This document shows positions 1 through 64,000 of a DNA stretch of 64,000 nucleotides, one piece after another; position 1 is the first letter of the stretch, and each line of letters starts with the position of its first letter. The translations under genes were made by a program, and so were the position numbers. The notes below the pieces were generated by a model. The model worked only from the letters and a program-made list of their open reading frames with translations, had not been told where the DNA came from and did no database searches. The DNA is from Clostridia bacterium (GTDB lineage: Bacteria > Bacillota > Clostridia > Christensenellales > Aristaeellaceae): contig JAFZPV010000059.1 of the NCBI GenBank assembly GCA_017552535.1, positions 4,629 to 68,628 on the forward strand. The letters are read 5' to 3'.

Positions 1-1052
1 TTTCCGGGATCGGCCATGTGGACCTGAGCGGCGCTTCTGACGTCATCGACGCAGCCGGCAAATATGTGGTCCCGGGCCTTATCGACTTCCACGTGCACGC
101 CTTTGAAGGGGGCAGCATGTTCGGCTGTGATACGGACATGGAGATCCCGTCAGGTGTCACAACGGCTGTCGACGCGGGAACCACCGGATGCGCTGCCTAT
201 GAGAGCATGCATTCGCTGATCCACAGCCGCAAAATGAGGATCTTTTCCCTGCTCAATATTTCCTCCATGGGACAGCTCGGCAAAGGGTTCAACGAGAATA
301 TGGACCCGGAATTGGTGCAGGCGGAAAAGATTACTGAGCTGGTGAAAAAGTATCCTGACGAGATCAGAGGCATCAAGGTCAGGATCAGCCGGAACATCGT
401 AGGTTCCTGGGGAGACGTTCCCCTCCGGAAAGCTATAGAGACAGCAGGCAAACTGGGGCTTCCTGTTTGCGTGCACAGCACCGATCCCTGCATCCCGATG
501 GAAGATGTGGCATGCATCCTTCGGAAGGGCGATATCCTGTGCCATGTGTTCCACGGCCTCGGTTCCACGATCCTGGACGAAGCGGGACACGTGAAAGCCG
601 GCCTGCGGAAAGCCCATGACAGGGGCGTGCTGATGGATGCCGCAAACGGGCGCAACAACTTCGCTTTCGGCGTAGCCAGAGAGGCGCTTGCCCAGTCGTT
701 CCTGCCGGATATCATCAGCACGGATCTGACAGCTGCCACCATGAGCCAGGGAAAGACTGTACGCAATCTGCTTTTCGTGATGTCCAAGTACCTGAACATG
801 GGCATGTCGATAGCCGAGGTCGTCGAAAGGACCACCGCCGTTCCGGCCCGCGCTATCGGGCTGACCGACGGCAGCGGTTCCCTTGCGGCGGGAGGCCGGG
901 CTGATGTAGCAGTACTCGATCTGATCGATCAGGAATGCGATTTTGCGGACTCCAAAAAGGAAATCCTTCATGGAACGAAGATGCTCACCTGTCTTATGAC
1001 TGTTCAGAACGGACAGATACTGTACGACTCCAACCAATTGGCACACGCTTGA
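1..1052 (+). CDS. amidohydrolase/deacetylase-family metallohydrolase (5' end probably cut by the window edge)
   Basis: The frame is open from base 3. It carries the metal-binding motif PGLIDFHVHAF and an amidohydrolase-like layout. Typical members have about 50 more residues upstream. Confidence 0.7.
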   Translation, partial: SGIGHVDLSGASDVIDAAGKYVVPGLIDFHVHAFEGGSMFGCDTDMEIPSGVTTAVDAGTTGCAAYESMHSLIHSRKMRIFSLLNISSMGQLGKGFNENMDPELVQAEKITELVKKYPDEIRGIKVRISRNIVGSWGDVPLRKAIETAGKLGLPVCVHSTDPCIPMEDVACILRKGDILCHVFHGLGSTILDEAGHVKAGLRKAHDRGVLMDAANGRNNFAFGVAREALAQSFLPDIISTDLTAATMSQGKTVRNLLFVMSKYLNMGMSIAEVVERTTAVPARAIGLTDGSGSLAAGGRADVAVLDLIDQECDFADSKKEILHGTKMLTCLMTVQNGQILYDSNQLAHA

Positions 1053-1071
1053 AAACTGAGGAGGATAAACC

Positions 1072-1764
1072 ATGGTAAACCAGTTTCCGGAATTGCTGAG
1101 TGAAGAAATCTTGGCCAGAGCTGAAAGGCTGAGCAGTACGCTGATCTGCGACGGCATGAAAGATCTGGATATCCCCAACGGCGGATGCATGGAATTCGGC
1201 ATCCATGCCGTTCATCCGTCCTTTAAAGTAGTCGGCACCGCCATGACGGTGGAAACGTCCGACGGAGATAATTTCCCCATCCACGTGGCCAGCTATTCCG
1301 CACCCTGTGAAGGCTACGTTATGGTGATCGACGGAAAAGGATATACGGGACGCGCCTATCTGGGCGACCTGATCATGGGTGCCTGCCAGGCGGTGGGATA
1401 CAAGGGCATCATCGTGGACGGCTGCACCAGGGATTACGAGGGCAACTGCGCGCTGGGCTTTCCCGTATTCAGCAAGGGCCTGCTTCCCAGAGGACCTTAC
1501 AAGAAAAACGAAGGCAACGTGAACACGCCGATCATGTGCGGCGGCGTTAAAGTAGAGCCCGGCGACCTGGTGGTCGGCGACTGCGACGGGATCGCCGTTG
1601 TGCCCAGGGCGGAGATCGGAAAGGTGCTCGCAGCGGCAGAAAAGAAGCAAGATTACGAAGACAACCGTGACATGACCATCCAGAAATATCGGGAAGCGAA
1701 GGCCCGCGGCACGGAGTTGCCCCAGCTGGCGCCTCAGTGGGTGCTGGACATGCTGAATCAATAA
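1072..1764 (+). CDS. RraA-family protein (HMG/oxaloacetate aldolase-like)
   Basis: AGGAGG lies 6 nt upstream of the ATG. Motifs GTAMTVE, GDLIMGACQAVGYKGIIVDGCTRD and GDLVVGDCDGIAVVP are typical of RraA/demethylmenaquinone-methyltransferase-like proteins. Confidence 0.75.
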   Translation: MVNQFPELLSEEILARAERLSSTLICDGMKDLDIPNGGCMEFGIHAVHPSFKVVGTAMTVETSDGDNFPIHVASYSAPCEGYVMVIDGKGYTGRAYLGDLIMGACQAVGYKGIIVDGCTRDYEGNCALGFPVFSKGLLPRGPYKKNEGNVNTPIMCGGVKVEPGDLVVGDCDGIAVVPRAEIGKVLAAAEKKQDYEDNRDMTIQKYREAKARGTELPQLAPQWVLDMLNQ

Positions 1765-1781
1765 CGGAAGAGGAAAAGCGC

Positions 1782-2768
1782 ATGAAGAAAATTGCTTTGA
1801 CCGGCCCGTACAACGAGGAATCCAGAAAGACCCTGCATGAGACCGTTCCGGAAGGATTTGAGATCTACGACGTGAAGACGCCGGAAGAGTACGACAGGCT
1901 CGCGGATGCGGACTACATCATCATCCGGACCATCAAGATGAACGGTGATGACATCGCAGTGGCAAAGCATCTGAAGGGCATTCAGAAGTGGGGCGCCGGC
2001 TACGACTGCCTGGACCTTCCCAGCATCAGTGAAAAAAACGTCCCTGTGATGGTTTGCAACGGCGTGAACGCCGAACCGGTGGCTGAGATCGCCGTGCTCC
2101 ATATGCTCGCGGTACTGCGCAATCTCATTCCCCTGAACGAAAAACTGAAGCAGAACCAGTGGTGCAAGGATGAGTACGCGTCCAAGTCCTATGTGCTATC
2201 CGGCAAGACCGTCGGCCTGGTCGGCCTGGGAAACATCGGAAGGAAAGTCGCCCGGATCGTTCAGGGCTTCGAAGCCCAGGTGCAGTACTATGACGTATTC
2301 CGTATCTCCGAGGAAGAAGAAAAGGCTCTCGGCATCAAATATGTCCCACTGGATGAACTGCTGAAGACTTCTGACATCATTTCCATGCACGTTCCGCTGA
2401 TGGATTCGACGAGGAACATGATCGGAAAAGAGCAGTTTGCCATGATGAAGAAGTCTGCGATCATCATCAACACGTCACGCGGCGGCGTGATCGACGAAGA
2501 CGCGCTGATCGAAGCCCTTCAGAATCATACCATCCGCGGCGCGGGCATCGATGCTTTTACCCATGAACCGCCGGGGCTGGACTGCCCGCTTCTGCATATG
2601 GAAAACGTGGTGGCCACGCCTCACTCCGGCGGCAATACCGCGGACAACGATCTCAATATGATCAAGCGCTGCTTCGAGAATATCCTTGCGCTTGACCGCG
2701 GCGAAGCCGTCAGGGCAAGGGACGTCGTGAACAATCACCTGATCAGCAGCAAGATCAAAGTGAATTGA
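1782..2768 (+). CDS. D-isomer-specific 2-hydroxyacid dehydrogenase
   Basis: I used the internal ATG (MKKIALTG), which has an upstream GGAAGAGGAAAAG. The NAD fold GLVGLGNIGRKVA and the motifs NTSRGGVIDE and ATPHSGGNT are present. Confidence 0.85.
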   Translation: MKKIALTGPYNEESRKTLHETVPEGFEIYDVKTPEEYDRLADADYIIIRTIKMNGDDIAVAKHLKGIQKWGAGYDCLDLPSISEKNVPVMVCNGVNAEPVAEIAVLHMLAVLRNLIPLNEKLKQNQWCKDEYASKSYVLSGKTVGLVGLGNIGRKVARIVQGFEAQVQYYDVFRISEEEEKALGIKYVPLDELLKTSDIISMHVPLMDSTRNMIGKEQFAMMKKSAIIINTSRGGVIDEDALIEALQNHTIRGAGIDAFTHEPPGLDCPLLHMENVVATPHSGGNTADNDLNMIKRCFENILALDRGEAVRARDVVNNHLISSKIKVN

Positions 2769-2888
2769 CAGTCAAGCCGTACGATAGAGGCGGGCTTTCG
2801 TAAAGCAGCCTGTACCCGTGAAACTTAGGATAAGCTCATTTGGGCAGCAATCAGCGCCGCCGGCATCCATCTATAGCTGAATGCCAGA
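2508..2888 (+). repeat. copy 1 of an imperfect direct repeat of about 380 bp (3' end of the dehydrogenase gene plus its downstream UTR)
   Basis: By eye it aligns base-for-base with 38563-38938, with roughly 25 substitutions or indels. Confidence 0.8.
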
Positions 2889-2961
2889 GGTGTTCGGGAA
2901 TGAAACGCGCACGGCCGACACGCACGCCCGTGATAAAACGTAAATTTTACCGTTATTGCGA

Positions 2962-2990
2962 TTGAATCCGGAGGCGCGATGCTATATACT
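2962..2990 (+). promoter_or_regulatory. candidate sigma-A promoter of purC
   Basis: TTGAAT (2962-2967), a 17-nt spacer, then TATACT (2985-2990). Confidence 0.4.
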
Positions 2991-2999
2991 GCATACAGT

Positions 3000-3048
3000 G
3001 AGACAAAGGTGTCTCAGACGGTGCTCCGCACCCTCTGAGGCGCCTTTT
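3000..3048 (+). promoter_or_regulatory. purC leader with two overlapping hairpins; the second is terminator-like
   Basis: Hairpin 1 is GAGACA-aagg-TGTCTC (3000-3015). Hairpin 2 is CTCAGAcGGTGC-tcc-GCACCcTCTGAG (3013-3039), followed by gcgccTTTT. The two share CTC. Confidence 0.3.
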
Positions 3049-3088
3049 ATCATTCCGGTCGAAAACAAATGGAAAGGAAGCGGTGAAC

Positions 3089-3808
3089 ATGATGAAATCG
3101 GAACAGCTCTATGAAGGCAAGGCCAAAAAGGTATTCGCGACAGATGACCCTGCGCTGCTGATCGTGGACTATAAGGACGACGCCACCGCGTTCAACGGTT
3201 TGAAAAAAGGCACGATCGCCGGCAAAGGAATCATTAACAACCAAATGAGCAACCGCCTGATGCAGCGGCTGGAACGCGCGGGCATCCCGACCCACTTCGT
3301 AGAAGAGCTTTCCGAACGGGAAACGCTGGTAAAGCGGGTGGAGATTATCCCCCTTGAAGTAATTGTGCGCAACATTGCCGCGGGATCCTTTTCCAAACGC
3401 TACGGGGTTCCCGAGGGAAAGGTCTTCTCCGCGCCTACAATAGAGTATTCTTACAAAAACGACGAACTGGCGGATCCCCTGATCAATACCTCGCATATCC
3501 TGGCGCTGCAGCTTGCCCGCGCAGATGAGATGGAAACGATCCGGCGGTACGCGCTCCGGGTCAACGAGGTCCTGAGCGCGTTTTGGGCGGAATGCGGTGT
3601 GACGCTTGTGGACTTCAAGCTGGAATTCGGACGCCTGCCGGACGGTACGATCATCCTGGCTGATGAGATCAGCCCCGACACCTGCCGACTGTGGGACAGC
3701 AAAACGGGCGAAAAGCTGGATAAAGACCGTTTCCGCAGAGATCTGGGAGGCGTAGAGGATGCCTATGCTGAGGTCATGCGCCGGCTGTGCGGGCATGGAG
3801 GCAACTGA
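3089..3808 (+). CDS. purC: phosphoribosylaminoimidazole-succinocarboxamide (SAICAR) synthase
   Basis: [25 protein letters not shown] and LVDFKLEFG give a full-length PurC pattern. The RBS GGAAAGGAAG lies 8 nt upstream. Confidence 0.9.
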
Positions 3809-4240
3809 GTTGTCTCCTTACAGACATATCCGCGAGGAGTGCGGCGTATTTGGGATCTATTCACCGCAGGAGCGCGACCTGGCATCGGCCTCACAAAAAA
3901 CAAATACATCGGCCGCACGTATATTGCGCCGGAACAGAAAGAGCGCGAAACCGGCGTAAGCATCAAACTGAACCCGATCCGCGACGCTGTGAACGGCAAA
4001 CGGCTCGTACTCATCGACGATTCCATCGTGCGCGGGACAACCTGTCGCCATATCGTCGAGTTGCTGCGGTCCGCAGGCGCCCGGGAGATCCACATGCGCG
4101 TGAGCGCCCCGCCGTTTATTGCGCCCTGCTATTACGGCACCGATATCGACAATCCGGACGGCCTAATCGCCAACCGCCACGCGGTCGGGGAGATCGCACG
4201 CATCATAGGTGTGGACTCCCTCGGCTATCTCAGTATAGAA
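3795..4240 (+). pseudogene. purF: amidophosphoribosyltransferase remnant with an internal deletion of about 275 codons, a frameshift and a truncated 3' end
   Basis: The N-terminal IREECGVFGIYSPQERDLA runs to about 3885. A different frame resumes at about 3890 with LTKNKYIGRTYI...LIDDSIVRGTT...PPFIAPCYYG...DSLGYLSIE. Homology ends at 4240, where AT-rich DNA begins. Confidence 0.8.
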
Positions 4241-4428
4241 TATCAATCATCGTTTTCTTATCCATATTGCCTCGCAAATACCGATCTGTACAGTTATTCT
4301 ATTGCAATATCACGTTCTAAAAAAGCATACATGAAATTTCAGAGCCTACCATGCCAAAATGCGTTTTAGGGCATATAATGATATCGATGTGCCAACTCGC
4401 CGCGTGACTGCGGGAAACAAGTCATCCA

Positions 4429-4464
4429 AGCCGGCTTCATCTTCCTCGAAGCCGGTTTTGCTTT
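4429..4464 (+). terminator. intrinsic terminator after the purC-purF' remnant
   Basis: AGCCGGCTTC-9 nt-GAAGCCGGTT followed by TTTTGCTTT. It overlaps the stop codon of the convergent gene. Confidence 0.6.
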
Positions 4465-6385
4465 ACAGCGGGCGCTCTACTGCGACCGCAGGATGCCTGA
4501 TCCCCGCATGCCCGGTGTATACGGCCAAGAGGAAATAATAGTTATCCGCAAGATAATTGTACCCGCACGGATTGCCTTCCTTCGTGCGCCAGTCCACGCT
4601 CTGCACATAACCGGGCATAAGTCCGGAGTGCGTGAATTCCGTTTCATAGGTATTCAGTATAGCCTTTAAGATACGGTCCGCTTCCTCGCGCATCCCGACG
4701 CGATACATCGCCGTGAGGAAATGGAAGCCGTTCATGCCGCAAAGTCCGCCGTTTTCATAGCGGCCCCAGTCGCTCATGCAGGACCAGTGGATCGTGTCCG
4801 GATCGGCGACGCTGATCAGGTTTCCGGGGATGCCGTAGCGCAGGTCCCCGTATCCCTCATCCCGCATTTTGGCCAGCAGTATGCTCATCATTTTCCTTCC
4901 CTTGTCCAACGGGATCAGTCCCTCATCGATCCCCATGGAGACGGCAAAGGTGAACATATAATCGTGCATGCGGCCGTCAGCGCTGATCCAGCCCGCCATG
5001 ACGCCTGTTTCGAGGTTATAGAACGTATCATAGAAATGCGCGTCAAACAGGGCGATCTGTGAAGCGTATTTCGCAGCTTCAATCTGCCTGCCCGATTCCG
5101 TGAGGAGATCGCGCAATTCGCGCAGCGCCCTGTGGCACAGGCAGTTGAAGTAGATATCCTTATGGCCGAAGGCGAAGTTATCCCACCAGTTTCTCTGTCT
5201 GACGCCGTATTCTACGGTATCCTCCAGGAAATTGCCGGAGAACGGCACCTCAAAGATACCGTCCCCGTCCCTGTCCAGGGTCAGGATGAAATCCGCCGCC
5301 TTCTGCGCATACGGAAGGAGTTTTTCGGCAAAGCCTCTGTCCCAGTGCGCAATGCCGCAGGCGGCAATGACGCTTCCCGGCGTGGAGTCGATAAAGCCGC
5401 ACATGGGTTCCCTGCCCTTTGGACGGTTGATATAGGAAAAGTTCACTTCGCCGTCTTCAGCCTGCGCGTACAGAAATCCATCCAGGATCTGCTGCTTGAA
5501 CGTATCCCTTACCAGTTTGAAAAGCGGTTCGTCGCCGCCCATGACCTGCAGCATATCGCTCTTCATATGGACTGCCAGATGCCCCCTGCCGTGCAGCATG
5601 ATGTTGTCGCCCATATCGAAGTATTCCCTGTTGAGCGCGAACGCGTTCATCCATTGACGGCGAACGCCGTTCCATGCCGCGTCACATCCCCCGTCAAAGT
5701 CGAGTTTCGGATAGATTTCCTCCATGATCTCAAAGCGTATTCCGGATGCGGATGTGTTTGCGGTTCGGAATGTCAATTCGGAATAACCAAAGTGCAGGGC
5801 ATGCATTTTATTGTGGTAACCGTAATTCTCGGCTCCCAGGTCCAGGCCGTTGTATTCCAGGGATGTGAAAAGCTTTTCTTCACAGGTAACGCCTTCATCT
5901 GCACTGATTCTGACCAGTCCGAAATCCGGGAAGTGGATGATGAGCGGAAGCGAATACCGTGTTCTGAAAAGGCAGTTCTTTCTGTTGCTGTGTTTCTTCG
6001 AGTGCTCTTCCGACCATATCGTGAGCGGAGCGCGCCTGATGGAGAAACATATCTTCATGATGGTATTCGGTACGTTTTCAAACCCGAAGGAAAAGTGCCT
6101 GTCATCTTCCATCGTAAATGTCTGTTTTGCACCGGCGGCGTTTTCAAAAACAAGGGTGTTGTCCAGCCGTACGGTCTTTTCTTTGAGCGGCGGGGCTTTT
6201 TCGAACGTCGGGCATATTGCGCCGTAGGAAGGCATCAGCACGCTGTATGTGCCGTGTCTGTCCCAGTCGCGGCCGCCCGATTCCACGCCGAAAAACAGCA
6301 GCCTGCCCGTCTCCGAGTCAAAGGTCAGGGAAGTATAATCGCTGCTGAACGACGAGTAGACCGGATGCGTGTGTTTTGACTGCAT
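4463..6385 (-). CDS. hypothetical 640-aa cytoplasmic protein, possibly an (alpha/alpha)6-barrel glycosidase-like enzyme
   Basis: CAGGAGG RBS and a long clean ORF. The C-terminal half (GGLCGMNGFHFLTAMYRVGMREEADRIL) resembles six-hairpin glycosidases. No signal peptide is present, and the function is not established. Confidence 0.7.
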   Translation of the reverse strand: MQSKHTHPVYSSFSSDYTSLTFDSETGRLLFFGVESGGRDWDRHGTYSVLMPSYGAICPTFEKAPPLKEKTVRLDNTLVFENAAGAKQTFTMEDDRHFSFGFENVPNTIMKICFSIRRAPLTIWSEEHSKKHSNRKNCLFRTRYSLPLIIHFPDFGLVRISADEGVTCEEKLFTSLEYNGLDLGAENYGYHNKMHALHFGYSELTFRTANTSASGIRFEIMEEIYPKLDFDGGCDAAWNGVRRQWMNAFALNREYFDMGDNIMLHGRGHLAVHMKSDMLQVMGGDEPLFKLVRDTFKQQILDGFLYAQAEDGEVNFSYINRPKGREPMCGFIDSTPGSVIAACGIAHWDRGFAEKLLPYAQKAADFILTLDRDGDGIFEVPFSGNFLEDTVEYGVRQRNWWDNFAFGHKDIYFNCLCHRALRELRDLLTESGRQIEAAKYASQIALFDAHFYDTFYNLETGVMAGWISADGRMHDYMFTFAVSMGIDEGLIPLDKGRKMMSILLAKMRDEGYGDLRYGIPGNLISVADPDTIHWSCMSDWGRYENGGLCGMNGFHFLTAMYRVGMREEADRILKAILNTYETEFTHSGLMPGYVQSVDWRTKEGNPCGYNYLADNYYFLLAVYTGHAGIRHPAVAVERPL

Positions 6386-6415
6386 ATTTCCTCCTGCCGA
6401 TCATGAAAGTTTTGT

Positions 6416-6661
6416 TTACAGGGAAACCCATCTTGGAACCACGTACATAGGCACAGCATTTCCTCCCGTCCAGCCGACATCGGTATTGCCTCCGCTCAGC
6501 ACCGGAAATTCACCCGTCATCTTCGCGTTCAGAAGTGTATCTTCATAATAAGCTTCCTGCAGCACGCTGTCAAGGATAATGCCGTTTACTATGCCTTTAA
6601 GCTCAATGATACCTGAGCGACCTTCAGGAGTCCTACTGGCAAGATATGGCCGGCGGCGCAA
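6416..6661 (-). pseudogene. orphan C-terminal gene fragment of unknown family
   Basis: An 81-codon ORF ends 30 nt upstream of the next gene. It has no credible N-terminus or RBS. The stretch LDSVLQEAYY resembles the fragment at 38464-38562. Confidence 0.3.
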
Positions 6662-6786
6662 TGCTTGGTCTCTTCATCGTACTCCGTCTGAGGGGCCATT
6701 CAAAACTGCGTTTGGCAAACTGGATCAGCTGCAAACGGTATTAAAAGCATTCACCATGAAATACTGAACAGCTGCTCTGACAGATA

Positions 6787-6820
6787 GGGGACTTGAAGCA
6801 TCATGCCTCAAGTCCCTTTG
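6787..6820 (+). terminator. terminator-like hairpin
   Basis: GGGACTTGA-11 nt-TCAAGTCCC followed by TTTGTAT. It sits immediately next to the tRNA-like fragment. Confidence 0.4.
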
Positions 6821-6822
6821 TA

Positions 6823-6869
6823 TGGAGTTTAGGGGATTCGAAACCCTGATCTCAACGATGCGAACGTTG
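6823..6869 (-). pseudogene. tRNA-like 3' fragment with an Ala(CGC)-type anticodon arm, T-arm and 3' acceptor strand
   Basis: The minus strand reads CAACG-TTCGCAT-CGTTG, then AGATC, AGGGT-TTCGAAT-CCCCT and AAACTCCA. No complementary 5' acceptor strand or D-arm is present. Confidence 0.4.
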
Positions 6870-7082
6870 CGCGTGCCTTGCCAAAAGCAGCATAAATCGA
6901 CATACCCAGACCAAGATCGGCATCACTATTCGTTGATCCCATTTCTGCCCTTAATCTAACCATCTATTCAAAGAAGCTTGATCTTTGGCCAAAATTTACG
7001 CGCCACCAGCAGCCATCTGTTGACCGTACATGCCGAAACGTTTACCGGTGAATCCCCAAACTGCCATTGATGGCATGCCTCC

Positions 7083-7111
7083 TTGCGTTTGGCAGCATTA
7101 TAGGTTATAGT
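7083..7111 (+). promoter_or_regulatory. candidate promoter of the zinc-ribbon gene
   Basis: TTGCGT, a 17-nt spacer, then TATAGT. Confidence 0.35.
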
Positions 7112-7141
7112 TTCATATATTTTATCAGGGGGATATATTCA

Positions 7142-7351
7142 ATGCCGCTTTATCAGTATCGCTGTACAAAATGCGGACACGATTTCGAACTGCTTACAAC
7201 CATTGACAAGCGCAATGAAACCCGCTGCCCAGAGTGCGGTGAAAAAGCCGAACAGGAATGGAGAGGGAAAGGTGCGTTCGGACCGCTGAAGTATACGGAT
7301 AAAAGCCATTCGTGTGAGGATTGTCCGCATCAATGTCCAATGCATGGATAA
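7142..7351 (+). CDS. FmdB-family zinc-ribbon protein (69 aa)
   Basis: MPLYQYRCTKCGHDFE...CPECG is the CxxC...CxxC zinc-ribbon signature. AGGGGGA lies 8 nt upstream of the ATG. Confidence 0.7.
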   Translation: MPLYQYRCTKCGHDFELLTTIDKRNETRCPECGEKAEQEWRGKGAFGPLKYTDKSHSCEDCPHQCPMHG

Positions 7352-7370
7352 AGGCATTCCGGATTGGGTC

Positions 7371-7395
7371 GCTGGTTCTAGTCCTGTTGCGGCCA
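7371..7395 (+). other. weak T-arm/acceptor-like tRNA scar
   Basis: GCTGG-TTCTAGT-CCTGT then TGCGGCCA. The GGTTCnAnTCC-like core has one stem mismatch, and no upstream tRNA body is present. Confidence 0.2.
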
Positions 7396-7398
7396 CTG

Positions 7399-7426
7399 CC
7401 TCTCCTGATCATGAGAGGTCTTTATA
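7399..7426 (+). terminator. intrinsic terminator
   Basis: CCTCTC-8 nt-GAGAGG followed by TCTTTAT. Confidence 0.5.
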
Positions 7427-7476
7427 CCTTGACGTTTTTCGACCGGGTTAGACGCTTAATACAGTCATGTCTGACG

Positions 7477-8025
7477 CTAAATCTTTGTATAGCTTCCGTC
7501 AGCTTCAAGCGCAAAGCCTCCGCCGCACTTCACTTGAAAATCGAAATAACTGCCTTTTGGCTTTGCGTATTTTTCCATGATCGCCATGATCGTGCCGCCG
7601 TGCGCCACCACAGCGCAGTCGTGGCCGCTGTCGAACACGCGCAGTGACCTGAACGCGCTTACGCTTCTTGAAGCGAATTCCTTCCGGCTCTCCCCGTTCG
7701 GGAACGGCAGTTCGCCTCCGGAGTCGATCCAGGCCTGGTAAACGGGATCGCCGTTCAATTCCAGGTAGTTCTTTCCCTCAAAGTCACCGAAATCGCATTC
7801 CCGAAAGTCCTGAACGATGACCGGCTCCGCATCCGGAAACAGTATTCTGGCAGACTGGATACAGCGCCGCATGGGGCTGACGTAAACGCTGCCGATGTTT
7901 GGCAAATGCAAAGCACCGAGCAGCCGTATGCCCTGCTCGCACAGCGGTTCGTCTGTCCTGCAGCCGATATACCGTCCCTCCAGGTTGCCGTTTGTCAAGC
8001 CGTGGCGGATCAGATAAACGCTCAT
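7477..8025 (-). CDS. cobC: alpha-ribazole phosphatase (histidine phosphatase family)
   Basis: LIRHGLTNGN (RHG motif) and VVAHGGTI are present. It is the last gene of the cob block. The start was moved to MSVYLIRHG, which overlaps the upstream stop. Confidence 0.8.
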   Translation of the reverse strand: MSVYLIRHGLTNGNLEGRYIGCRTDEPLCEQGIRLLGALHLPNIGSVYVSPMRRCIQSARILFPDAEPVIVQDFRECDFGDFEGKNYLELNGDPVYQAWIDSGGELPFPNGESRKEFASRSVSAFRSLRVFDSGHDCAVVAHGGTIMAIMEKYAKPKGSYFDFQVKCGGGFALEADGSYTKI

Positions 8026-8348
8026 TTTATGCGCGCTCCTATCCCGCACACGACGCGCACCACCGCATCGGACGCCTGGGCGATCACGCAAAGCGCGCGC
8101 CCTACCGCTTCCCTGAAAGCGCGCTCGGACGCCTCCATCGGTACGATACCCGCACCGACCTCGTTTGCCACGATCACCGCGTCCGGTTTTTCCAGGCAGA
8201 TCCCCCGTGCGAATTCTTTGGGGTCTTCGCCTTTCAGGATCGCTGTACGCACTTTTTCGTGGAAATTCTGTATGATCTCAGCTCCCGGGTTTTCCCGGGC
8301 GGCAAGCTCATCCTGACCCTGGTACGCGCCGCCTATGTAGAGCTTCAC
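8022..8348 (-). CDS. truncated CobU-like protein with a degenerate P-loop (108 aa)
   Basis: The N-terminus MKLYIGGAYQGQD compares with CobU MILVTGGARSGKS. The C-terminus VIVANEVGAGIVPMEA...VVCGIGARIK compares with CobU VTNEVGMGIVPEN...VSGIGVKIK. The middle of the protein is missing. Confidence 0.7.
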   Translation of the reverse strand: MKLYIGGAYQGQDELAARENPGAEIIQNFHEKVRTAILKGEDPKEFARGICLEKPDAVIVANEVGAGIVPMEASERAFREAVGRALCVIAQASDAVVRVVCGIGARIK

Positions 8349-9106
8349 AGTAGCTTCACCCCCATCACCGCGGCGATTACCATACAGAGCTCCAGCATCT
8401 GGGAGTACCAGCCGGCCAGATCCCCCGTCACACCGCCGAACTGTTTTTCGGACATGCGCCTATAGTATAAGGTCACCAGTGCCGCCGCCCCGGCGCAGAT
8501 GAGCGCCAGCCAGACTTCCCACAGGCACCATATCACGATGCAGACGACCGCATATATGAGCCCGCTCAGGCTCACCATGCGCCGTTTTGAGGCGGTAGCG
8601 AATTTGTCCAGCATACCGTCCGGCCGGGCAGATCTGAAAAAAGTGACCGCCCACGCGCTCAGCGCCCTGGACAGTACGAAGCATACACCTACCTGAGCGC
8701 CGGCTTTCGGCTTTGCCATGGATAAAAACGCCGTCAAAAGCAGCATGTACGCCGCGCAGCCCATCACCGCGAAGGCGCCGGTATGGCTGTCTTTGAGTAT
8801 TTCCAGCTTCTTTTCCCTGGGCTGCCAGGAGGCAAGCGCGTCCGTAGTGTCCATAAACCCGTCCATATGGATGCCGCCGGTCACGAGAAGCGGGATCACC
8901 GCCCCCACCGCACCTTTCACCAGCGCGTTTAGCTCCAGCCAGCCGCACGCGCACAGCCACAGCCAGATCAGGCCGCCTATGACCATCCCCACCAGAGGGA
9001 AAAAGCACATGGCGTACCTGCGGTTTTCTTCAGACCACTCCACTTGCGGCATGGGCAGGCGCGAATACGTGGAAAACGCGATCACAGCCGATCGTATCAT
9101 TCGCAT
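8345..9106 (-). CDS. cobS: adenosylcobinamide-GDP ribazoletransferase (cobalamin synthase)
   Basis: A polytopic membrane protein with FSTYSRLPMP and GGIHMDGFMDTTDA motifs. Confidence 0.9.
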   Translation of the reverse strand: MRMIRSAVIAFSTYSRLPMPQVEWSEENRRYAMCFFPLVGMVIGGLIWLWLCACGWLELNALVKGAVGAVIPLLVTGGIHMDGFMDTTDALASWQPREKKLEILKDSHTGAFAVMGCAAYMLLLTAFLSMAKPKAGAQVGVCFVLSRALSAWAVTFFRSARPDGMLDKFATASKRRMVSLSGLIYAVVCIVIWCLWEVWLALICAGAAALVTLYYRRMSEKQFGGVTGDLAGWYSQMLELCMVIAAVMGVKLL

Positions 9107-9612
9107 GGCGCATTTCCTTTCAGCGTAACAGGTATTGAATATACTACCTCCGCCGCATAATCGGCGAGGCCGGCGATCCTGCGATTCAGTTCAGCTAATT
9201 TTTCAATGTAGGTCTGCGTGGATTCGGGATAGATCACGCCGTCGCAGAACACGTCGTTGGTAACGATAATAAGATGAGCACACTTTTTTGTCAAGTCACA
9301 TATCGCCGGGAGTATCCTTTCCGGGCTGCCGCCGTCGAACATCTCGTTGGCCAGCAGATTGGGAATATCTTCCAGAAGCACCGTGCTGCCCGGCTCGATC
9401 TGGGTGCTTGAAAGATCCATGGGGCATTCCAGAGTCACAAAGCCTTTGTCCGCCCGCTGCGCCCGATGGCGCGCCACGCGCCTGACCGATTCCTCATCGT
9501 ACACCCGCATGGTAGCGATATACACGCGCTTTTCCTGCGGCAAACGCGTAACGAGTTTTTCGGCGTAGGTGGATTTTCCGCAGCCGCTGCCGCCGGTGAT
9601 CAGCGCCGTCAT
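9097..9612 (-). CDS. cobU: adenosylcobinamide kinase / adenosylcobinamide-phosphate guanylyltransferase
   Basis: The P-loop ITGGSGCGKST and the RHRAQR histidine region are present. It overlaps both neighbouring genes. Confidence 0.85.
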   Translation of the reverse strand: MTALITGGSGCGKSTYAEKLVTRLPQEKRVYIATMRVYDEESVRRVARHRAQRADKGFVTLECPMDLSSTQIEPGSTVLLEDIPNLLANEMFDGGSPERILPAICDLTKKCAHLIIVTNDVFCDGVIYPESTQTYIEKLAELNRRIAGLADYAAEVVYSIPVTLKGNAPCE

Positions 9613-10664
9613 ACCGCGCCGCCTTTCTCCCTGTATGCGGTCATGCCCAGTCCGTCAAACGTGTGCACGCCCGCGTACACCTTCTGCGCCATATCGAATA
9701 AGGGCAGCACCGCCACCGCGCCCGTGCCCTCTCCCAGTGCCAGCTCGGCACAGATCAGGGGCTTCATGTCCAGTTCTTCCAGTATCAGCGCCGCGGGCAG
9801 CTCTTTGCCGATGTGGGAAGCAAACATGTATTCGCGGCATGCGGGACACAGCCTGTACGCCGCCAGCGCCGCCGCCTCCGCGATCACGCCGTCTATGATG
9901 ATCGGTACGGAGCAGCTCATGCCGCCCAGGCACGCCCCCGCCATGGCACATATCTCCAGCCCGCCCACTTTGCTTAACACGTCTGTCGGGTCATTCGCGT
10001 CTGGTCTGTTGACGTTCAAAGCGCTTTGTACCGCCCGGCGTTTTCTGACCAGTCCTTCGTCGCTCAGCCCGGCACCCCGGTCAACGGCGTCAGATACGCT
10101 CATGCCTAAGAGCGCGCAGCTTATTGCGGCCGTGGCGCTGGTGTTGCCTATGCCCATCTCACCTATAGCGATAAGCTTTATCCCTTTTTCGCTCATCTCG
10201 CACACCGTGTCGATGCCCGCTTGTATCGCAAAGATCGCGTCATCTCGCGTCATGGCAGGCCCTGTGGACATGTCATGCGTGCCGTACAGCGTCTTTTTGC
10301 GGATCAGCCCGGGCTCGTCCACGTCCGTGACCATGCCCACGTCCACCGCGTACACGGGCGTGTCCGACACGGCGGCCATGATATTCACGTTGGACGTGCC
10401 TTCGGCTATGGCGCGGGCCACCAGCGCGGTAACGCTTTGGTCAGTTTGGGACACTCCCTGCTTCACTATGCCGTGGTCGGCGCAGAAAACGAGGCCGCAG
10501 CGCGGCTTAAGCTGCACGTCCGGCGTGCCCTGAATACCGGCTGTACGGATGATGACATCCTCAAGAAGCCCCAGCGAATCAAGCGGCTTGGCTACCGCGT
10601 CCCAGCGGGCCTTCGCCGCTTTCATGGCAGCAGTATCGGGACGGTTTATAGTGTATGAAAGCAT
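9609..10664 (-). CDS. cobT: nicotinate-nucleotide--dimethylbenzimidazole phosphoribosyltransferase
   Basis: GEMGIGNTSATAA and GGLEICAMAGA motifs, at full length (351 aa). Confidence 0.9.
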   Translation of the reverse strand: MLSYTINRPDTAAMKAAKARWDAVAKPLDSLGLLEDVIIRTAGIQGTPDVQLKPRCGLVFCADHGIVKQGVSQTDQSVTALVARAIAEGTSNVNIMAAVSDTPVYAVDVGMVTDVDEPGLIRKKTLYGTHDMSTGPAMTRDDAIFAIQAGIDTVCEMSEKGIKLIAIGEMGIGNTSATAAISCALLGMSVSDAVDRGAGLSDEGLVRKRRAVQSALNVNRPDANDPTDVLSKVGGLEICAMAGACLGGMSCSVPIIIDGVIAEAAALAAYRLCPACREYMFASHIGKELPAALILEELDMKPLICAELALGEGTGAVAVLPLFDMAQKVYAGVHTFDGLGMTAYREKGGAV

Positions 10665-10668
10665 ATTG

Positions 10669-11613
10669 TCACCCTGCGATCATGCCGATGGCCGCAATAA
10701 CGCATACCGCCAGCAGACTTGTTATATATAAGAGTCGGTTTGCTTTGGTTATGTCTTCCGGAACGGCAGGTCTGTCCGCGTCTCCTATGGTGGGCTTAAC
10801 CACCGTTTTGCCGAAATAGGTATGCGTGCCGCCCAGCCGGATATGCATTGCGCCTGCCGCCGCGGCTTCGCTCCAGGCGCAGTTGGGACTTAAGTGGTTG
10901 GCGTGATCGCGCCTGACGATGCGCAGCGCGTTTTTTGAGTCCAGGCCTGAAACAAACGCGACCGCGCACATCAAAAGCGCTGTGATCCGGGCGGGTACAT
11001 AATTCAGCACGTCGTCAAGCCTCGCGCTCGACCAGCCGATATCCCGGTATTTTTCGTCCATATAGCCCACCATGGAATCCAGCGTGCTGGCAGCCTTGAA
11101 CGCCCACAGCAGTATCGGTCCGCCCAGCGCGGCGTAGATAAGGGGCGAGATCACTCCGTCCGTAGTGTTTTCCGATACGGTCTCCACCGTGGCTTTTACG
11201 ATCTCTTCTGCGCTCAGGTCCTGCGTATCCCGGCCAACGATGCGGCTGACCTGCTTTCTTCCAGCCTCCACGCTTTCGGTAAGCGCACGCTTTACGCCCC
11301 GCGCTTCCCTGGCCATGGAAGTCACGGCGATGCCCATCCAGTCCATAAGCGCCATGCAGATGAGCCGCGGCCAGCGGCCGAAAAGGCCGGCGGCAAGGAT
11401 GATCAGCGCAGCCGCAGCTGCCGACACCAGCACCGTCGAGGCCGTGAGCAGCACGGCGCTTTTCCTGAAGTTGCCGCCCCTGGAGCGCAGTTTTTGCTCC
11501 ATAAAGGAGATGAACCTGCCTATCAGACGCACGGGATGGTACAGCCATTCCGGGTCGCCCAGGATCAGGTCGAGCCCGTAACCCAGTATAAGCGCGAAAA
11601 TGATGTCAGGCAT
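10669..11613 (-). CDS. cbiB: adenosylcobinamide-phosphate synthase
   Basis: CobD/CbiB membrane-protein pattern (LILGDPEWLYHPVRLIGR, HLSPNCAWSEAAAAGA). Confidence 0.9.
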   Translation of the reverse strand: MPDIIFALILGYGLDLILGDPEWLYHPVRLIGRFISFMEQKLRSRGGNFRKSAVLLTASTVLVSAAAAALIILAAGLFGRWPRLICMALMDWMGIAVTSMAREARGVKRALTESVEAGRKQVSRIVGRDTQDLSAEEIVKATVETVSENTTDGVISPLIYAALGGPILLWAFKAASTLDSMVGYMDEKYRDIGWSSARLDDVLNYVPARITALLMCAVAFVSGLDSKNALRIVRRDHANHLSPNCAWSEAAAAGAMHIRLGGTHTYFGKTVVKPTIGDADRPAVPEDITKANRLLYITSLLAVCVIAAIGMIAG

Positions 11614-11614
11614 G

Positions 11615-13117
11615 TCACACTTCCCCGCGTATGATTTTATAGATCGTATCCATATCCACGCTGGCGCGCACGATGTCCGCGATGCGGTCGAATTCCTTTT
11701 CCCTGAACTCGTCCATGGTGAGCGTTTCGGCTTCTTTTTCGTTTATGCCCTTGCTTTTGCGCACGTGCCCGGCCAGCGCAGTGAAGAACTGGCCGTCGTC
11801 GAACAGCCCGTGCAGGTAGCTGCCGATCACGTTGCCTGCCCGGTTGGCGACACCGTCCGTCTCTCCCCGTATGGTGAGCCAGGGAACGCACTCGCTGCCG
11901 AAAGCATTGCGTCCCGCGTGGATCTCGTAGCCGTCCAGCAGCATGCCGTCAAGTTCCTTCAGCCAGCCGCTTTGGGCAGTGACCGTGCCTGTTGACTGCC
12001 GCGTCTGCTTTTCAGCCTCGAAGGTCACTTCCATGTCCAGCAGGTCCATGCCTGGTATCTCCGGAATGCGGGATTCCACGTGCAGGGGGTCTTTCAGTTT
12101 ATGTCCAAGCATCTGATATCCGCCGCAGATGCCGACGAGCATCCCGCCCTTGCGCGCGTGGCGGATGATGGGGGCTTCCATACCCCTGTTCCTCAGATCC
12201 ATCAGGTCTTCTATGGTATTCTTGGTGCCCGGCAGCACGATGATGTCCGCTTTTTCCAGATCGGACGCCTTTTCGGCGTAGCGAACCCTGACACCCTTTT
12301 GCAGGGTGAGCGCCTGAAAATCCGTGAAATTGGAGATGTGCTTGAGCCGCACCACCGCCACGTCCAGGTCGCCCTGTCCCGTCACGCGGCTGAAGCGTTC
12401 AGTCACGCTGTCTTCGTCTTCCAGTTCCACGTCCATCCAGGGCACCACACCCAGTACGGGTATGCGGATGCGTTCTTCCAGCATCCTGAGCCCCGGCTCC
12501 AGTATCTTTACGTCGCCCCGGAACTTATTGATGATCACGCCCTTTACCCGGGCGCGCTCCTCGTCTGTAAGCAGCATCACCGTGCCCAGAAGCGACGCGA
12601 ACACTCCGCCCAGGTTTATGTCACCCACCAGCAGCACGGGGGCATCCGCGGCTTCGGCCATGGACATATTGACGATGTCGCCTTCCCGCAGGTTTATTTC
12701 CGCGGGGCTGCCCGCGCCTTCGATTACCACGCAGTCCACTTCGCTTTCCAGCGCGTCGTACGTGGCTTTTATCCTCTGGCGCAGCTCGGGTTTATACCTG
12801 TGGTATTCCATGGCAGTCATGCTGCCTATGGCTTTGCCGTCCACGATCACCTGGCTGCGCCGGTCTCCCGTGGGCTTGAGCAGCACCGGGTTCATGCGTA
12901 CATCCGGCTCCATGCCCGCCGCCTGTGCCTGGGTCACCTGGGCGCGCCCCATCTCACGGCCGTCTTTCGTCACGAAAGAATTGAGCGCCATGTTCTGCGC
13001 CTTGAACGGGGCGACCTTCAGCCCGTCCTGTTTGAGTATCCTCAGAAATGCCGCGCACAGCACGCTTTTGCCTACAGAAGACGCCGTGCCCTGGATCATG
13101 AGTGATTTGCCGCGCAT
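11615..13117 (-). CDS. cobQ: cobyric acid synthase
   Basis: GTASSVGKS at the N-terminus and the GATase motif GICGGYQMLG in the C-terminal half. Confidence 0.9.
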   Translation of the reverse strand: MRGKSLMIQGTASSVGKSVLCAAFLRILKQDGLKVAPFKAQNMALNSFVTKDGREMGRAQVTQAQAAGMEPDVRMNPVLLKPTGDRRSQVIVDGKAIGSMTAMEYHRYKPELRQRIKATYDALESEVDCVVIEGAGSPAEINLREGDIVNMSMAEAADAPVLLVGDINLGGVFASLLGTVMLLTDEERARVKGVIINKFRGDVKILEPGLRMLEERIRIPVLGVVPWMDVELEDEDSVTERFSRVTGQGDLDVAVVRLKHISNFTDFQALTLQKGVRVRYAEKASDLEKADIIVLPGTKNTIEDLMDLRNRGMEAPIIRHARKGGMLVGICGGYQMLGHKLKDPLHVESRIPEIPGMDLLDMEVTFEAEKQTRQSTGTVTAQSGWLKELDGMLLDGYEIHAGRNAFGSECVPWLTIRGETDGVANRAGNVIGSYLHGLFDDGQFFTALAGHVRKSKGINEKEAETLTMDEFREKEFDRIADIVRASVDMDTIYKIIRGEV

Positions 13118-13127
13118 ATGTTACTCC

Positions 13128-13823
13128 TTACTTAGGCTTGTCTATCAGTATTACGTGAATGTCCCTCGCCAGCGCGGGAATGACTTTTTCCGCCACACCG
13201 CCCTGCGCTCCGGAATCCTTGGTGACCATCACGCGGATATCCAGCTGGTCGTACAGCGCTGCGTTGAGCGCCTGGGAAAACGGTCCCTGCATGGCAATGA
13301 TATGGGAGGGCGGTATGTTTGCCTCGCCACAGAGCCTCAGCGCCTCCGCGTTCGGAAGCACGCGTGCCCAGATGCGGGAGGTATCTGCCTTTTCGGCGTA
13401 CGCTTTCAGCGTATGGCTGCCCGTGGTCAGGAGAATGTTCCCGCTCGTCCTGACAAGCGCCCCGGCAGCCTGTTCTGTGGTTGCCGTGTGCTCTACGTAG
13501 TTTACCCAGTCGCCCTCGCTGGGGGCACGTTCTACCCGCTCGTATGGAACGTTTTGTTCTATACAGCACGCTTTTATGTTTTCGGTGGCGCGCACCGCGT
13601 AAGGATGGGTGCAGTCGATGACCTTGTCCGGCCTGATATCTGCAAGAAACGCCGCCATGCCGTTTTTGTCCAGCACGCCCGCATGGCAGTTCATATCCCC
13701 CGGCAGAAGCGCGCGGGCATACTCGCTGGTCACGCTCACCGTGACGTTCTCGCCGCTGTTTTTCAGCTTTACCGCTATTTCGCGGCCTTCCACCGTGCCG
13801 CCGAAAACTACGATGCCAGCCAT
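13128..13823 (-). CDS. cbiJ: cobalt-precorrin-6A reductase
   Basis: The start was moved to MAGIVVFGGT. CTHPYA and MVTKDSG motifs match the CobK/CbiJ family. Confidence 0.85.
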   Translation of the reverse strand: MAGIVVFGGTVEGREIAVKLKNSGENVTVSVTSEYARALLPGDMNCHAGVLDKNGMAAFLADIRPDKVIDCTHPYAVRATENIKACCIEQNVPYERVERAPSEGDWVNYVEHTATTEQAAGALVRTSGNILLTTGSHTLKAYAEKADTSRIWARVLPNAEALRLCGEANIPPSHIIAMQGPFSQALNAALYDQLDIRVMVTKDSGAQGGVAEKVIPALARDIHVILIDKPK

Positions 13824-14794
13824 TTTTTCAATTCCTCTGTCAGCAATCTGTTTTCTTCTTCGGTGCGTACGGCCAGACGCAGATAATTTGCTCCCAGCCC
13901 AAACGAGGCGCACTCCCTCACGAGTATGTTTCGGGTCTTCAGGTACCAGACCGCATCGCTCATGTCCCGTCCGAAGTCGCACAAAAGGAAATTTGCGTTC
14001 GACGGCTGCACCTGCGCGCCCATATCCTCCAGAAGTGAGCAGAACAGATCCCGCCTGTATTCGTTGAGAGAAGCGTCCCGCCGTATCTCCTCCAGATGCT
14101 CCGGCAGTTCCGCGGCGATCCGCGCCGCGAAAGCGTTAAGCGCCCACGGCATGGCTTTCCGCTTGAGGCACGATATGGCCTCTTTTCCGGCGCACACATA
14201 ACCCAGCCTTACGCCCGGAATGCACAGTATTTTTGTAAGAGAGCCCACTATCGAAAGGCCCTCCTGTGCATCGCGGCGCACGCTGACATCCGGGCAATAG
14301 TCTATGAACGCCTCGTCTGCGATCAGGTCGCACCCGCTGTTTTTCAGGCTCTTATATGTATTCAGTATTTCTTCCCGGCTCATCGCGGTCCCGGTGGGGT
14401 TGTTCGGATTGCAGATCACGCGGGTGTCGCCTTCCCGGAGCTGTGAGCCATCCCAGGTGACACATTCCCGTCCCTGCACGGATGCGCGGAGCGCGTATTC
14501 ACCAAACGTGTGCCTGTCCGTGATCACTCTGCCTGGATTTTGCGAAAGCGCCAGGTCTATTGCCGCTATGCCGCCCGCGGCGGGAAGTATCATATCATCG
14601 CTCACGCCCGCGTACGCGGCAAGGCCGCTCGCGGCTAAACCCATGTCCGGGTCCGGGTAATACCGCACGTTTTCCGACGCGCGACTGATGGCCGATTTTA
14701 CCCACTCCGGCATGCCTTCCGGCCGAAGGTTCGCGGAAAAATCCAGCCAGTGGGACGGATGGCCGCCCTGCCACACGTTGCCGCCGTGCTTCAT
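13808..14794 (-). CDS. cobD: threonine-phosphate decarboxylase (class I/II aminotransferase fold)
   Basis: The start was moved to MKHGGNVW. The PLP lysine context SLTKILCIPGVRLGY is present. There is a 4-bp overlap with cbiA. Confidence 0.85.
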   Translation of the reverse strand: MKHGGNVWQGGHPSHWLDFSANLRPEGMPEWVKSAISRASENVRYYPDPDMGLAASGLAAYAGVSDDMILPAAGGIAAIDLALSQNPGRVITDRHTFGEYALRASVQGRECVTWDGSQLREGDTRVICNPNNPTGTAMSREEILNTYKSLKNSGCDLIADEAFIDYCPDVSVRRDAQEGLSIVGSLTKILCIPGVRLGYVCAGKEAISCLKRKAMPWALNAFAARIAAELPEHLEEIRRDASLNEYRRDLFCSLLEDMGAQVQPSNANFLLCDFGRDMSDAVWYLKTRNILVRECASFGLGANYLRLAVRTEEENRLLTEELKKWLAS

Positions 14795-16092
14795 GGCCAG
14801 AACCTCTCGATGATATCGGGCCTGTGGGCAAAGTAAACGTGGGCGAATGCCGCCAGGCAGTTGTCCTTTTCGTATCCGCATGCCCAGTTCTTTTCCGGCG
14901 CGGAGGCTTTTATCACAGTGTAAGCACGATTGACATCACCTGTCGGCTCCGCCGCGGCATGATGGAACTCATGGGCCGGGAATGTGAGTCCCGTCCTGTC
15001 TTCCACGGTCACATAGCCGAAACGCTGCAGGCGGTCCGTCATCCGGCAGGTTATGGGCAACACGCCGCACATCTCCCTGCCGTCTATGCTTTGACCCAAA
15101 TACATCAGCCCGCCGCACTCCCCATAGCAGCGCGTGCCGTTTTCCAGCGCCGTCTTTATGCTTTTGCGCATGCTCGTATTGGCTTCCAGCGCTTCGGCGT
15201 AAACTTCGGGATAGCCGCCTCCTATATACAGTCCGTCCAGGTTTTCCGGCAGGCAGGCATCCCGGAGCGGTGAAAAATACACAAGCTCCATGCCCAGATC
15301 TTTCAGCGCTTCCAGATTGGCATCGTAGTAGAAATGGAACGCCTCGTCCATGGCTACGCCCAGGCGGTAACCTGCGCGCCTGAAACTGTGTTCGATTGGT
15401 TCTGAAGGCCCGATCGCGGGCGCTCCAGAGGCGATGGAAAGCACCTTGTCCAGATCGAGGGTCTGCTCCGCCAATGCGGCAGTCTCATTGATTCTGTTCA
15501 TCAGGTCCGGTGTCTCGCGGGCAGTCACGAGCCCCAGATGCCGGGACGGAAGCTCGATGACAGCCTGTTTGGTCAAGTAACCTGCGCAGTCCAGACCGGT
15601 ATACTCCTTTACCGCCTGCCTGATCAGCTCATAGTGCCTTTTCCCGGAAACCCGGTTGACCAGTACGCCGCTTATGCGGCTGTCCTCTTTCAGCGTCTGA
15701 AATCCCTTAACTGTCGCCGCCACGCTGGCCGCGCCTCCGGACGCGTCTGCTACAAGCAGTACGGGCGTTTGGGTCAGGCGGGCAAGCTCCCATGTGGAAC
15801 AGCGCATGGACCTGGCATCCAGCCCGTCATAATAGCCCATCACGCCCTCGATCACGGAGATGTCTGCATCGTTTGCCAGCAGGCGCCTTATCTCATTTTC
15901 GTCCATCAGCCAGGTGTCCAGGTTGCAGGACGCCCGCCCGCACACCCTGCGGTGGAACCCGGGGTCGATATAATCCGGCCCGGCCTTGTAAGGCGCAACG
16001 TTCAGACCCCGCCTTTTCAGGCAGGCCATCAGCAGTATGGAAACCGTGGTCTTGCCGCAGCCGCTTCCGGTGCCCGCTACGAGCAGCCTCAA
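14791..16092 (-). CDS. cbiA: cobyrinate a,c-diamide synthase
   Basis: GTGSGCGKTT and GECGGLMYLG motifs. Confidence 0.9.
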   Translation of the reverse strand: MRLLVAGTGSGCGKTTVSILLMACLKRRGLNVAPYKAGPDYIDPGFHRRVCGRASCNLDTWLMDENEIRRLLANDADISVIEGVMGYYDGLDARSMRCSTWELARLTQTPVLLVADASGGAASVAATVKGFQTLKEDSRISGVLVNRVSGKRHYELIRQAVKEYTGLDCAGYLTKQAVIELPSRHLGLVTARETPDLMNRINETAALAEQTLDLDKVLSIASGAPAIGPSEPIEHSFRRAGYRLGVAMDEAFHFYYDANLEALKDLGMELVYFSPLRDACLPENLDGLYIGGGYPEVYAEALEANTSMRKSIKTALENGTRCYGECGGLMYLGQSIDGREMCGVLPITCRMTDRLQRFGYVTVEDRTGLTFPAHEFHHAAAEPTGDVNRAYTVIKASAPEKNWACGYEKDNCLAAFAHVYFAHRPDIIERFWP

Positions 16093-16709
16093 GAGCGCAC
16101 CCCCTCGATGCCGTACATCAGCGCGTTCACGATCGCTGCCGCCACATTGCTACCTCCCCTGCGGCCCATGGCTACGATGCAGGGGATGCCGCTTGCCCAC
16201 AGCTTTTCTTTCGCTTCCACCACGTTCACGAAGCCCACGGGCACGCCAATCACCGCCGTGTCCGCGGGCATGCCGCTTATCTCCGTTATTTCCAAAAGCG
16301 ACAGCAGGAACGTAGGCGCGTTGCCGCACACCAGCAGCTTCGGCCCTTCTATCTTCAGAGCGCGCTCCAGGCTCACGAAGGAGCGGGTCACCCCGCGCTC
16401 CTTCGCCTCCGCCGCCACATCCGCGTCCGCCACAAAGCACACCGCCTTTGCGCCCAGCCTGCCAAGCGCGCTTTTGTTGATGCCTGCCAAAGCCATATTG
16501 GTATCCGTAACGATGGTCGCGCCGCTTTTGAGCATACGGTGTATGTCATCGACGATCCCGGGTGTAAAACGCATGTTGTCAGCAAACGAAAAATCCGCCG
16601 TGGCGTGGATCACCCGCTTTACGATGGGCTTGATATCCGGCGCAAGAGGCGTTTGGAGTTCGTTCTCAATGATCTCCATGCTCCTGTCTTCTATCTCCAT
16701 AGGCAGCAT
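16089..16709 (-). CDS. cbiC: cobalt-precorrin-8 methylmutase
   Basis: VIHATADFSF and VGNAPTAL-like motifs. At 206 aa the size fits. Confidence 0.9.
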   Translation of the reverse strand: MLPMEIEDRSMEIIENELQTPLAPDIKPIVKRVIHATADFSFADNMRFTPGIVDDIHRMLKSGATIVTDTNMALAGINKSALGRLGAKAVCFVADADVAAEAKERGVTRSFVSLERALKIEGPKLLVCGNAPTFLLSLLEITEISGMPADTAVIGVPVGFVNVVEAKEKLWASGIPCIVAMGRRGGSNVAAAIVNALMYGIEGVRS

Positions 16710-16710
16710 T

Positions 16711-17235
16711 TTACCACTCGACTCCCTTCCTGGCAGGCAGTTTTTCGGTGACGTAAGGATGTTTTTCAGCCGTTATCCGGCTTACATAATCGGCTTTTTC
16801 TTTGAGCCAGTCCGGGACTTCGCGTCCCGTGACCGCGGTCTCTCCGGAGGAAAGCGCGTTTTCTATAAGCTCGCGCGCGCTGTTTTCCTCAACCATATCC
16901 AGCGCCAGGGCGATACCGAGCTCGTCCAGGATAATCGTTTGAGGCCGCCACTGCGCGATCGTCAAAGCGACCTGTTTTGCGAAGGCCGTCTGGTCTGCGC
17001 GGGCAGACTGCTTTTCCTCGTCGGTCAAACGGAAGGTAAAGCCTTTGATGGGGTTTGCGGTCATTACGCGCACGTTATCGAATCTGCCAAATGCCTTAAG
17101 CTCCCCGGAATTTCCTTTTTTCATAAACTGGGCTACCAGTACTTTATTGCCGTGACCGGCAGAGCGCAGCGCGAGGCCCATGGCCGCCGTGGTCTTGCCC
17201 TTGCCGTCTCCTGTGTATACGTGCAGTTTGTTCAT
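16711..17235 (-). CDS. cobO: cob(I)yrinic acid a,c-diamide adenosyltransferase (CobA/BtuR/CobO type)
   Basis: YTGDGKGKTTAAMGLALR and ILDELG motifs. Confidence 0.85.
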   Translation of the reverse strand: MNKLHVYTGDGKGKTTAAMGLALRSAGHGNKVLVAQFMKKGNSGELKAFGRFDNVRVMTANPIKGFTFRLTDEEKQSARADQTAFAKQVALTIAQWRPQTIILDELGIALALDMVEENSARELIENALSSGETAVTGREVPDWLKEKADYVSRITAEKHPYVTEKLPARKGVEW

Positions 17236-17241
17236 GCCAGA

Positions 17242-18285
17242 TCACTCCCCGAAAATACCGATGCTGTTTCCATGTCCGTCCAGCATTACCGTTTTCACCT
17301 GAAGCGCGCCTTTTGTGCGCGCCTCGCAGTACATCGACGCGGCTCCGCATAGCCTCGTCCACACTTCCCCGTACCCCGCTTCCCGGATCAGCGGAATCAC
17401 CCCGTCCAGGGTAACGCTGTTCATTACTGATTCGAGAAGCTTTTTCGGCGCGCCCATGAGCGCCAGGTGCGCCGCCACCGGCTCACGCCGCCCGTCGCCG
17501 TATTTGCTGTGGGTCTGCATCGAGCCTCCCGCCACCTTGGCCAGCTTGCCGGGCTGCCCCGCCAGCACAACGTGATGAAAGCCGAGTTCTGCGGCGGTAT
17601 CCAGGGCGAAGCCGACAAAATTGCTGATCTGCACGCAGCTTAGTTCGGGCATCAGCCTGTTCAGCGCCGTTTCTCCCTGGCTTCCGAACACGAGTCCCAG
17701 CGTTTTGGCGCCGTTTTCCCGGCGCATGCTCATTTCAAGGCGAATGGTGTCGGTGAGCGCTTCCTCGCTCATGGGACGCACGATGCCCGTTGTGCCGAGG
17801 ATAGACAGTCCGCCCTCTATTCCAAGGCGGGGGTTGAACGTTTTTTTCGCGATCTCGCGGCCTCCGGTTATGCCCACAGTGACCGTGGCCGCGTTATGCG
17901 GAAACACGCTCCTGACCGCTTCGGTGATCATCTGCCTGGGCACAGGGTTTATCGCGGCCTCGCCCACGGGCAGCTTTAGCCCCGGGAGCGTGATCGTGCC
18001 CACGCCTTCACCCGCAGCAAAAACGATATCCCCGTGCTCCGGCCTGATCAGTACGTCCGCCCAGACTTCGCTGCCGTTGGTAATGTCCGGGTCGTCGCCC
18101 GAATCCTTGTACACAGCGCAGCTGTACGGTTCCATGGCATGGATCGACGGCGCGTAAACCCGTCCTTCGGGCACGGCGATCTCGACCCTTTCCGGGCATT
18201 CACCGTCCCTTTGCCACAGACAGGACGCCAAAGCGCAGGCTGCCGCGCAGGAGCCAGTGGTAAAGCCTTCCCTGAGCGGCGTCAT
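17242..18285 (-). CDS. cbiD: cobalt-precorrin-5B C1-methyltransferase
   Basis: LREGFTTGSCAAACA at the N-terminus and GTTGIVRPMS. Confidence 0.9.
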   Translation of the reverse strand: MTPLREGFTTGSCAAACALASCLWQRDGECPERVEIAVPEGRVYAPSIHAMEPYSCAVYKDSGDDPDITNGSEVWADVLIRPEHGDIVFAAGEGVGTITLPGLKLPVGEAAINPVPRQMITEAVRSVFPHNAATVTVGITGGREIAKKTFNPRLGIEGGLSILGTTGIVRPMSEEALTDTIRLEMSMRRENGAKTLGLVFGSQGETALNRLMPELSCVQISNFVGFALDTAAELGFHHVVLAGQPGKLAKVAGGSMQTHSKYGDGRREPVAAHLALMGAPKKLLESVMNSVTLDGVIPLIREAGYGEVWTRLCGAASMYCEARTKGALQVKTVMLDGHGNSIGIFGE

Positions 18286-19169
18286 GTATTTTCATCCCCC
18301 GCCAGTGCAAAGGTCATGCCTTCGAAAACAGTTTTCCCGGCCAGCAGTCTGCCGCCCGAGGCTTTTACCGCCGCCCGCTCGCACACGTTGCCCACGCCTA
18401 CGGTCTTTTCCACATAGTCCGAATGGGCGAAGACGCCGGGTACGTCCCTGAGCGTCTGAGCGTCGTAGGTCATAAACGGCAAATGATATTTCTCACCAAA
18501 ACGCGTAAGCGCCGGCTCTTCTTTTTTGATGTCTATGCTCGCCAGCGCCTTCAGCGACAACAGCGACACACCGTTTGAGCGCAGGAATTCCAAAGCGTTT
18601 TTTTCGAACGTATCGGCATCCACGCCTTTTTTGCATCCCGCTCCCAACGCCAGGGTGCGGGGGCGCAGAAACAGCGTCACGTCAAAAGGCGGTCTGATCT
18701 CCCTTTCGGTTATGGCGACGCCCACGCTTTTGCCCGCCAGCGCCCGGGATGACACCGCTTTTATGGCACCCGGGTTCTCTATGGACATGTCCTGGCTGAC
18801 CGCCCAGCTGTCTATCGCGGGTATGCCCCTGACGTCTGTTGCCGTGGTGATCACTGGCTGCGCGCCTGTAAGCGCGGCGATCTGCCTGGCCAGTTCGTTG
18901 GCCCCGCCTATGTGGCCCGACAAAAGAGGAATCACATGCTGCCCCATTTCATCCATCACCACCACGGCGGGGTCAGTGGTCTTGCTTTTCACCAGCGGTG
19001 CGATCGCCCGTACGGCGATGCCTGCCGCGCCTATGAACAAAAGCGCGTCCGCCTGGTCGAAATTCGCTTTCGCCCACTCTGTCACAGGCACGCCGCGATC
19101 CACGGGTATGCCAAGCGTTTCTGACCAGCTTTGGCCCTTGTCGGTGAAGGCTATCGCGCGCAGTATCAT
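18282..19169 (-). CDS. cbiG: cobalt-precorrin-5A hydrolase
   Basis: CbiG layout (FIGAAGIAVRAIAP...GVGCKKG-like GAGCKKG) and operon position between cbiF and cbiD. Confidence 0.85.
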   Translation of the reverse strand: MILRAIAFTDKGQSWSETLGIPVDRGVPVTEWAKANFDQADALLFIGAAGIAVRAIAPLVKSKTTDPAVVVMDEMGQHVIPLLSGHIGGANELARQIAALTGAQPVITTATDVRGIPAIDSWAVSQDMSIENPGAIKAVSSRALAGKSVGVAITEREIRPPFDVTLFLRPRTLALGAGCKKGVDADTFEKNALEFLRSNGVSLLSLKALASIDIKKEEPALTRFGEKYHLPFMTYDAQTLRDVPGVFAHSDYVEKTVGVGNVCERAAVKASGGRLLAGKTVFEGMTFALAGDENT

Positions 19170-19912
19170 TTTTTCGCCTCCCGGAACATGTGGGAGAACG
19201 CGGGATCGTAAAGCTTTGAGCGTTCGTATTCGCTGCCCATAAAGCCGCCCACCAGCACCAGAGCGGTGCGTCCGAGATGCGCAGCCTTCTGCGGCAGCGT
19301 TTCCAGCGTGCCTTTTACGACCTCTTCATCCGGCCATGTGGCCTTATACACCACCGCCGCGGGCGTATCAGGCGCGTAGCCGCCCTCGATCAGTTCCCCG
19401 CAAAGCTTCTCCAGCATCCCTGCGCTCAAAAACAGCGCCATGCTTGCCCCGTGGGCCGCCAAGGAACGGATATCCTCTTTCTCCGGCACGGGCGTCCTGC
19501 CCGCCATGCGGCTCACGATCAGCGTCTGGCTGACCCCCGGCAGGGTGTACTCGGCTTTCAGCACCGCCGCCGCCGCGTTCATGGAGCTTACACCGGGCAC
19601 TACCTCATAATTATACCCCAATCTGTCCAGTTCGTCCATCTGTTCGCGTATGGCTCCGTAGATCGACGGATCTCCCGTGTGCAGGCGCACGACGGTCTGG
19701 GTCCTGGGACGCGCCGCCATGGCTGCGATCACTTCTTCCAGCGTCATGGACGCGCTGTTCATCTTCTCGCAGCCTTCCCCGCAGTAAGTAAGCAGTTCCG
19801 GGTTGACCAACGAACCCGCGTAGATCACCAGATCCGCGCGCTTGAGCAGTTCCATGCCCCTTACGGTGATCAGGTCGACTGCGCCCGGACCCGCGCCTAT
19901 AAAGTATATCAT
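19166..19912 (-). CDS. cbiF: cobalt-precorrin-4 C11-methyltransferase
   Basis: The start was moved to MIYFIGAGPGAVDLITVRG. LHTGDPSIYGA and VPGVSS motifs are present. Confidence 0.9.
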   Translation of the reverse strand: MIYFIGAGPGAVDLITVRGMELLKRADLVIYAGSLVNPELLTYCGEGCEKMNSASMTLEEVIAAMAARPRTQTVVRLHTGDPSIYGAIREQMDELDRLGYNYEVVPGVSSMNAAAAVLKAEYTLPGVSQTLIVSRMAGRTPVPEKEDIRSLAAHGASMALFLSAGMLEKLCGELIEGGYAPDTPAAVVYKATWPDEEVVKGTLETLPQKAAHLGRTALVLVGGFMGSEYERSKLYDPAFSHMFREAKK

Positions 19913-21105
19913 ATTTCGCCCTCCATCGTCGCCGCGAACACGAATACGGGATTCTGCGCCCTGAACATATTGTAACGCCCGACCTTCTCCAGACGCGATA
20001 CGGCCACCTGCGCAGCCGAGAAATCCGCGTATCCGGACAGCAGCTTCATGTACAGCTCCGCGCTCTCCATCGTGACCGCCGTGGCGCACACACGGATACG
20101 CCTGCCAAAGCTCTCCAGTTTTTTCAGTATCTCTTCGGTCTCTCCGCCCGTGCCGCCCAGGAAAACGTGCGTGGGCGCGGGAAGGCCTTCCAGCGCCCCG
20201 GGTGCGCTGCCCGCAGTGATGCGGATATTCAGCGCGCGAAAATTCGCCTTGTTTTGCCTGATCAGTTCCAGCGCTTCCTCATCCCGCTCCACGGCGTACA
20301 CTTCGCCCAGCGGGCAATTCAAAGCGCACTCCACCGACACGCTGCCCGTGCCGGCGCCTATATCCCACACCAAGCTGTCCGGCGCGAGCCTGAGTTTTGA
20401 TATCACCTGCGCGCGTATCTCGCTTTTGGTCATGGGCGTCTTGCCGCGTATGAACTCCGCGTCGTCCAGGCCCGATGGCCTGATATCGTCATGCGGTGCG
20501 TCGTTCAGTATGAGCGCCGCCGAAAGGGGATCGTATTCCCTGTCTTCGTATAATCCAACGGATTCGTCCGGATAACTCAGTTTTTCGCCTATAAACAGCC
20601 TGGCCCCGGCCAGTCCTCCTTCTGACAGCGCAGCGTGCACCCATTTAGGGTTGTTTTCCCCGTCCAGCAGCACGATCGTTTTGGGATTCGTGCGGCAGAA
20701 ATGGCAAAGCGCGTTTAAAGAAAGCGCCCGGCCGTGGGCGGACACGATCTTCGCGTCCTGCCAGCTCACCCCCAGCCTGGCGCACAGCGCCTGCACGCTG
20801 CTGACGCCGCAGATCACGTGTATACCTTCTTTTCCGAAGCGCTTTTCAAGCAAAAGCAGCAGGCTGTAAAGCCCTGTGTCTCCCGAAAGCAGCACGGCTG
20901 GCTGGCTGCCCAGTTTCAGCGCCTGTTCCATTTCGTCCATGGCGGCGGCAAAGGGCGTAAGGGATCGCCGTTTGATTTGGGGCACAAGAGCATCGTTCCT
21001 TTCCGCGCACCAGACCAGGTCGGCTTTGTTTACCGCGTTTTGGGCTTCCGGCGTCATCATATCCCCGCTGCCCGGGCCTGCGCCGATCACATACAGCTTG
21101 TTCAT
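19909..21105 (-). CDS. cbiET: fused cobalt-precorrin-7 C5-methyltransferase / cobalt-precorrin-6B C15-methyltransferase (decarboxylating)
   Basis: The N-terminal tetrapyrrole methylase motif is IGAGPGSGDMMT. The C-terminal SAM motif is VWDIGAGTGSVSVE. Confidence 0.85.
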   Translation of the reverse strand: MNKLYVIGAGPGSGDMMTPEAQNAVNKADLVWCAERNDALVPQIKRRSLTPFAAAMDEMEQALKLGSQPAVLLSGDTGLYSLLLLLEKRFGKEGIHVICGVSSVQALCARLGVSWQDAKIVSAHGRALSLNALCHFCRTNPKTIVLLDGENNPKWVHAALSEGGLAGARLFIGEKLSYPDESVGLYEDREYDPLSAALILNDAPHDDIRPSGLDDAEFIRGKTPMTKSEIRAQVISKLRLAPDSLVWDIGAGTGSVSVECALNCPLGEVYAVERDEEALELIRQNKANFRALNIRITAGSAPGALEGLPAPTHVFLGGTGGETEEILKKLESFGRRIRVCATAVTMESAELYMKLLSGYADFSAAQVAVSRLEKVGRYNMFRAQNPVFVFAATMEGEI

Positions 21106-21848
21106 GCGTCCTTATCCTCTTTTGACCGGTAGCCACGGGGCGTGATCAGCCTTCCGCCGCTTATACGCGTGGATGCGGAACCCACAAACACGGTGGTGAA
21201 CATATCCGCGGGATAATCCTTCAGTTCCTTAAGCGTCATTGTCCTGGAAAACTCGTTTTCCCGGCCTATGTTCGCCGCCGCGCCGCAGGCAGTCTCGGGC
21301 GGCAGGTATTCCAGCAGTATCTCACAGGCGCGTTTCAGGTAATCCGGGCGCTTGTGGCTGGCGGGATTGTATATGGCCAGGCAAAGATCCGCCTGGGCGG
21401 AAAGGCGCAGCCGCTTTTCTATCGTTTCCCAGGGCGTCAGGGCGTCAGAAAGCGAGATGACCGCGAAATCGTGGCCCAGCGGCGCCCCCAGGAGCGCCCC
21501 GCCGCTCAGCGCTGCGGTAACACCCGGCACGATCTCCACGTCGATCTCTTTTATTCCCTCGCTGAGCTCCAGCACCAGCGACGCCATGCCGTACACTCCC
21601 GCGTCGCCGGAGCAGATCACCGCCGTCGTCTTTCCCGACATCGCAGCGTCTATGGCCATCTGGCAGCGCTGCGTCTCCTGGCGCATGGGCGTTTGCAGGT
21701 ATACCTTGTCCGGAAACATGGGCCTGACCAGCTCGTTGTACACCTGGTAGCCCACGATAACGTCCGCGTTTTTCAGCGCCTTTGCCGCCCGAAAGGTCAT
21801 ATCCTCCGCGCTGCCCGGACCGATGCCCACTACGTAAAGCTTATTCAT
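21102..21848 (-). CDS. cbiH: cobalt-factor III / precorrin-3B C17-methyltransferase
   Basis: VGIGPGSAEDMT, SGDAGVYGMAS and LSDALTPWETIEKRL...AIYNPAS match the CbiH/CobJ signature. Confidence 0.85.
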   Translation of the reverse strand: MNKLYVVGIGPGSAEDMTFRAAKALKNADVIVGYQVYNELVRPMFPDKVYLQTPMRQETQRCQMAIDAAMSGKTTAVICSGDAGVYGMASLVLELSEGIKEIDVEIVPGVTAALSGGALLGAPLGHDFAVISLSDALTPWETIEKRLRLSAQADLCLAIYNPASHKRPDYLKRACEILLEYLPPETACGAAANIGRENEFSRTMTLKELKDYPADMFTTVFVGSASTRISGGRLITPRGYRSKEDKDA

Positions 21849-21861
21849 ACAGTGCAGTCCT

Positions 21862-23280
21862 TCAGTTCAGTTTATTCAGGAACATCATGCCTTCCGTCTC
21901 CCCGGAAAGCATTTTACCCAGATCGTCTATAAATGTACCTATTTTGTCTGTAGACTGGTACAGAGACGGATGCGTGCAGAACACGTTGCCTGTGCTGACA
22001 GCCCGGAAATCCGAAAGCAGCGGCTGCACGGAGATGAGCTCGGCAACGTTTGACACCGGCGCCTCTATGGCGGAGTTATATATGATGTAATCCGCGTCCT
22101 TCGCAGTCATGTAGAACGTTTCCATGGTTACACTCACCGAAGCGTTGGTCTCCTGTCCTTCAATGGACGTAAACACATAGCTGCCTCCAGCCAGCTCTAT
22201 GGAGCGCGCTATGTAGTCCTCCGAGCCGCGCACCGTGACCGTACCGTCGGGTTTTACCGAGAAAAACGCAACCGTCTTGCCGCTGCCGCCCTTTGAGTCT
22301 ATCGCCTCTACCTGAGCGGCCTGCGCTTCAAATACGTTTTCCGCTTCGGCTTCGCGGCCCGTGAGCAGGCCGTACAGTTTGATCCACTCCAGCCGCCCCA
22401 GGGGATGAGCCTCGCTGCTGGAACGGTCTATGAACACCGGAATCCCGAGCAGCCTGATCAGTTCCATCACCTGCGGTGTGTGGAGTATCATCATGGATTC
22501 CACCGCCAGGCGGCAGTGTTCCCTGATCAGCAGCTCAAAATCCGGAGTGGAGTACTTACCGGCGAATATGATGTCGCCGTTTTCCATGGCTTTTACCGCG
22601 TTTTCCACATACCAGCCGTCCTGCTGCGTGCCGGAGAGCCGTATGGTATCCAGCGCGCCGACAGCGTCAAACAGCGACATGGCCGACGTGGCAGCCAGAT
22701 AGATGTTGTCAAGCGGCTGTTTCAGCACGGTAACGGACGGATGCAGGCCTTCGGGAGTTTCTTTGCCTTCCGGCACGACGAGATAGGTTTCGCCGTCCTC
22801 CACGCTTATCATCGCATAGCCGCCCTCGTAATAATCCACGCTGAAGCCCCGGGCGTACCTGAGAAACATGCTGCCTGTCCGCCTGAGCCCCGCAGGAGCA
22901 ACATCGCCCAGAGCGATATACATCTGATACTCTATCTCGTGGGGCACGCTCATGGCCACGGTAGTGGCGTAAACCGTAAACGCGCGGTTGAGGCCTACAG
23001 ATACGAAAAAAACTGCGCCTTCGTCGCTCACTTCGGCTTCATAGCTGTCTGCGTCTATTCGTACACTTGTATAATTCCTGCTGGAAAACACGAGCTTTGC
23101 CGTGGCAGCGCCGTTCTCAACGCTTACTTCGGGGCAGGTGATCGTCACGCGCCCCGTGCCGCCGGAAAACACAAATTCCTCAGGCACGTATGTGCCGTCA
23201 GCGATCCCGCTTCCGGCTTCGCACATGCATGCCGGCATGAGCAAAGCGAGTAATAAAACGAATGCCAGTACTTTTTTCAC
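21862..23280 (-). CDS. class III (BtuF/FecB/IsdE-type) substrate-binding lipoprotein with an extra N-terminal beta-domain of about 95 aa
   Basis: GTG start 7 nt after AAGGAGG and a signal peptide ending LLMPAC. The body is paralogous to the SBP at 27342-28451 (RYARGFSVDYYEGGYAMISV versus LEYADQFSVDFCEGGYSLITI). Confidence 0.85.
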   Translation of the reverse strand: MKKVLAFVLLLALLMPACMCEAGSGIADGTYVPEEFVFSGGTGRVTITCPEVSVENGAATAKLVFSSRNYTSVRIDADSYEAEVSDEGAVFFVSVGLNRAFTVYATTVAMSVPHEIEYQMYIALGDVAPAGLRRTGSMFLRYARGFSVDYYEGGYAMISVEDGETYLVVPEGKETPEGLHPSVTVLKQPLDNIYLAATSAMSLFDAVGALDTIRLSGTQQDGWYVENAVKAMENGDIIFAGKYSTPDFELLIREHCRLAVESMMILHTPQVMELIRLLGIPVFIDRSSSEAHPLGRLEWIKLYGLLTGREAEAENVFEAQAAQVEAIDSKGGSGKTVAFFSVKPDGTVTVRGSEDYIARSIELAGGSYVFTSIEGQETNASVSVTMETFYMTAKDADYIIYNSAIEAPVSNVAELISVQPLLSDFRAVSTGNVFCTHPSLYQSTDKIGTFIDDLGKMLSGETEGMMFLNKLN

Positions 23281-23303
23281 CGGGCAGCCTCCTTTTCTCG
23301 CTC

Positions 23304-24170
23304 TCACTCCCCGGACGGGCTGCCGTCCAGGGCAGTGAGAGTTTCAGAAAAGAACGTAACACTGTATGCCACCTCCGTGGCGGGCTTGATGGCCGTTGAG
23401 TCTACCGTAACAGCGATCTTCTGATCGAATACGGCCACCGGTATTACAAACGCCGCTCCGTCTTCCGCGGAGACAGGCGTGTATTTTTCGCCGTCCACTA
23501 TGATATAATCGATCTTTGCTGTAGAAAATACGATGCGCGCGGTGCACTCGCCGCTTTCAACCGTGATAACGGCGGGCGACTGCACTGTGGTCCTGCCTTT
23601 GCCCTCCAGCACTGCTTCGCATTCATATTCGCCGTCTTCCAGTCCCAGCGTCTCCGCCGTTACCAGATTTTCTGCTTTAAAAGCTTCCAGCGGCAGCGAG
23701 TCGGACCTGAAAGCCAGCGTTCTGGGGTACCAGGCCTGCTTCCTGTCACTCAGCGCCGCGCAGACGTAAGGGCTGTCCAGTGCGTCCACAGGCAACTCAA
23801 AATACAGACCTGTCTCGTCTTCTTTCAATGGGATAAGGGAATCGCGGGGCGTTTCGGCTGCCTCGCCGGCTTTTCCCGGGAACATGTAGCTGTACGCGGT
23901 GCTTTTCATGTAGAGACGAGCGGTCATGCCGGTCTCAGATACGGTAAGCGTGCATCCCACCACCTTGAACATGGCCGAGGACGAATCCACCTTGACTTCG
24001 TATTCGCCTTCGTTCAGCATTTCGGGCGTTATCGGGTTTAACCCTTCCATGTCCAGCAGCGCCACATCCGTCATTTCCTCTTCTGTGGCCACATGGCCGA
24101 TCGGCCCATTTTCGGCGCACGCGCCCAGCAGCATCGCCGCCAGCATCATCACGCAGATCATCCGTTTCAT
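23304..24170 (-). CDS. lipoprotein with two copies of the same beta-domain of about 100 aa; function unknown
   Basis: The lipobox is LLGAC. The repeats begin EGEYEVKV (aa 54) and DGEYECEA (aa 179). The second aligns closely with the N-domain of the SBP at 21862-23280. Confidence 0.8.
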   Translation of the reverse strand: MKRMICVMMLAAMLLGACAENGPIGHVATEEEMTDVALLDMEGLNPITPEMLNEGEYEVKVDSSSAMFKVVGCTLTVSETGMTARLYMKSTAYSYMFPGKAGEAAETPRDSLIPLKEDETGLYFELPVDALDSPYVCAALSDRKQAWYPRTLAFRSDSLPLEAFKAENLVTAETLGLEDGEYECEAVLEGKGRTTVQSPAVITVESGECTARIVFSTAKIDYIIVDGEKYTPVSAEDGAAFVIPVAVFDQKIAVTVDSTAIKPATEVAYSVTFFSETLTALDGSPSGE

Positions 24171-24244
24171 ACAGATACCTTTCCCTTCTGTTCCGGCGCG
24201 TTTTATACAAGGGCAACCGAATGGCTGCCCCCTCTTTTACCTGT

Positions 24245-25177
24245 TTATTCTTCCACCTGCGCGATGGCCGCGAGCGCATGCTCCACGTAGATCTGCTGGA
24301 TTTCGGGCACCTGTCCCAGGCCTTCCAGCACGCACTCCACTTCATAGCCAGCGGCAGCAAAGATGGACTTCCAGGAGTCTTCCTCGTCACCTGCCATGTC
24401 GTTGTTGGCGTGATCGCCGCACACCACCATCATGTCCCTGAGCACTACACGGGTGTAGCCCTTGTCCGCGATAGCCTCAAGCACGGTATCGATGGAAGGC
24501 TCGGCTTCCACGGTGCCGATGTAGTAGTTCGCGGCGCCCTTCGCCTTAAGCACATCCTGCATCTGAGCATAGATCTTGTTGTACTCGTGCTCGGTGCCGT
24601 GGCCCATGTACACGATGGCGGTCTTGCCGTCGTCATAATCCTTCAGCAGGCTGATCATGATATCCGAAACGCGGTCGAAATCCTCGTCGGTGGTCAGCAG
24701 GGGCTCGGAAACCACGATCTGCTCGAAAGCGTCTGCGTAGCCCGCCAGACCTTCCACCAGCTCGTCGTACTCAAAGCCGTGCATAAGGTGGGTGGGCTGC
24801 ACGACCAGGATCTTCACGCCGTTTTTGACAGCGCGGTCAAGCGCCTCTTCCACGTTGTCGATGTGGATGCCGTCGCGCCTTTCCACGTGGTCGATGATGA
24901 TCTGCGCGGTGAACGCGCGGCGCACGGCGAAATCTTCGACCGCTTCGTCGATAGCTGCCTCGATGCCGCCGATAGTCAGGCGCCGGCTGTCGTTAAAGCT
25001 GGTGCCGAAGGATACGACCAGCAGTTCTTTGTCACCGATCCCGTCTTCGTTGCGCACCAGGTCCAGAGCAGCGTCGCCGGTCTCGTAGTTCTCTTCGTCT
25101 TCTTCTTCCGCCATCGCGCCGAACGCGCAGATAAGCAGAAGTACCAGCGCCAGCAGAAGTGAAATCAGTTTTTTCAT
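24245..25177 (-). CDS. CbiK-type (class II) chelatase homologue with an N-terminal signal peptide, predicted to be extracytoplasmic
   Basis: The start was moved to MKKLISLLLALVLLLICAFGAMA, followed by the acidic linker EEEDEENYE. The CbiK-like core includes LVVSFGTSF, VVQPTHLMHGFEYD and IVYMGHGTEHE. GGAGGGA RBS. Confidence 0.8.
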   Translation of the reverse strand: MKKLISLLLALVLLLICAFGAMAEEEDEENYETGDAALDLVRNEDGIGDKELLVVSFGTSFNDSRRLTIGGIEAAIDEAVEDFAVRRAFTAQIIIDHVERRDGIHIDNVEEALDRAVKNGVKILVVQPTHLMHGFEYDELVEGLAGYADAFEQIVVSEPLLTTDEDFDRVSDIMISLLKDYDDGKTAIVYMGHGTEHEYNKIYAQMQDVLKAKGAANYYIGTVEAEPSIDTVLEAIADKGYTRVVLRDMMVVCGDHANNDMAGDEEDSWKSIFAAAGYEVECVLEGLGQVPEIQQIYVEHALAAIAQVEE

Positions 25178-25199
25178 GGGACTCCCTCCGTTCATTATT

Positions 25200-26321
25200 C
25201 TATTGCAGTTCTCCCGCGGAGAACACAATATTCAATTTGTGCCGCCGGGCTGTTTCCAGCAGCCCGGTATTGGGGTTGGCTGTCTGTGCAGCAGGATCGA
25301 AGGCGGCCAGCACCGTCCCGCAGGAGAGCATCTTCTCCTCCGCCCGCGCTTTTGTCTCTTCGGACGCGGTCTCAAACGCCGGACTGCTCACCACCGTTTG
25401 GGCAAGGGCCCTGGCTACCTCGAACTCCATATCGTTCTCGGCCAGTATGCCCGCAGCGAACGGTATACGCCTTTTCTGCAGTTCGCGGTAATGGTTAAGC
25501 CCGCTTCCGGCGCCGCCCAGCACGAACACCCGCGGTTCTCCCTGCGTCTTCACCAGTTCCACGCTGCCCCTGTTCACCAGATAGCTGCCCTGCGTGATGC
25601 CGTACAGTTCTTTTATGTGGGCGTCCGTGAAGACCCTGTCGGGCGTATCCGGCGCTTCGGCGTGATCGCCCCTGACGCACATGATCAGGTCGGAAACCTT
25701 TTCTGCCAGGTCGATCTCATGCAGTGAAAGTATCACTGTCGTCTGCTTTTCCCTCGCCGTTTCCAGCAGTATGTCCAATAGCTCGATCTTGTTGCGTATG
25801 TCCAGGAAGGAAGTGGGTTCGTCCAGCACCAGCACTTCCGGCTGCTGGCACAGTGCGCACGCCAAAAGTACGCGCTGCCTCTGCCCGTCGCTGATCTGTG
25901 AAAAATCCCTATCTGCTATGTCGTCCGCCCTGACGCGCCTGAGCGTGTCCCGCACGGTACGCTTGTCCTCGGCGGTCAAAGCCCCGAAACGCCCGGTGTA
26001 TGGATAGCGTCCCATCGCCGCCACTTCGAAGCAGGTCATCATTTCCGTGCGGACGCGCTCGGTAAGCACCACAGCCAGCTTTTTGGCCAGCTCGCCCCGC
26101 GGCCACCTGCTAAGCTCACGGCCTTCCACGAAGGTCTTCCCCGAAATGGCCGGCAGCTGCCCTGTGACGGTTTTGAGTATCGTGGATTTGCCCGCGCCGT
26201 TGGGCCCGATCAGCGCCAGGATCTTTCCTTTCTCCAGGCGTATGTTGATGTCGTTTATCAGCGCTTTGCCTCTATAACCGACGCACAGTCCCTCGGTAGA
26301 AAACACGTACCCGTCAGTCAT
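25200..26321 (-). CDS. ABC importer ATPase (FepC/BtuD-like) with a C-terminal extension of about 115 aa
   Basis: Walker A GPNGAGKST, signature ISDGQRQR and Walker B VLVLDEPTS. The extra C-terminus begins around PRVFVLGGAGSG. Confidence 0.9.
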   Translation of the reverse strand: MTDGYVFSTEGLCVGYRGKALINDINIRLEKGKILALIGPNGAGKSTILKTVTGQLPAISGKTFVEGRELSRWPRGELAKKLAVVLTERVRTEMMTCFEVAAMGRYPYTGRFGALTAEDKRTVRDTLRRVRADDIADRDFSQISDGQRQRVLLACALCQQPEVLVLDEPTSFLDIRNKIELLDILLETAREKQTTVILSLHEIDLAEKVSDLIMCVRGDHAEAPDTPDRVFTDAHIKELYGITQGSYLVNRGSVELVKTQGEPRVFVLGGAGSGLNHYRELQKRRIPFAAGILAENDMEFEVARALAQTVVSSPAFETASEETKARAEEKMLSCGTVLAAFDPAAQTANPNTGLLETARRHKLNIVFSAGELQ

Positions 26322-27345
26322 CGCCGCGCCTCCTCTGCCGGTTTATCATAAGCGTTATGACCACCGGCGCCCCGAACACTGCCGTAACGGTGCTTATGAC
26401 AAGCTCTGAAGGAGCGAAAGCAGTGCGGGCGATCAGGTCACAGCCCATGCAGAACACGCCGCCCAGCAAAAACGAACCAGGTATGATGACAGCCGGTTTT
26501 GACGTGCCGAACAGGAGTTTGGTCATATGCGGTACGGCAACGCCCACGAACGAGATCGGTCCCGAAAGCGCCGTCACGCACGCCGACAGCACGCTGGACA
26601 GGCCGATCAGCGCCACGCGGAACAGTTTCACGTTCACGCCCATGCTGCGGGCGTAGTTCTCCCCGAGCCGGTACGCGGATATGGGTTTGGACAGCATAAA
26701 CGACAGCGCCAGCGCAGTGAAAACGATTGCCGATATCACGTGCAGGTTCGGCCACGATACCGCCGAAAAGCTGCCCATGGACCAGTGATGCAGGTTCGCC
26801 ACGTTGGCTTCGTCCGCAAAGGTGATGAAGAAATCCGTGATCGCCGTGCAGATGCTGCCTATCATGATGCCTATGACCAGCAGCGCCGCCATGCTTCTTA
26901 CGCGCTGCGCGAACATAAGCACGAACAGCATGACCAGCATGGAGCCCGCGAACGCCGCAGCCATGACCGCCCAGAAAGGCACGCCGGACACATACCTGAG
27001 TACATAGACCATCATGATGCCCACAAACAGCTTCGCGCCGGACGAAATGCCCAGCACGTAGGGCCCTGCTATGGGATTGCGGAAAAACGTCTGCAGCAGA
27101 AAACCGGATACGGACAGCGCGCCTCCCAGCACCGCGGCCGCCAAAAGCCGGGGAAGACGGATCTTCCATATGACGTTGCCGATGGAAGACCCGTCCGATT
27201 TGCCCGAAAGCACGATCCGCAGTATTTCCTTTGGCGCTATGGACACACTGCCGGTGTTCACGTTCAGCACAAGTATGGCCAGAAACGCGAAGCCCAGCAG
27301 GGAGAACACCAGCGTGATGCGCAGCGCCGTAATCTTCTTTGTCAT
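26314..27345 (-). CDS. FecCD/BtuC-family ABC permease
   Basis: About 9-10 hydrophobic segments, RLPRLLAAAVLGGALSVSG and the C-terminal VTAVFGAPVVITLM pattern. Confidence 0.9.
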   Translation of the reverse strand: MTKKITALRITLVFSLLGFAFLAILVLNVNTGSVSIAPKEILRIVLSGKSDGSSIGNVIWKIRLPRLLAAAVLGGALSVSGFLLQTFFRNPIAGPYVLGISSGAKLFVGIMMVYVLRYVSGVPFWAVMAAAFAGSMLVMLFVLMFAQRVRSMAALLVIGIMIGSICTAITDFFITFADEANVANLHHWSMGSFSAVSWPNLHVISAIVFTALALSFMLSKPISAYRLGENYARSMGVNVKLFRVALIGLSSVLSACVTALSGPISFVGVAVPHMTKLLFGTSKPAVIIPGSFLLGGVFCMGCDLIARTAFAPSELVISTVTAVFGAPVVITLMINRQRRRGDD

Positions 27346-28451
27346 GAAAGCTTGAACAGATAGGTGAACTCGGTCACAGCGGGATCGTCATTGGTGAGCA
27401 TTTTGTTAAAGTCCAGTATCATCGCGCCTAAAGTATCGGAGATCTGGAAGTAGTCGGGCGTGGTAAACCACACATTGCCTTCCTTCACCGCTTTGAAGTC
27501 CGCCAGTATCGGACTGCGCGCCAGGAACTCCTCCATGGTAGCGGGTTTGCCGCCCATGGACCAGATGTACACGATGTAATCCGCTTCGCCCGCGCCGATA
27601 TAGAACTCCTCGGCTTCGATCTTCTGGGTGCCGCTCTTTTCCGGAGACAGTTCAGGCAGCACATATTCGCCGCCGGCCAGCTCCAGCATTTTCACCATGT
27701 AGTCTCCCGCGCGGCGGGTGTACAGATCGCCCTTGGACGTGATGTAGAACATGGCCACGGTTTTGCCGGTGGATTCTTCAGGAATCGCCTCGATAAGCGC
27801 TTTCTGAGCGTCATAATGCGCCTGCGCTTCGGCTTCCTTGCCCAAGAGCACGCCGTAGAGCTTGATCCACTCCATACGCGCCAGAGGATGGCTTTCGTAG
27901 GTAGAGCAGTCCCTCATGTACGGAATGCCGATCTCTTTAAGCTTTTCCGCCACTTCCGGCACACTGTCAAGCATGGTGGAGAACACGGCGAACGGGGGCT
28001 TATTGGCTGTCAGCGTCTCGAAGTCAGGGGCCTTGTAACTGCCGATATACGTCAGCTTGCCCGCGTCCATGGCTGCTTTGACTTCATCTATGTACCAGCC
28101 GTCGTACTCCTGGGTGGTGGTAGCCACGGCGTCCAGCGCGCCGAGGGCGTTTATGAGAGAAACCGTGGGCGTGGAAGAAATGAGCAGGTTGTCAAGCGGC
28201 AGCTGCAGTGTGACGATATCCTCGGGCAGGCCCTCCGGGATCTGTGCGCCTTCGGGGATGGTCAGAAAGCGCGCGCCGTCGCTGATGGTGATCAGGCTGT
28301 AGCCGCCTTCACAGAAGTCCACGCTGAACTGATCCGCGTATTCAAGTTCAAGAGACCCGGTTATGGTGAGAGCCGCGGTCTCTGCCGTAACGGGCAGGCA
28401 GGTAAGGATGAGAGCAACGACCAGGATGAGCACTGCCGGGAATCGTTTCAT
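27342..28451 (-). CDS. class III substrate-binding lipoprotein (BtuF/FecB/IsdE type)
   Basis: Signal peptide with LTC. It is a paralogue of the SBP at 21862-23280. It is the first gene after the riboswitch, with GGAGG 7 nt upstream. Confidence 0.9.
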   Translation of the reverse strand: MKRFPAVLILVVALILTCLPVTAETAALTITGSLELEYADQFSVDFCEGGYSLITISDGARFLTIPEGAQIPEGLPEDIVTLQLPLDNLLISSTPTVSLINALGALDAVATTTQEYDGWYIDEVKAAMDAGKLTYIGSYKAPDFETLTANKPPFAVFSTMLDSVPEVAEKLKEIGIPYMRDCSTYESHPLARMEWIKLYGVLLGKEAEAQAHYDAQKALIEAIPEESTGKTVAMFYITSKGDLYTRRAGDYMVKMLELAGGEYVLPELSPEKSGTQKIEAEEFYIGAGEADYIVYIWSMGGKPATMEEFLARSPILADFKAVKEGNVWFTTPDYFQISDTLGAMILDFNKMLTNDDPAVTEFTYLFKLS

Positions 28452-28490
28452 TGGGATGCCTCCGTCAAGAGATTTATTTTTCCGGGCAGG

Positions 28491-28523
28491 CTAAAGAAAA
28501 ATCCCAATTCCGTACGGAATGGG
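28491..28523 (-). terminator. intrinsic terminator serving as the expression platform of the cobalamin riboswitch
   Basis: The minus strand reads CCCATTCC-GTAC-GGAATTGGG (one bulge) followed by ATTTTTCTTT, about 40 nt upstream of the SBP start. Confidence 0.6.
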
Positions 28524-28544
28524 ACGCACAAACAAAGCACAGCA

Positions 28545-28795
28545 CGGACTCTTATGTGAGCCCCGGCTTTGCGGCTGTCCTTCTCCCCTGCCCAAGAAAT
28601 CAATGCCTCAGACAGTTCCGGCAGGTCTCCTGGCTTATGGCTCAGCTTTACCCGCAACCCGCGCGCCTTCTCAAGCATGGCTTAATGGCATCTGCGCAGG
28701 TCTTTCGCCAAATACAGTAATGGCTGTTGCGCCGGATTCTCACCGGCTTCCCTTTTCACCCGGGCGGAAACATCCCCCGGACACCTGAACTGCGT
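28545..28795 (-). promoter_or_regulatory. cobalamin (AdoCbl) riboswitch aptamer
   Basis: The minus strand contains AAAAGGGAAGCCGGTGAGAATCCGGCGCAACAGCC (28729-28752 region). It also contains the B12 box AGCCAGGAGACCTGCC (revcomp of 28620-28635). The outer boundaries are approximate. Confidence 0.85.
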
Positions 28796-28812
28796 ATTCA
28801 GTTATCGCTTTA

Positions 28813-28841
28813 AGTATACATCAGTCACCAGCGTTAGTCAA
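28813..28841 (-). promoter_or_regulatory. candidate sigma-A promoter driving the riboswitch and the block of about 21 kb
   Basis: On the minus strand: TTGACT (28841-28836), a 17-nt spacer, then TATACT (28818-28813). Confidence 0.5.
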
Positions 28842-28930
28842 CAAGTATATTGATCCAATCACGTCAATTGAAATGTATTCAGGCTATTTTGTGTGAACCC
28901 CTTTAATAGGCATCCCGAAAGCTTTCCCAC

Positions 28931-28988
28931 TTGGTAAAACACCGTGTTCACATCGCGGATGTCACCGGTTCGAGTCCAGTAAGCACCA
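28931..28988 (+). pseudogene. tRNA-Val(CAC)-like 3' fragment, not an intact tRNA
   Basis: The D-loop-like TTGGTA is followed by CCGTG-TTCACAT-CGCGG (U33, anticodon CAC, A37). Then come ATGTC, ACCGG-TTCGAGT-CCAGT (one mismatch) and AAGCACCA. No pairing 5' acceptor strand is present. Confidence 0.45.
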
Positions 28989-28990
28989 TC

Positions 28991-29019
28991 GCCTCCCCCC
29001 AACCGGGAGAGGCATTTTC
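28991..29019 (+). terminator. terminator hairpin directly after the tRNA-like fragment
   Basis: GCCTCCCCC-aacc-GGGAGAGGC (one mismatch) followed by ATTTTCA. Confidence 0.5.
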
Positions 29020-29054
29020 ATGCAGCGAAACGTAAGAAAAAGAGGTGAAAACGC

Positions 29055-29246
29055 ATGAATAAGTTCATTTCCAGGCAGAAAATGAGCAAAAAAGCACGAA
29101 AAGAGCTTGACGCAAAACAACGATCAACATGGAGCTTCAGCCCGGTAACCAAGAAGGTCGAAAACAAAAAACTCTACAACAGAAAGAGAAAACCCTCTGG
29201 AAAAAACGAAGATTTCGGCAGAGGGTTTTGTTATGTTTATGTTTAG
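29055..29246 (+). CDS. small basic hypothetical protein (63 aa)
   Basis: AGAGGTGAAAA RBS. The Lys/Arg-rich sequence is MSKKARKELDAKQRSTWSFSPVTKK. A terminator is embedded at the 3' end. Function is unknown. Confidence 0.45.
   Translation: MNKFISRQKMSKKARKELDAKQRSTWSFSPVTKKVENKKLYNRKRKPSGKNEDFGRGFCYVYV
29189..29245 (+). terminator. intrinsic terminator
   Basis: An 11-bp perfect stem AAAACCCTCTG / CAGAGGGTTTT with a 19-nt loop, followed by GTTATGTTTATGTTT. Confidence 0.55.
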
Positions 29247-29375
29247 AGGGTGTGCGTCGAAAAGGGCGCATATTTTCGCGATGTGGACAAGACGCTCCAC
29301 CATTCTGTTACCGTCGCTCGACACGAACAGGATCATATACGAGTCGAGGACATCTCATCCAGCCTGTTTGTTATC

Positions 29376-30305
29376 TCAGTCATTCTCCTTCTGTTTCAAT
29401 ATCCGTTCCACAGCCACCCAGCCGAGATATTTGGGATGATCCCCGGAGAGTGCTGTCATGGCTTCAATTTCACGGTAATCATCGATCCGTACCGTATCCC
29501 ATGCATGGATAATCCTGCCGCCCCCGAGGCTGATGCCGCAGTGCCCCCAGTTGACCGGACCGTCTGGCCCCTGGCAGATGCGATCATAGAAGACAAATAC
29601 GCCTCGCTCCGGTTTGCCCTGACACATTCTATCAGCATAAAGCAAAGCAGACTCCTTCGCGGAATCCCCGCCGAAGATCTCGATGCCATTGCTCTTTTCA
29701 AGCGCGTCCTCAACGAACGACAGGCACCATCCGGCGTACTCAGTACCGCCAAGCCGATCCTCCGCCCAGCGGATCATGTTCTGTATGAGTTCGTTCAGCC
29801 AATCCTTCCTCGAGATCGCTGATACGTGTGACCTCCCGTTTGCCTCATCTGGATATTCGCGGACAAAATGCATGCCGATGGATTCCGCCGTCCGGAAAGA
29901 AGGCACATTGGTATATTTGCAGCAGGAGTACATGGCCGGATAATCCGTATTCCGGAACGTCCAGTCACGGACTGCTTTGGCGGCCTCTCCGGCATAGCCT
30001 TTCCGCTGGCAGTCACGGCGGATATGGTAGCCGATTTCCGGCAGTATTTCTCCATGGATATTCTGGAGTGTCAACCCGCAGTCGCCGATCATCTCACCGG
30101 TGTCCTTCAGGCAGACAGCCCACAGCCCGAAGCCGTCGTTCCGGTATCGGTTCATATTCCGTTCGATCCAGTCCCGGACGCGCTGCCCGTCGAAGGTGCA
30201 GGGGTAATGCCGCATGGTTTCAGGGTCACCGAGCACCTGAAACAGTGCCTGATCATCATCCGGCTTCATTTCCCGAAGCAACAATCTTCTCGTTTCCAAA
30301 ACCAT
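29376..30305 (-). CDS. GNAT N-acetyltransferase fused to a C-terminal NlpC/P60-like (Cys-His) domain
   Basis: The N-terminus is RimJ/RimL-like (RRLLLREM...GYHIRRDCQRKGYAGEAA). The C-terminus has GWCLSFVEDAL (Cys) and GHCGISLGGGRIIHAWD (His), as in NlpC/P60. No signal peptide is present. Confidence 0.75.
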   Translation of the reverse strand: MVLETRRLLLREMKPDDDQALFQVLGDPETMRHYPCTFDGQRVRDWIERNMNRYRNDGFGLWAVCLKDTGEMIGDCGLTLQNIHGEILPEIGYHIRRDCQRKGYAGEAAKAVRDWTFRNTDYPAMYSCCKYTNVPSFRTAESIGMHFVREYPDEANGRSHVSAISRKDWLNELIQNMIRWAEDRLGGTEYAGWCLSFVEDALEKSNGIEIFGGDSAKESALLYADRMCQGKPERGVFVFYDRICQGPDGPVNWGHCGISLGGGRIIHAWDTVRIDDYREIEAMTALSGDHPKYLGWVAVERILKQKEND

Positions 30306-30427
30306 TTGTTATCAACACTTTCTCACTGTCAGACGATATCCCATGTCTCGCAGGCAGTCAGATTTACTTCTTTGAATACTCATACCATCAGTCCTTCTGT
30401 CCGTAAATTAATGAGCTGTTCTTGCCT

Positions 30428-31522
30428 TTAATCCACCTGCCCTTGGATGATGCGCAGCATCTCCGGGCTTACGATGCGCCGCTCGTCATCGGTGACCAGC
30501 GAAAAGCGATTGCAGTCGTAGGGCGTGCTGAGGTAATTCCATACGCTGTAAGGTATGTCATGCTCAATCGCGAAGCGGATCACGTCGCGCATCCAGTTTT
30601 CTCGCCATATGATTTTGGCGTGCCGGATCGTGCCGAACTCGCCGAACCACAGCACCTTGTCAGGATGCTTCTGCCTGAACTCGGCTGCGCCGCGCAGTCC
30701 GTGCTCGACATATTCACGGCCTACAATGGGATAAGGATCGAACTCCGCCGGATCGCGGCCTGCAAACACGGCGAAATCCCTGTAATATGAATTATCGCCC
30801 GGATATGGGATCTCACGGTTGTAGGCGTACTGCACTGTGTCGATCGTCGTACGCTGATGGGTAAAGGTATGCGGTCCGTAATAGTGGAAGGTGTAAGCGA
30901 TGTATTCATCATCGTACAGTTTCAGATCCTTCAGCCGGTCGGGACTGTTCCAGCAGACGGAGCCGATGATGATACGACGGGTTGGATTCTTCGCACGGAT
31001 GGCCTTTATAGCCCGATCCGCCAGCGCGTTCCATGCTTCGGCGTCCTGTGTCGTCACTTCGTTCAGCAATTCAAAGATAATATCCAGATCGCGATAACGC
31101 TCTTCGAGCATGGCCCACATCGCTACAAAACGGTCCTTCAACTGTTCATCATCAAGAAGATTGGCGCCTTCCGCAAAATCGCAATAGCAGCCGATGGCGT
31201 GATGAAGGTTCAATATGACCTCAAAACCTTCGTCCAGTGCCCAGCCGATGCAGCGGTCCAGCAGGCGAAGCATATCCTCCCGATACGAATAGGGACGGGT
31301 GTATTCCTCAATGACCACCTGATCGAAGGGTATACGGATATGGTCCATGCCCATGGCACGGATATTCTGCATATCCCAGCGGGCAAGATAGCGGTCAAAG
31401 TGCTCCTTGTCGCCGATGCTGAGGCTGAACGCCTTGTCTTCCGGCAGGAAACGTACCCGCTTGTAGTTGGTCATCCAGCCGCCGACGCCCATGCCCCTGT
31501 GCAGTTTATCGAAAGGGTTCAT
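30428..31522 (-). CDS. glycoside hydrolase family 5 (cellulase-superfamily) enzyme, cytoplasmic
   Basis: ILNLHH, FELLNEV (acid/base Glu) and WFGEFG (nucleophile Glu). Confidence 0.8.
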   Translation of the reverse strand: MNPFDKLHRGMGVGGWMTNYKRVRFLPEDKAFSLSIGDKEHFDRYLARWDMQNIRAMGMDHIRIPFDQVVIEEYTRPYSYREDMLRLLDRCIGWALDEGFEVILNLHHAIGCYCDFAEGANLLDDEQLKDRFVAMWAMLEERYRDLDIIFELLNEVTTQDAEAWNALADRAIKAIRAKNPTRRIIIGSVCWNSPDRLKDLKLYDDEYIAYTFHYYGPHTFTHQRTTIDTVQYAYNREIPYPGDNSYYRDFAVFAGRDPAEFDPYPIVGREYVEHGLRGAAEFRQKHPDKVLWFGEFGTIRHAKIIWRENWMRDVIRFAIEHDIPYSVWNYLSTPYDCNRFSLVTDDERRIVSPEMLRIIQGQVD

Positions 31523-31559
31523 GTTATCTTATCTCCCATGGCATTTTTCATTTGTACGA

Positions 31560-33710
31560 TTATCTCCCGCTTCCGGCCAAAGGTTCCCTGAAAGGCATGC
31601 AAACGTAGTAATCCCCGGTCAAGTTCTCGGCTTTGTAGCATTGTTCACGGCCTTCCGTTTCTATGGGACGCCACGTTTGATCGTCCGGCAGAACGTCGAT
31701 CATGTCTGCGCGCTTCACATCGGCGGCATTCACAAACCCGCAGGTCTTCACGCAGTATGTCTCGGGATAAAACAGCACGTCGGCGTTTTTCAGGCCGCTG
31801 ATCCTGATGACCCTGCGGTGATATCCGCTGACGGGAGGCATTTCTTTGACAGAAACGACGCCTTCCTTCTGCCGGACGAAGAAGCGGCATTCGCGATGCT
31901 CACAGCGGCTGAAGCGATAGCGCGCAAGTCCGTCGCACAGCTCAGTTTCGCCGCAGTCCAGGATCGGCGCGCCCTGGGGAAAACCGATCAGCGTATCAGT
32001 CGTGGTGTTGGGATTGTACACGGAAAACAGGAACGCGTTATTGTTCCGGCTGACGGTCATGGTCGGCGTTTTGGTGTTTGTTATTCGCTCGCAGCGGAAA
32101 GTGTAGCCGAAATGCTCAGCTGCAAGCAAAAGACTGGAAGGGCCATCGGCGACGTCTGCTTTTTCTGCCGTTTTACCTGTGTCAATGGAAGAAAGCCGGC
32201 CAGCCGTGCCGTAAAAGATGATCCGTCCGCCGCGCTCCGCAAAGGAACGCAGACGCTCCCGGACGGTTTCGTTGGGCTGAACGGGTGAAATCAGAACGCT
32301 GTTATCGAATACCGACGGCGGCAGTTTCAGGAAGATATCGGCGGAGACGACGCAGTTGAGCGGAAAGCCGCTGTTGATGGCGTCGCAGATGAACATGTCG
32401 CCGTAATACATCTCTGACAGAAGCTGTTCGGAATCCGCCGTGGCGTATTCGCGCATGGGATAGACCCATACGAAAGGCGCGGGCCGGTCAGCGCAATCCT
32501 TCTCAGCCTTCATCAGATGCGGCAGCGGTTCATATACGCAGGCATCGGGCATATCGCCGAAAGAATTGTCAATGGTCAGGATACTCAGCGTACCCGCAGA
32601 CTCCGCTTTCCCGTTTTCATCGATCCGCGATACCGCCATAGGAAGATAGATATCGTGCGGCTGACCGTTGTAGCGGTCGTACCATGGGGAATTGGCCCAC
32701 CAGGGGTCATGGATGTAATAACGGAATTTGATGGGGTGTTCCGGCAGCTCGCAGATCCTCGTCATGTGTCCCATCAGTTCCAGGCCGTAGTTGCCGTTCA
32801 GTGCGGCCCACGGCGAGTTGGGCGGCGGGGTGATATCCAAACCTGCCCGGTACAGATCATACAGGGGAACCCCGTCTGTCGCGTAATCGATCCCCACGGA
32901 ATGGTTGGTGCCTCTGGTCTCGAGCGGAAAGGAGCATTCCCTGCGGAAGAACGTCCAGAAATCGAACACCTTTTTCTTTGTGACGGAGAGCTTTTCAGGG
33001 TAAAAGTGCTGACCGTCAAAGATCTTTCCGGTCCTGGACCAGGGGTCCGCGCTGAAGCCCAGCCCGTTGGAAAGCCAGAGATAGTCGAAACCCATGTCGC
33101 CAAGGAAACGCTGGGACTGCTTTCCCAGGAAGGTCCCAAACGGCGTGCCATCGGGAATCCCATCGGGGTACGCGGCGTATGGACGGTCATCCCCGTTCAG
33201 GATGGCGGTCGCGTCGATAAAGCCGAAATGATCCAGCTTTTGGCCGGAAGTGATCTCGGGATGCCGTTTATACTTGAACTCCGATACCGCAAATTCGGGA
33301 CCGATGTCAAAAATGGCGCCCACCCGGATCTGGCAGCCGCACGCCTTCCCGCCTTCCTGCTTCAGGATGCGAACGACGGATCTCAGGATCTCATAGGTCA
33401 TGACGGGCGGGTCTTTGGTGTAAAGCCGCTTTTTGGCGTGCAGGTTCAGCATCGGCGGGTCATTTTCGTCCGCGAGGGGATTGTTGGCCGTGCCAAGAAA
33501 GTATGCCCATTCGAAGCGCTGTGACAGGTCGCCGGCATAATCCAGTATCTCGCTCCCGTCACTCGCCCACAGGAGAACGGAAACGTCTTTCCGGTTTTTC
33601 AGCAGCGGCTTCCATTGCTCAAATACGCCGGCACAGACCCGCTCGATGTATTCGGGAGTCGTTATCCGAAACGGTTTGAGGCTCATCTCCAACGTGACGG
33701 ATTGAAACAT
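31560..33710 (-). CDS. hypothetical 716-aa cytoplasmic protein; function unknown, in a glycosidase neighbourhood
   Basis: CAGGAGG RBS and a long uninterrupted ORF with normal composition. I recognise no diagnostic motif. Confidence 0.75.
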   Translation of the reverse strand: MFQSVTLEMSLKPFRITTPEYIERVCAGVFEQWKPLLKNRKDVSVLLWASDGSEILDYAGDLSQRFEWAYFLGTANNPLADENDPPMLNLHAKKRLYTKDPPVMTYEILRSVVRILKQEGGKACGCQIRVGAIFDIGPEFAVSEFKYKRHPEITSGQKLDHFGFIDATAILNGDDRPYAAYPDGIPDGTPFGTFLGKQSQRFLGDMGFDYLWLSNGLGFSADPWSRTGKIFDGQHFYPEKLSVTKKKVFDFWTFFRRECSFPLETRGTNHSVGIDYATDGVPLYDLYRAGLDITPPPNSPWAALNGNYGLELMGHMTRICELPEHPIKFRYYIHDPWWANSPWYDRYNGQPHDIYLPMAVSRIDENGKAESAGTLSILTIDNSFGDMPDACVYEPLPHLMKAEKDCADRPAPFVWVYPMREYATADSEQLLSEMYYGDMFICDAINSGFPLNCVVSADIFLKLPPSVFDNSVLISPVQPNETVRERLRSFAERGGRIIFYGTAGRLSSIDTGKTAEKADVADGPSSLLLAAEHFGYTFRCERITNTKTPTMTVSRNNNAFLFSVYNPNTTTDTLIGFPQGAPILDCGETELCDGLARYRFSRCEHRECRFFVRQKEGVVSVKEMPPVSGYHRRVIRISGLKNADVLFYPETYCVKTCGFVNAADVKRADMIDVLPDDQTWRPIETEGREQCYKAENLTGDYYVCMPFREPLAGSGR

Positions 33711-33760
33711 GGCCAGGCCTCCTGTTAGGACATCAGATACCCTCTTTGGTCTTTGAAAGC

Positions 33761-34139
33761 TTACCTGTCATTGAATACATTGCACTCATCCGGGTTTTCC
33801 TTAACAAGGCTCCCGTTCCTGTCTCACGGGTCATGATATCCCACCAGAAGGCTGCCCACTCGAGCTCGTTCTCCGATTCATTTACAGCGCTGTGAAGGGC
33901 ATCCGGCGGGATATGCGCTGCACCTCCCGTCCGACAGAATAGAAAACTTCATCCACAACGACAAGGCCGTTCCCCTTTGTGAAGATATATGCCGCTTCCT
34001 TACATTGCTTATGTGCTTCCATTGCCCCTGGGCCGTTCATATATGATCCGCGCTCTTCAGCTTCAGCAGCCTTGCCGCATGGGCCGGTATATTGACAGCG
34101 ATCTATTCCGTGAAAGCACCAAGCTCCCTCTTTGCCCAT
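33761..34139 (-). pseudogene. frameshifted paralogue of the cupin gene at 38029-38433
   Basis: It aligns at the nucleotide level with 38029-38433 (NGPGAMEAHKQCKEAAYIFTKGNG versus NGPGAMEVHKHHKEEVYIFTKGSG). It has a 1-nt deletion near the PGDVAYIPPD region and a 4-nt deficit near the end. It overlaps the 3' end of the GH27 gene by 37 bp. Confidence 0.7.
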
Positions 34140-35503
34140 AAATCACGTGCGGAAACTTTGCTGTTCAGCGGCAGGGACAGGATTTCGTCCTGCTCGCCGA
34201 GGTTGAACATCGCTATTGCCGTACTGCCGTCTTCCAGGGGCTTGGCGTATATCCGCTTATGTTTGATTTCGGTTCTGTCCATGGCTCTTGTGCGTTCCTC
34301 ATGTACACAGACTGCTCCTATTCCCAACGCATCCTGATTGACGCTCAGTACTTCTTCATTGCAGAAAAGCGCCATGTCAAATGCAGTCAGTCTGCTCAGG
34401 TCACAGCTTAACTGTATGGGGGAGGGGAATATGACGCGGATGGTGAATGCGGTTATCTGCTCGTCCTCAGTAAGACGCGAGGCCCACTGCTCGCCCGTCA
34501 TGTGGTTGCAGATCCAGCCGCATTCCAGCATATCGAGGTCAAAGAAATGCCCGCGGCTGACATGTTCCGCCCAGTGATCCGAATGGAATCTGTTCCAGAC
34601 GATATTGTCCCACGAGTCCCTGGAATCGGAGTTGTCCCGCCAGTGATTGCAGTTTTTCTTCCAGTAGTCTGCGTACCGGAGATTTGCCGACACGGTCACG
34701 CAGAATTGAAAATCCCGTTCACTTCTGCGCAGGCAGTCTTTCATCCGTTCGGCGTTTTCCGGATCACATGGGCTCCAGTCATACTTCAGATAATCAAAGC
34801 CCCACTCCGTCCACTGATCCACACAGGCCTGTTCGCGATGATCCAGGCCTATGCCGTAATACGTATCCATCCATTTGGGATCGGTTTTTCCGCGCGTACA
34901 GCCCGGCAGTTCGCCGCCGCCCCAGGCTTTCTGCATCGGTGTTGAGTAGATGCCTGCTTTCAGTCCCAGACGGTGGATGTGATCGGTCATGGCTTTCATA
35001 TCGGGAAACTTAAAGTTGCTCATGATGGCATCATACTTACCGCCGTATTCGCCTTGCCACGCGGAATCCGTGTTCACGAACTGATAGCCGTAGCTGCTCA
35101 GGCCGCTGGATACCATCAGATCGGCTGTCTGTTCGATCTTCTGCTGTGAAACCGTGCGTCCGAATGCGTTCCAACTGCACCAGCCGAGCATTGGGGTCAG
35201 TCCGGAGCCGTCTTCTTTTACAAGAAACCGGATCTCGCGGCTGTCGCAGCTTTCCCCGTTGCTGACGCTTATCTTCAGCCTGTATTCGCCTGCTTTGGGG
35301 ATCCCGGTCAGAAAACCGTTTGTCTTGTCCAGACTTAACCCGGGCGGCAGATCTTCCGCTGCGAAGCACAGGGGCCTTTTGCCTGTTGCCGGGATCGCAT
35401 ACAGCATGTACTTATCCGGCGAGGCCCCGTAGACCGTGGGCGTGTGCAGACGTGCCGGCCCTTTGTCGTGCGGTTTATAAGGCGCTATCTCTGTTTTTAT
35501 CAT
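34103..35503 (-). CDS. alpha-galactosidase (GH27) with an N-terminal Ig-like domain
   Basis: MLGWCSWNAF (GWNSWN-like) and DYLKYDWSPC (LKYDNC-like). The N-terminus PPGLSLDKTNGFLTGIPKAGEY resembles a putative Ig domain. Confidence 0.8.
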   Translation of the reverse strand: MIKTEIAPYKPHDKGPARLHTPTVYGASPDKYMLYAIPATGKRPLCFAAEDLPPGLSLDKTNGFLTGIPKAGEYRLKISVSNGESCDSREIRFLVKEDGSGLTPMLGWCSWNAFGRTVSQQKIEQTADLMVSSGLSSYGYQFVNTDSAWQGEYGGKYDAIMSNFKFPDMKAMTDHIHRLGLKAGIYSTPMQKAWGGGELPGCTRGKTDPKWMDTYYGIGLDHREQACVDQWTEWGFDYLKYDWSPCDPENAERMKDCLRRSERDFQFCVTVSANLRYADYWKKNCNHWRDNSDSRDSWDNIVWNRFHSDHWAEHVSRGHFFDLDMLECGWICNHMTGEQWASRLTEDEQITAFTIRVIFPSPIQLSCDLSRLTAFDMALFCNEEVLSVNQDALGIGAVCVHEERTRAMDRTEIKHKRIYAKPLEDGSTAIAMFNLGEQDEILSLPLNSKVSARDLWAKRELGAFTE

Positions 35504-35662
35504 CTTTTGTACCTCCGGAAATACGTTTCTTCACAGCCGGCCATCCGCTTTCTGCTTCGATTCCTTCGCCCGGTTTCCAGCATCGCGAGACCGTTTTTCT
35601 GAGTGTCCGCGCCGATGCACGTTTTCTTTGCGCCGGACGGCATTGCAGGCGCAGGCCGGGTG

Positions 35663-36448
35663 CTACGCGCGTATGTCCTTGCGCGTATATTTCCCGTACG
35701 CGGCGGCGATGCCCAGCGCCCCGAAGGTCAGACCGATCAGGATCTTTATGGCGTCGAGACCGTCGTTTACGATATCGCCGCCCTCACAGTAGCCAAAGGG
35801 CGTAACATACTTGAGAAAGCTTACCGAGTCCGCGAGGTTGGAGATGATGTTCAAAAAATACATTATTGCCGCGAGCCCCAGGCCTACGCCCAGGCTGCCG
35901 CGCGTCATGAATGCGGAAATGCCGAAACAGATGCCTGTAAGTTCGAGCTGCATCAGCGTAAAGGCAAGATGCAGCAGGATTATTTCCTTCCAGAAGATCT
36001 GTTCGCCGATCAGCTCCGTCATCCCAAGCGACATCGCGAAGATGAGCAGGTTCATCAGCAGGACGCGGATGACGAGGGATGACAGCTTTTCATTCAGGAT
36101 CCTGACGCGGGAAACCGGATGCGTGAGCAGGAATTCGGCGGTCTTGTCCCTTTCCTCCTTGCTGAGGATACCCACGGCAATCAGCGAAGAAAAGAAGGCT
36201 CCGCCCATGCCGAGCACGTTTGCGCACTCGACAGCGTAGTAACCCTTGTATACGCTGAAATCCAGCCTGTCCATGCCGAAGGCGGCGGTAAACGAGCCCA
36301 TGGAGGCAAACATATTGCCTGCCTGCGCCATCTGTTCCTTCATTTCCGGAAACAGTACGATGCTGACCGCCAGCAAAAAGCCGATGGCAAACGTCCAGAT
36401 CGCAAACGCCTTCACGCCCTGCTTAAGCTCATGCTTTACGATGGTCAT
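35663..36448 (-). CDS. ABC-2 family transporter permease
   Basis: Six hydrophobic segments. It overlaps the upstream ATPase gene by 4 bp. Confidence 0.8.
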   Translation of the reverse strand: MTIVKHELKQGVKAFAIWTFAIGFLLAVSIVLFPEMKEQMAQAGNMFASMGSFTAAFGMDRLDFSVYKGYYAVECANVLGMGGAFFSSLIAVGILSKEERDKTAEFLLTHPVSRVRILNEKLSSLVIRVLLMNLLIFAMSLGMTELIGEQIFWKEIILLHLAFTLMQLELTGICFGISAFMTRGSLGVGLGLAAIMYFLNIISNLADSVSFLKYVTPFGYCEGGDIVNDGLDAIKILIGLTFGALGIAAAYGKYTRKDIRA

Positions 36449-37326
36449 GACCGAACACCGTCCTTTTCGTAGTAGTGCAGCACGATGTCTTCAAGATCGG
36501 GATCGGTCACGCTGAAATCGGTGATCTGCCCCTCTGAAAGGATTCTCAGAAGCTGTCCCATGTCACCGCTGTAGAGGAAGCTGAGCGTATCGCCCTGCCG
36601 GTTTACGTCCCTGATCCCCGGCACGTCTCCGATCGGCACGCTGCCGTGCACGTTCACGCGTTTTGCGTTTGTTTTGCCCAGTGCCTCCACACGGTCGCAG
36701 GCGATGATCCGACCTTCCCGGATGATCGCGGCGCGGGAGCAGTTGCGCTGGATCTCACTGAGAACATGACTGGACATAAACACGGTCGCACCCTGCTCGT
36801 GCCGTTCGTGCAGGATGTCGAAAAACTCCTTCTGCATCAGCGGATCGAGGCCGCTGGTGGGCTCGTCGAGGATGAGCAGCTCCGGCTTATGCTGGAGAGC
36901 GCAGACGATGCTCGCTTTTTTGCGGTTGCCGAAGGAAAGCTCGTCCACACGCCTGTCCCGGGGCAATTGCAGCCGCTCGCACAGATACGCGGATTCCGCG
37001 GCGCAATCCGTTTTTCTTAAGTCCGCCGACAGCTTCAGAACATCCCTCACCTTCATCCCGGCGTAAAACGCGACGTCCGAAGGCAGATAGCCTATGCGGC
37101 CGAGCAGCTTCTGTTTATCGCTGACGATGTCGAAACCCAGCACCCGCGCGCTGCCGCCCGTGGGGGATATGAGCCCTAGCAGCGTCCGGATCGTGGTGGA
37201 TTTGCCCGCCCCGTTCGGCCCAATGAAGCCGAAGAACTCGCCCCGGTCCACCCGCAGGTCCAGTTGGTCGATGCCCCGGTTCGCACCATAGTATTTGGTA
37301 AGCTTTTCGGTTTTGATCGCTTCCAT
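36445..37326 (-). CDS. ABC transporter ATP-binding protein
   Basis: The start was moved to MEAIKTEKLTKYYG (AGGAGA RBS). Walker A GPNGAGKST, signature LSFGNRKK and Walker B LLILDEPTSGLD. Confidence 0.9.
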   Translation of the reverse strand: MEAIKTEKLTKYYGANRGIDQLDLRVDRGEFFGFIGPNGAGKSTTIRTLLGLISPTGGSARVLGFDIVSDKQKLLGRIGYLPSDVAFYAGMKVRDVLKLSADLRKTDCAAESAYLCERLQLPRDRRVDELSFGNRKKASIVCALQHKPELLILDEPTSGLDPLMQKEFFDILHERHEQGATVFMSSHVLSEIQRNCSRAAIIREGRIIACDRVEALGKTNAKRVNVHGSVPIGDVPGIRDVNRQGDTLSFLYSGDMGQLLRILSEGQITDFSVTDPDLEDIVLHYYEKDGVRS

Positions 37327-37458
37327 ATTGAATACGTTTCTCCTATTGCGGCAGTCACATGAATGCAATGATCACAGTCCGGGAGTGCGATCAGACCACG
37401 ATCCCGGAACAGCGTCTTCTGCATGGCTTAGGGATATAAAGGCAGAGGCTTTAAGCCC

Positions 37459-38007
37459 TTATTTCAGCTTCAGCCCGTCGCTGAACGCCTTGCCGACTGC
37501 TTCACCCACGACGCGGTATACGTTGAAGGACGGATCGAAGATGATGGGTCGGAGCTTGCCGAGGTCAACGTTTCCATCGGTTAGGATGGATTCGTCCGCC
37601 TGGGAAGCCACGATCTCGCCGATGAGATACCCGGTTTCGGGGTCCCAGCTTTTGACCTTGCATTCCAGCGTCAGCGGGTATTCCTCGATGACCGGCGCGT
37701 TGACGTGTGCGCTCGGGTGTACATGGCAACCTGCCTTTTCGATCTTGTTTACCTTCTTGCCGGTCTCAACGCCGAAGTAATCGGAAATCAGCACGGTGTC
37801 CGCCGTGCCGAAGGCGACGGTGAACGCGCCGGTCTTTTCGAAGTTTTCCGTGGTCTTGTGCTTGGACAGCATGAGCGTGATCTCGCCCATATCGCTCTGC
37901 ATGCCCCAGGCGGCGTTCATCGCGTTGGGCACTCCGTATTCGTCATACGTGCCGATGATGAAGACGCCTTCCGGGGTGATGACCGAATGCCTGCCTGTGA
38001 ATTCCAT
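37459..38007 (-). CDS. flavin reductase-like (FMN-binding split-barrel) protein
   Basis: The start was moved to MEFTGRH (AAGGAGGA RBS). VPNAMNAAWG resembles flavin reductase domain proteins. Confidence 0.75.
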   Translation of the reverse strand: MEFTGRHSVITPEGVFIIGTYDEYGVPNAMNAAWGMQSDMGEITLMLSKHKTTENFEKTGAFTVAFGTADTVLISDYFGVETGKKVNKIEKAGCHVHPSAHVNAPVIEEYPLTLECKVKSWDPETGYLIGEIVASQADESILTDGNVDLGKLRPIIFDPSFNVYRVVGEAVGKAFSDGLKLK

Positions 38008-38028
38008 AGTGCTTCCTCCTTGCTTCAT

Positions 38029-38433
38029 TTATCTGTCATTGAAAACGTCGCACTCGTCATGCTTTTCTTCTTTGTCGGGGCTTCCGTTTCTTTCACGCGG
38101 GGCAATGATATCCCACCAGAAGGCTGCCCACTCGAGCACGCCCTCGGCCTCGTTGACAACGCTGTGCAGGGCATCCGGCGGGATATAGGCTACATCTCCG
38201 GGGCTGACGGGGTAGCGGGTCCCGTCCACGACAACAAAACCGCTTCCCTTTGTGAAGATGTATACTTCTTCTTTATGATGCTTATGCACTTCCATTGCCC
38301 CGGGTCCGTTCAGGTATCCCCAGGCGTGGTCGAAAGGAGAGTGGAGCCCTTCAGGGAGTACAGCGCTGGCAAGAATAGTGCCTCCGTGCGCTTTCCGGGC
38401 TTTAGCCAGGTCAAAACGGCTGATCAGTTCCAT
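38029..38433 (-). CDS. cupin domain protein
   Basis: Cupin motif 1 is GPGAMEVHKHHKEEVYIFTKG and motif 2 is GDVAYIPPDALHSVVN. CAGGAGG RBS. Confidence 0.8.
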   Translation of the reverse strand: MELISRFDLAKARKAHGGTILASAVLPEGLHSPFDHAWGYLNGPGAMEVHKHHKEEVYIFTKGSGFVVVDGTRYPVSPGDVAYIPPDALHSVVNEAEGVLEWAAFWWDIIAPRERNGSPDKEEKHDECDVFNDR

Positions 38434-38463
38434 ATCTTGCCTCCTGAAACGATCGACCTTACC

Positions 38464-38562
38464 TTAGCCGATCATCGTGTCCTGCAGTTTCTGCATGGAA
38501 TAACAGGCAGGGTCGCAGTAATAATAAGCCTCCTGCAGTTTACTGTCAAGTACAATACAATC
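38464..38562 (-). pseudogene. C-terminal stub of an unknown gene, cut off at the repeat junction
   Basis: Reads ...IVLDSKLQEAYYYCDPACYSMQKLQDTMIG-stop, 30 nt upstream of the cupin gene. Upstream it runs straight into the opposite-strand dehydrogenase fragment. Confidence 0.3.
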
Positions 38563-38822
38563 TTCGAGGCCCTTCAGAATCATACCATCCGCGGCGCAGG
38601 CATCGATGCTTTTACCCATGAACCGCCGGGGCTGGACTGCCCTCTTCTGCATATGGAATACGTGGTGGCCACGCCTAACTCCGACGGCAATACCGCGGAC
38701 AACGATCTCAATATGATCAAGCGCTGCTTCGAGATATCCTTGTGCTTGACCGCGGTGAAGCTGTCAGTACAAGGGACATCGTGAACAATCACCTGATCGG
38801 CAGCAAGATCAAAGTGAATTGA
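38563..38822 (+). pseudogene. 3' fragment of a 2-hydroxyacid dehydrogenase gene (last ~85 codons) with a frameshift
   Basis: Encodes ALQNHTIRGAGIDAFTHEPPGLDCPLLHMEYVVATPNSDGNTADNDLNMIKRCFE. A 1-nt deletion (GAGAATATCC becomes GAGATATCC) then breaks the frame. No 5' part is present. Confidence 0.8.
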
Positions 38823-38938
38823 CAGTCACGCCGTACGATAGAGGCGGGCTTTCATAAAACAGCCTGTACCCGTGAAACTCTGGATAAGCTCATTGGGGCA
38901 GCACTTAGCGCCGCCGGCATCCATGTATTGATGCCAGC
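38563..38938 (+). repeat. copy 2 of the imperfect direct repeat of about 380 bp
   Basis: Same orientation as 2508-2888. It includes the non-coding tail CAGTCA(A/C)GCCGTACGATAGAGGCGGGCTTTC... Confidence 0.8.
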
Positions 38939-39029
38939 GGCGCTTCTATTTGGTATATTTCTATCCGGACTGATATGCGTATGGACGGCTTGGCTGCTCT
39001 GTTCTTACATACCTGCCCGGTACCCTTGG

Positions 39030-40466
39030 TCACATCTCACTGTACCCCATCAGATATTCGTCGACGCTCTTGGCGGCGGCAAGGCCTTCGCTGATTGCCC
39101 AGACCACGAGGGACTGTCCGCGCCTTGCGTCGCCCGCGGCAAAGAGTTTTGGGATGTTTGTCCCATAGCGTACTGTTTTGATGTTTCCGCGTTCGTCGGT
39201 TTCAATGCCGAAGGCTTTGGGGATATAGCTCTGACAGCCTGTAAAGCCGGCTGCGATCAAAAGCAGCTGGCACGGGATCAGCTGTTCGGAACCGGATACT
39301 TTATCCCTGCCTTTCAGCTTTACGGTTTCGACAGCGCTTACGCGTCCGTGACTGTCAGGGACAACCCTGTTCACTGTCGTTTCGAACAGCCTCGGGTCGT
39401 GCCCGAACACGGCGATGGCTTCCTGCTGGCCGTAATCGGTTTTGAGCGTTCTGGGCCAGTCCGGCCACGGGTTGTCCGGCGTGCGCTGAACGGGCGGGGA
39501 GGGCATCATCTCAAGCTGAGTTACAGATCGGGCCCCCAGACGGATCGATGTGCCCACACAGTCGTTGCCGGTGTCGCCTCCGCCCACGATCACCACGTCG
39601 AGGTCTTTGGCGCTGATTGCTCCATTTCCGTCCAGAACCTGCTTTGTCGCCGCAGTCAGGAAATCTACGGCGAAATACACGCCTTCGGAATCGATACCCG
39701 GGGCATTCAAAGCTCTTGGCTGCTTCGCGCCGCAGCACAAAAGCACCGCGTCGTATTCGCCGAGCAGCTTTTCAGCAGGTACGTCTTTGCCGACATCAGC
39801 GTTCAGCTCAAAGCCTACGCCGGCTTGACGCATGAGCGAGATTCGCCTTTCGACGATGCGCTTGTCCAGCTTCATGTTCGGAATGCCATACATCAATAAC
39901 CCGCCCGCACGGTCGCTCTTTTCATATACGGTCACATTGTGTCCGCGCCGGTTGAGCGCCTGAGCGGCGGCAAGCCCCGCGGGGCCGCTGCCGATGACGG
40001 CGATCTTCTTATCTGTCCTGTTGGCCGGCGGATCTGCCTCTATCCAGCCGTTTCCGAACGCCTGCTCGATGATGTATTTCTCGTTGTCGCGAACGGTCAC
40101 GCTGTCGCCGTTCATGCCGCAGGTACAGGCGGCTTCGCACAGCGCAGGGCAAACGCGCCCCGTGAATTCCGGAAACGGATTGGTCTTGAGCAGCCGGCTG
40201 AGCGCGTGCCGGTCGTTGCCAAGGTACAGCATATCGTTCCATTCGGGGACCAGATTGTGCAGCGGACAGCCCGTGAACATGCCGTCCAGTTTCATGCCGC
40301 TCTGGCAGAACGGTACGCCGCAGTTCATGCAGCGGGCGGCCTGTTGCCTGCGCGTTGCGGGATCCGATGACACATGGAATTCGTCAAAACTCTTTATCCT
40401 ATCAAGCGGATCGATATCTGCTGTGTCTATACGGTCGTAAAGCAAGAATCCGTCTTTCTTACCCAT
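39030..40466 (-). CDS. gltD: glutamate synthase small subunit (NADPH)
   Basis: The Fe-S cysteines CMNCGVPFC and [10 protein letters not shown] and the FAD/NAD folds [11 protein letters not shown] and [12 protein letters not shown]. Confidence 0.9.
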
Positions 40467-40470
40467 ACTT

Positions 40471-43400
40471 CTACCTGCCTTCCGCGAACGCTCTGAATGC
40501 CGCGAGCTCAGCTTCCTCCCGGCTCATATTCTGAGCTTCGAACGATGCGATCAGATCGATCATATCCCTGAAATCGCGCGGTATGATTTTCTTGAACAGG
40601 GGAATGTATCTGTCAAAACCGTCCAGGATCTCCTTTGCCTTTGCCGATCCGGTTTCGGCGCAGTGCTTTTGCAGCATCGTCTTCAGCGTTTCTGTATCAT
40701 GCTCAGAGCTGAGGGGTTCAATGTCCACCAGCTGCTTGTTTACCCTGAGGTACAGATCGTGCTTTTCGTCCAGCACATAGGCGACGCCGCCGCTCATGCC
40801 CGCGGCGAAGTTCCGGCCTGTGCGGCCTATGATCGCCACACAGCCGCCCGTCATGTATTCGCAGCCGTGGTCTCCTACGCCTTCCACAACCGCCACAGCT
40901 CCGGAGTTTCTCACCGCAAAACGCTCGCCTGCCACGCCGCGCACGTACGCCTCGCCGCTCGTCGCGCCGTAAAGAGCCACGTTGCCTGCGATGACGTTTT
41001 CGTCGTCCCTGAATGCAGATCCCTTTGGCGGGAAAAGCGTTAGCTTACCGCCGCTCAGTCCTTTGCCGAAATAATCGTTGCAGTCGCCTTCGAGCCGGAT
41101 GGTCACGCCCTTCGGAAGAAAGGCACCAAAGCTCTGGCCCCCGCCGCCCGAAGCGTTTATAATGAAACTGTCTTCATCCAGGGAATTGCCCCTGACGCGC
41201 GTGATCTCGCTGCCGAAGATCGTGCCGAACGTACGGTCTGTACTGGAAACCTGAACGCTGGTCTGCTGTGGTTTGGACGCCCGGATATTCAGCTTTTTGA
41301 GCAGAATGGTCTCATCCTTCGTGTGCTCGGTGCCGAAGTTAAAAGCGTTCTCGGGTACAAAGCTTTCGTTTATGCAGTGGCCGACTATACGGGACATGTC
41401 GATCGTGGAGGCGCGGGGTGCGCTCTGATCCTGCCGGACCCTGAGCAGATCGCCCCTGCCGACCATTTCTTTTACGCTCCTGAAACCAAGGCGCGCCATG
41501 ATCTCGCGCAGTTCCGTGGCGATATATACCATAAAGTTGATTACGTGCTCCGGCTGCCCTTTAAAGCGTTTTCTCAGCTCCGGATTCTGCGTGGCGATGC
41601 CCACGGGGCAGGTGTCGAGATTGCACACGCGCATCATCACGCAGCCCATGCACACCAGCGGCGCCGTCGCGAAGCCGAATTCCTCCGCGCCGAGCAGGCA
41701 GGCGATGGCCACATCCCTGCCGCTCATCAGTTTTCCGTCGGCTTCAAGCGCTACTCGGCTGCGCAGGCCGTTTATGTTCAGGGTCTGATGCGCTTCGGCA
41801 AGCCCCAGCTCCCAGGGCAGGCCCGCGTTGTGTACGGAAGTCCTCGGCGCCGCGCCGGTACCGCCGTCCGCGCCGGAGATCAGGATCACCTGGGCGCCCG
41901 CTTTGGCCACGCCTGCGGCGACCGTGCCTACACCGGCCTCGCTGACAAGCTTTACGGCGATTCTGGCCTTGCGGTTCGCGCATTTAAGGTCGTAGATTAG
42001 CTGGGCAAGATCCTCGATCGAATAGATATCGTGGTGCGGGGGCGGGGAGATCAGGCTCACGCCGGGCGTGGACAGGCGCGCGTGCGCGATCCACGGATAC
42101 ACTTTCTGCCCTGGCAGATGTCCGCCCTCGCCGGGTTTCGCGCCCTGCGCCATCTTGATCTGTATCTCCTCGGCGCTCATCAGGTATTCGCTCGTCACGC
42201 CGAAACGTCCGGAAGCGACCTGTTTGATCTTGGAGCCCTTTATCGTGCCCAGCCGGTCTTTTTCCTCTCCGCCTTCGCCCGTATTGCTCCTGCCGCCCAG
42301 GCGGTTCATGGCTTCGGCAAGACATTCGTGTGCCTCGCGGGAAATGGAACCGTAGGACATCGCACCGGTCTTGAAGCGCCTGACGATTTCTTCGACGCTC
42401 TCCACTTCCTCAAGCGGCACCGGTTCGCACTTGTCGAACGCGAATTCGAGCGTGCCCCTGAGCGTGTGCGGGCGCGTTTCATCGTCCACGCGCTGGGTGT
42501 ATTCCCGGAACAAATCCATGCTGCCCTGCCGCACCGCGCGCTGCAGGGTCACGATCGTCTGGGGGTCGTACAGATGATCTTCCTTGTCGGTGCCGCTCCT
42601 CAAGCGGTGGCAGCCCGTGGAGTCGAGGGTGGTATCGGTAGTGAGGCCCAGCGGGTCGAACGCCTTGTCATGGCGGAAGATCACATCATCGTTGATCTCG
42701 TCAAGCCCTATGCCGCCCACGCGCGAAACGGTATTGGTAAAGTATTCGTCGATCACGTCCTGCCGGATGCCGACCGCTTCGAAGATCTGCGCGCTCTGGT
42801 ACGACTGCAGCACGCTGATGCCCATCTTGGACGCCACGTGGCTTATTCCGTCCACAGCCGCGTCGATATACGCCTGCTTTGCCGCCTCGGGGTCCCTGTC
42901 CAGCATGCCTTTTTCGATGAGTTCGTCCACGCATTCCAGCGCCAGGTACGGGTTGATCGCCCGCGCGCCGTAGCCGAGCAGCAGGGAAAAATGGTGCACG
43001 TCGCGGGGATCGCCGCTTTCGAGTATGACGCTCACGGCGGTGCGCCTGCGCGTGCGCACGAGGTGCTGTTCCAGCGCGGACACGGCCAGCAGGGACGGTA
43101 TCGCCATATGATTTTCGTCCACGCCTCTGTCGGACAGGATGATTACGTTGCAGCCGTTTTTATAGGCGCGGTCGCACTTGATGAACAGATCGTCGAGCGC
43201 GCGCTTTAATGTCTCGCTTCTGTAATACAAAAGCGAGATCGTCTTTACCCTCAGGCTCGGCTGTTTGGCGTCGCGTATCCTCTTCAGCTCGCTGTTTGAA
43301 ATGATCGGCTTTTCAAGCCGCAGCACTGCGCAGTTTTCGGGCTTGTCTTCAAGTATGTTGCCGTCGCTGCCTACATATACGGCGGTATCGGTGACGATCT

Positions 43401-44982
43401 TTTCCCTCAGCGCGTCGATCGGCGGGTTTGTGACCTGGGCGAACAACTGCCGGAAATACGAAAACAGCACCTGATGCTTGTCGCTGAGCACCGCCAGCGG
43501 CTCGTCCGCGCCCATCGACACGATCGGCTCAGAGGCGTTTTTTGCCATGGGGAGGATGACGTCCTTTACATCCTCATAGGTATACCCGAATGCCTTGTAC
43601 AGCCTGTCGCGTTCCTGCTGCGGCATGGGCTTGATCAGGTGATCCTTCAGCGGCAGGTCTTTAAGCTCCAGGAGATGGCTGTCCAGCCATTCTCCGTAGG
43701 GCTTGCGCGAGGCATAACTCTCTTTTATCTCTTCATCGCTGATGATGCGCTTTTGCAGCGTGTCCACCAGCAGCATGTGCCCCGCGCGCACGCGGGATTT
43801 CAGTACGATTTTTTCAGGTTCGATATCGGCAGCCCCGACTTCGCTTGCCAGGATCAGCAGATTGTCGCTGGTCACATAGTACCTCGCCGGACGCAGCCCG
43901 TTCCGGTCCAGCACCGCGCCCACGACGTCGCCGTCCGAAAACAGGATCGCGGCCGGGCCGTCCCAGGGCTCCATCATCGTGGCGTAATAGCGGTACAGAT
44001 CGCGGCGAGTGCGCGAAATGTCGCGCTCGTTCTGCCATGGTTCGGGGATGGTCATCATGACCGCAAGCGGCAGCGGGATGCCGTTCATCATCAGAAATTC
44101 CAAGGTATTGTCGAGCATGGCCGAATCGCTGCCTTCCACAGAAATCACAGGCAGCACCTTGTCCATGTTCTCGCCGAGCACTTGGGAATACAGCGTCTCT
44201 TCTCTGGCCATCATACGGTCGATGTTGCCGCGGATCGTGTTGATCTCGCCGTTGTGCAGGATCAGGCGGTTCGGGTGCGCTCTTTCCCAGCTGGGAAATG
44301 TATTGGTCGAAAAGCGCGAATGCACCATCGCGATGGCTGACGTGAAGTTTGGCTCGGAAAGGTCGGGATAAAAGGCCCGGAGCTGTTTGACCAGAAACAT
44401 GCCCTTGTACACGACGGTGCGGCTCGACATTGAGCATACGTACACGTCTGAGGAGCTTAATTCGAATTGACGCCTTGCGATATAGAGTTTTCTGTCGAAA
44501 TCCAGCCCGCGTTCCGCATCGGACGGCCGCGCGATGAACGCCTGCTCTATGACCGGCATGCAGCTCAGTGCGCGTTCGCCCAGCGTTTCCTGCCTGACGG
44601 GTACGCTTCGCCAACCCAGAAAGCGCATGCCGTCCTTTTCGGTTATGACCTCCAAAAGTTTATGGGCCTGGGCACGCTTGAGCCTGTCGCGGGGCATGAA
44701 TACCATCGCCACGCCGTAATCTCGTTCACCGGGCAGGCTGAAGCCCAGATCGAGCCCCGCGAAAAACGCGTGCGGGATCTGCACCATGATGCCCACGCCG
44801 TCGCCCGTGCTGCCGGTGGCGTCCCTGCCCGCGCGGTGCTCGAGCTTTTCTACGATCCCCAAAGCCATGTCCACGTTGCGCCTGGCTTTCAGGCCGTCAA
44901 TAGAGACCACGGCGCCTATGCCGCAGGCGTCGTGTTCAAATCCGGGTTCGTAGAGCAAATTCCGATAAGGGTTCTTATCCAT
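40471..44982 (-). CDS. gltB: glutamate synthase large subunit
   Basis: The start was moved to MDKNPYRN. The Ntn cysteine is in FEHDACGIGAVV. FMN and Fe-S regions and the C-terminal GXGDHGCEYMTGG repeat domain are present. About 1503 aa. Confidence 0.9.
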   Translation of the reverse strand: MDKNPYRNLLYEPGFEHDACGIGAVVSIDGLKARRNVDMALGIVEKLEHRAGRDATGSTGDGVGIMVQIPHAFFAGLDLGFSLPGERDYGVAMVFMPRDRLKRAQAHKLLEVITEKDGMRFLGWRSVPVRQETLGERALSCMPVIEQAFIARPSDAERGLDFDRKLYIARRQFELSSSDVYVCSMSSRTVVYKGMFLVKQLRAFYPDLSEPNFTSAIAMVHSRFSTNTFPSWERAHPNRLILHNGEINTIRGNIDRMMAREETLYSQVLGENMDKVLPVISVEGSDSAMLDNTLEFLMMNGIPLPLAVMMTIPEPWQNERDISRTRRDLYRYYATMMEPWDGPAAILFSDGDVVGAVLDRNGLRPARYYVTSDNLLILASEVGAADIEPEKIVLKSRVRAGHMLLVDTLQKRIISDEEIKESYASRKPYGEWLDSHLLELKDLPLKDHLIKPMPQQERDRLYKAFGYTYEDVKDVILPMAKNASEPIVSMGADEPLAVLSDKHQVLFSYFRQLFAQVTNPPIDALREKIVTDTAVYVGSDGNILEDKPENCAVLRLEKPIISNSELKRIRDAKQPSLRVKTISLLYYRSETLKRALDDLFIKCDRAYKNGCNVIILSDRGVDENHMAIPSLLAVSALEQHLVRTRRRTAVSVILESGDPRDVHHFSLLLGYGARAINPYLALECVDELIEKGMLDRDPEAAKQAYIDAAVDGISHVASKMGISVLQSYQSAQIFEAVGIRQDVIDEYFTNTVSRVGGIGLDEINDDVIFRHDKAFDPLGLTTDTTLDSTGCHRLRSGTDKEDHLYDPQTIVTLQRAVRQGSMDLFREYTQRVDDETRPHTLRGTLEFAFDKCEPVPLEEVESVEEIVRRFKTGAMSYGSISREAHECLAEAMNRLGGRSNTGEGGEEKDRLGTIKGSKIKQVASGRFGVTSEYLMSAEEIQIKMAQGAKPGEGGHLPGQKVYPWIAHARLSTPGVSLISPPPHHDIYSIEDLAQLIYDLKCANRKARIAVKLVSEAGVGTVAAGVAKAGAQVILISGADGGTGAAPRTSVHNAGLPWELGLAEAHQTLNINGLRSRVALEADGKLMSGRDVAIACLLGAEEFGFATAPLVCMGCVMMRVCNLDTCPVGIATQNPELRKRFKGQPEHVINFMVYIATELREIMARLGFRSVKEMVGRGDLLRVRQDQSAPRASTIDMSRIVGHCINESFVPENAFNFGTEHTKDETILLKKLNIRASKPQQTSVQVSSTDRTFGTIFGSEITRVRGNSLDEDSFIINASGGGGQSFGAFLPKGVTIRLEGDCNDYFGKGLSGGKLTLFPPKGSAFRDDENVIAGNVALYGATSGEAYVRGVAGERFAVRNSGAVAVVEGVGDHGCEYMTGGCVAIIGRTGRNFAAGMSGGVAYVLDEKHDLYLRVNKQLVDIEPLSSEHDTETLKTMLQKHCAETGSAKAKEILDGFDRYIPLFKKIIPRDFRDMIDLIASFEAQNMSREEAELAAFRAFAEGR

Positions 44983-44987
44983 AAGGG

Positions 44988-45524
44988 TCAATCCTTCTGC
45001 AATTCGTTTATGATCTGCCTTGCGATGCCGGCAAGCGGCTGTCCGCTGGCCATGCTGAGTTTTTGCAGATACCGGTGCGCTTCGCTTTCGCTCATGGAGC
45101 GCTTGTCCATGAGCATACCCTTGGCATAGGAGATCAGCTCTGCGTCCGCGCTCCCGCGGTCCGGCCTGGGACGGTTCATTTCTTCCAGCTGGGAAAGCAT
45201 TCGCGCGGATGCACAAAGGTCATAGCGGTTGATGGGCAGCGGCAGGTGGAAAACACGGTTGTTTTCGCATATTTCCAGTTCCTGCGGCTTGGCGATGACG
45301 AGCAGGTACGCCTTGCCTTCCAGATCTTCATACAACGCGTCTGCCGTCATGTCGGAGAACTTTACCCCGCACAGCACCACGCCGCTGCCCATGTACCTCA
45401 CCTGGCGTATGACCTCGGCACCCGTGCGGCACACCGCGCGGACGTTCAGCGCGCCGCCGAGCAGCAGCTCGGTCACGCGTTTGGACACCGCGTCCGATTC
45501 AAATGCCACAATCAGTCGACTCAT
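44988..45524 (-). CDS. ANTAR-domain RNA-binding regulator with an N-terminal pseudo-receiver
   Basis: The C-terminus LISYAKGMLMDKRSMSESEAHRYLQKLSMASGQPLAGIARQII matches the ANTAR pattern. The N-terminus has a REC-like fold, but the usual phospho-Asp position reads VVLCGVKF. Confidence 0.8.
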   Translation of the reverse strand: MSRLIVAFESDAVSKRVTELLLGGALNVRAVCRTGAEVIRQVRYMGSGVVLCGVKFSDMTADALYEDLEGKAYLLVIAKPQELEICENNRVFHLPLPINRYDLCASARMLSQLEEMNRPRPDRGSADAELISYAKGMLMDKRSMSESEAHRYLQKLSMASGQPLAGIARQIINELQKD

Positions 45525-45561
45525 ACGCTGCTCCTGTCACACGTGAATTACCGGGCCGCGA

Positions 45562-46893
45562 TCAATACAGTATCATGTAGCGGGAGATCTCCCAATCGCT
45601 TACATAGGTGCGGTAGGAATCCCACTCCTTGAGCTTGCCCGTGATATACTGGCCGGTGATATGCTCGCCCAGCGTGTCCATGACCAGCCTGTCTTGCTGC
45701 ATCGCCGTGATCGCGCTGTGGAGCGAAGACGGCAGCGAGCGGATCCCTTTGGCTTCTCTTTCATCCGCTGTCATGGCAAAGATGTTGCCGGTGATCTCTG
45801 CGGGCGGGGTCATGCCTTTCTCGATGCCGTCCAGGCCTGCCGCAAGGCATACCGCCAGCTCGAGGTAGGGGTTGCAGCTGGGGTCGGGGCAGCGCAGTTC
45901 GACGCGTGTAGACTGTCCGCGGGCGGCCGGTATCCTGATCAGCGCGCTGCGGTTGGAGGCGCTCCAGGCGGTATAGCAGGGCGCTTCGTAACCGGGCACG
46001 AGGCGCTTATACGAGTTTACGAGCGGGTTGGTGATCGCCGCCATGCCCTGGATGTGGGTGAGCAGTCCGGCGATAAAGCTGTACGCGGTCTTCGAGAGCT
46101 TTCTGCTGTCCGCGGGATCGTAAAACGCGTTTTTCCCGTCCTTGAACAGGGACATGTTGGTATGCATGCCGCTGCCGTTGATGCCGAAGATCGGCTTGGG
46201 CATGAACGTCGCGTGCAGGCCGTTTTTCTGCGCCAGCGTCTTGACCGCGAGTTTGAAGGTCATGATGTTGTCCGCTGCCGTCAGCGCGTCGGCGTATTTG
46301 AAGTCGATCTCGTGCTGGCCGGCGGCGACTTCGTGGTGGGACGCTTCGATCTCAAAGCCCATCTTCTCCAGCGCCATGCAGATCTCACGGCGCGTGCTCT
46401 CGCCGTGATCGAGCGGCCCAAGGTCAAAGTAGCCGGCTTCGTCGTTCGTGGCGGGAATGGGCTTTCCCTTGTCATCCGTCTGGAACAGGAAGAATTCGCA
46501 CTCCGGGCCTACATTAAAGGTATAGCCCAGGTCTGCCGCCTTTTTCAGCACGCGCTTGAGCGTGCCGCGCGGGTCTCCCACAAAGGGCGTGCCGTCCGGG
46601 TTGTAAACGTCGCAGATTAGCCTGGCTACTTTGCCGTGCTGCGGTCTCCAGGGCAGCACGGTGAACGAATCGAGGTCGGGATACAGATACTGGTCGCTCT
46701 CCTGTATGCGCACAAAACCCTCTATTGAACTGCCGTCGATCATGATCTCGTTGTTCACGGCCTTTTCGATCTGGCTGGCGGTGATGGCCACGTTCTTAAG
46801 CTGACCGAAAATGTCGGTGAACTGCATGCGGATAAACTCGACGTCGTCCTCACGCACCATGCGGATGATATCTTCCTTTGTGTACTTGCTCAT
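45562..46893 (-). CDS. glnA: glutamine synthetase, type I
   Basis: The start was moved to [10 protein letters not shown] (GGAGGT RBS). Motifs [29 protein letters not shown] and NRSALIRIP are present. Confidence 0.9.
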
Positions 46894-46920
46894 CGTGCTT
46901 ACCTCCGAAATCCGATTCAA

Positions 46921-46964
46921 AATAAAAGGGCAAGGGGATTCCTCACAGAAGCACCCTTGCCTTG
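46921..46964 (-). terminator. intrinsic terminator inside the glnA 5' leader
   Basis: The minus strand reads CAAGGCAAGGGTGC...; the stem is GGCAAGGG-17 nt-CCCTTGCC followed by CTTTTATTTTG. It lies between the promoter and the RBS. Confidence 0.55.
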
Positions 46965-46974
46965 CAATGATGGA

Positions 46975-47003
46975 ATGATACCACACGCGGCATCGCGTGT
47001 CAA
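46975..47003 (-). promoter_or_regulatory. candidate glnA promoter
   Basis: On the minus strand: TTGACA (47003-46998), a 17-nt spacer, then TATCAT (46980-46975). Confidence 0.5.
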
Positions 47004-47009
47004 TTCGTT

Positions 47010-47020
47010 TTTGCAGGATT
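47010..47020 (-). promoter_or_regulatory. upstream box AATCCTGCAAA, glnA-proximal copy
   Basis: The 11-mer reads toward the glnA promoter and ends 6 nt before its -35 element. Confidence 0.35.
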
Positions 47021-47100
47021 TGTCTGTAAAGTTTTCGTTTTGCAGCCATAATAAATGAAAACCGCTGTATTTGGCACGCAAAGTGGTTTATTGAATTTTG

Positions 47101-47111
47101 AATCCTGCAAA
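47101..47111 (+). promoter_or_regulatory. upstream box AATCCTGCAAA, asnB-proximal copy
   Basis: An identical 11-mer reads toward the asnB promoter and ends 19 nt before its -35 element. It is the inverted partner of 47010-47020. Confidence 0.35.
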
Positions 47112-47130
47112 TTAAGTATTCATTAAGTGC

Positions 47131-47159
47131 TTGACAGGCCCTAAGGCCGGGTGTATACT
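47131..47159 (+). promoter_or_regulatory. candidate asnB promoter
   Basis: TTGACA (47131-47136), a 17-nt spacer, then TATACT (47154-47159). Confidence 0.5.
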
Positions 47160-47166
47160 TCCGCAC

Positions 47167-47220
47167 AAGGCAAGGGTGCCGGATACGTTTTGAGGCGTAT
47201 CGGCGCCCTTGCCTTTTTAT
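47167..47220 (+). terminator. intrinsic terminator inside the asnB 5' leader
   Basis: AAGGCAAGGGTGCCGGATACG-8 nt-CGTATCGGCGCCCTTGCCTT followed by TTTTAT. It starts at about the predicted transcription start site, 55 nt before the asnB ATG. Confidence 0.6.
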
Positions 47221-47274
47221 CTGGGAAGAGGCCAAAACGGAAGCGTTTGGTTCCCGGGCAGGAGGGGAAAGCAG

Positions 47275-48855
47275 ATGTGTTCGATCATGGGCGTCGAAAG
47301 CAAGAAGATCACGCGGGAAGAGTTCGCTTCTCTTCTGAGCCGCACCGCTTCCCGCGGGCCGGACATGACAAAAGTGGTATTTACGCCCAGCGGCCCGCTG
47401 GGCTTTGAACGGCTGAGCATCATGGGCCTGACCGACAGCGGCATGCAGCCGTTTGAGCTGAACGGCTCTTACGTCATCTGCAACGGCGAACTCTACGGCT
47501 TCCGCCCCATCAAGCGGCGCCTGGAGCAGCGCTATACGTTCAAAAGCGGCTCGGACTGCGAGATCCTTTTGCCTCTGTATGAGGAATACGGTCTTGAGAT
47601 ATTCAAAACACTGGACGCGGAATTTGCTCTCATTATCTATGACGCTAAGCGAAACAGTTTTGTCGCGGCTCGTGATCCCATCGGCATCAGACCTTTGTAT
47701 TACGGATTTACCGGGGACAAAAGCATCGCCTTTGCCAGCGAGCCAAAGAACCTTATGGGCTTATGCGAGACGATCCTGCCTTTCCCGCCGGGGCATTACT
47801 GGGCGGACGGCAAATTCACCCAGTATGCCGATCCGGCACTGATCGGCCAGTTCACGATGAGCGAGGAAGCCCACGTGTGCGAAAAGCTCAGGCGCCTGCT
47901 GGTCGACGGCGTGGAGAAGCGTCTGGACGCCGACGCGCCGATCGGTTTTCTGCTCTCGGGCGGGCTGGATTCCTCTCTGGTATGCGCGATCGCGCAGGGC
48001 ATCCTGAAAAAGCCCATCCGCACCTTCGCCATCGGCATGGACATCGACGCGATAGACCTGAAATACGCCCGCATGGTGGCGGATTATATCGGCTCGGAGC
48101 ACACGGAGGTCATCATCTCCGAAAAAGACGTGCTGGACGCCCTGCCCACCGTGGTGGAACTGCTCGCCACCTGGGACATCACCACGATACGCGCCAGCAT
48201 CGGCATGTATCTCGTGTGCAAATACATACATGAGAACACGGACGTGCGCGTGCTCCTGACCGGCGAGATCTCGGACGAGCTGTTCGGCTACAAATACACG
48301 GACTTCGCGCCGAACGCCGCCGCGTTCCAGGAGGAAGCTGAAAAGCGCATACGGGAACTGCACATGTACGACGTGCTGCGCGCGGACCGCTGCATATCGG
48401 TGAACAGTCTGGAGGCCCGCGTGCCTTTCGGCGACCTGAAGTTCGTACGCTACGCAATGAGCATCGATCCCGAACTCAAAATGAACACCCACAACATGGG
48501 CAAATACCTGCTGCGCAAAGCTTTCGCGGACGAGCACATCCTGCCGGACGAGATCCTCTGGCGGCAGAAGGCGGCGTTTTCTGACGCAGTGGGGCATTCG
48601 ATGGTGAGCGACTTGAAGGCCTTGGCGGAGCGCAGCTACACGGATGAGGAATTCAAGGAGAAAGCGGCCAAGTACGATTACCGGCCGCCCTTCACGAAGG
48701 AAAGCCTTATGTACCGCGAGCTGTTCGAGCGCTTTTATCCCGGCCAGGCGCGCATGATCGCAGACTACTGGATGCCCAACAAAACCTGGCCGGGCTGCAA
48801 CGTGGACGACCCCTCCGCGCGCGTACTTTCAAACTACGGAGCCAGCGGGGTTTAA
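47275..48855 (+). CDS. asnB: asparagine synthase (glutamine-hydrolysing)
   Basis: The start was moved to MCSIMGV (Ntn Cys2) with a CAGGAGGGG RBS. The PP-loop LLSGGLDSS is present. Confidence 0.9.
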
Positions 48856-48957
48856 ATACTGTCGGATAAGGTATCGTATTGTACGGTGCGAAGGTGGACC
48901 GAACGAAGTATCCTTTCGACGACATCTCATCACGGAGAGAACAAAGGAGGTTTGGTT

Positions 48958-50661
48958 ATGGCATTTTCGGCTGTCAACACGATCTGGGTGCTTTTGGGTG
49001 CGGCGCTGGTTTTCTTCATGCAGGCAGGCTTCGCCATGTGCGAGGCTGGCTTTACCCGTGCCAAGAACACAGGCAACATCCTGATGAAAAACCTGATGGA
49101 TTTCTGCATCGGCACACCCCTGTACTGGCTGTTCGGCTTTGGAATCATGTTCGGGACCGGCACAGCGGTTTTCGGCTGGATCGACCCGTTCATCATGAGG
49201 GAATATGGCAGCATACTGCCCCAGGGCGTACCGCTGTGGGCCTACGCGATCTTCCAGACGGTTTTCTGCGCCACGTCCGCGACCATCGTGTCCGGCGCGA
49301 TGGCGGAGCGCACGAAGTTTTCAGCATACTGTCTGTATTCGGCAGCGATATCGCTTTTCATTTATCCCGTATCGGGTCATTGGATATGGGGCGGCGGCTG
49401 GCTGTCCGAACTCGGATTTCATGATTTCGCCGGCTCCACCGCAGTGCACATGGTGGGCGGTGTGTGCGCCCTGATCGGCGCGAAGATGCTGGGCCCGCGC
49501 ATCGGCAAGTACGGCAAGGACGGCAAGCCCAAAGCGATCCTCGGCCACAATCTGTCCATCGCGGCGCTCGGCGTGTTCATCCTGTGGTTCTGCTGGTTCG
49601 GCTTCAACGGCGCTTCCACCGTGGGCATGGACAGCGACGAGCTGATCGTGAGCGCGGGACTGGTCTTCTTCAACACGAACCTTGCGGCTGCCGTGGCAAC
49701 GCTCGCCACGATGCTATTCACCTGGCTCAGATACGGCAAACCCGACGTGTCCATGACGTTCAACGCGGCCCTGGCAGGCCTTGTCGGCATCACCGCGGGC
49801 TGTGACGCGGTCAACCCGTTCGGCGCGGCAGTCATCGGACTGTGCTGCGGCCTGACCGTGGTGCTGAGCGTAGGCTTTTTTGACAGGATCGTTAAAATCG
49901 ACGACCCGGTGGGCGCGATCTCGGTGCACGGCGTCTGCGGCGCTTTGGGTACGGTCCTGACCGGTTTCTTCGCCACCGGGGTCTCCACCATGAAGGGCGT
50001 GTTCTACGGCGGCGGCTTCAGATTCCTTGGCGTACAGTTTCTGGGCGTGGCCGCGACGATCGGCTGGACCGCGGTCGTGATCACCATCGTGTTCACTCTG
50101 ATCAAAAAGACGATAGGCCTGCGCGCGGACGCAGCGGACGAGACCATGGGCCTCGACCGCTCCGAACACGGCCTGCACACCGCCTATGCCGGCTTCAGCA
50201 TCATGCAGGACAGTGTATATGAAGATGCCGGGACCGCAGCCGCACCCGTCGTGACTTACGAAACCGAAACGCAGCCGCGCCGGGAGAATGCCAGACCCGC
50301 CGGCACGCCCGTTTACACCCGCGTGCAGATCATCTGCCGCCCGGCAAGCCTTGAAAACCTGAAGACGGCCATGAACCGCATCGGCATCACCGGAATGACG
50401 GTGACCAATGTCATGGGTTACGGCGCGCAGAAAGGCAAACCCGAGTATTACCGCGGCACGCCCGTGGAGGTCACGCTGCTGCCCAAAGTGCAGGTGGATA
50501 TCGTCGTGAGCAAGGTGCCCGTACGCCAGGTGATCGAGACCGCGAAGCAGGTGCTGCACACGGGGCACATCGGCGACGGCAAGATCTTTGTTACCGACGT
50601 CGAGAACGTCGTGCGCGTGCGCACCGGAGAAGAAGGCTACGATGCGCTGCAATCCGATTGA
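48958..50661 (+). CDS. amt: ammonium transporter fused to a C-terminal P-II (GlnK/GlnB) domain
   Basis: The Amt core includes FFMQAGFAMCEAG and FAGSTAVHMVGG. After a linker of about 50 aa comes a P-II domain (ITGMTVTNVMGYGAQKGKPEYYRG...DGKIFVTDVENVVRVRTGE). AAAGGAGG RBS. Confidence 0.85.
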   Translation: MAFSAVNTIWVLLGAALVFFMQAGFAMCEAGFTRAKNTGNILMKNLMDFCIGTPLYWLFGFGIMFGTGTAVFGWIDPFIMREYGSILPQGVPLWAYAIFQTVFCATSATIVSGAMAERTKFSAYCLYSAAISLFIYPVSGHWIWGGGWLSELGFHDFAGSTAVHMVGGVCALIGAKMLGPRIGKYGKDGKPKAILGHNLSIAALGVFILWFCWFGFNGASTVGMDSDELIVSAGLVFFNTNLAAAVATLATMLFTWLRYGKPDVSMTFNAALAGLVGITAGCDAVNPFGAAVIGLCCGLTVVLSVGFFDRIVKIDDPVGAISVHGVCGALGTVLTGFFATGVSTMKGVFYGGGFRFLGVQFLGVAATIGWTAVVITIVFTLIKKTIGLRADAADETMGLDRSEHGLHTAYAGFSIMQDSVYEDAGTAAAPVVTYETETQPRRENARPAGTPVYTRVQIICRPASLENLKTAMNRIGITGMTVTNVMGYGAQKGKPEYYRGTPVEVTLLPKVQVDIVVSKVPVRQVIETAKQVLHTGHIGDGKIFVTDVENVVRVRTGEEGYDALQSD

Positions 50662-50743
50662 CTTACAGACCGAACCGTCATATAATATCATGCTGTGAAT
50701 ATGGCGGTTCAGCGGAAACGCTGCGCGGCGGTGAGGTATGATT

Positions 50744-52030
50744 ATGAAGAACTGTGCGATCGTCGGCATCAACTGGGGCGACGAAGGCAAAGGCCGGATG
50801 GTCGACCTGCTTACCGAAAATTTCGATGTGGTCGTGCGCTACCAGGGCGGCGGAAACGCCGGTCACACGGTAGTGAACGAAAAGGGCAGATTTGCACTGC
50901 ACCTGCTGCCTTCCGGTGTTTTCAGAGACGGCGTCGTCAACATCCTGGGCAACGGCGTCGCTCTGGACCCGGAAAACCTGCTGGGTGAGATCAAAGCCGT
51001 CACGAAACAGGGCGTGCGCATCTCGCCGGACAATCTGAAGATCAGCGAGCGGGCGTCCCTGCTGCTCCCATGGCACAGGGATCTGGACGAGCTGGAAGAA
51101 AAGCGCCTGAAGGACAAAAAGTACGGCTCCACGAAACAGGGGATCGCGCCGTTTTATTCCGATAAGTACCAGAAAAAGACCATTCTGGCCGGGGAACTGT
51201 TCTATCCCGAAGAACTGAAAGCGCATCTTGCCGACCTGCTGGAATGGAAAAACCTCATTCTCACGAATGTGTACGGCGCCAGACCGTATACGATGGAAAG
51301 CCTGAACGGCTGGATACGCGATTATTGCGAACCGCTCAGGCCTTTCATCTGCGATACCGGCGCGTTTCTGAAGCAGGCGCAGACGCAGAGCAGAAATATC
51401 CTGTTCGAGGCGCAGCTGGGAGCGCTCCGCGATCTGGATTACGGCATTTATCCGTATACCACTTCTTCCAACACCCTGGCCGCTTTCGCGCCCGTAGGCG
51501 CCGGGCTGCCGTCGCTGCGCCTTGATGAGGTCATCGGCGTGGTAAAGGCCTATTCCACCTGTGTCGGAGAAGGTCCTTTCGTATGCGAGATGTTCGGGGA
51601 CGAGGCCGAAAGACTGCGGGAAGCCGGACAGGAATACGGCGCCAAGACCGGGCGCCCGCGCCGGGTAGGGCCGATAGACCTCGTCGCCACCCGCTACGGC
51701 GTTGAAGTCCAGGCCGCTACGCAGATCGCGCTGACAAAGCTCGATGTACTGAGCTATATGCCCAAAATACCCGTATGCACGGCTTACACCGTAAACGGCG
51801 CAAGAACAGAGCATTTTCCTTTCCCCATGGAACTGGGCGGCGCAGAACCGGTGATCGATTACTGTCCCGGCTGGGAAAGCGACATATCCGGCATACGCGA
51901 ATGGTCGGCCCTGCCCCGGGCGGCTCAGGATTATGTGTGTATGATCGAGCGCGCCATACAGTGCCCGATCACGTATGTTTCCGTGGGTCCCGAGAGGGAC
52001 AGCATCATCGCGCGGCAGGCCTGGTCCTGA
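50744..52030 (+). CDS. purA: adenylosuccinate synthetase
   Basis: GINWGDEGKGRMVD and GGGNAGHTV motifs. The second ATG was chosen because it sits 8 nt after GGTGAGG. Confidence 0.9.
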   Translation: MKNCAIVGINWGDEGKGRMVDLLTENFDVVVRYQGGGNAGHTVVNEKGRFALHLLPSGVFRDGVVNILGNGVALDPENLLGEIKAVTKQGVRISPDNLKISERASLLLPWHRDLDELEEKRLKDKKYGSTKQGIAPFYSDKYQKKTILAGELFYPEELKAHLADLLEWKNLILTNVYGARPYTMESLNGWIRDYCEPLRPFICDTGAFLKQAQTQSRNILFEAQLGALRDLDYGIYPYTTSSNTLAAFAPVGAGLPSLRLDEVIGVVKAYSTCVGEGPFVCEMFGDEAERLREAGQEYGAKTGRPRRVGPIDLVATRYGVEVQAATQIALTKLDVLSYMPKIPVCTAYTVNGARTEHFPFPMELGGAEPVIDYCPGWESDISGIREWSALPRAAQDYVCMIERAIQCPITYVSVGPERDSIIARQAWS

Positions 52031-52058
52031 CCCAACTACCTGAAACTGGAGAGATCGT

Positions 52059-53474
52059 ATGACGAACTGTTATGAATCGCCGCTGTCTTCCCGCTACGCT
52101 TCGGAATACATGCTCAGCCTGTTTTCTGCGGACACGCGCTATCAGACCTGGCGGAAGCTCTGGACGGCGCTTGCCAGAGAAGAGATGAACCTGGGACTGC
52201 CGATCACCGCGCAGCAGGTAGACGAACTGTCGGAACATATCACGGACATCGACTACGACTGCGTTGCTCAACGCGAAAGGGAAGTGCGGCACGATGTGAT
52301 GGCCCACATTTACGCCTACGGCAAAGCCGCGCCGTCGGCTGCGGGGATCATCCATCTGGGCGCAACGAGCTGCTACGTCACGGACAACGCGGATCTGATC
52401 ATATACCGGGATGCTCTGACGCATCTGCGCGGAGAGCTCTTGGCCGTTGTGAAAAACCTGTCGGAATTCGCGGACAGATACAAACAGCTGCCGACGCTCG
52501 GCTATACGCACTACCAGCCCGCGCAGCTGGTGACCGTCGGCAAACGCGCGACCCTCTGGATGCAGGATCTTGTTTCGGATATCGGGGAGATCGATTTTGC
52601 CATTTCCAATTTCAGGTTCCTCGGCTGCCGGGGGACCACGGGAACAGAAGCCAGTTTTTTGGATCTTTTCGGCGGGGACAGCGCGAAGATCGACGCCATG
52701 AACCGTGCGCTCGCCGGGCAGTTCGGTTTTTCGGAGTGCTATGATGTCTGCGGACAGACGTATCCCCGCAAGGTGGACAGCCGCATACTGAACTGCCTTT
52801 CATCCATCGCGCAGAGCTGCTGCCGCATGGCAGGCGACATTCGCCTTCTGCAGCACGACCGCCAGATCGAGGAACCGTTTGAAGACAGCCAGATCGGCTC
52901 TTCGGCCATGGCGTACAAGCGCAATCCCATGCGCTGCGAAAGGATCTGCTCGCTTGCGCGCTACCTGATGGCCGACGCGCAGAATGCGGCAATGACGGCT
53001 TCCGCGCAATGGCTCGAACGCACACTGGACGATTCGGCCAACCGCCGCATTTCGATGCCGGAGGGCTTTTTGTGCGCCGACGCGATCCTGCGCCTGAGCC
53101 GCAACGTGACAGGCGGACTGCACGTAAACGAAAAGATCATCGAAAAATCGGTGCGTGAGTATCTGCCCTTCATCGCCACGGAGAACCTGCTTATGGAGGC
53201 GGTCAAACGGGGCGGAGACCGGCAGGCGCTTCACGAGATCATTCGCAGGTGCTCCATGGAGGCTACGGCCCGGATGAAAAACGGCGAAAACTGCGATCTG
53301 ATGGAACGCCTGGCCGCCGAGCCTGAATTCGGCCTGAATGCAGCCGAATTGGAAAAGATACTCGATCCCCAGCTGTATACGGGCAGGTGTGCGGAGCAGG
53401 TATCCGGGTTCCTTGAAAAAATAAAACCCATGCTCAGCAGAGCAAGCGACGCGAAGGCAGATATCGAACTGTAA
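52059..53474 (+). CDS. purB: adenylosuccinate lyase
   Basis: The fumarate-lyase signature GSSAMAYKRNP and the length (471 aa). Confidence 0.9.
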   Translation: MTNCYESPLSSRYASEYMLSLFSADTRYQTWRKLWTALAREEMNLGLPITAQQVDELSEHITDIDYDCVAQREREVRHDVMAHIYAYGKAAPSAAGIIHLGATSCYVTDNADLIIYRDALTHLRGELLAVVKNLSEFADRYKQLPTLGYTHYQPAQLVTVGKRATLWMQDLVSDIGEIDFAISNFRFLGCRGTTGTEASFLDLFGGDSAKIDAMNRALAGQFGFSECYDVCGQTYPRKVDSRILNCLSSIAQSCCRMAGDIRLLQHDRQIEEPFEDSQIGSSAMAYKRNPMRCERICSLARYLMADAQNAAMTASAQWLERTLDDSANRRISMPEGFLCADAILRLSRNVTGGLHVNEKIIEKSVREYLPFIATENLLMEAVKRGGDRQALHEIIRRCSMEATARMKNGENCDLMERLAAEPEFGLNAAELEKILDPQLYTGRCAEQVSGFLEKIKPMLSRASDAKADIEL

Positions 53475-53486
53475 GGAGTGCTCGGC

Positions 53487-55019
53487 ATGGAAAAGATCCT
53501 GGTGATGGATTTCGGGGGGCAGTACAACCAGCTCATCGCGCGCCGCGTGCGTGAGCAGCATGTGTACGCCGAGATCAAGCCGTACCATCGGATGACGCCC
53601 GATCTGATCCGGGCGGAAGGCTACAAGGGCATCATCTTTACCGGCGGCCCCAACAGTGTTTATGACCCCGCTTCCCCGCGCTGCGATAAAGCCGTTCTGG
53701 ATTTGGGGATACCCATCCTGGGCATCTGCTACGGCGCGCAGCTTCTGGCGTACCTGGCGGGCGGGATGGTGACGGGCGCGGAGCACTCCAGCGAGTACGG
53801 AAAGACCGCGCTTTATGTGAGCAGGCATCCCCTGTTCAAAGATATTCCCGCCGAGAGCATCTGCTGGATGAGCCATACCGATTATATCAGCTCGGTGCCG
53901 CCGGGCTTCACCGCGGAAGCGCACACGCAGAAGTGCCCCTGCGCCGCCATGTGCGACGACGCGCGCAGGCTGTACGGGGTACAGTTCCATCCGGAAGTGA
54001 CGCATACCGCATACGGGACGCAGCTGCTCAGAAACTTCCTTTTCGGCATATGCGCCTGCAGCCCCGACTGGCACATGGATGACTACGCGGCCCAACTGAT
54101 TTCAAAGTACCAGCAGAAACTGGAGGGCAAAAAAGTATTGCTGGCGCTCTCCGGCGGCGTGGATTCCTCCGTCGCCGCGCTGCTTCTGCACAAGGCGGTC
54201 GGGCACGGTCTGACCTGCGTGTTCGTGGATCACGGGCTGCTGCGCAAAGGCGAAGGCGATCTGGTGGAGCAGACCTTCAGGCGCGAGTTTGGGCTGAACC
54301 TGATCCGCGTCAATGCGGGAGAACGCTTTCTGCAAAGACTTTCCGGCGTTACGGCGCCCGAAATGAAACGGAAGATCATCGGCGAAGAATTCATACGCGT
54401 ATTCGAGGAAGAAGCCAAAAAGCTGGGGCACATCCACGTGCTCGCGCAGGGCACGATCTACCCGGACGTGATCGAGAGCGGCAAAGGCGATTCTGCGGTC
54501 ATCAAGAGCCACCACAACGTGGGCGGCCTGCCGGACGTGATCGCCTTTGACGAGATCGTCGAACCGCTGCGCGACCTGTTCAAGGACGAAGTGCGCGCCG
54601 TGGGCACGATCTTAGGATTGCCCAAAGAACTCGTTTGGCGGCAGCCGTTTCCCGGGCCGGGTCTTGCGGTTCGTATTCTCGGAGAGGTCACCAAAGATAA
54701 GGTGACTGCCCTGCAGGACGCCGACGCGATCTTCCGCGAAGCCGTCGCCGAAGCGCGGCTCGAAAAAACGCCGGATCAGTATTTCGCGGTGCTGACGGAC
54801 TCGCGCAGCGTAGGCGTGATGGGCGACGCGCGAACTTACGGTTATACCGTGGCGCTGCGTGCCGTTTCGACAGATGATTTTATGACAGCCGAGTGGTCGC
54901 GCCTGCCTTACGAGGTGCTCGAAAAGGCCAGCGGCAGGATAACCAACGAGGTCGCGGGCGTTTCAAGGGTCGTCTACGATATTTCCTCCAAGCCCCCGGC
55001 AACTGTGGAGTGGGAATAA
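53487..55019 (+). CDS. guaA: GMP synthase (glutamine-hydrolysing)
   Basis: The GATase motif GICYGAQLL and the PP-loop [11 protein letters not shown]. The C-terminus ends PPATVEWE. Confidence 0.9.
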
Positions 55020-55089
55020 GCGGCCTCAGCGCACACAAGGTTTTGATTGCACAGGCAAACGCTATGCGGCAGGATAAAAGGAGAAGAGC

Positions 55090-56718
55090 ATGACAAAGTA
55101 TGTTTTCGTCACCGGCGGCGTGGTCTCGGGACTTGGCAAAGGCATAACTGCCGCTTCTCTGGGTCGCCTTTTAAAGCTCAGAGGTCTGAAGGTCGCGGCG
55201 CAAAAGCTCGATCCGTACATCAATGTCGACCCCGGCACCATGAGCCCGTATCAGCACGGCGAGGTCTATGTTACGGAGGACGGCGCAGAGACTGACCTGG
55301 ATCTGGGCCATTACGAGCGCTTCATGGATGAAAACCTGAACAAATTCTCCAACCTCACCACAGGCAAGGTCTACTGGACCGTACTCAATAAGGAACGCCG
55401 CGGCGAATACCTGGGCCACACGGTGCAGGTCATCCCGCACATCACCGACCAGATCAAGGAGTTCATCTACGCCAACGCCTCTCACACCGGCGCGGACGTG
55501 CTCATCACGGAGATCGGCGGCACGATCGGCGATATCGAGTCCCAGCCGTTCATCGAGGCGGTGCGCCAGGTGTCGCTGGAGGTTGGACGGGAGAACAGCC
55601 TGTTCGTTCATGTTACCTTAGTTCCGTACCTGCACGGCTCCGATGAGCATAAATCCAAACCCACGCAGCACTCCGTAAAAGAGTTGCAGGGCATGGGCAT
55701 CAACCCGGACATTATTGTGCTGCGCTGTGACGAACCGCTGGAAGAAGAAATATTCAAAAAGATCTCGCTGTTCTGCAACGTGCCGCTGGACTCGGTCATT
55801 CAAAACATCACGCTGCCCTGCCTGTACGAAGCGCCGCTCATGCTGGAAGACAGTCACCTGTCCGACGTCGTAACGAGGCGGCTGGGCATAGATTGCCCCA
55901 AGCCGGAACTGAGCGGATGGCAGGCGCTGGTCGGGCGGATCTACGCCGCCAAAAAGCATGTGCGGATAGCCCTGGTCGGAAAATATGTGCAGCTGCACGA
56001 CGCCTATCTTTCGGTGGCCGAAGCGCTCAGGCACGCGGGCTACGCGCTTGGCGCCGGGGTGGAGATCGTTTGGATCGATTCCGAAAAGCTGACGGAACAG
56101 AATATCGGCGAAACGTTTCAGGACATCAGCGGCATCATCGTTCCGGGCGGCTTCGGCGGCAGAGGCATCGAAGGCATGATTCTCGCCGCGCAGTACGCCA
56201 GAATGCATAGACTGCCGTACTTCGGCATCTGCCTCGGCATGCAGATCATGGTGATCGAGTTTGCGAGGAATGTCGCAGGAATAAAGGACGCCAATTCGGG
56301 AGAGTTCGACAATGATTGTCTTCACAAGGTGATCGACTTTATGCCCGGGCAGTCGGATTCCATTGACAAAGGCGGTACGCTCCGGCTCGGCGCATATCCT
56401 TGCGTGATCGCGCCGGATACCACGATGGCGCGCTGCTATGCTGCCGACACGATTACCGAGCGCCACCGCCACCGCTATGAGTTCAACAACGACTACCGGA
56501 AGTCGCTTGCGGACGCCGGGCTTACCCTGTCCGGTCTGTCGCCCGACGGCACACTCGTTGAAACTGTGGAACTCACGGACAGGCCTTTTCATGTGGGCGT
56601 GCAGTACCATCCCGAATTCAAATCGCGCCCGGACAAAGCGCATCCGCTGTTTTTGGGGTTCATTAAGGCGGCGTTGGAACATGGAACCGCCAGACAGGAT
56701 ATGATCCCGGACACATGA
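55090..56718 (+). CDS. pyrG: CTP synthase
   Basis: [19 protein letters not shown] and GICLGMQ motifs, with HRHRYEFN near the C-terminus. Confidence 0.95.
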
Positions 56719-56771
56719 AGGAAACGTGGAATACCTGTCTCCCGACCATTATCCGTATATTCATTGCATAC

Positions 56772-56803
56772 GCAGCTGGCATCCAGCTATGGATGCCAGC
56801 TGC
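56772..56803. repeat. perfect 13-bp inverted repeat (stem-loop) downstream of pyrG
   Basis: GCAGCTGGCATCC-AGCTAT-GGATGCCAGCTGC, with no U-tract on either strand. Confidence 0.5.
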
Positions 56804-57223
56804 ACTACGATGATTCCATCAGAAGGTTTTTTGTATTTGAATGGTACGCGTCGAAAGGTTGCGTTTCCCGCAATGCGGACTGGACGCTCCGCCACTCTGT
56901 TGATGTGTTGTAACCGTCAGGAAGGCTGCCGGATCAGAACAGGAGCCTGCTCTCGGATGGAACGGTCTCCGCTATAGTCCGGCCGTATCTGACGCTTCTG
57001 AGCACTTTCGCGTCGCGGCTGAGCGCATCGTACCAGCGTTCAGCATCTTAAAGCACCGGCAGGATTATGCGAAAAGCGTTTCCCCGTGTCAACTGCAGAT
57101 ATGACATTCAACACTGAATGCAATGCCTGGCACAGCTTAAGAACCGGAATCGTGTAACATAGTGGCTGATGCCGGATCCTGCCGCCCGGGAAAGGCGATT
57201 GTTTCTTCTTTTTATTGTTTGGA

Positions 57224-57252
57224 TTGATGTTGGTGTGTTTTTGATGTATAAT
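57224..57252 (+). promoter_or_regulatory. candidate promoter with an extended -10 element
   Basis: TTGATG (57224-57229), a 17-nt spacer ending in TG, then TATAAT (57247-57252). Confidence 0.45.
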
Positions 57253-57382
57253 TTGATACGGGTATGATTTCGCTTATAGATGTACGCGCTTTCGATCGGA
57301 CTTTCTGGATTTCACCTTTGGACGTAACAACGCTGAAATGCGCCGGGAATCAAAAAGCCGAAACGAATGGAACTGCAGAAAA

Positions 57383-57964
57383 ATGCAAACGATCAGACTG
57401 AAATACGGCAATACAAGCACTTTTTTGGTCCCCTCCCGCGGCGGATATCTGCTTGTGGATACCGATTACGCCGGCATGTTCCCTGCGTTCTGCCGCTGCA
57501 TCAAGCAAAGCGGCATCCGGATTTCAGACATCATCTGTGTGCTTGCAACACACTATCATCCTGATCACATGGGCCTGATACCTGAACTTATGAAACAAGG
57601 CGTAAAACTTCTTCTGGCGGATAAACAAAAGGACTTCGTCCATTTTTCCGATTACATCTTCGCCCGCGACGGACTGCCTTTTGCGCCGATCGACGAAACG
57701 CAGGCGACGGTCATCAGCTGTGAAGAGAGCAGGCGGTTCCTGGCAGGGATCGACATAAGCGGAGAGATCATCCATACGCCCAGCCACAGCCCGGACGGCA
57801 TATCCCTGATCCTGGACAGCGGAGAATGCTTTGTGGGCGACCTTGAACCGTTTGAGTATCTGGACGCGTATGAGAAGAATGACGCCCTGAAGGCAGACTG
57901 GACGAGAATAAGAGGTTTTCGGCCCAAGCAGGTTTTCTACGCTCACGCGGCGCCTGCAGAATGA
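57383..57964 (+). CDS. MBL-fold metallo-hydrolase
   Basis: ATHYHPDHMG (HxHxDH), later HTPSHSPDG and the terminal YAHAAP. The RBS is weak, so the start is uncertain. Confidence 0.75.
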   Translation: MQTIRLKYGNTSTFLVPSRGGYLLVDTDYAGMFPAFCRCIKQSGIRISDIICVLATHYHPDHMGLIPELMKQGVKLLLADKQKDFVHFSDYIFARDGLPFAPIDETQATVISCEESRRFLAGIDISGEIIHTPSHSPDGISLILDSGECFVGDLEPFEYLDAYEKNDALKADWTRIRGFRPKQVFYAHAAPAE

Positions 57965-57998
57965 TAAAGGAACGCACACTGATTCGGAGCTGAAACAT

Positions 57999-59081
57999 AT
58001 GATCTGCAAACAGGATATTGAACGCCTCGAACGCCTGTATGAAGGTTGCAGGGCATACCACGGCGAACTGCACGACCACTCCGACAGCGGCGGCACCAGC
58101 GACGGCAAATGCCCGCTTAGAGAATGGCCTGCAAAGATGCGTGCCCTGCATATGGACTTTGCCGCCATCCTCGACCACAAACAGATCCGGCACATGTACC
58201 AGCCTGTATGGGAGGACGGCCTGTTTATCCCCGGCACCGAACCGGGCACCCACATCACGGACAGCCCCGCTGAAGACAAGGCCATGCACTATAACATTCT
58301 GCTGCCGTGCCGTGACCAGCTGGAAACTCTGCTGAACCGGTTCCCGGAATACCAGTTCAGCGGCGGCACAGAGGGGCATTTCAAATATCCCGATTTCACC
58401 CGCGAGCGTTTCTGCGAGCTGATCGACGCGGTAAGAGCGATGGGCGGTCTCTTCGTCCATCCCCATCCGCGCCAGCTGATGCGCTCGAACGACCCAACAG
58501 ACTACTGGTTCCGGGACGGGACCGGCATCGAAGTCTTCTACATCTCCATGGACAGCGAGGAGACCCGCGCAAACTATGCGCTCTGGCTGGACCTGCTGGC
58601 CGCCGGCAAGCGGGTGTGGGCCTGCGCCGGCTGCGACCTGCACAGCGACCCGCGCGATACCGCGCTCACCACCGTCTACGCTGAATCCCGGTCTGCCCGC
58701 TCATATCTCTCCCACCTCTCTGCGGGCGACTTTACCTGCGGTCCGGTGGGCGTGCGCATGGCTGTCGGCAGCACCCGTACCGGCGGAAGCTGCTCTTTCC
58801 GCGGGCAGAAGCTGACAGTCTGCGTGGGCGACTTTCACGAAAGCGTTTCAAACCCCGCCCACGAATACCGCGCAGACATCCTGAACGAAAACGGCGTCGT
58901 GCTCAGCGGCCCGGTCTCTTCAGGCGAAGACAGCTGGTTTACATTGGAAACCGTCGACTGTGCCTTCTACCGGGCGGAGGTATTTGACGTGACGCGAAAC
59001 CTCCTGATCGCCGTCGGAAACCCGATCTGGAATCTGCCGAACGAACAGGCGGCGTTTTTCAGCACGCTTCCCGATGCATAA
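57999..59081 (+). CDS. PHP-like / CehA-McbA-type metal-dependent hydrolase (tentative)
   Basis: YHGELHDHSDSGG, AILDHKQ, FVHPHP and GCDLHS form His/Asp clusters spaced as in PHP-fold phosphoesterases. Confidence 0.6.
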   Translation: MICKQDIERLERLYEGCRAYHGELHDHSDSGGTSDGKCPLREWPAKMRALHMDFAAILDHKQIRHMYQPVWEDGLFIPGTEPGTHITDSPAEDKAMHYNILLPCRDQLETLLNRFPEYQFSGGTEGHFKYPDFTRERFCELIDAVRAMGGLFVHPHPRQLMRSNDPTDYWFRDGTGIEVFYISMDSEETRANYALWLDLLAAGKRVWACAGCDLHSDPRDTALTTVYAESRSARSYLSHLSAGDFTCGPVGVRMAVGSTRTGGSCSFRGQKLTVCVGDFHESVSNPAHEYRADILNENGVVLSGPVSSGEDSWFTLETVDCAFYRAEVFDVTRNLLIAVGNPIWNLPNEQAAFFSTLPDA

Positions 59082-59191
59082 GACCATGGTGCACCATCGA
59101 AAACAATCGTTCTCTTCCCGGTATCATTCGTCATGTCAATGCTGTCAGCTTCCTTCGTATCTGCTTAGACAAAACCGAAAGAGGTGCCGAA

Positions 59192-60703
59192 ATGAAACAA
59201 TGGATCGCTTTGCTTTTGTGCGCTGTGCTTCTGCCCTTCTGTTCCTTTGAGGAGGTTGACCTGTCACGCGGCGAGAACGGTTTTTCTTCCCCGGAAGATG
59301 CCGTCACCGCCTTTTTGGAAGGACTCAGGGATCAGGATCTAAGCAAGGCCATGAGTGCCTTCCGCACAGAAAGCTTCAGTGCCGGCGGGCGTTTTCGCGA
59401 TATCATCCTGAGCAATTCGTTTTATACACCTGAAAGGTGGCCGGCTCTTCCGGGAAACACACAGCTGGAAGCGGATATCAATACCGCCCAGCTCATGTGC
59501 CAGTATGCGGACGACCTCTGCCTTTTCTTCGCGGCCCTGACATATCCGGACAGCAGTTCCTGGAGAACGAATAGCATGCGCTCTTCCACACTGCGTACCG
59601 GGACCGTACGAACGGATGATGAAGCAGCTGCCCTGCTTGCCTCATTCGACCTCTCCGCTTTGGACGCCCTGGCCGGACTTGACCATATCCGCGTACTCAA
59701 GCCGGACGAAGCGACAAACGGCACATACAGCACGTACAAGCGCCTTCAGACGGTGCTCGAACGGCTGCGCGTCCGTTTCGGAGCGAATAAAATCTGCGAG
59801 CGGGCCGCTTACTTTACCATCGACACGGAAGAATATGTATTTGCCCCTGTACTCGGCCGCTACGGCAGATCCTGGTACATCGTAAGCTTTTACGGGTATC
59901 TCGCCGGCAAGCTGGATATCAGCGGCGCCACCGGCCCTATCCGCCTGTTGGGCAATGCACCCGTTCCGGCTTACGCAGACGGTGTCTACATTCAAAGCGA
60001 CGCGCCGCTTCTGCCCTGGCAGGAAGTGGGAGGCGCAACGCCGGAAGAAGCAGTGAGCCTGTATTTGGAAGGCCTGCGAAACGGCGACCTGGCAGCCGTC
60101 ATGAGCGCATTCGCATGGGATACCATGCGGAAGCATACCACTTTGGCTTCAGCCGCGCAGTTAAACAGCTATTATAGCGGCACTAATGCCTGGCCGGTGT
60201 TCCCCGAAGGCAGCGCGCTTCTTGAACAGCTGGACCTGGCCGAACTGGCGAAACAGCGGCTGAACCGGCTTGCGCTGTCCCTGGCGGATTTCCTTACGGA
60301 CGGCGCCGTCTTTAAAGATCAGCAGTGGGTGATCCAGCGCAAGCTTCCCGTACGCAGCGAAGAAGAAACCGACGCTGTTTATGCATTGTTTGATGAGACC
60401 CGCTTGGAGCAGCTTGGCGAACTTGGCAATATCCGCTTTCTTCCGCCCTCCGATCATGTACCCGGCTTCACCCAGGAAAACGCTCAGAAGGCAGCAGAAA
60501 GATACCGTGTGCTGTACGGAGCGGACGAACTGAGCGATGTGATCGCCGTATTCACCCTCGGCGGCGAAGAATACGTGATCATGCCCCAGCTGCTGCGCTA
60601 CGGCGACAGATGGTATATCAGCAGCATGAACAGCATTTCCGCGATGATCTGCGGCCTGCCGCTGACGAATTGCGCACTGTGCAGGCTGTCCGATGTTCTG
60701 TAA
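59192..60703 (+). CDS. secreted protein or lipoprotein built from two tandem homologous modules of about 240 aa; function unknown
   Basis: Signal peptide MKQWIALLLCAVLLPFC. Module starts are SPEDAVTAFLEGLRDQDLSKAMSAF and TPEEAVSLYLEGLRNGDLAAVMSAF. Module ends are EEYVFAPVLGRYGRSWYIVS and EEYVIMPQLLRYGDRWYISS. Confidence 0.8.
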   Translation: MKQWIALLLCAVLLPFCSFEEVDLSRGENGFSSPEDAVTAFLEGLRDQDLSKAMSAFRTESFSAGGRFRDIILSNSFYTPERWPALPGNTQLEADINTAQLMCQYADDLCLFFAALTYPDSSSWRTNSMRSSTLRTGTVRTDDEAAALLASFDLSALDALAGLDHIRVLKPDEATNGTYSTYKRLQTVLERLRVRFGANKICERAAYFTIDTEEYVFAPVLGRYGRSWYIVSFYGYLAGKLDISGATGPIRLLGNAPVPAYADGVYIQSDAPLLPWQEVGGATPEEAVSLYLEGLRNGDLAAVMSAFAWDTMRKHTTLASAAQLNSYYSGTNAWPVFPEGSALLEQLDLAELAKQRLNRLALSLADFLTDGAVFKDQQWVIQRKLPVRSEEETDAVYALFDETRLEQLGELGNIRFLPPSDHVPGFTQENAQKAAERYRVLYGADELSDVIAVFTLGGEEYVIMPQLLRYGDRWYISSMNSISAMICGLPLTNCALCRLSDVL

Positions 60704-60756
60704 ACAGAACTCGTCCGCTCATCCTTGCAATAACGGAGTCATACACAGGAGGCCAC

Positions 60757-61746
60757 ATGAAACACTACCCTTTCCATCCGCCGGTATACTATTGCCGCAA
60801 GGTCCATATGCCGCTTACCCTCGACGGTCGCCTTGACAAGCCCTTCTGGGCCGATATCCCCTTTACCGAGCCTTTCGTGGACATCGAGGGCCCGGAGAAG
60901 GGAAAGCCGCCGCGCTTTCCCACCCGGGCCAAGGTCGCGTGGGACGACGACGCGCTCTATCTGGCAGCGGAGATCACAGGAAACGAGATATGGGCCCACG
61001 TCGATAAGCGGGACGACGTCATTTTCCGCGACAACGATTTTGAGGTGTTCATCGATCCGGATTCGGACACGCAAAGGTATGTCGAGTTCGAGATGAACGC
61101 GATGAATACCGTATGGGACCTGCTTTTGACCAAGGCGTACCGGGACGGGGGCAAGCCCATCGATTCCTTTGACATCAAGGGCCTTGAGACCGCCGTGTAC
61201 ATAGACGGAAAGCTGAACGATCCGGGCGCGGACAATCGCAAATGGAGCGCGGAGATCAAAATGCCCCTGCGTTCCCTGAAAGAGGCCTCTGACCGTGCTC
61301 CCAGACCCGGGGACTACTGGCGGCTGAATTTTTCAAGGGTGCAGTGGACGACAGAGGTCCAGGACGGGGAGTATAAAAAGGTCCACAGGCCCGACGGCAA
61401 ACCCCTGCCGGAAGACAACTGGGTGTGGGCGCCCACCGGCGTGATCGACATACACCGCCCGCAGTATTGGGGTTTTCTCTTCTTTACCGAAAACGGCGAG
61501 GAATACCCGATCCCGGAGGACGAAAAGCTGCGCTTTGACCTGTACAGGCTGTTTGAGGAGCAGCGCGCATATTGCCGCGAGCACGGGCGCTACTGCACGG
61601 ACGCGGACGTGCTCTGCATTGCCGCCGGGGTCGAAACGCGCCCGGTGATCGAGACCACGGCGCACTTTTTCGAAATGCGCGTAAAGCGGGCGAATGGAAA
61701 CGGCGAGATACGCCTCTTCGCCGACGGAAGAAGCGAAATGACCTGA
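60757..61746 (+). CDS. carbohydrate-binding family 9 (DOMON-like) domain protein
   Basis: The start was moved to MKHYPFHP (AGGAGG RBS). LDGRLDKPFW...AKVAWDDDALYLAAE...NDFEVFIDPD...YVEFEMNAMNTVWD is a CBM9-like pattern. Confidence 0.65.
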   Translation: MKHYPFHPPVYYCRKVHMPLTLDGRLDKPFWADIPFTEPFVDIEGPEKGKPPRFPTRAKVAWDDDALYLAAEITGNEIWAHVDKRDDVIFRDNDFEVFIDPDSDTQRYVEFEMNAMNTVWDLLLTKAYRDGGKPIDSFDIKGLETAVYIDGKLNDPGADNRKWSAEIKMPLRSLKEASDRAPRPGDYWRLNFSRVQWTTEVQDGEYKKVHRPDGKPLPEDNWVWAPTGVIDIHRPQYWGFLFFTENGEEYPIPEDEKLRFDLYRLFEEQRAYCREHGRYCTDADVLCIAAGVETRPVIETTAHFFEMRVKRANGNGEIRLFADGRSEMT

Positions 61747-61955
61747 AGGCGGGTATTGTCATGCAGTATGCTCGATTGCTTTGTATTCTGTTATTGTTCA
61801 AAATGTTATCGTTCAAAGTGAAAAGCGGTAAAGCAGTTTCGTTATATTCAGAAACACTTGCTTGCACTGGGGTTTACAACTTTAGACGTTGCTTGATTGT
61901 GAATAACTTAGCTGCCTGCTATATACCAGGTATTACGCCGTTTGACTACCATAGA

Positions 61956-61982
61956 AGCGCCATAGTGATGGTGCTTTTTTTT
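61956..61982 (+). terminator. strong intrinsic terminator in an intergenic region
   Basis: AGCGCCAT-AGTG-ATGGTGCT followed by a run of eight T, 210 nt after the nearest upstream stop codon. Confidence 0.6.
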
Positions 61983-62146
61983 GCAAGAGGCTACAAAAAT
62001 CAGAGTTCCAGACAAGCCTTTGCCCATCCGCAATTCCCGCTCGCCGCACTCAGTCTTATTGCCGGTTTTACAGATTTTGTCTTGAACAGCCCGGACCGCG
62101 GCCTATATGATACACACAGTGGAAATGTATACGCTGCGGAGGCTTT

Positions 62147-63961
62147 ATGAGCTTTTTTGACATTTTGTCGCTGCTGGGCGGTCTGGCCATGTTCCTGTAC
62201 GGCATGCGCCTGATGGGCGATTCCCTGAAGGAAAATTCTTCGGGAACGCTGAAGAAGGTCATGGAAAAGGTGACCGACAACGCGTTCAAGGCCTTTGGGC
62301 TGGGGATCGCCGTGACGGCCCTGATCCAGTCTTCCACCGCCACCATCGTGATCACCTCCGGTCTGGTGGGCGCGGGCATACTCACCCTGCGCCAGTCGCT
62401 GGGCATCATCATCGGAGCGAACGTAGGCACCACGGTGACCGGCCAGATCATCCGTCTGCTGGATCTGAACGCGGAAGGGGGAACGTCCTTCCTGCGCCTC
62501 TTCCAGCCCTCCACCCTGGCGCCCCTCGCCCTGATCATCGGCATCGTTCTGATCATGACTAAGCTGTTTCGAAATTCCAGGTCCATCGGCAGCATCGCCG
62601 TGGGCTTCGGCATCCTATTTTCGGGCCTTCTGAACATGACCAGCGCGGTGGCCGCGCTGCAGAAGTCCGGTGTGGTGGAACAGCTGTTTTCCAGCCTCGG
62701 CAGCAATCCCTTCCTCGGCTATCTCATCGGCGCGGGCGTGGCCTTCGCGCTGCAGAGCTCTTCGGCGACGATCGGTATCCTGCAGGCGTTTTCCGCCAGC
62801 GGCCTGCTCACCTTCAACGCCATTTATTCGGTGATCGTCGGCATTTATCTTGGAGACTGCGTCACCACGGCCATCGTGTGCTCTATCGGCGCCAACCGGG
62901 AAGCCAAGCGAGTGGGCATCGTGAACATCCTGTTCAACCTGAGCGAAACGGTGCTGGTGCTGGCGGTGATCACGCTCATCCACCGCATCGGGCTGCTGGA
63001 CGGCCTGTGGAACGCCACCGTGAATTCCGGTATGATTGCCAACACCAATACCATCTTCAACCTGGCCTGCGCCGTATGCCTTTTCCCCATGCTGCGGGTA
63101 TATGAAAAACTGAGCGACCGGATCGTCCGAAAGGAAAAGGAAGCTACGGACCCCCACAGCGAGCTCATCAAGGCGCTGAATCCCGTGTTCTACACCACGC
63201 CCGCCCTGGCGCTGAAGAGCTGCTACGATGTGCTGCTCACCATGTTCACCATCGCGCGGGAAAACCTTGAAAGGGCCCAGGGGCAGATATCCGAGTTCAG
63301 CGAACCTGCCCGCGACCGGATCACTGCCGTGGAAAGGCAGGTGGACCGGCTCACCGACAACCTGAGTCGCTATCTGGTGGAGATGCTGCCGCACCTCAAG
63401 AGCGAGGCCCACATCGCGATCCTGAACCAGTATTACAAAGTATCCACGGAGTTTGAAAACCTGGGAGACCGGGCAGTCAACATCAGCGACATCGCCACGA
63501 AGCTGAGCGATAACCATACCGGGTTTTCGGAGACCTTCAAAAAGGAGCTGGCGGTGCTGCAGGGCCTGATCCAGGACGTGCTGGACGACGCCGAAAAGGC
63601 TTTTGAAGAACGCAGCGAACCGGCAGCCGCAGCCATCGAGCCCAAGGTCCACGTGGTGAACGACCTCATCAACCGGATGACGCAGAACCACTTCACCCGC
63701 ATGAGCGCCGGCGAATGCTCTTACCTGGCGGACGCGGTCTTCTCCAACCTCATGGCGGAATACAAGCGCATCGCGGGCATCTGCTCCAATACGGGCATGG
63801 CTACGCTGGTGCGCATCCATCCGGAGCTGGCGTCGAAGGAGCACATGTTCCTGGAAACGCTGGACAAAAACGGCGACGCCCGCTACAGGAACATTCTGGA
63901 GCAGACGCACACCCGCTACTTCTCCCTTCTCGATCAGGTGGAAACCGGTCAGGAAGGCTGA
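62147..63961 (+). CDS. Na/Pi cotransporter family protein with C-terminal PhoU-like repeats
   Basis: The N-terminus LLGGLAMFLYGMRLMGDSLK is a duplicated NptA-type membrane domain. The C-terminal 230 aa are helical and PhoU-like. GGAGG RBS. Confidence 0.85.
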   Translation: MSFFDILSLLGGLAMFLYGMRLMGDSLKENSSGTLKKVMEKVTDNAFKAFGLGIAVTALIQSSTATIVITSGLVGAGILTLRQSLGIIIGANVGTTVTGQIIRLLDLNAEGGTSFLRLFQPSTLAPLALIIGIVLIMTKLFRNSRSIGSIAVGFGILFSGLLNMTSAVAALQKSGVVEQLFSSLGSNPFLGYLIGAGVAFALQSSSATIGILQAFSASGLLTFNAIYSVIVGIYLGDCVTTAIVCSIGANREAKRVGIVNILFNLSETVLVLAVITLIHRIGLLDGLWNATVNSGMIANTNTIFNLACAVCLFPMLRVYEKLSDRIVRKEKEATDPHSELIKALNPVFYTTPALALKSCYDVLLTMFTIARENLERAQGQISEFSEPARDRITAVERQVDRLTDNLSRYLVEMLPHLKSEAHIAILNQYYKVSTEFENLGDRAVNISDIATKLSDNHTGFSETFKKELAVLQGLIQDVLDDAEKAFEERSEPAAAAIEPKVHVVNDLINRMTQNHFTRMSAGECSYLADAVFSNLMAEYKRIAGICSNTGMATLVRIHPELASKEHMFLETLDKNGDARYRNILEQTHTRYFSLLDQVETGQEG

Positions 63962-64000
63962 CCAGACCCTCCCTTTTCGCATACAGGATTAAGCCGGAAT

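Follow-up and report, generated by a model that had tools for sequence, protein, structure and literature searches.

In C. difficile, experiments have shown that a BtuFCD under riboswitch control imports both cobamides and cobinamide (10.1101/772582), and a 2026 review describes extracellular cobamide capture in Gram-positives as 'entirely uncharacterized' (PMC13616437). In Desulfovibrio, a cbiK-cbiL and btuCDF locus also lies behind a B12 element (PMC545781), and in Sinorhizobium meliloti a BtuF-like ABC importer with a cobalamin riboswitch, CbtJKL, carries Co2+ (PMC7689651). The first-pass annotation of the locus described here drew an analogy with the NEAT haem relays and knew of no described Gram-positive system of such composition; we likewise found none in the searchable literature, nor any paper connecting NEAT domains to riboswitches or B12. 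The locus lies in a 64-kb stretch of DNA from a Clostridia bacterium, analysed as a whole and called the window, and probably encodes an uncharacterised capture system for B12-type compounds in gut and rumen Clostridia. The interpretation we favour is a surface relay of the Isd kind that has come to serve corrinoids, or a different cobalt tetrapyrrole, and whose expression is shut down by ample B12. The features are as follows.

28813..28841, minus strand: sigma-70-type promoter TTGACT-17-TATACT (10/12 matches; about 10 nt 5' of the riboswitch)
28603..28803, minus strand: cobalamin riboswitch aptamer, Rfam RF00174 (104.2 bits, gathering score 31.5, E 5e-25, full model 1-189)
28493..28525, minus strand: expression platform, a terminator-like hairpin GUCCCAUUCCGUACGGAAUUGGGA and then a U-run UUUUUCUUU (MFE fold)
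27342..28451, minus strand: SBP1, class III substrate-binding protein without a NEAT-like domain (Peripla_BP_2, 95 bits)
26314..27345, minus strand: FecCD-family permease of a type II ABC importer (267 bits)
25200..26321, minus strand: ABC ATPase of 373 aa, its C-terminal extension (about 120 aa) conserved (ABC_tran)
24245..25177, minus strand: exported class II chelatase homologue of the CbiK family (PF06180, 260 bits; signal peptide)
23304..24170, minus strand: lipoprotein with two predicted, divergent NEAT-fold domains, D1-D2 (lipobox LLGAC; AF2 pLDDT 90.3; Foldseek)
23685..24041, minus strand: D1 domain of the lipoprotein, residues 44-162 (invariant SSxMF, C73, C137 and KxxWYxR)
23325..23669, minus strand: D2 domain of the lipoprotein, residues 168-282 (last strand [H/Y/T]-E-x-x-Y, TEVAY in the window copy)
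21862..23280, minus strand: SBP2, class III SBP with a fused NEAT-like domain at its N-terminus (Peripla_BP_2 match confined to residues 197-439)
22903..23211, minus strand: DN, third copy of the domain, at residues 24-126 of SBP2 (E 2e-27 against D2; H114-E-I-E-Y118 family-conserved)
7477..21848, minus strand: cob continuation of the riboswitch-led transcription unit (same strand, 13-nt gap after SBP2, no further riboswitch in the window)

A promoter, a cobalamin riboswitch and a terminator hairpin precede six closely spaced genes on the minus strand, with intergenic distances of -8 to 74 nt in the operon, as the first-pass annotation had stated for the riboswitch, its own terminator and the six genes. 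Between the hairpin with its U-run and the start codon of SBP1 lie 41 nt; a simple terminator scan of the leader did not pick the hairpin up, probably because its stem is bulged. The Rfam search returned this riboswitch, ahead of SBP1, as the only cobalamin riboswitch in the window. The proposed six-gene module is present with all its genes, but SBP2 is not the end of the unit: cbiH follows directly, and then cbiET, cbiF, cbiG, cbiD, cobA/btuR, cbiC, cbiA, cobD, cbiJ, cbiP, cbiB, cobT, cobU, cobS and cobC. The six genes are thus not self-contained, and the operon extends into a full anaerobic cobalamin pathway that includes the salvage-capable enzymes BtuR/CobA, CobU, CobS, CobT, CobC, CbiP and CbiB.

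The top NCBIfam match of the permease is BtuC and that of the ATPase is NF007082, 'corrinoid ABC transporter ATPase' (residues 10-349), and neither the BtuC nor the BtuD equivalog cut-off is reached, which counts against the corrinoid reading. The same holds for the permease being equally close in the PDB to HmuU (1e-47) and BtuC (2e-46). Homologues of the ATPase carry PF27219 in precomputed Pfam annotation. SBP1 shares 41% identity with the SBP part of SBP2 and is restricted, among 80 loci compared (see below), to the window's own clade (L001, L003, L004, L005 and L013). The SBP part of SBP2 resembles CeuE, PhuT, HutB and BtuF; the SBP fold does not tell siderophore, haem and B12 binders apart, and the only sequence-level PDB relatives of SBP2 are the SBPs of NEAT haem systems, Lmo2184 (9e-7) and IsdE (0.028), two further points against corrinoids.

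The CbiK homologue begins with the signal peptide MKKLISLLLALVLLLICAFGAMA/EEE, which is followed by a conserved, strongly acidic N-terminal extension EEEDEENYETGDA. Its top PDB matches are FetB (9b86), which is the best at 1.8e-45, CbiK (1qgo) and CbiK(P) (2xvx). The His-Glu-His metal site H193/E224/H256, equivalent to H145/E175/H207 of Salmonella CbiK, is invariant in 76/76 homologues. The N-terminal hydrophobic signal is clear in 75 of 78 homologues, a lipobox is present in 61, and the Clostridial proteins share an extra N-terminal motif, Y-E-T-G-D-A-x-L-D...N-x-D-x-I-G. Mere corrinoid binding does not need an invariant chelatase metal site, an observation that counts against the corrinoid reading.

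The signal-bearing CbiK (PF06180), the two-copy lipoprotein and the third copy at the N-terminus of SBP2 were all recovered as the first-pass annotation had described them. The lipoprotein has no match in Pfam or NCBIfam, and its residues 176-271 align with residues 25-120 of SBP2 at E 1e-10 (BLASTP). Profile-profile comparison relates D1 to D2 (E 5.6e-11), D2 to the SBP2 N-terminus (E 2e-27) and D1 to the SBP2 N-terminus (E 6.6e-7). The AF2 model of SBP2 (pLDDT 90.6) places a beta domain at residues 29-123, followed by the SBP. For the lipoprotein model, the top Foldseek matches are all NEAT haem proteins (IsdH-N2N3, IsdB and IsdX1, probability 1.0), with E 7e-7 for IsdH-N2N3, a TM of 0.70 and rmsd of 2.7 for IsdX1, and a TM of 0.7 against single NEAT domains. 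The window's own NEAT-like domains give no Pfam NEAT match even at E<=1, and weak PF05031 matches occur in 13 of 25 family members. Judged by these models, the repeat adopts the NEAT fold in a divergent form, so that what had been proposed as an analogy with NEAT relays appears to extend to the domain itself. At position 265, D2 has His in 49/80 and Tyr in 11/80 sequences, followed by an invariant E266 and Y269, and the DN domain carries H-E-x-x-Y; this His/Tyr position is a candidate axial ligand. To our knowledge, the characterised NEAT domains all bind haem or haemoglobin and not corrinoids, which counts against the corrinoid reading.

In a collection with one genome per species, the CbiK / tandem NEAT-like / SBP / permease / ATPase core recurs at some 480 loci. 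We examined the 80 most similar of these, a sample skewed to close relatives, all from gut or rumen Clostridia. Almost all have the core order CbiK / D1-D2 / SBP / permease / ATPase, and the cbiK homologue gene always adjoins a NEAT-like gene and an SBP. As to whether the riboswitch always precedes the gene set, a point raised in the first-pass annotation, a cobalamin riboswitch lies immediately 5' of the cluster in 65/80 loci (nhmmer), with Rfam confirmation in 7/7 loci tested; of the loci without a detected riboswitch, seven are truncated at a contig edge and in four the cluster is embedded downstream of cob genes, but two (L022 and L059) have no riboswitch-like leader whatever, which counts against the corrinoid reading. 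In L033 and L050 the cob operon is divergent, and the cluster and the cob genes are each under their own riboswitch, while the Ruminococcus loci L044 and L066 are stand-alone five-gene clusters. D1-D2 is fused to the SBP in 8 loci and CbiK to D1-D2 in 3, and giant relatives of the (D1)n-DN-SBP-like type have up to 10 repeats, with a cobalamin riboswitch in 3/4 loci. These natural fusions (NEAT-like with SBP, CbiK with NEAT-like, and multi-repeat proteins) tie the parts together functionally and, with the recurrence, support the earlier view that they form one module. Overall, the interpretation of the first-pass annotation is supported in every part that could be tested computationally. New here are the predicted NEAT fold of the repeat, the extension of the operon into the cob pathway, the wide recurrence, the riboswitch frequency, the natural fusions and the invariance of the chelatase triad.

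We propose, with a probability of roughly 0.57, that the locus encodes a system, repressed by cobalamin, that captures a cobalt tetrapyrrole at the cell surface and imports it; its likeliest substrates are corrinoids, namely cobamides, cobinamide or other incomplete corrinoids of rumen or gut fluid. In favour of this reading we count the riboswitch control, also of clusters that stand alone or beside a divergent cob operon, the predicted tetrapyrrole-binding folds of the lipoprotein and of the CbiK homologue with its invariant triad, the recurrent core order and the fusions, the candidate axial position, BtuC and the corrinoid ATPase as top NCBIfam matches, the salvage-capable enzymes of the operon and the C. 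difficile precedent. When AdoCbl is scarce, the riboswitch would allow read-through of the leader terminator. The exported set would then comprise the CbiK-fold protein, the lipoprotein, anchored in the membrane and with its NEAT-like domains in tandem, and a pair of class III SBPs, of which one has a NEAT-like domain as well. Like the haem-relay domains of Isd and IsdX, the NEAT-like domains may bind the macrocycle, probably through a His or Tyr of the last beta strand as axial ligand, and hand it to the SBP. Import would follow when the SBP docks on the FecCD permease with its ATPase. The adenosyltransferase, CbiP/CbiB and CobU/S/T/C encoded on the same transcript could then complete or rebuild the cofactor. 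We infer that the exported chelatase homologue either is the first or last relay station holding the cobalt macrocycle, or acts on the metal.

It seems unlikely, in comparison, that the system feeds Co2+ to de novo B12 synthesis, with the His-Glu-His site of the exported CbiK homologue capturing Co2+, stripping environmental cobalt chelates or tetrapyrroles, or loading a carrier, and with the SBP, FecCD permease and ATPase importing cobalt or a small cobalt chelate in the manner of CbtJKL. The invariant metal triad and the conserved acidic extension would fit such a role, no CbiMNQO-type cobalt transporter is found among the annotated window genes, and de novo cob operons are very often joined to the cluster or adjoin it. 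Precedents are CbtJKL itself and P. gingivalis FetB/IhtB, the nearest solved structure, a surface protein with chelatase activity that has also been proposed to work as a dechelatase (PMC13065792, PMC12094164). Cobalt uptake would, however, leave unexplained why NEAT-fold domains, known as holders of tetrapyrroles, occur in tandem and in many copies, and it agrees poorly with the riboswitch-led giant relatives, which have no CbiK gene, and with clusters that stand away from cob genes. Moreover, large chelates are the usual cargo of type II importers that combine a FecCD permease with a class III SBP.

Uptake of haem or iron porphyrin, by a true Isd-like system whose only tie to the B12 genes is a common transcript or regulon, for instance owing to the precursors that haem and B12 share, is in our view quite improbable. 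The NEAT fold, the kinship of SBP2 to Lmo2184 and IsdE, HmuU as the top PDB match of the permease and the canonical Y-x-x-x-Y spacing in 11/80 D2 domains all point to haem, and the CbiK homologue could act in haem binding or dechelation, roles that have been suggested for IhtB and CbiK(P); the studied exported CbiK homologues bind haem. On the other hand, the cobalamin riboswitch is near-universal, and a dedicated one is kept even where cob genes are absent or divergent; the putative axial position is mostly His and not Tyr in D2; and we know of no physiological reason to stop haem uptake when AdoCbl is abundant. Fur-type or haem-linked genes, a haem oxygenase and a sortase are absent from the annotated operon and flanking genes in the window and from the few annotated neighbours in four related loci. 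Least credible, and very improbable, is an ordinary BtuFCD with a biosynthetic CbiK, the 'signal peptide' being an annotation artefact and the NEAT-like proteins unrelated surface passengers. It would explain why the window and the 80 flanking regions hold no second CbiK-type chelatase (in a search limited to the CbiK type and to these regions, which weakens the point) and why in four loci (L040, L042, L055 and L077) the gene directly follows cbiJ, a possible place for a biosynthetic cbiK. Against it stand the export signals and lipoboxes of the homologues, the cbiK-D1-D2 fusions, the constant adjacency to NEAT-like and SBP genes, and the surface protein FetB as nearest structure.

Among the known systems, CbtJKL shares with the window a BtuF-like SBP, a permease and an ATPase under a cobalamin riboswitch, but it imports Co2+ and works without NEAT-like or chelatase partners. 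BtuFCD of E. coli, riboswitch-controlled in C. difficile, is likewise a type II ABC importer, whereas the proteins of the window stay under the NCBIfam cut-offs for this family. As in the Bacteroides BtuB-BtuG/H/J/K relay, accessory surface proteins would catch the ligand ahead of the transporter (PMC13616437; 10.1101/772582), although their folds (NEAT-like and CbiK) are unrelated to the BtuG, BtuH, BtuJ and BtuK families, and the host is a monoderm without an outer membrane or BtuB. Desulfovibrio vulgaris CbiK(P), with its btuCDF-like transporter, and P. gingivalis IhtB/FetB (ihtABCDE) also place a CbiK-fold protein with an export signal beside an SBP, FecCD permease and ATPase, and the metal ligands are kept in the window's homologue. 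They come from Gram-negative hosts, where they reside in the periplasm or the outer membrane, and Iht uses a TonB receptor; they have no known NEAT-like partner, lack the extra motif of the Clostridial proteins, and have been proposed to act in haem or iron handling or in Mn-PPIX synthesis. The Isd, IsdX and Hbp systems (S. aureus IsdABCH-IsdEF, B. anthracis IsdX1/X2, Listeria Hbp1/2-Lmo2184) also have single, tandem or many-copy NEAT-fold domains at the surface, with a conserved aromatic-or-His residue pair on the last beta strand, encoded next to a class III lipoprotein SBP, a FecCD permease and an ATPase, and they supply the nearest PDB sequence relatives of SBP2. Control there is by Fur and here by a cobalamin riboswitch; the Y-x-x-x-Y motif of Isd NEAT domains is replaced by K-x-x-W-Y in D1, [H/Y/T]-E-x-x-Y in D2 and H-E-x-x-Y in DN; and a lipobox or signal peptide takes the place of sortase/LPXTG anchoring. 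An IsdG/I haem oxygenase is absent among the annotated genes. The locus adds an exported CbiK homologue, fuses NEAT-like domains straight to the SBP and embeds the whole in a cob operon.

The first-pass annotation had described a cobalamin riboswitch with its own terminator in front of six genes, and both the control region and the genes were recovered. The covariance-model match to RF00174 lies above the gathering threshold and spans model positions 1-189 of 189, i.e., the full aptamer, while a terminator-like hairpin with a U-run is located between the aptamer and SBP1. The six genes 3' of this leader are all on the minus strand, with intergenic gaps of -8 to 74 nt. Based on the aptamer and the terminator, we predict the operon to be cobalamin-repressible.

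Features of the operon (coordinates of the whole stretch)
28841..28813, minus strand: sigma-70-type promoter, TTGACT-17-TATACT (10/12 matches)
28803..28603, minus strand: cobalamin riboswitch aptamer (Rfam RF00174), 104.2 bits against a gathering score of 31.5, E 5e-25
28525..28493, minus strand: terminator-like hairpin and U-run, GUCCCAUUCCGUACGGAAUUGGGA-UUUUUCUUU, present in the minimum-energy fold of the leader
Gene 1, minus strand: SBP1 (Peripla_BP_2)
Gene 2, minus strand: FecCD permease
Gene 3, minus strand: ABC ATPase of 373 aa with a C-terminal extension
Gene 4, minus strand: CbiK-family protein with a signal peptide (PF06180, 260 bits)
25030-25090, minus strand: acidic extension of the exported CbiK, residues 29-48
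Gene 5, minus strand: lipoprotein of 288 aa, lipobox LLGAC, no Pfam or NCBIfam match
Gene 6, minus strand: SBP2 (Peripla_BP_2 on residues 197-439 only)
7477-21848, minus strand: cob genes in the order cbiH, cbiET, cbiF, cbiG, cbiD, BtuR/CobA adenosyltransferase, cbiC, cbiA, cobD, cbiJ, cbiP, cbiB, cobT, cobU, cobS, cobC

As a unit of six genes, the earlier description stands for the genes themselves and fails for the boundary, as the unit does not end at SBP2: the cob genes of the anaerobic cobalamin pathway begin 13 nt past it, and the transcription unit continues beyond the sixth gene. The RF00174 match is the sole one in the 64-kb window, with no second riboswitch, and neither cbiL, a second or cytoplasmic CbiK, nor a CbiMNQO-type cobalt transporter was found within 64 kb. 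Just upstream of the operon promoter, at about 28927-28990 on the plus strand, lies a sequence similar to a tRNA 3' half (..GGTTCGAGTCC..GCACCA), which received no call by ARAGORN or Rfam and may be an integration-site remnant. Besides, four large ORFs (350-716 aa; 150-1202, 4463-6385, 31560-33710 and 50678-51814, all minus strand) gave no Pfam match at E<=1e-5.

The lipoprotein carries two repeat domains, D1 and D2, and SBP2 carries a third copy, DN, at its N-terminus. That these are three copies of one domain, as noticed at first reading, was borne out by BLASTP (lipoprotein 176-271 against SBP2 25-120, E 1e-10) and by profile-profile comparison (D1 vs D2, 5.6e-11; D2 vs DN, 2e-27; D1 vs DN, 6.6e-7). 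All 447 lipoprotein relatives collected are unnamed or 'hypothetical', and a few have a precomputed PF05031 (NEAT) tag. Scanning 25 family members against PF05031 at E<=1 gave weak matches for 13 of them, in both halves of the protein, and only one of the 25, the homologue P0111, exceeded the gathering score (36.9 vs 32.8 bits); the window lipoprotein and the SBP2 N-terminus gave no match even at E<=1. Searches of PDB sequences with the lipoprotein, its family profile and P0111 returned nothing relevant, and the likeness to NEAT was exposed by fold comparison alone. The AlphaFold2 model of the lipoprotein, built on the alignment of its collected relatives (pLDDT 90.3, pTM 0.81), consists of two beta-sandwich domains with the eight-stranded immunoglobulin-like architecture of NEAT. 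In a Foldseek comparison with the PDB, places 1-16 were all NEAT proteins at probability 1.0, led by the tandem-NEAT proteins IsdH-N2N3 and IsdB (E 7e-7 to 1e-5) and followed by single NEAT domains such as IsdX1 (TM 0.70, rmsd 2.7 A). In the SBP2 model (pLDDT 90.6), residues 29-123 form a beta domain of this kind, followed by a standard class III SBP. Considering these top matches and the confident model, we conclude that the repeated domain is, as predicted structurally, a divergent NEAT fold missed by the family sequence model, and the relay-like repeated domain of the first-pass annotation is thereby supported at the level of the fold.

The residues conserved in these domains differ from those of a haem-binding NEAT site. 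The Y-x-x-x-Y motif of the last strand, which supplies the haem-iron ligand, is absent from the three window copies, which have KQAWY (D1), TEVAY (D2) and HEIEY (DN) instead, the last corresponding to H114-E-x-x-Y118 of SBP2. In D1, S64, S65, M67, F68, C137, W147, Y148 and R150 are invariant, and C73, Y93 and K144 nearly so. Position 265 of D2 is His in 49 of 80 family members, Tyr in 11 and Thr, Val or Ser in 17, while E266 and Y269 are nearly invariant (Tyr at the last motif position in 78/80). The clade of the window has lost the D2 His and gained an extra His-bearing domain on SBP2. Since the profile-profile alignment of D1, D2 and DN with IsdC is non-significant (E 0.1-0.4), the placement of D2 265 on the axial Tyr132 of IsdC and of Y269 on Tyr136 (E 0.1) is only suggestive.

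The fourth gene encodes a member of the CbiK family and not its equivalog, because it passes PF06180 (260 bits against a cut-off of 26.2) and stays under the cut-off of the NCBIfam equivalog NF047852 (217.5 vs 400). Among solved structures, its best matches are P. gingivalis FetB (9b86, 1.8e-45), Salmonella CbiK (1qgo, 2.4e-42) and Desulfovibrio CbiK(P) (2xvx, 2.9e-33). H193, E224 and H256 align with His145, Glu175 and His207, which ligate cobalt in Salmonella CbiK, and are invariant in 76/76 cluster-associated homologues. The window protein starts with a signal peptide (MKKLISLLLALVLLLICAFGAMA/EEEDEE), and a hydrophobic signal at the N-terminus was seen in 75 of 78 homologues and a lipobox in 61; the option that the signal peptide is an artefact was rejected on the same count. 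Judging from these predicted signals, the protein belongs with the exported subgroup (CbiK(P), FetB/IhtB) rather than with the cytoplasmic enzyme of the B12 pathway. Between signal peptide and chelatase domain, the 76 homologues share a nearly invariant, family-specific acidic extension (EEEDEENYETGDAxLD...NxDxIG), which may serve to bind a metal or a partner. An HMM search of the window and the flanks of 80 related loci found no second CbiK; its lipoprotein matches were discarded because the HMM was contaminated by CbiK-NEAT fusions.

The FecCD permease, Peripla_BP_2 SBP and ABC ATPase encoded together have the composition of a BtuFCD-type (type II) importer. Equivalog level was missed by the permease (NCBIfam BtuC, 214.6 vs 334) and by the ATPase ('corrinoid ABC transporter ATPase', 195.5 vs 537), and the window SBPs had no NCBIfam match. 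Ligand assignment from the SBP2 fold, SBP1 or the permease was tried and none discriminates between ligands: the SBP2 model matches siderophore, haem and B12 binders with equal Foldseek scores, SBP1 weakly matches a siderophore SBP, and the permease is about equally close to HmuU and BtuC in the PDB. The ATPases of the clusters are 366-383 aa long and share a conserved extra C-terminal domain of ~120 aa (25200-25580 in the window, minus strand). This domain had no match in the Pfam copy used, homologues carry a precomputed PF27219 (MJ0874) tag, and the archaeal 'corrinoid ABC transporter ATPase' model NF007082 is the only one covering most of the extension (aligned to residue 349/373).

Scanning one genome per species gave 480 loci that encode relatives, and in a profile search of 1.84 billion representatives the family counted 2,397 members at E<=1e-3, with 1,696 left at E<=1e-10. 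Riboswitches and gene order were surveyed in the best 80 of the ~480 loci, a sample biased toward the closest ones. All 80 are from Clostridia of rumen, gut or faeces, among them Oscillospiraceae, Lachnospiraceae, Ruminococcus (incl. R. flavefaciens), Evtepia gabavorous, Fusibacillus kribbianus, Brotonthovivens, Lachnoclostridium sp. An14 and Clostridiales bacterium NK3B98. The order exported CbiK, D1-D2, SBP, permease, ATPase is kept in nearly all of them, the clade of the window having added SBP1-permease-ATPase in front. Fusions join D1-D2 with the SBP at 8 loci and with CbiK at 3, and at 10 loci the SBP has an extra DN. The expectation that this gene set follows a cobalamin riboswitch was confirmed for most of these closest loci:

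Region upstream of the first cluster gene in the best 80 of ~480 loci
65/80 loci: riboswitch directly upstream (nhmmer)
7/80 loci: upstream region cut by the contig end
4/80 loci (L040, L042, L055, L077): cluster embedded behind same-strand cob genes
2/80 loci (L061, L064): compact conserved cobalamin-aptamer-like leader, unrecognised by Rfam
2/80 loci (L022, L059): no such leader

Rfam confirmed the riboswitch in 7/7 loci tested and found none on rechecking eight loci that had no nhmmer match. Where the cob operon is divergent (L033, L050), each side has its own riboswitch, and five-gene clusters that stand alone occur in Ruminococcus. The upstream regions L022:3090-3600 and L059:2740-3095 look like ordinary promoter regions with no riboswitch-like leader, so a minority of the clusters must be regulated otherwise. 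L064:8740-8870 and L061:8730-8860 share a leader resembling a compact cobalamin aptamer, with a GGGAA..GGGGUGCAAAGCCCC..CACUGU core, a AGUCAGAAUGCC 'B12 box' and a 10-bp closing helix (GACAGCCUUC/GAAGGCUGUC); Rfam 15 returned nothing for it, in a permissive scan of L064 not even at E<=1, and it is possibly a riboswitch variant that has not been catalogued.

Giant surface proteins, 1,473 to 2,538 aa long, combine four to ten NEAT-like repeats with an SBP-like C-terminus. In the four loci examined, the giant gene is directly upstream of SBP, FecCD permease and ATPase genes; an Rfam cobalamin riboswitch is directly upstream in 3/4, cbiD follows in 2/4 (L081, L082), and none of the four has a CbiK gene.

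Loci of the giant multi-repeat proteins
L081:1268-7165
L082:1092-5909
L083:6001-13617
L084:1797-6218

We propose that the cluster encodes a relay at the cell surface for a cobalt tetrapyrrole, with corrinoids as the likeliest ligands, with a probability of roughly 0.57. This is the simplest reading because of the B12 control, the predicted export signals of the cluster products, the tetrapyrrole folds (of the three types of accessory protein, two have folds known to serve in holding a metallated tetrapyrrole), the genetic and fusion ties of the accessory proteins to a type II ABC importer, and the travelling of the whole module with B12 genes. Corrinoid analogues and fragments are abundant in rumen and gut, and once imported they could be substrates for the adenosyltransferase, amidation and nucleotide-loop enzymes encoded on the same transcript. 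Elsewhere, a riboswitch-controlled BtuFCD of C. difficile imports cobamides and cobinamide (10.1101/772582), Bacteroides has a multi-protein extracellular relay of unrelated folds (PMC13616437), and in Desulfovibrio a B12 element precedes cbiK-cbiL and btuCDF (PMC545781). More tentatively, and with somewhat less than even chances, the system would be a 'corrinophore' relay of NEAT-fold domains that bind corrinoids instead of haem (1-10 per protein, some fused to SBPs), a monoderm counterpart of Bacteroides BtuG/H/J/K, together with an extracellular class II chelatase acting on a cobalt macrocycle. The chelatase would then hold incomplete carboxylate-rich corrinoids, or insert or remove cobalt, and both the ring and the scarce metal would be salvaged in a cobalt-limited rumen.

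Cobalt acquisition would fit a chelatase with an acidic tail and an invariant metal site, a window in which no cobalt transporter was found, and the precedent of CbtJKL (PMC7689651), but we consider it unlikely, as it explains neither the multi-copy NEAT-like domains nor the loci without CbiK. The NEAT fold and a weak sequence kinship of the SBP to Lmo2184 and IsdE would agree with haem uptake, which is nevertheless very improbable given the dedicated B12 riboswitches and the His-dominated putative axial position. That an ordinary cytoplasmic CbiK is simply accompanied by passenger genes is hardly credible in view of the signal peptides and the fusions.

Gut and rumen bacteria compete for B12-type cofactors, which shapes their communities, and the machinery of capture is known for Bacteroidota. 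For Gram-positive Firmicutes, a 2026 review describes extracellular cobamide capture as entirely uncharacterised (PMC13616437). The module described here is a concrete and widespread candidate (~480 loci with one genome per species; ~2,400 clusters at 50% identity). If NEAT-like domains do bind corrinoids, a fold regarded as haem-specific would gain a new ligand class and a wider ligand range, and the exported CbiK homologues would acquire a function, a point left unclear ever since the description of CbiK(P) and IhtB. Since several of the carriers can be cultured and the small proteins are modelled with high confidence, the question is directly testable.

The first-pass statement that no described Gram-positive system of this composition is known agrees with the literature covered, chiefly papers outside subscription journals: no paper paired NEAT domains with riboswitches, none of those on NEAT and cobalamin or corrinoids described such a system, and nothing on CbiK with signal peptide and riboswitch, or on BtuG with chelatase, described this one. 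By sequence, the window proteins are not members of Pfam NEAT, and their copies are without Y-x-x-x-Y. Isd loci are characterised by sortase-anchored (LPXTG/NPQTN) NEAT proteins, haem oxygenase and Fur control, whereas here the lipoprotein has no sorting motif at its C-terminus and anchoring is through lipobox or signal peptide, the neighbours are cob genes, the predicted control is by riboswitch, and no haem oxygenase or Fur-type context was seen among the annotated genes of the operon and its flanks. The candidate likeness to Isd/IsdX is that of a relay feeding an IsdEF- or BtuFCD-type importer.

Follow-up and report, generated by a model that had tools for sequence, protein, structure and literature searches.

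Leader terminators of glnA and asnB in a Clostridia bacterium, probably overridden by a nearby ANTAR protein through a 12-base hairpin at the 5' end of each transcript

Described systems and the locus

The canonical RNA targets of ANTAR proteins, those of EutV, NasR, AmiR and NasT, consist of two hexaloop hairpins joined by a constrained linker, of which the upstream one lies outside the terminator; both are needed by the characterised proteins, and a longer linker makes EutV ineffective (Ramesh 2012, PMC3369931; Walshe 2022, PMC8934654). Earlier covariance searches placed ANTAR targets before glnA accompanied by an ANTAR gene, and before asnB and amtB genes, in other Firmicutes; the hits of Ramesh 2012 include Alkaliphilus Amet_3386 and asnB of Clostridium sp. 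SY8519.

Two further systems resemble the locus described here. In the GnfK/GnfR system of Geobacter sulfurreducens a conserved RNA element, CAGGCAANGGCGCC, shares sequence with the 5' side of a premature terminator that lies close behind the promoter (Ueki & Lovley 2010, PMC2995071); phosphorylated GnfR binds the core GGCAAGGGYGCC in nifH RNA, and deletion of gnfR leads to premature termination (PMC2995071). For Clostridium saccharobutylicum NCP262, two published accounts that summarise Stutz et al. 2007 place an ANTAR-family gene, nitR, directly after glnA in a cluster with the glutamate synthase genes, and describe NitR as an antiterminator that induces the GS/GOGAT genes under nitrogen limitation, in a system that also involves antisense RNA (PMC6316151, PMC4676874).

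The window, by which we mean the whole 64 kb stretch of DNA that was analysed, contains two divergent transcription units. On the minus strand, glnA (45562-46893) is followed by the ANTAR protein gene (44988-45524; Pfam PF03861, E = 7.5e-15), gltB (from 44981) and gltD (39030-40466), and from the Pfam assignments and the short gaps of 37, 6 and 4 nt we propose that the four form one regulated operon (39030-46893). A terminator scan found no terminator-like site in the three gaps, and the sole minus-strand site of this kind listed across the operon (44926-44907) lies inside the gltB coding sequence. The initial annotation of this DNA had recorded an ANTAR protein about 1.4 kb from the intergenic region, which is correct; its gene is moreover the second of the glnA operon. 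On the plus strand, asnB (47275-48855, ATG at 47275, not 47276) and an amtB/P-II fusion gene, both assigned by Pfam and separated by 30 nt, make up a second proposed regulated operon (47275-50661), and the next promoter-like site is at 50658, ahead of purA.

The order of the minus-strand genes matches the glnA-nitR-gltAB order given for C. saccharobutylicum; in the window asnB, amtB/P-II and purC have this leader type as well. The likeness to Geobacter extends to the RNA itself: the core GGCAAGGGYGCC of the window hairpin is identical to the GnfR-bound site, direct comparison of the asnB leader (AAGGCAAGGGTGCC) with CAGGCAANGGCGCC gives 12/14 matches and of the glnA leader 11/14, and in both organisms there is overlap between the site and the 5' arm of a terminator close to the promoter. 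The GnfR regulon also includes amtB/glnK-type genes, comparable to the amtB/P-II gene of the window. On the other hand, GnfR is a phosphorylatable response regulator with a kinase, GnfK, whereas the receiver in the window lacks a phospho-acceptor; the GnfR promoters are of the sigma-54 type and its targets nif genes, whereas the promoters here are of the sigma-70 type and precede glnA-gltBD, asnB-amtB and purC; and the published description of the Geobacter element gives its sequence and does not speak of a hexaloop hairpin.

Promoters and upstream boxes

A promoter scan recovered the two near-consensus sigma-70 promoters at the positions where they had been read from the letters, each matching consensus at 11/12: TTGACA-17-TATCAT with a TG before the -10 for glnA (46975-47003, minus strand) and TTGACA-17-TATACT for asnB (47131-47159, plus strand). 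About 70 related glnA leaders have a promoter of the glnA type, spaced equally from the hairpin, and the asnB promoter is kept in L081 and in L161, a congener whose ANTAR protein is 86% identical and which shares the glnA-ANTAR-glutamate synthase gene order. A second, upstream glnA promoter (47077-47048; 9/12), which would give a longer leader, is not kept in L161 and was rejected.

Upstream of each -35 lies an exact copy of the box AATCCTGCAAA, 6 nt away on the glnA side (47010-47020, minus strand) and 19 nt away on the asnB side (47101-47111, plus strand), the two copies being inverted and 80 nt apart. It is plausible, though less likely than not, that these boxes are transcription-factor sites that would add initiation control at both divergent promoters, as a layer independent of the RNA switch. 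Conservation argues for such a role, in that both boxes are fully kept in L161 while the roughly 55 nt between them have diverged to roughly 65% identity; on the asnB side the entire stretch from box to -35 is kept there, and many related glnA promoters are preceded by A/T-rich elements in which TGCA occurs. The unequal spacing to the -35 argues the other way, because boxes at 6 and 19 nt are not in the same register, and the spacing in L161 is 5 nt. A third, partial copy (47038-47044) is not kept in L161, the purC promoter described below has no AATCCTGCAAA box before it, and the 11-mer was not found as such in relatives beyond the genus, which leaves one informative species. Comparison by eye with CRE, CodY and TnrA/GlnR-like sites gave no convincing match, and no known regulator motif was recognised. 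At up to one mismatch, 2 occurrences of AATCCTGCAAA were found across the whole window against 1.1 expected, which makes it no rarer than chance predicts, and a k-mer search of 77 promoters returned only A-rich and TGCA-containing words, none of them as specific as the box. Of the proposed mirrored control modules, the two exact copies of the box are confirmed, and the boxes, kept in one congener and differently spaced at the two promoters, are candidate shared control elements.

A hairpin in competition with the terminator

The 14-mer CAAGGCAAGGGTGC occurs exactly twice in the 64 kb, at 46964-46951 (minus strand) and 47166-47179 (plus strand), as had been noted at the outset; the chance expectation is 0.79 matches even when 2 mismatches are allowed. 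In both leaders it gives rise to GGC[AAGGGU]GCY, a 3-bp stem closed by a hexaloop whose first base is A and whose fourth is G (A1/G4). The glnA form, GGC[AAGGGU]GCU (46950-46961, minus strand), matches a covariance model of the element at 20.1 bits and is our proposed ANTAR binding site and antiterminator; the asnB form, GGC[AAGGGU]GCC (47169-47180, plus strand), matches at 18.1 bits and starts about 3-4 nt past the transcription start predicted from the promoter consensus. An 18-nt RNA carrying GGC[AAGGGU]GCC has the sequence ACAAGGCAAGGGUGCCGG.

The hairpin recurs in 88 distinct glnA/asnB leaders of uncultured Clostridia, typically about 11-13 nt after the -10 box (8-20 nt across leaders), with G at loop position 4 in all of them and A at position 1 in about 90%. 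The three inner stem pairs are formed in 88/88, 87/88 and 82/88 leaders, and double changes from G-C to A-U number 27 at each of two stem pairs; the observed covariation was reached by none of 500 shuffles. When leaders were anchored on the 5' stem and loop only, the 3' stem paired in 221 of 231 cells, against 29-45% with a shifted partner. G-U pairs, which only RNA of this strand would explain, occupy two positions in 26 and 14 of the 88 leaders, respectively. The initial annotation had proposed a 3-bp, hexaloop hairpin of ANTAR type within the 14-mer and had named recurrence in relatives and covariance of the leaders as ways to check it; the 88 leaders, their covarying stem and the A1/G4 loop support that proposal. 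The tandem CAAGG-CAAGG was also considered as a repeat site of the TRAP/PyrR kind and rejected, the repeat not being conserved because relatives carry AGAGCAAGGG or GAACAAAGGC.

Each leader folds into the 5'-proximal, GC-rich hairpin with U-run that had been described for it. The glnA intrinsic terminator occupies 46919-46961 on the minus strand (stem 46961-46929, U-run to 46919; -18.4 kcal/mol, z = -2.2), and its 5' arm is the 5' stem and loop of the small hairpin; the asnB terminator occupies 47167-47221 on the plus strand (stem 47167-47215, then the U-run; -38.2 kcal/mol, z = -5.9). By its z value the glnA terminator is a modest one in terms of fold statistics. In L161 and L081 the 3' arm of the asnB terminator differs by C to U, which gives a G-U wobble, and by G to A, which turns U-G into U-A, so that pairing is kept.

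Fold computation makes the hairpin mutually exclusive with the terminator that it overlaps. Its nucleotides are paired to a 3' arm that runs on into a U-run in 60 of 77 folded leaders, and forcing it to form costs 10.5 kcal/mol of terminator pairing in the glnA leader and 10.5-20.7 kcal/mol across leaders. Given that the hairpin alone is worth -1.8 kcal/mol in glnA and -4.2 kcal/mol in asnB (range -1.8 to -6.7), and the terminators -18 to -38 kcal/mol, capture by a protein would be needed for it to prevail.

Rfam, which contains no ANTAR family, gave only meaningless microRNA-like matches on the terminators, both for the whole window at gathering scores and for 46850-47320 at E up to 10. In the latter interval, upstream of asnB, no T-box was matched at E up to 10; most relatives carry GGTGGCACCACGG upstream of asnB, the T-box being the usual asnB control among them.

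The leaders share with canonical ANTAR targets the A1/G4 hexaloop in the 5' arm of a terminator, an ANTAR gene nearby and the theme of nitrogen metabolism, and they depart from the textbook dual-hairpin target: where the canonical form has two hairpins, they have the terminator-embedded one only, with the predicted transcript start 2-13 nt before it. Measured against the dual-hexaloop definition (Ramesh 2012/Mehta 2021), the A1/G4 hexaloop is present and a tandem pair with a linker of about 2-25 nt is absent. Searches in both directions agree with the earlier observation of only one convincing hairpin per leader. Upstream, a second hexaloop hairpin was found in 11 of 94 leaders (8.9 expected), in all 11 cases overlapping the promoter, which, as had been argued, leaves no room for a conventional upstream antiterminator; downstream, a second A1/G4 hexaloop hairpin was found in 7 of 77 leaders (3.0 expected by shuffling) and is not conserved.

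A canonical target might nevertheless be hidden here if the second hexaloop were the apical loop of the terminator itself, with the dimer holding the 5' hairpin and the tip, both nested in the terminator. Apical loops can indeed be drawn as G4 hexaloops in asnB (UUUGAG), in glnA (UGUGAG) and in L161 asnB (AUUGAG, with both A1 and G4); a group of rumen relatives has the apical loop GUUGA in common, and L031 has an apical hexaloop ACAGAA. However, a second A1/G4 hexaloop downstream is present in just the 7 of 77 leaders given above, and apical loops in this set vary in length between 3 and 12 nt without any shared sequence. Furthermore, the two hairpins could not coexist in many leaders, where one strand serves both as 3' stem of the first hairpin and as 5' half of the upper terminator stem, and in the glnA leader of the window the nested stems would share a nucleotide and be 2-3 bp each. 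We therefore regard a nested pair as unlikely.

Although 5'-proximal stem-loops can stabilise mRNAs in Firmicutes, and the DNA of the terminator forms an almost perfect inverted repeat, in which the covariance model matches even the opposite strand of the asnB terminator (18.7 bits), it is very improbable that the hairpins are constitutive 5' mRNA stabilisers or palindromic DNA operators for a nitrogen repressor at +1, since conservation falls on a short hairpin within the structure, whose loop G does not vary and whose G-U pairs are specific to one strand, features needless for either function, the stems are followed by U-runs, the upper stems are free to vary in sequence and length, and the element is tightly linked to the gene of an RNA-binding ANTAR protein and identical to a demonstrated RNA-binding site.

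The regulator, with its proposed regulon and mechanism

The ANTAR gene directly follows glnA in 74 of 80 related loci. Motif and ANTAR gene occur together in 68 of the 80, with neither present in 3 and the motif alone in 3, and with so few negative loci this co-occurrence is weak as a statistical test.

An AlphaFold model of the 178-aa protein (pLDDT 89.7) shows five strands, a long helix (100-116) and three C-terminal helices, as predicted for a receiver-ANTAR architecture of CheY-like alpha/beta domain, connecting long helix and three-helix ANTAR bundle. The best Foldseek matches are EutV (4.6e-11), Rv1626 (4.6e-10) and AmiR (8.7e-6), the last of which is also the best sequence match among solved structures. 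None of the homologues carries a Pfam receiver domain; the position of the phospho-acceptor Asp, aligned by eye, is Cys-Gly in the window protein, with Cys52 as the Cys, and this pair is conserved in 113 homologues; the protein has no acidic pair following strand 1. The invariant residues His150 and Met158 correspond, in the sequence alignment, to the RNA-contacting Tyr and Met of EutV. We describe the regulator as NitR-like; in its modelled fold an ANTAR domain is joined to a receiver-like domain, and the latter lacks the phospho-acceptor Asp. AmiR of Pseudomonas aeruginosa is likewise a small protein, in which a receiver-like N-terminal domain devoid of phosphorylation residues is combined with a coiled-coil helix and the ANTAR domain. 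AmiR is controlled through sequestration by AmiC, which is encoded beside it, whereas no partner gene of the AmiC or NasS kind is present in the glnA operon of the window.

A third such leader (2962-3056, plus strand; covariance-model match 16.7 bits) lies ahead of purC, whose ATG is at 3089. Its promoter, from the promoter scan, is TTGAAT-17-TATACT (2962-2990), its hairpin GAGAC[AAAGGU]GUCUC (3000-3015), and its terminator (3005-3047, with a U-rich tail) reaches -34.3 kcal/mol (z = -7.6). Two other matches of the covariance model (6142-6167 and 2707-2733) lie in coding sequence without promoter or terminator and were taken as chance. Elsewhere the leader type precedes purA-purC-purF in L168, purF in L042 and L061, and amtB and an aminotransferase gene in relatives; the motif is absent from the purC upstream regions of L166 and L169. 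As purC is mostly internal to purA/purF operons in relatives, only the L168 upstream region is informative.

Taken with the identity to the GnfR-bound site, these data make it likely that the leaders are protein-dependent transcription attenuators of the NitR/GnfR type, in which capture by the ANTAR protein gives read-through; this is a known mechanism, in a minimal, single-hairpin form. Transcription would start from a strong sigma-70 promoter 2-7 nt upstream of the motif, and by default the nascent RNA would fold into the long G+C-rich hairpin with its U-run, leaving terminated RNAs of about 45-55 nt. Alternatively, the initial 12 nt of the terminator 5' arm could adopt the weak 3-bp stem with the hexaloop AAGGGU (A1, G4). 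Active ANTAR protein, presumably under nitrogen limitation, would capture this hairpin as the RNA emerges and thereby sequester the 5' arm, so that RNA polymerase would read into glnA-nitR-gltBD, asnB-amtB/P-II and purC. Because the regulator gene lies inside the glnA operon, the glnA-nitR-gltBD circuit would be positively autoregulated. The initial annotation had reasoned that read-through needs something to hold the 14-mer and had pointed to the ANTAR protein encoded nearby, a reading favoured by the covariation in 88 leaders, the ANTAR linkage and the GnfR-site identity.

A broader proposal, which we put forward tentatively and at somewhat less than even confidence, is that ANTAR antitermination can do with one hexaloop hairpin of 12-16 nt, placed at the very 5' end of the transcript, with no recruitment hairpin or second site. 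Its partner would be a distinct NitR-like subfamily in which Cys-Gly takes the position of the phospho-acceptor and nitrogen status is sensed by a non-phosphorylation route; in many uncultured Clostridia of gut and rumen the pair would govern genes for glutamine, glutamate, asparagine, ammonium uptake and purines, and in some lineages would have replaced the asnB T-box or been stacked on it. The current picture of ANTAR proteins is of a dimer that needs two hexaloops at fixed spacing, and more than 80 distinct leaders here keep one hairpin at the 5' end. If one hairpin suffices, the targets to be searched for change, and dual-hairpin covariance models would be expected to miss the single-hairpin class. 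The leader may also be of use as a terminator part under protein control, very compact at about 50 nt. To our knowledge no regulator has been studied in these uncultured Clostridia, and the switch proposed here would account for control of the core ammonium-assimilation genes (GS, GOGAT, asparagine synthetase and AmtB/P-II), and apparently of some purine genes, in a large group of rumen and gut species.

The divergent glnA and asnB control regions

The initial annotation described mirrored control modules for glnA and asnB, and reading through 46700-47500 together with pattern searches recovered every element it had named. The 14-mer CAAGGCAAGGGTGC has two exact copies in the 64-kb window, one at the start of each leader (46964-46951, minus strand, for glnA and 47166-47179, plus strand, for asnB), and the 11-mer box AATCCTGCAAA is matched exactly upstream of both -35 hexamers (47020-47010, minus, and 47101-47111, plus). 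A consensus scan placed promoters scoring 11/12 at 47003..46975 on the minus strand (TTGACA-17-TATCAT, glnA) and at 47131..47159 on the plus strand (TTGACA-17-TATACT, asnB), and folding placed a G+C-rich hairpin followed by a U-run in the RNA 3' of each (z = -2.2 for glnA and -5.9 for asnB).

By Pfam assignment, glnA (45562-46893) is followed on the minus strand by a gene for a 178-aa ANTAR protein (44988-45524), gltB (ATG at 44981) and gltD. The successive gaps (37, 6 and 4 nt) point to a single glnA-nitR-gltBD operon. On the plus strand asnB (47275-48855) and an AmtB/P-II fusion gene (48886-50661), separated by 30 nt, look like a second operon. The fusion carries ammonium transporter and P-II (GlnK-like) domains in one 591-aa protein, and occurs also in the related loci L004 and L042.

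Two close relatives allowed these elements to be compared. The same-species locus L081 (99% identity) differs at three positions in or beside the leaders: in the 3' arm of the asnB hairpin a C is replaced by U, so that a G-U pair forms; the third base of the 14-mer, which is not part of the hairpin discussed below, is U instead of A; and the spacer of the glnA promoter carries a single substitution. The congener L161, with the same gene order and an 86% identical ANTAR protein, retains the promoter, hairpin and box of either gene, and its changes in the asnB terminator are wobble-neutral or improve pairing, while identity falls to roughly 65% over some 55 nt of the mid-intergenic region. The glnA promoter spacer itself is occupied by a 6-bp palindrome (CACGCG-ATGC-CGCGTG, 46983-47000), with one substitution in L081 and none in L161.

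The box proved the less secure part of the proposed module. Its two exact copies are kept in L161, but with one mismatch allowed the 11-mer occurs in the window no less often than expected by chance, the distance from copy to -35 hexamer differs (6 and 19 nt), and more distant relatives lack it, only TGCA-containing A/T-rich words recurring there. A third, partial box (47038-47044) is lost in L161. A transcription-factor site is one possibility for the box, though with L161 as the one informative species the evidence is thin. The DNA preceding the glnA -35 also contains a direct repeat with its copies 29 nt apart, CTGCAAAACGAA / CTGCAAAAACGAA (47006-47050, minus); L161 retains the AAAACGAAAACTTTACAG block that separates them and has lost the distal TGC.

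A covarying hairpin within the terminator

Using the GlnA protein as query, with one genome per species, we collected 80 loci, all from uncultured Clostridia (74-86% GlnA identity); a profile built from ANTAR homologues placed an ANTAR gene directly 3' of glnA in 74/80. Nearly all of the glnA leaders share one plan, in which a sigma-70-type promoter is followed by a hairpin with a six-base loop, starting 8-20 nt (mode 11-13) past the -10 box, and then by a terminator whose 5' arm contains the hairpin.

Pairing was assessed with the search anchored on the 5' stem and loop alone, so that pairing itself was no criterion; the three stem pairs formed in 221/231 cells, versus 68-103/231 with the 3' partner shifted. 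The set was then enlarged by leaders of 80 metagenome loci, retrieved with the ANTAR protein as query. In the resulting 88 distinct 26-nt segments (alignment A1) the inner stem pairs were paired in 88/88, 87/88 and 82/88, with 27 G-C/A-U double changes at each of two pairs and frequent G-U wobbles. None of 500 shuffles reached the observed covariation, and all slid controls were lower. The loop consensus is A-A-N-G-G/A-N, G4 being invariant and A1 present in about 90%, the same loop rule as in published ANTAR targets. The covariance analysis that the initial annotation had called for thus bears out its reading of GGC[AAGGGU]GCY as an ANTAR-type hairpin.

One group of glnA-ANTAR loci, from human-gut metagenomes (L088-L110, L121, L122, L138), lacks the 5' hairpin motif. 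Some 100 nt before glnA these loci have a long hairpin, ATGTACTCATG...CATGAGTACAT, around ACCCTTGC, the complement of the motif, and the leader may exist here in an antisense or some other rearranged form.

In the window the 5' hairpin alone folds with -1.8 kcal/mol in the glnA leader and -4.2 in the asnB leader, the terminators with -18.4 and -37.7 to -38.2, and enforcing the hairpin costs 10.5 and 20.7 kcal/mol, respectively. Given that the terminators are far more stable, termination is the predicted default state; read-through would require that something capture the hairpin during its transcription.

A single hairpin and a pseudo-receiver ANTAR protein

The canonical ANTAR target consists of two hexaloop hairpins, both required, and a longer linker abolishes EutV action; a 2025 review gives every characterised target as dual. 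The window leaders, in contrast, do not have the dual hairpin that formally defines the ANTAR-target family. Another A1/G4 hexaloop hairpin follows the first in 7/77 leaders (3.0 expected) and precedes it in 11/94 (8.9 expected), the upstream ones overlapping promoter hexamers, so the caveat that each leader holds only one such hairpin stands. A minor alternative is a nested arrangement with the terminator tip as second hexaloop: in the window's genus a hexaloop whose fourth base is G can be drawn at the tips (UUUGAG, UGUGAG and, for L161, AUUGAG), but across the 77 leaders tips vary from 3 to 12 nt without common sequence, and the low count of downstream A1/G4 hexaloops also speaks against it. 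In many leaders the upper stem of the terminator has as its 5' strand the very nucleotides that form the 3' stem of the hairpin.

The closest sequence match of the ANTAR protein among solved structures is AmiR, and the Pfam receiver domain was found in none of its homologues. In its AlphaFold model (pLDDT 89.7) a CheY-like domain of five strands is followed by a long helix and a bundle of three helices; the best fold matches are EutV, both free and bound to RNA, Rv1626 and AmiR. By-eye alignment puts a conserved Cys-Gly (residues 52-53) at the position of the phospho-acceptor aspartate in about 80% of 113 glnA-linked homologues, which also lack the acidic pair after strand 1; given the receiver-like fold, we regard the protein as a pseudo-receiver. 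Nearby Asp58 is almost invariant, and together with Cys-Gly may be a clue to how such a domain switches. His150 and Met158 are invariant and in sequence alignment match the EutV Tyr and Met that stack on G4 and plug the loop; the protein should in principle be competent for RNA binding.

Known systems and extent of the regulon

In Geobacter sulfurreducens, premature terminators lie right after the promoters of nifH, nifEN, glnK-amtB and others, and CAGGCAANGGCGCC stands ahead of these terminators and overlaps them. The receiver-ANTAR protein GnfR, when phosphorylated, binds RNA with CAGGCAAGGGCGCC and not mutated RNA, and deletion of gnfR or gnfK leaves nifH transcripts prematurely terminated (Ueki & Lovley 2010, PMC2995071). 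The GnfR site has its entire core in common with the window's AAGGCAAGGGUGCC. NitR of Clostridium saccharobutylicum, as summarised in PMC6316151 and PMC4676874, is an ANTAR protein encoded after glnA and described as inducing GS/GOGAT genes by antitermination when nitrogen is limiting, and Ramesh et al. 2012 (PMC3369931) predicted ANTAR targets before glnA and an ANTAR gene (Alkaliphilus), asnB (Clostridium sp., Mahella) and amtB (C. thermocellum). Mechanism and nitrogen theme are therefore already known, and by analogy we file the window element with the GnfR and NitR systems, as one that would work like them.

A covariance model of the hairpin, run on the window, scored the glnA and asnB leaders at 20.1 and 18.1 bits and found a third site upstream of purC (2995-3020, 16.7 bits). 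The purC leader (2962-3056, plus; purC start at 3089) follows the plan of the other two, with a promoter (TTGAAT-17-TATACT, 2962-2990, by promoter scan), the hairpin GAGAC[AAAGGU]GUCUC (3000-3015) and a terminator (z = -7.6); the hairpin alone folds with -6.7 kcal/mol, the terminator with -34.0 to -34.3, and enforcing the hairpin costs 17.9 kcal/mol. The model also matched GGC[AAGGGC]GCC on the strand opposite the asnB terminator 3' arm (47195-47220, minus, 18.7 bits), probably a by-product, since that terminator is a near-perfect palindrome; an antisense transcript over it would also bear a putative binding site. The sole Rfam family in the window at gathering score is a cobalamin riboswitch (RF00174, 104 bits, 28603-28803, minus).

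Among the related loci, ANTAR-type leaders precede amtB/P-II (L004, L005, L010, L012, L027, L042), an aminotransferase gene (L015, L072), purF (L042, L061) and purA-purC-purF (L168). The purC leader suggests that glnA and asnB share their regulon with genes of purine synthesis. Before asnB, most relatives (asnB leaders of L002-L071) carry a T-box leader (GGTGGCACCACGG) in place of the ANTAR-type leader; L006, L007, L017 and L026 share the window's arrangement, and L061 (3572-3913) has both in tandem, a picture suggestive of regulatory replacement or stacking from one lineage to another.
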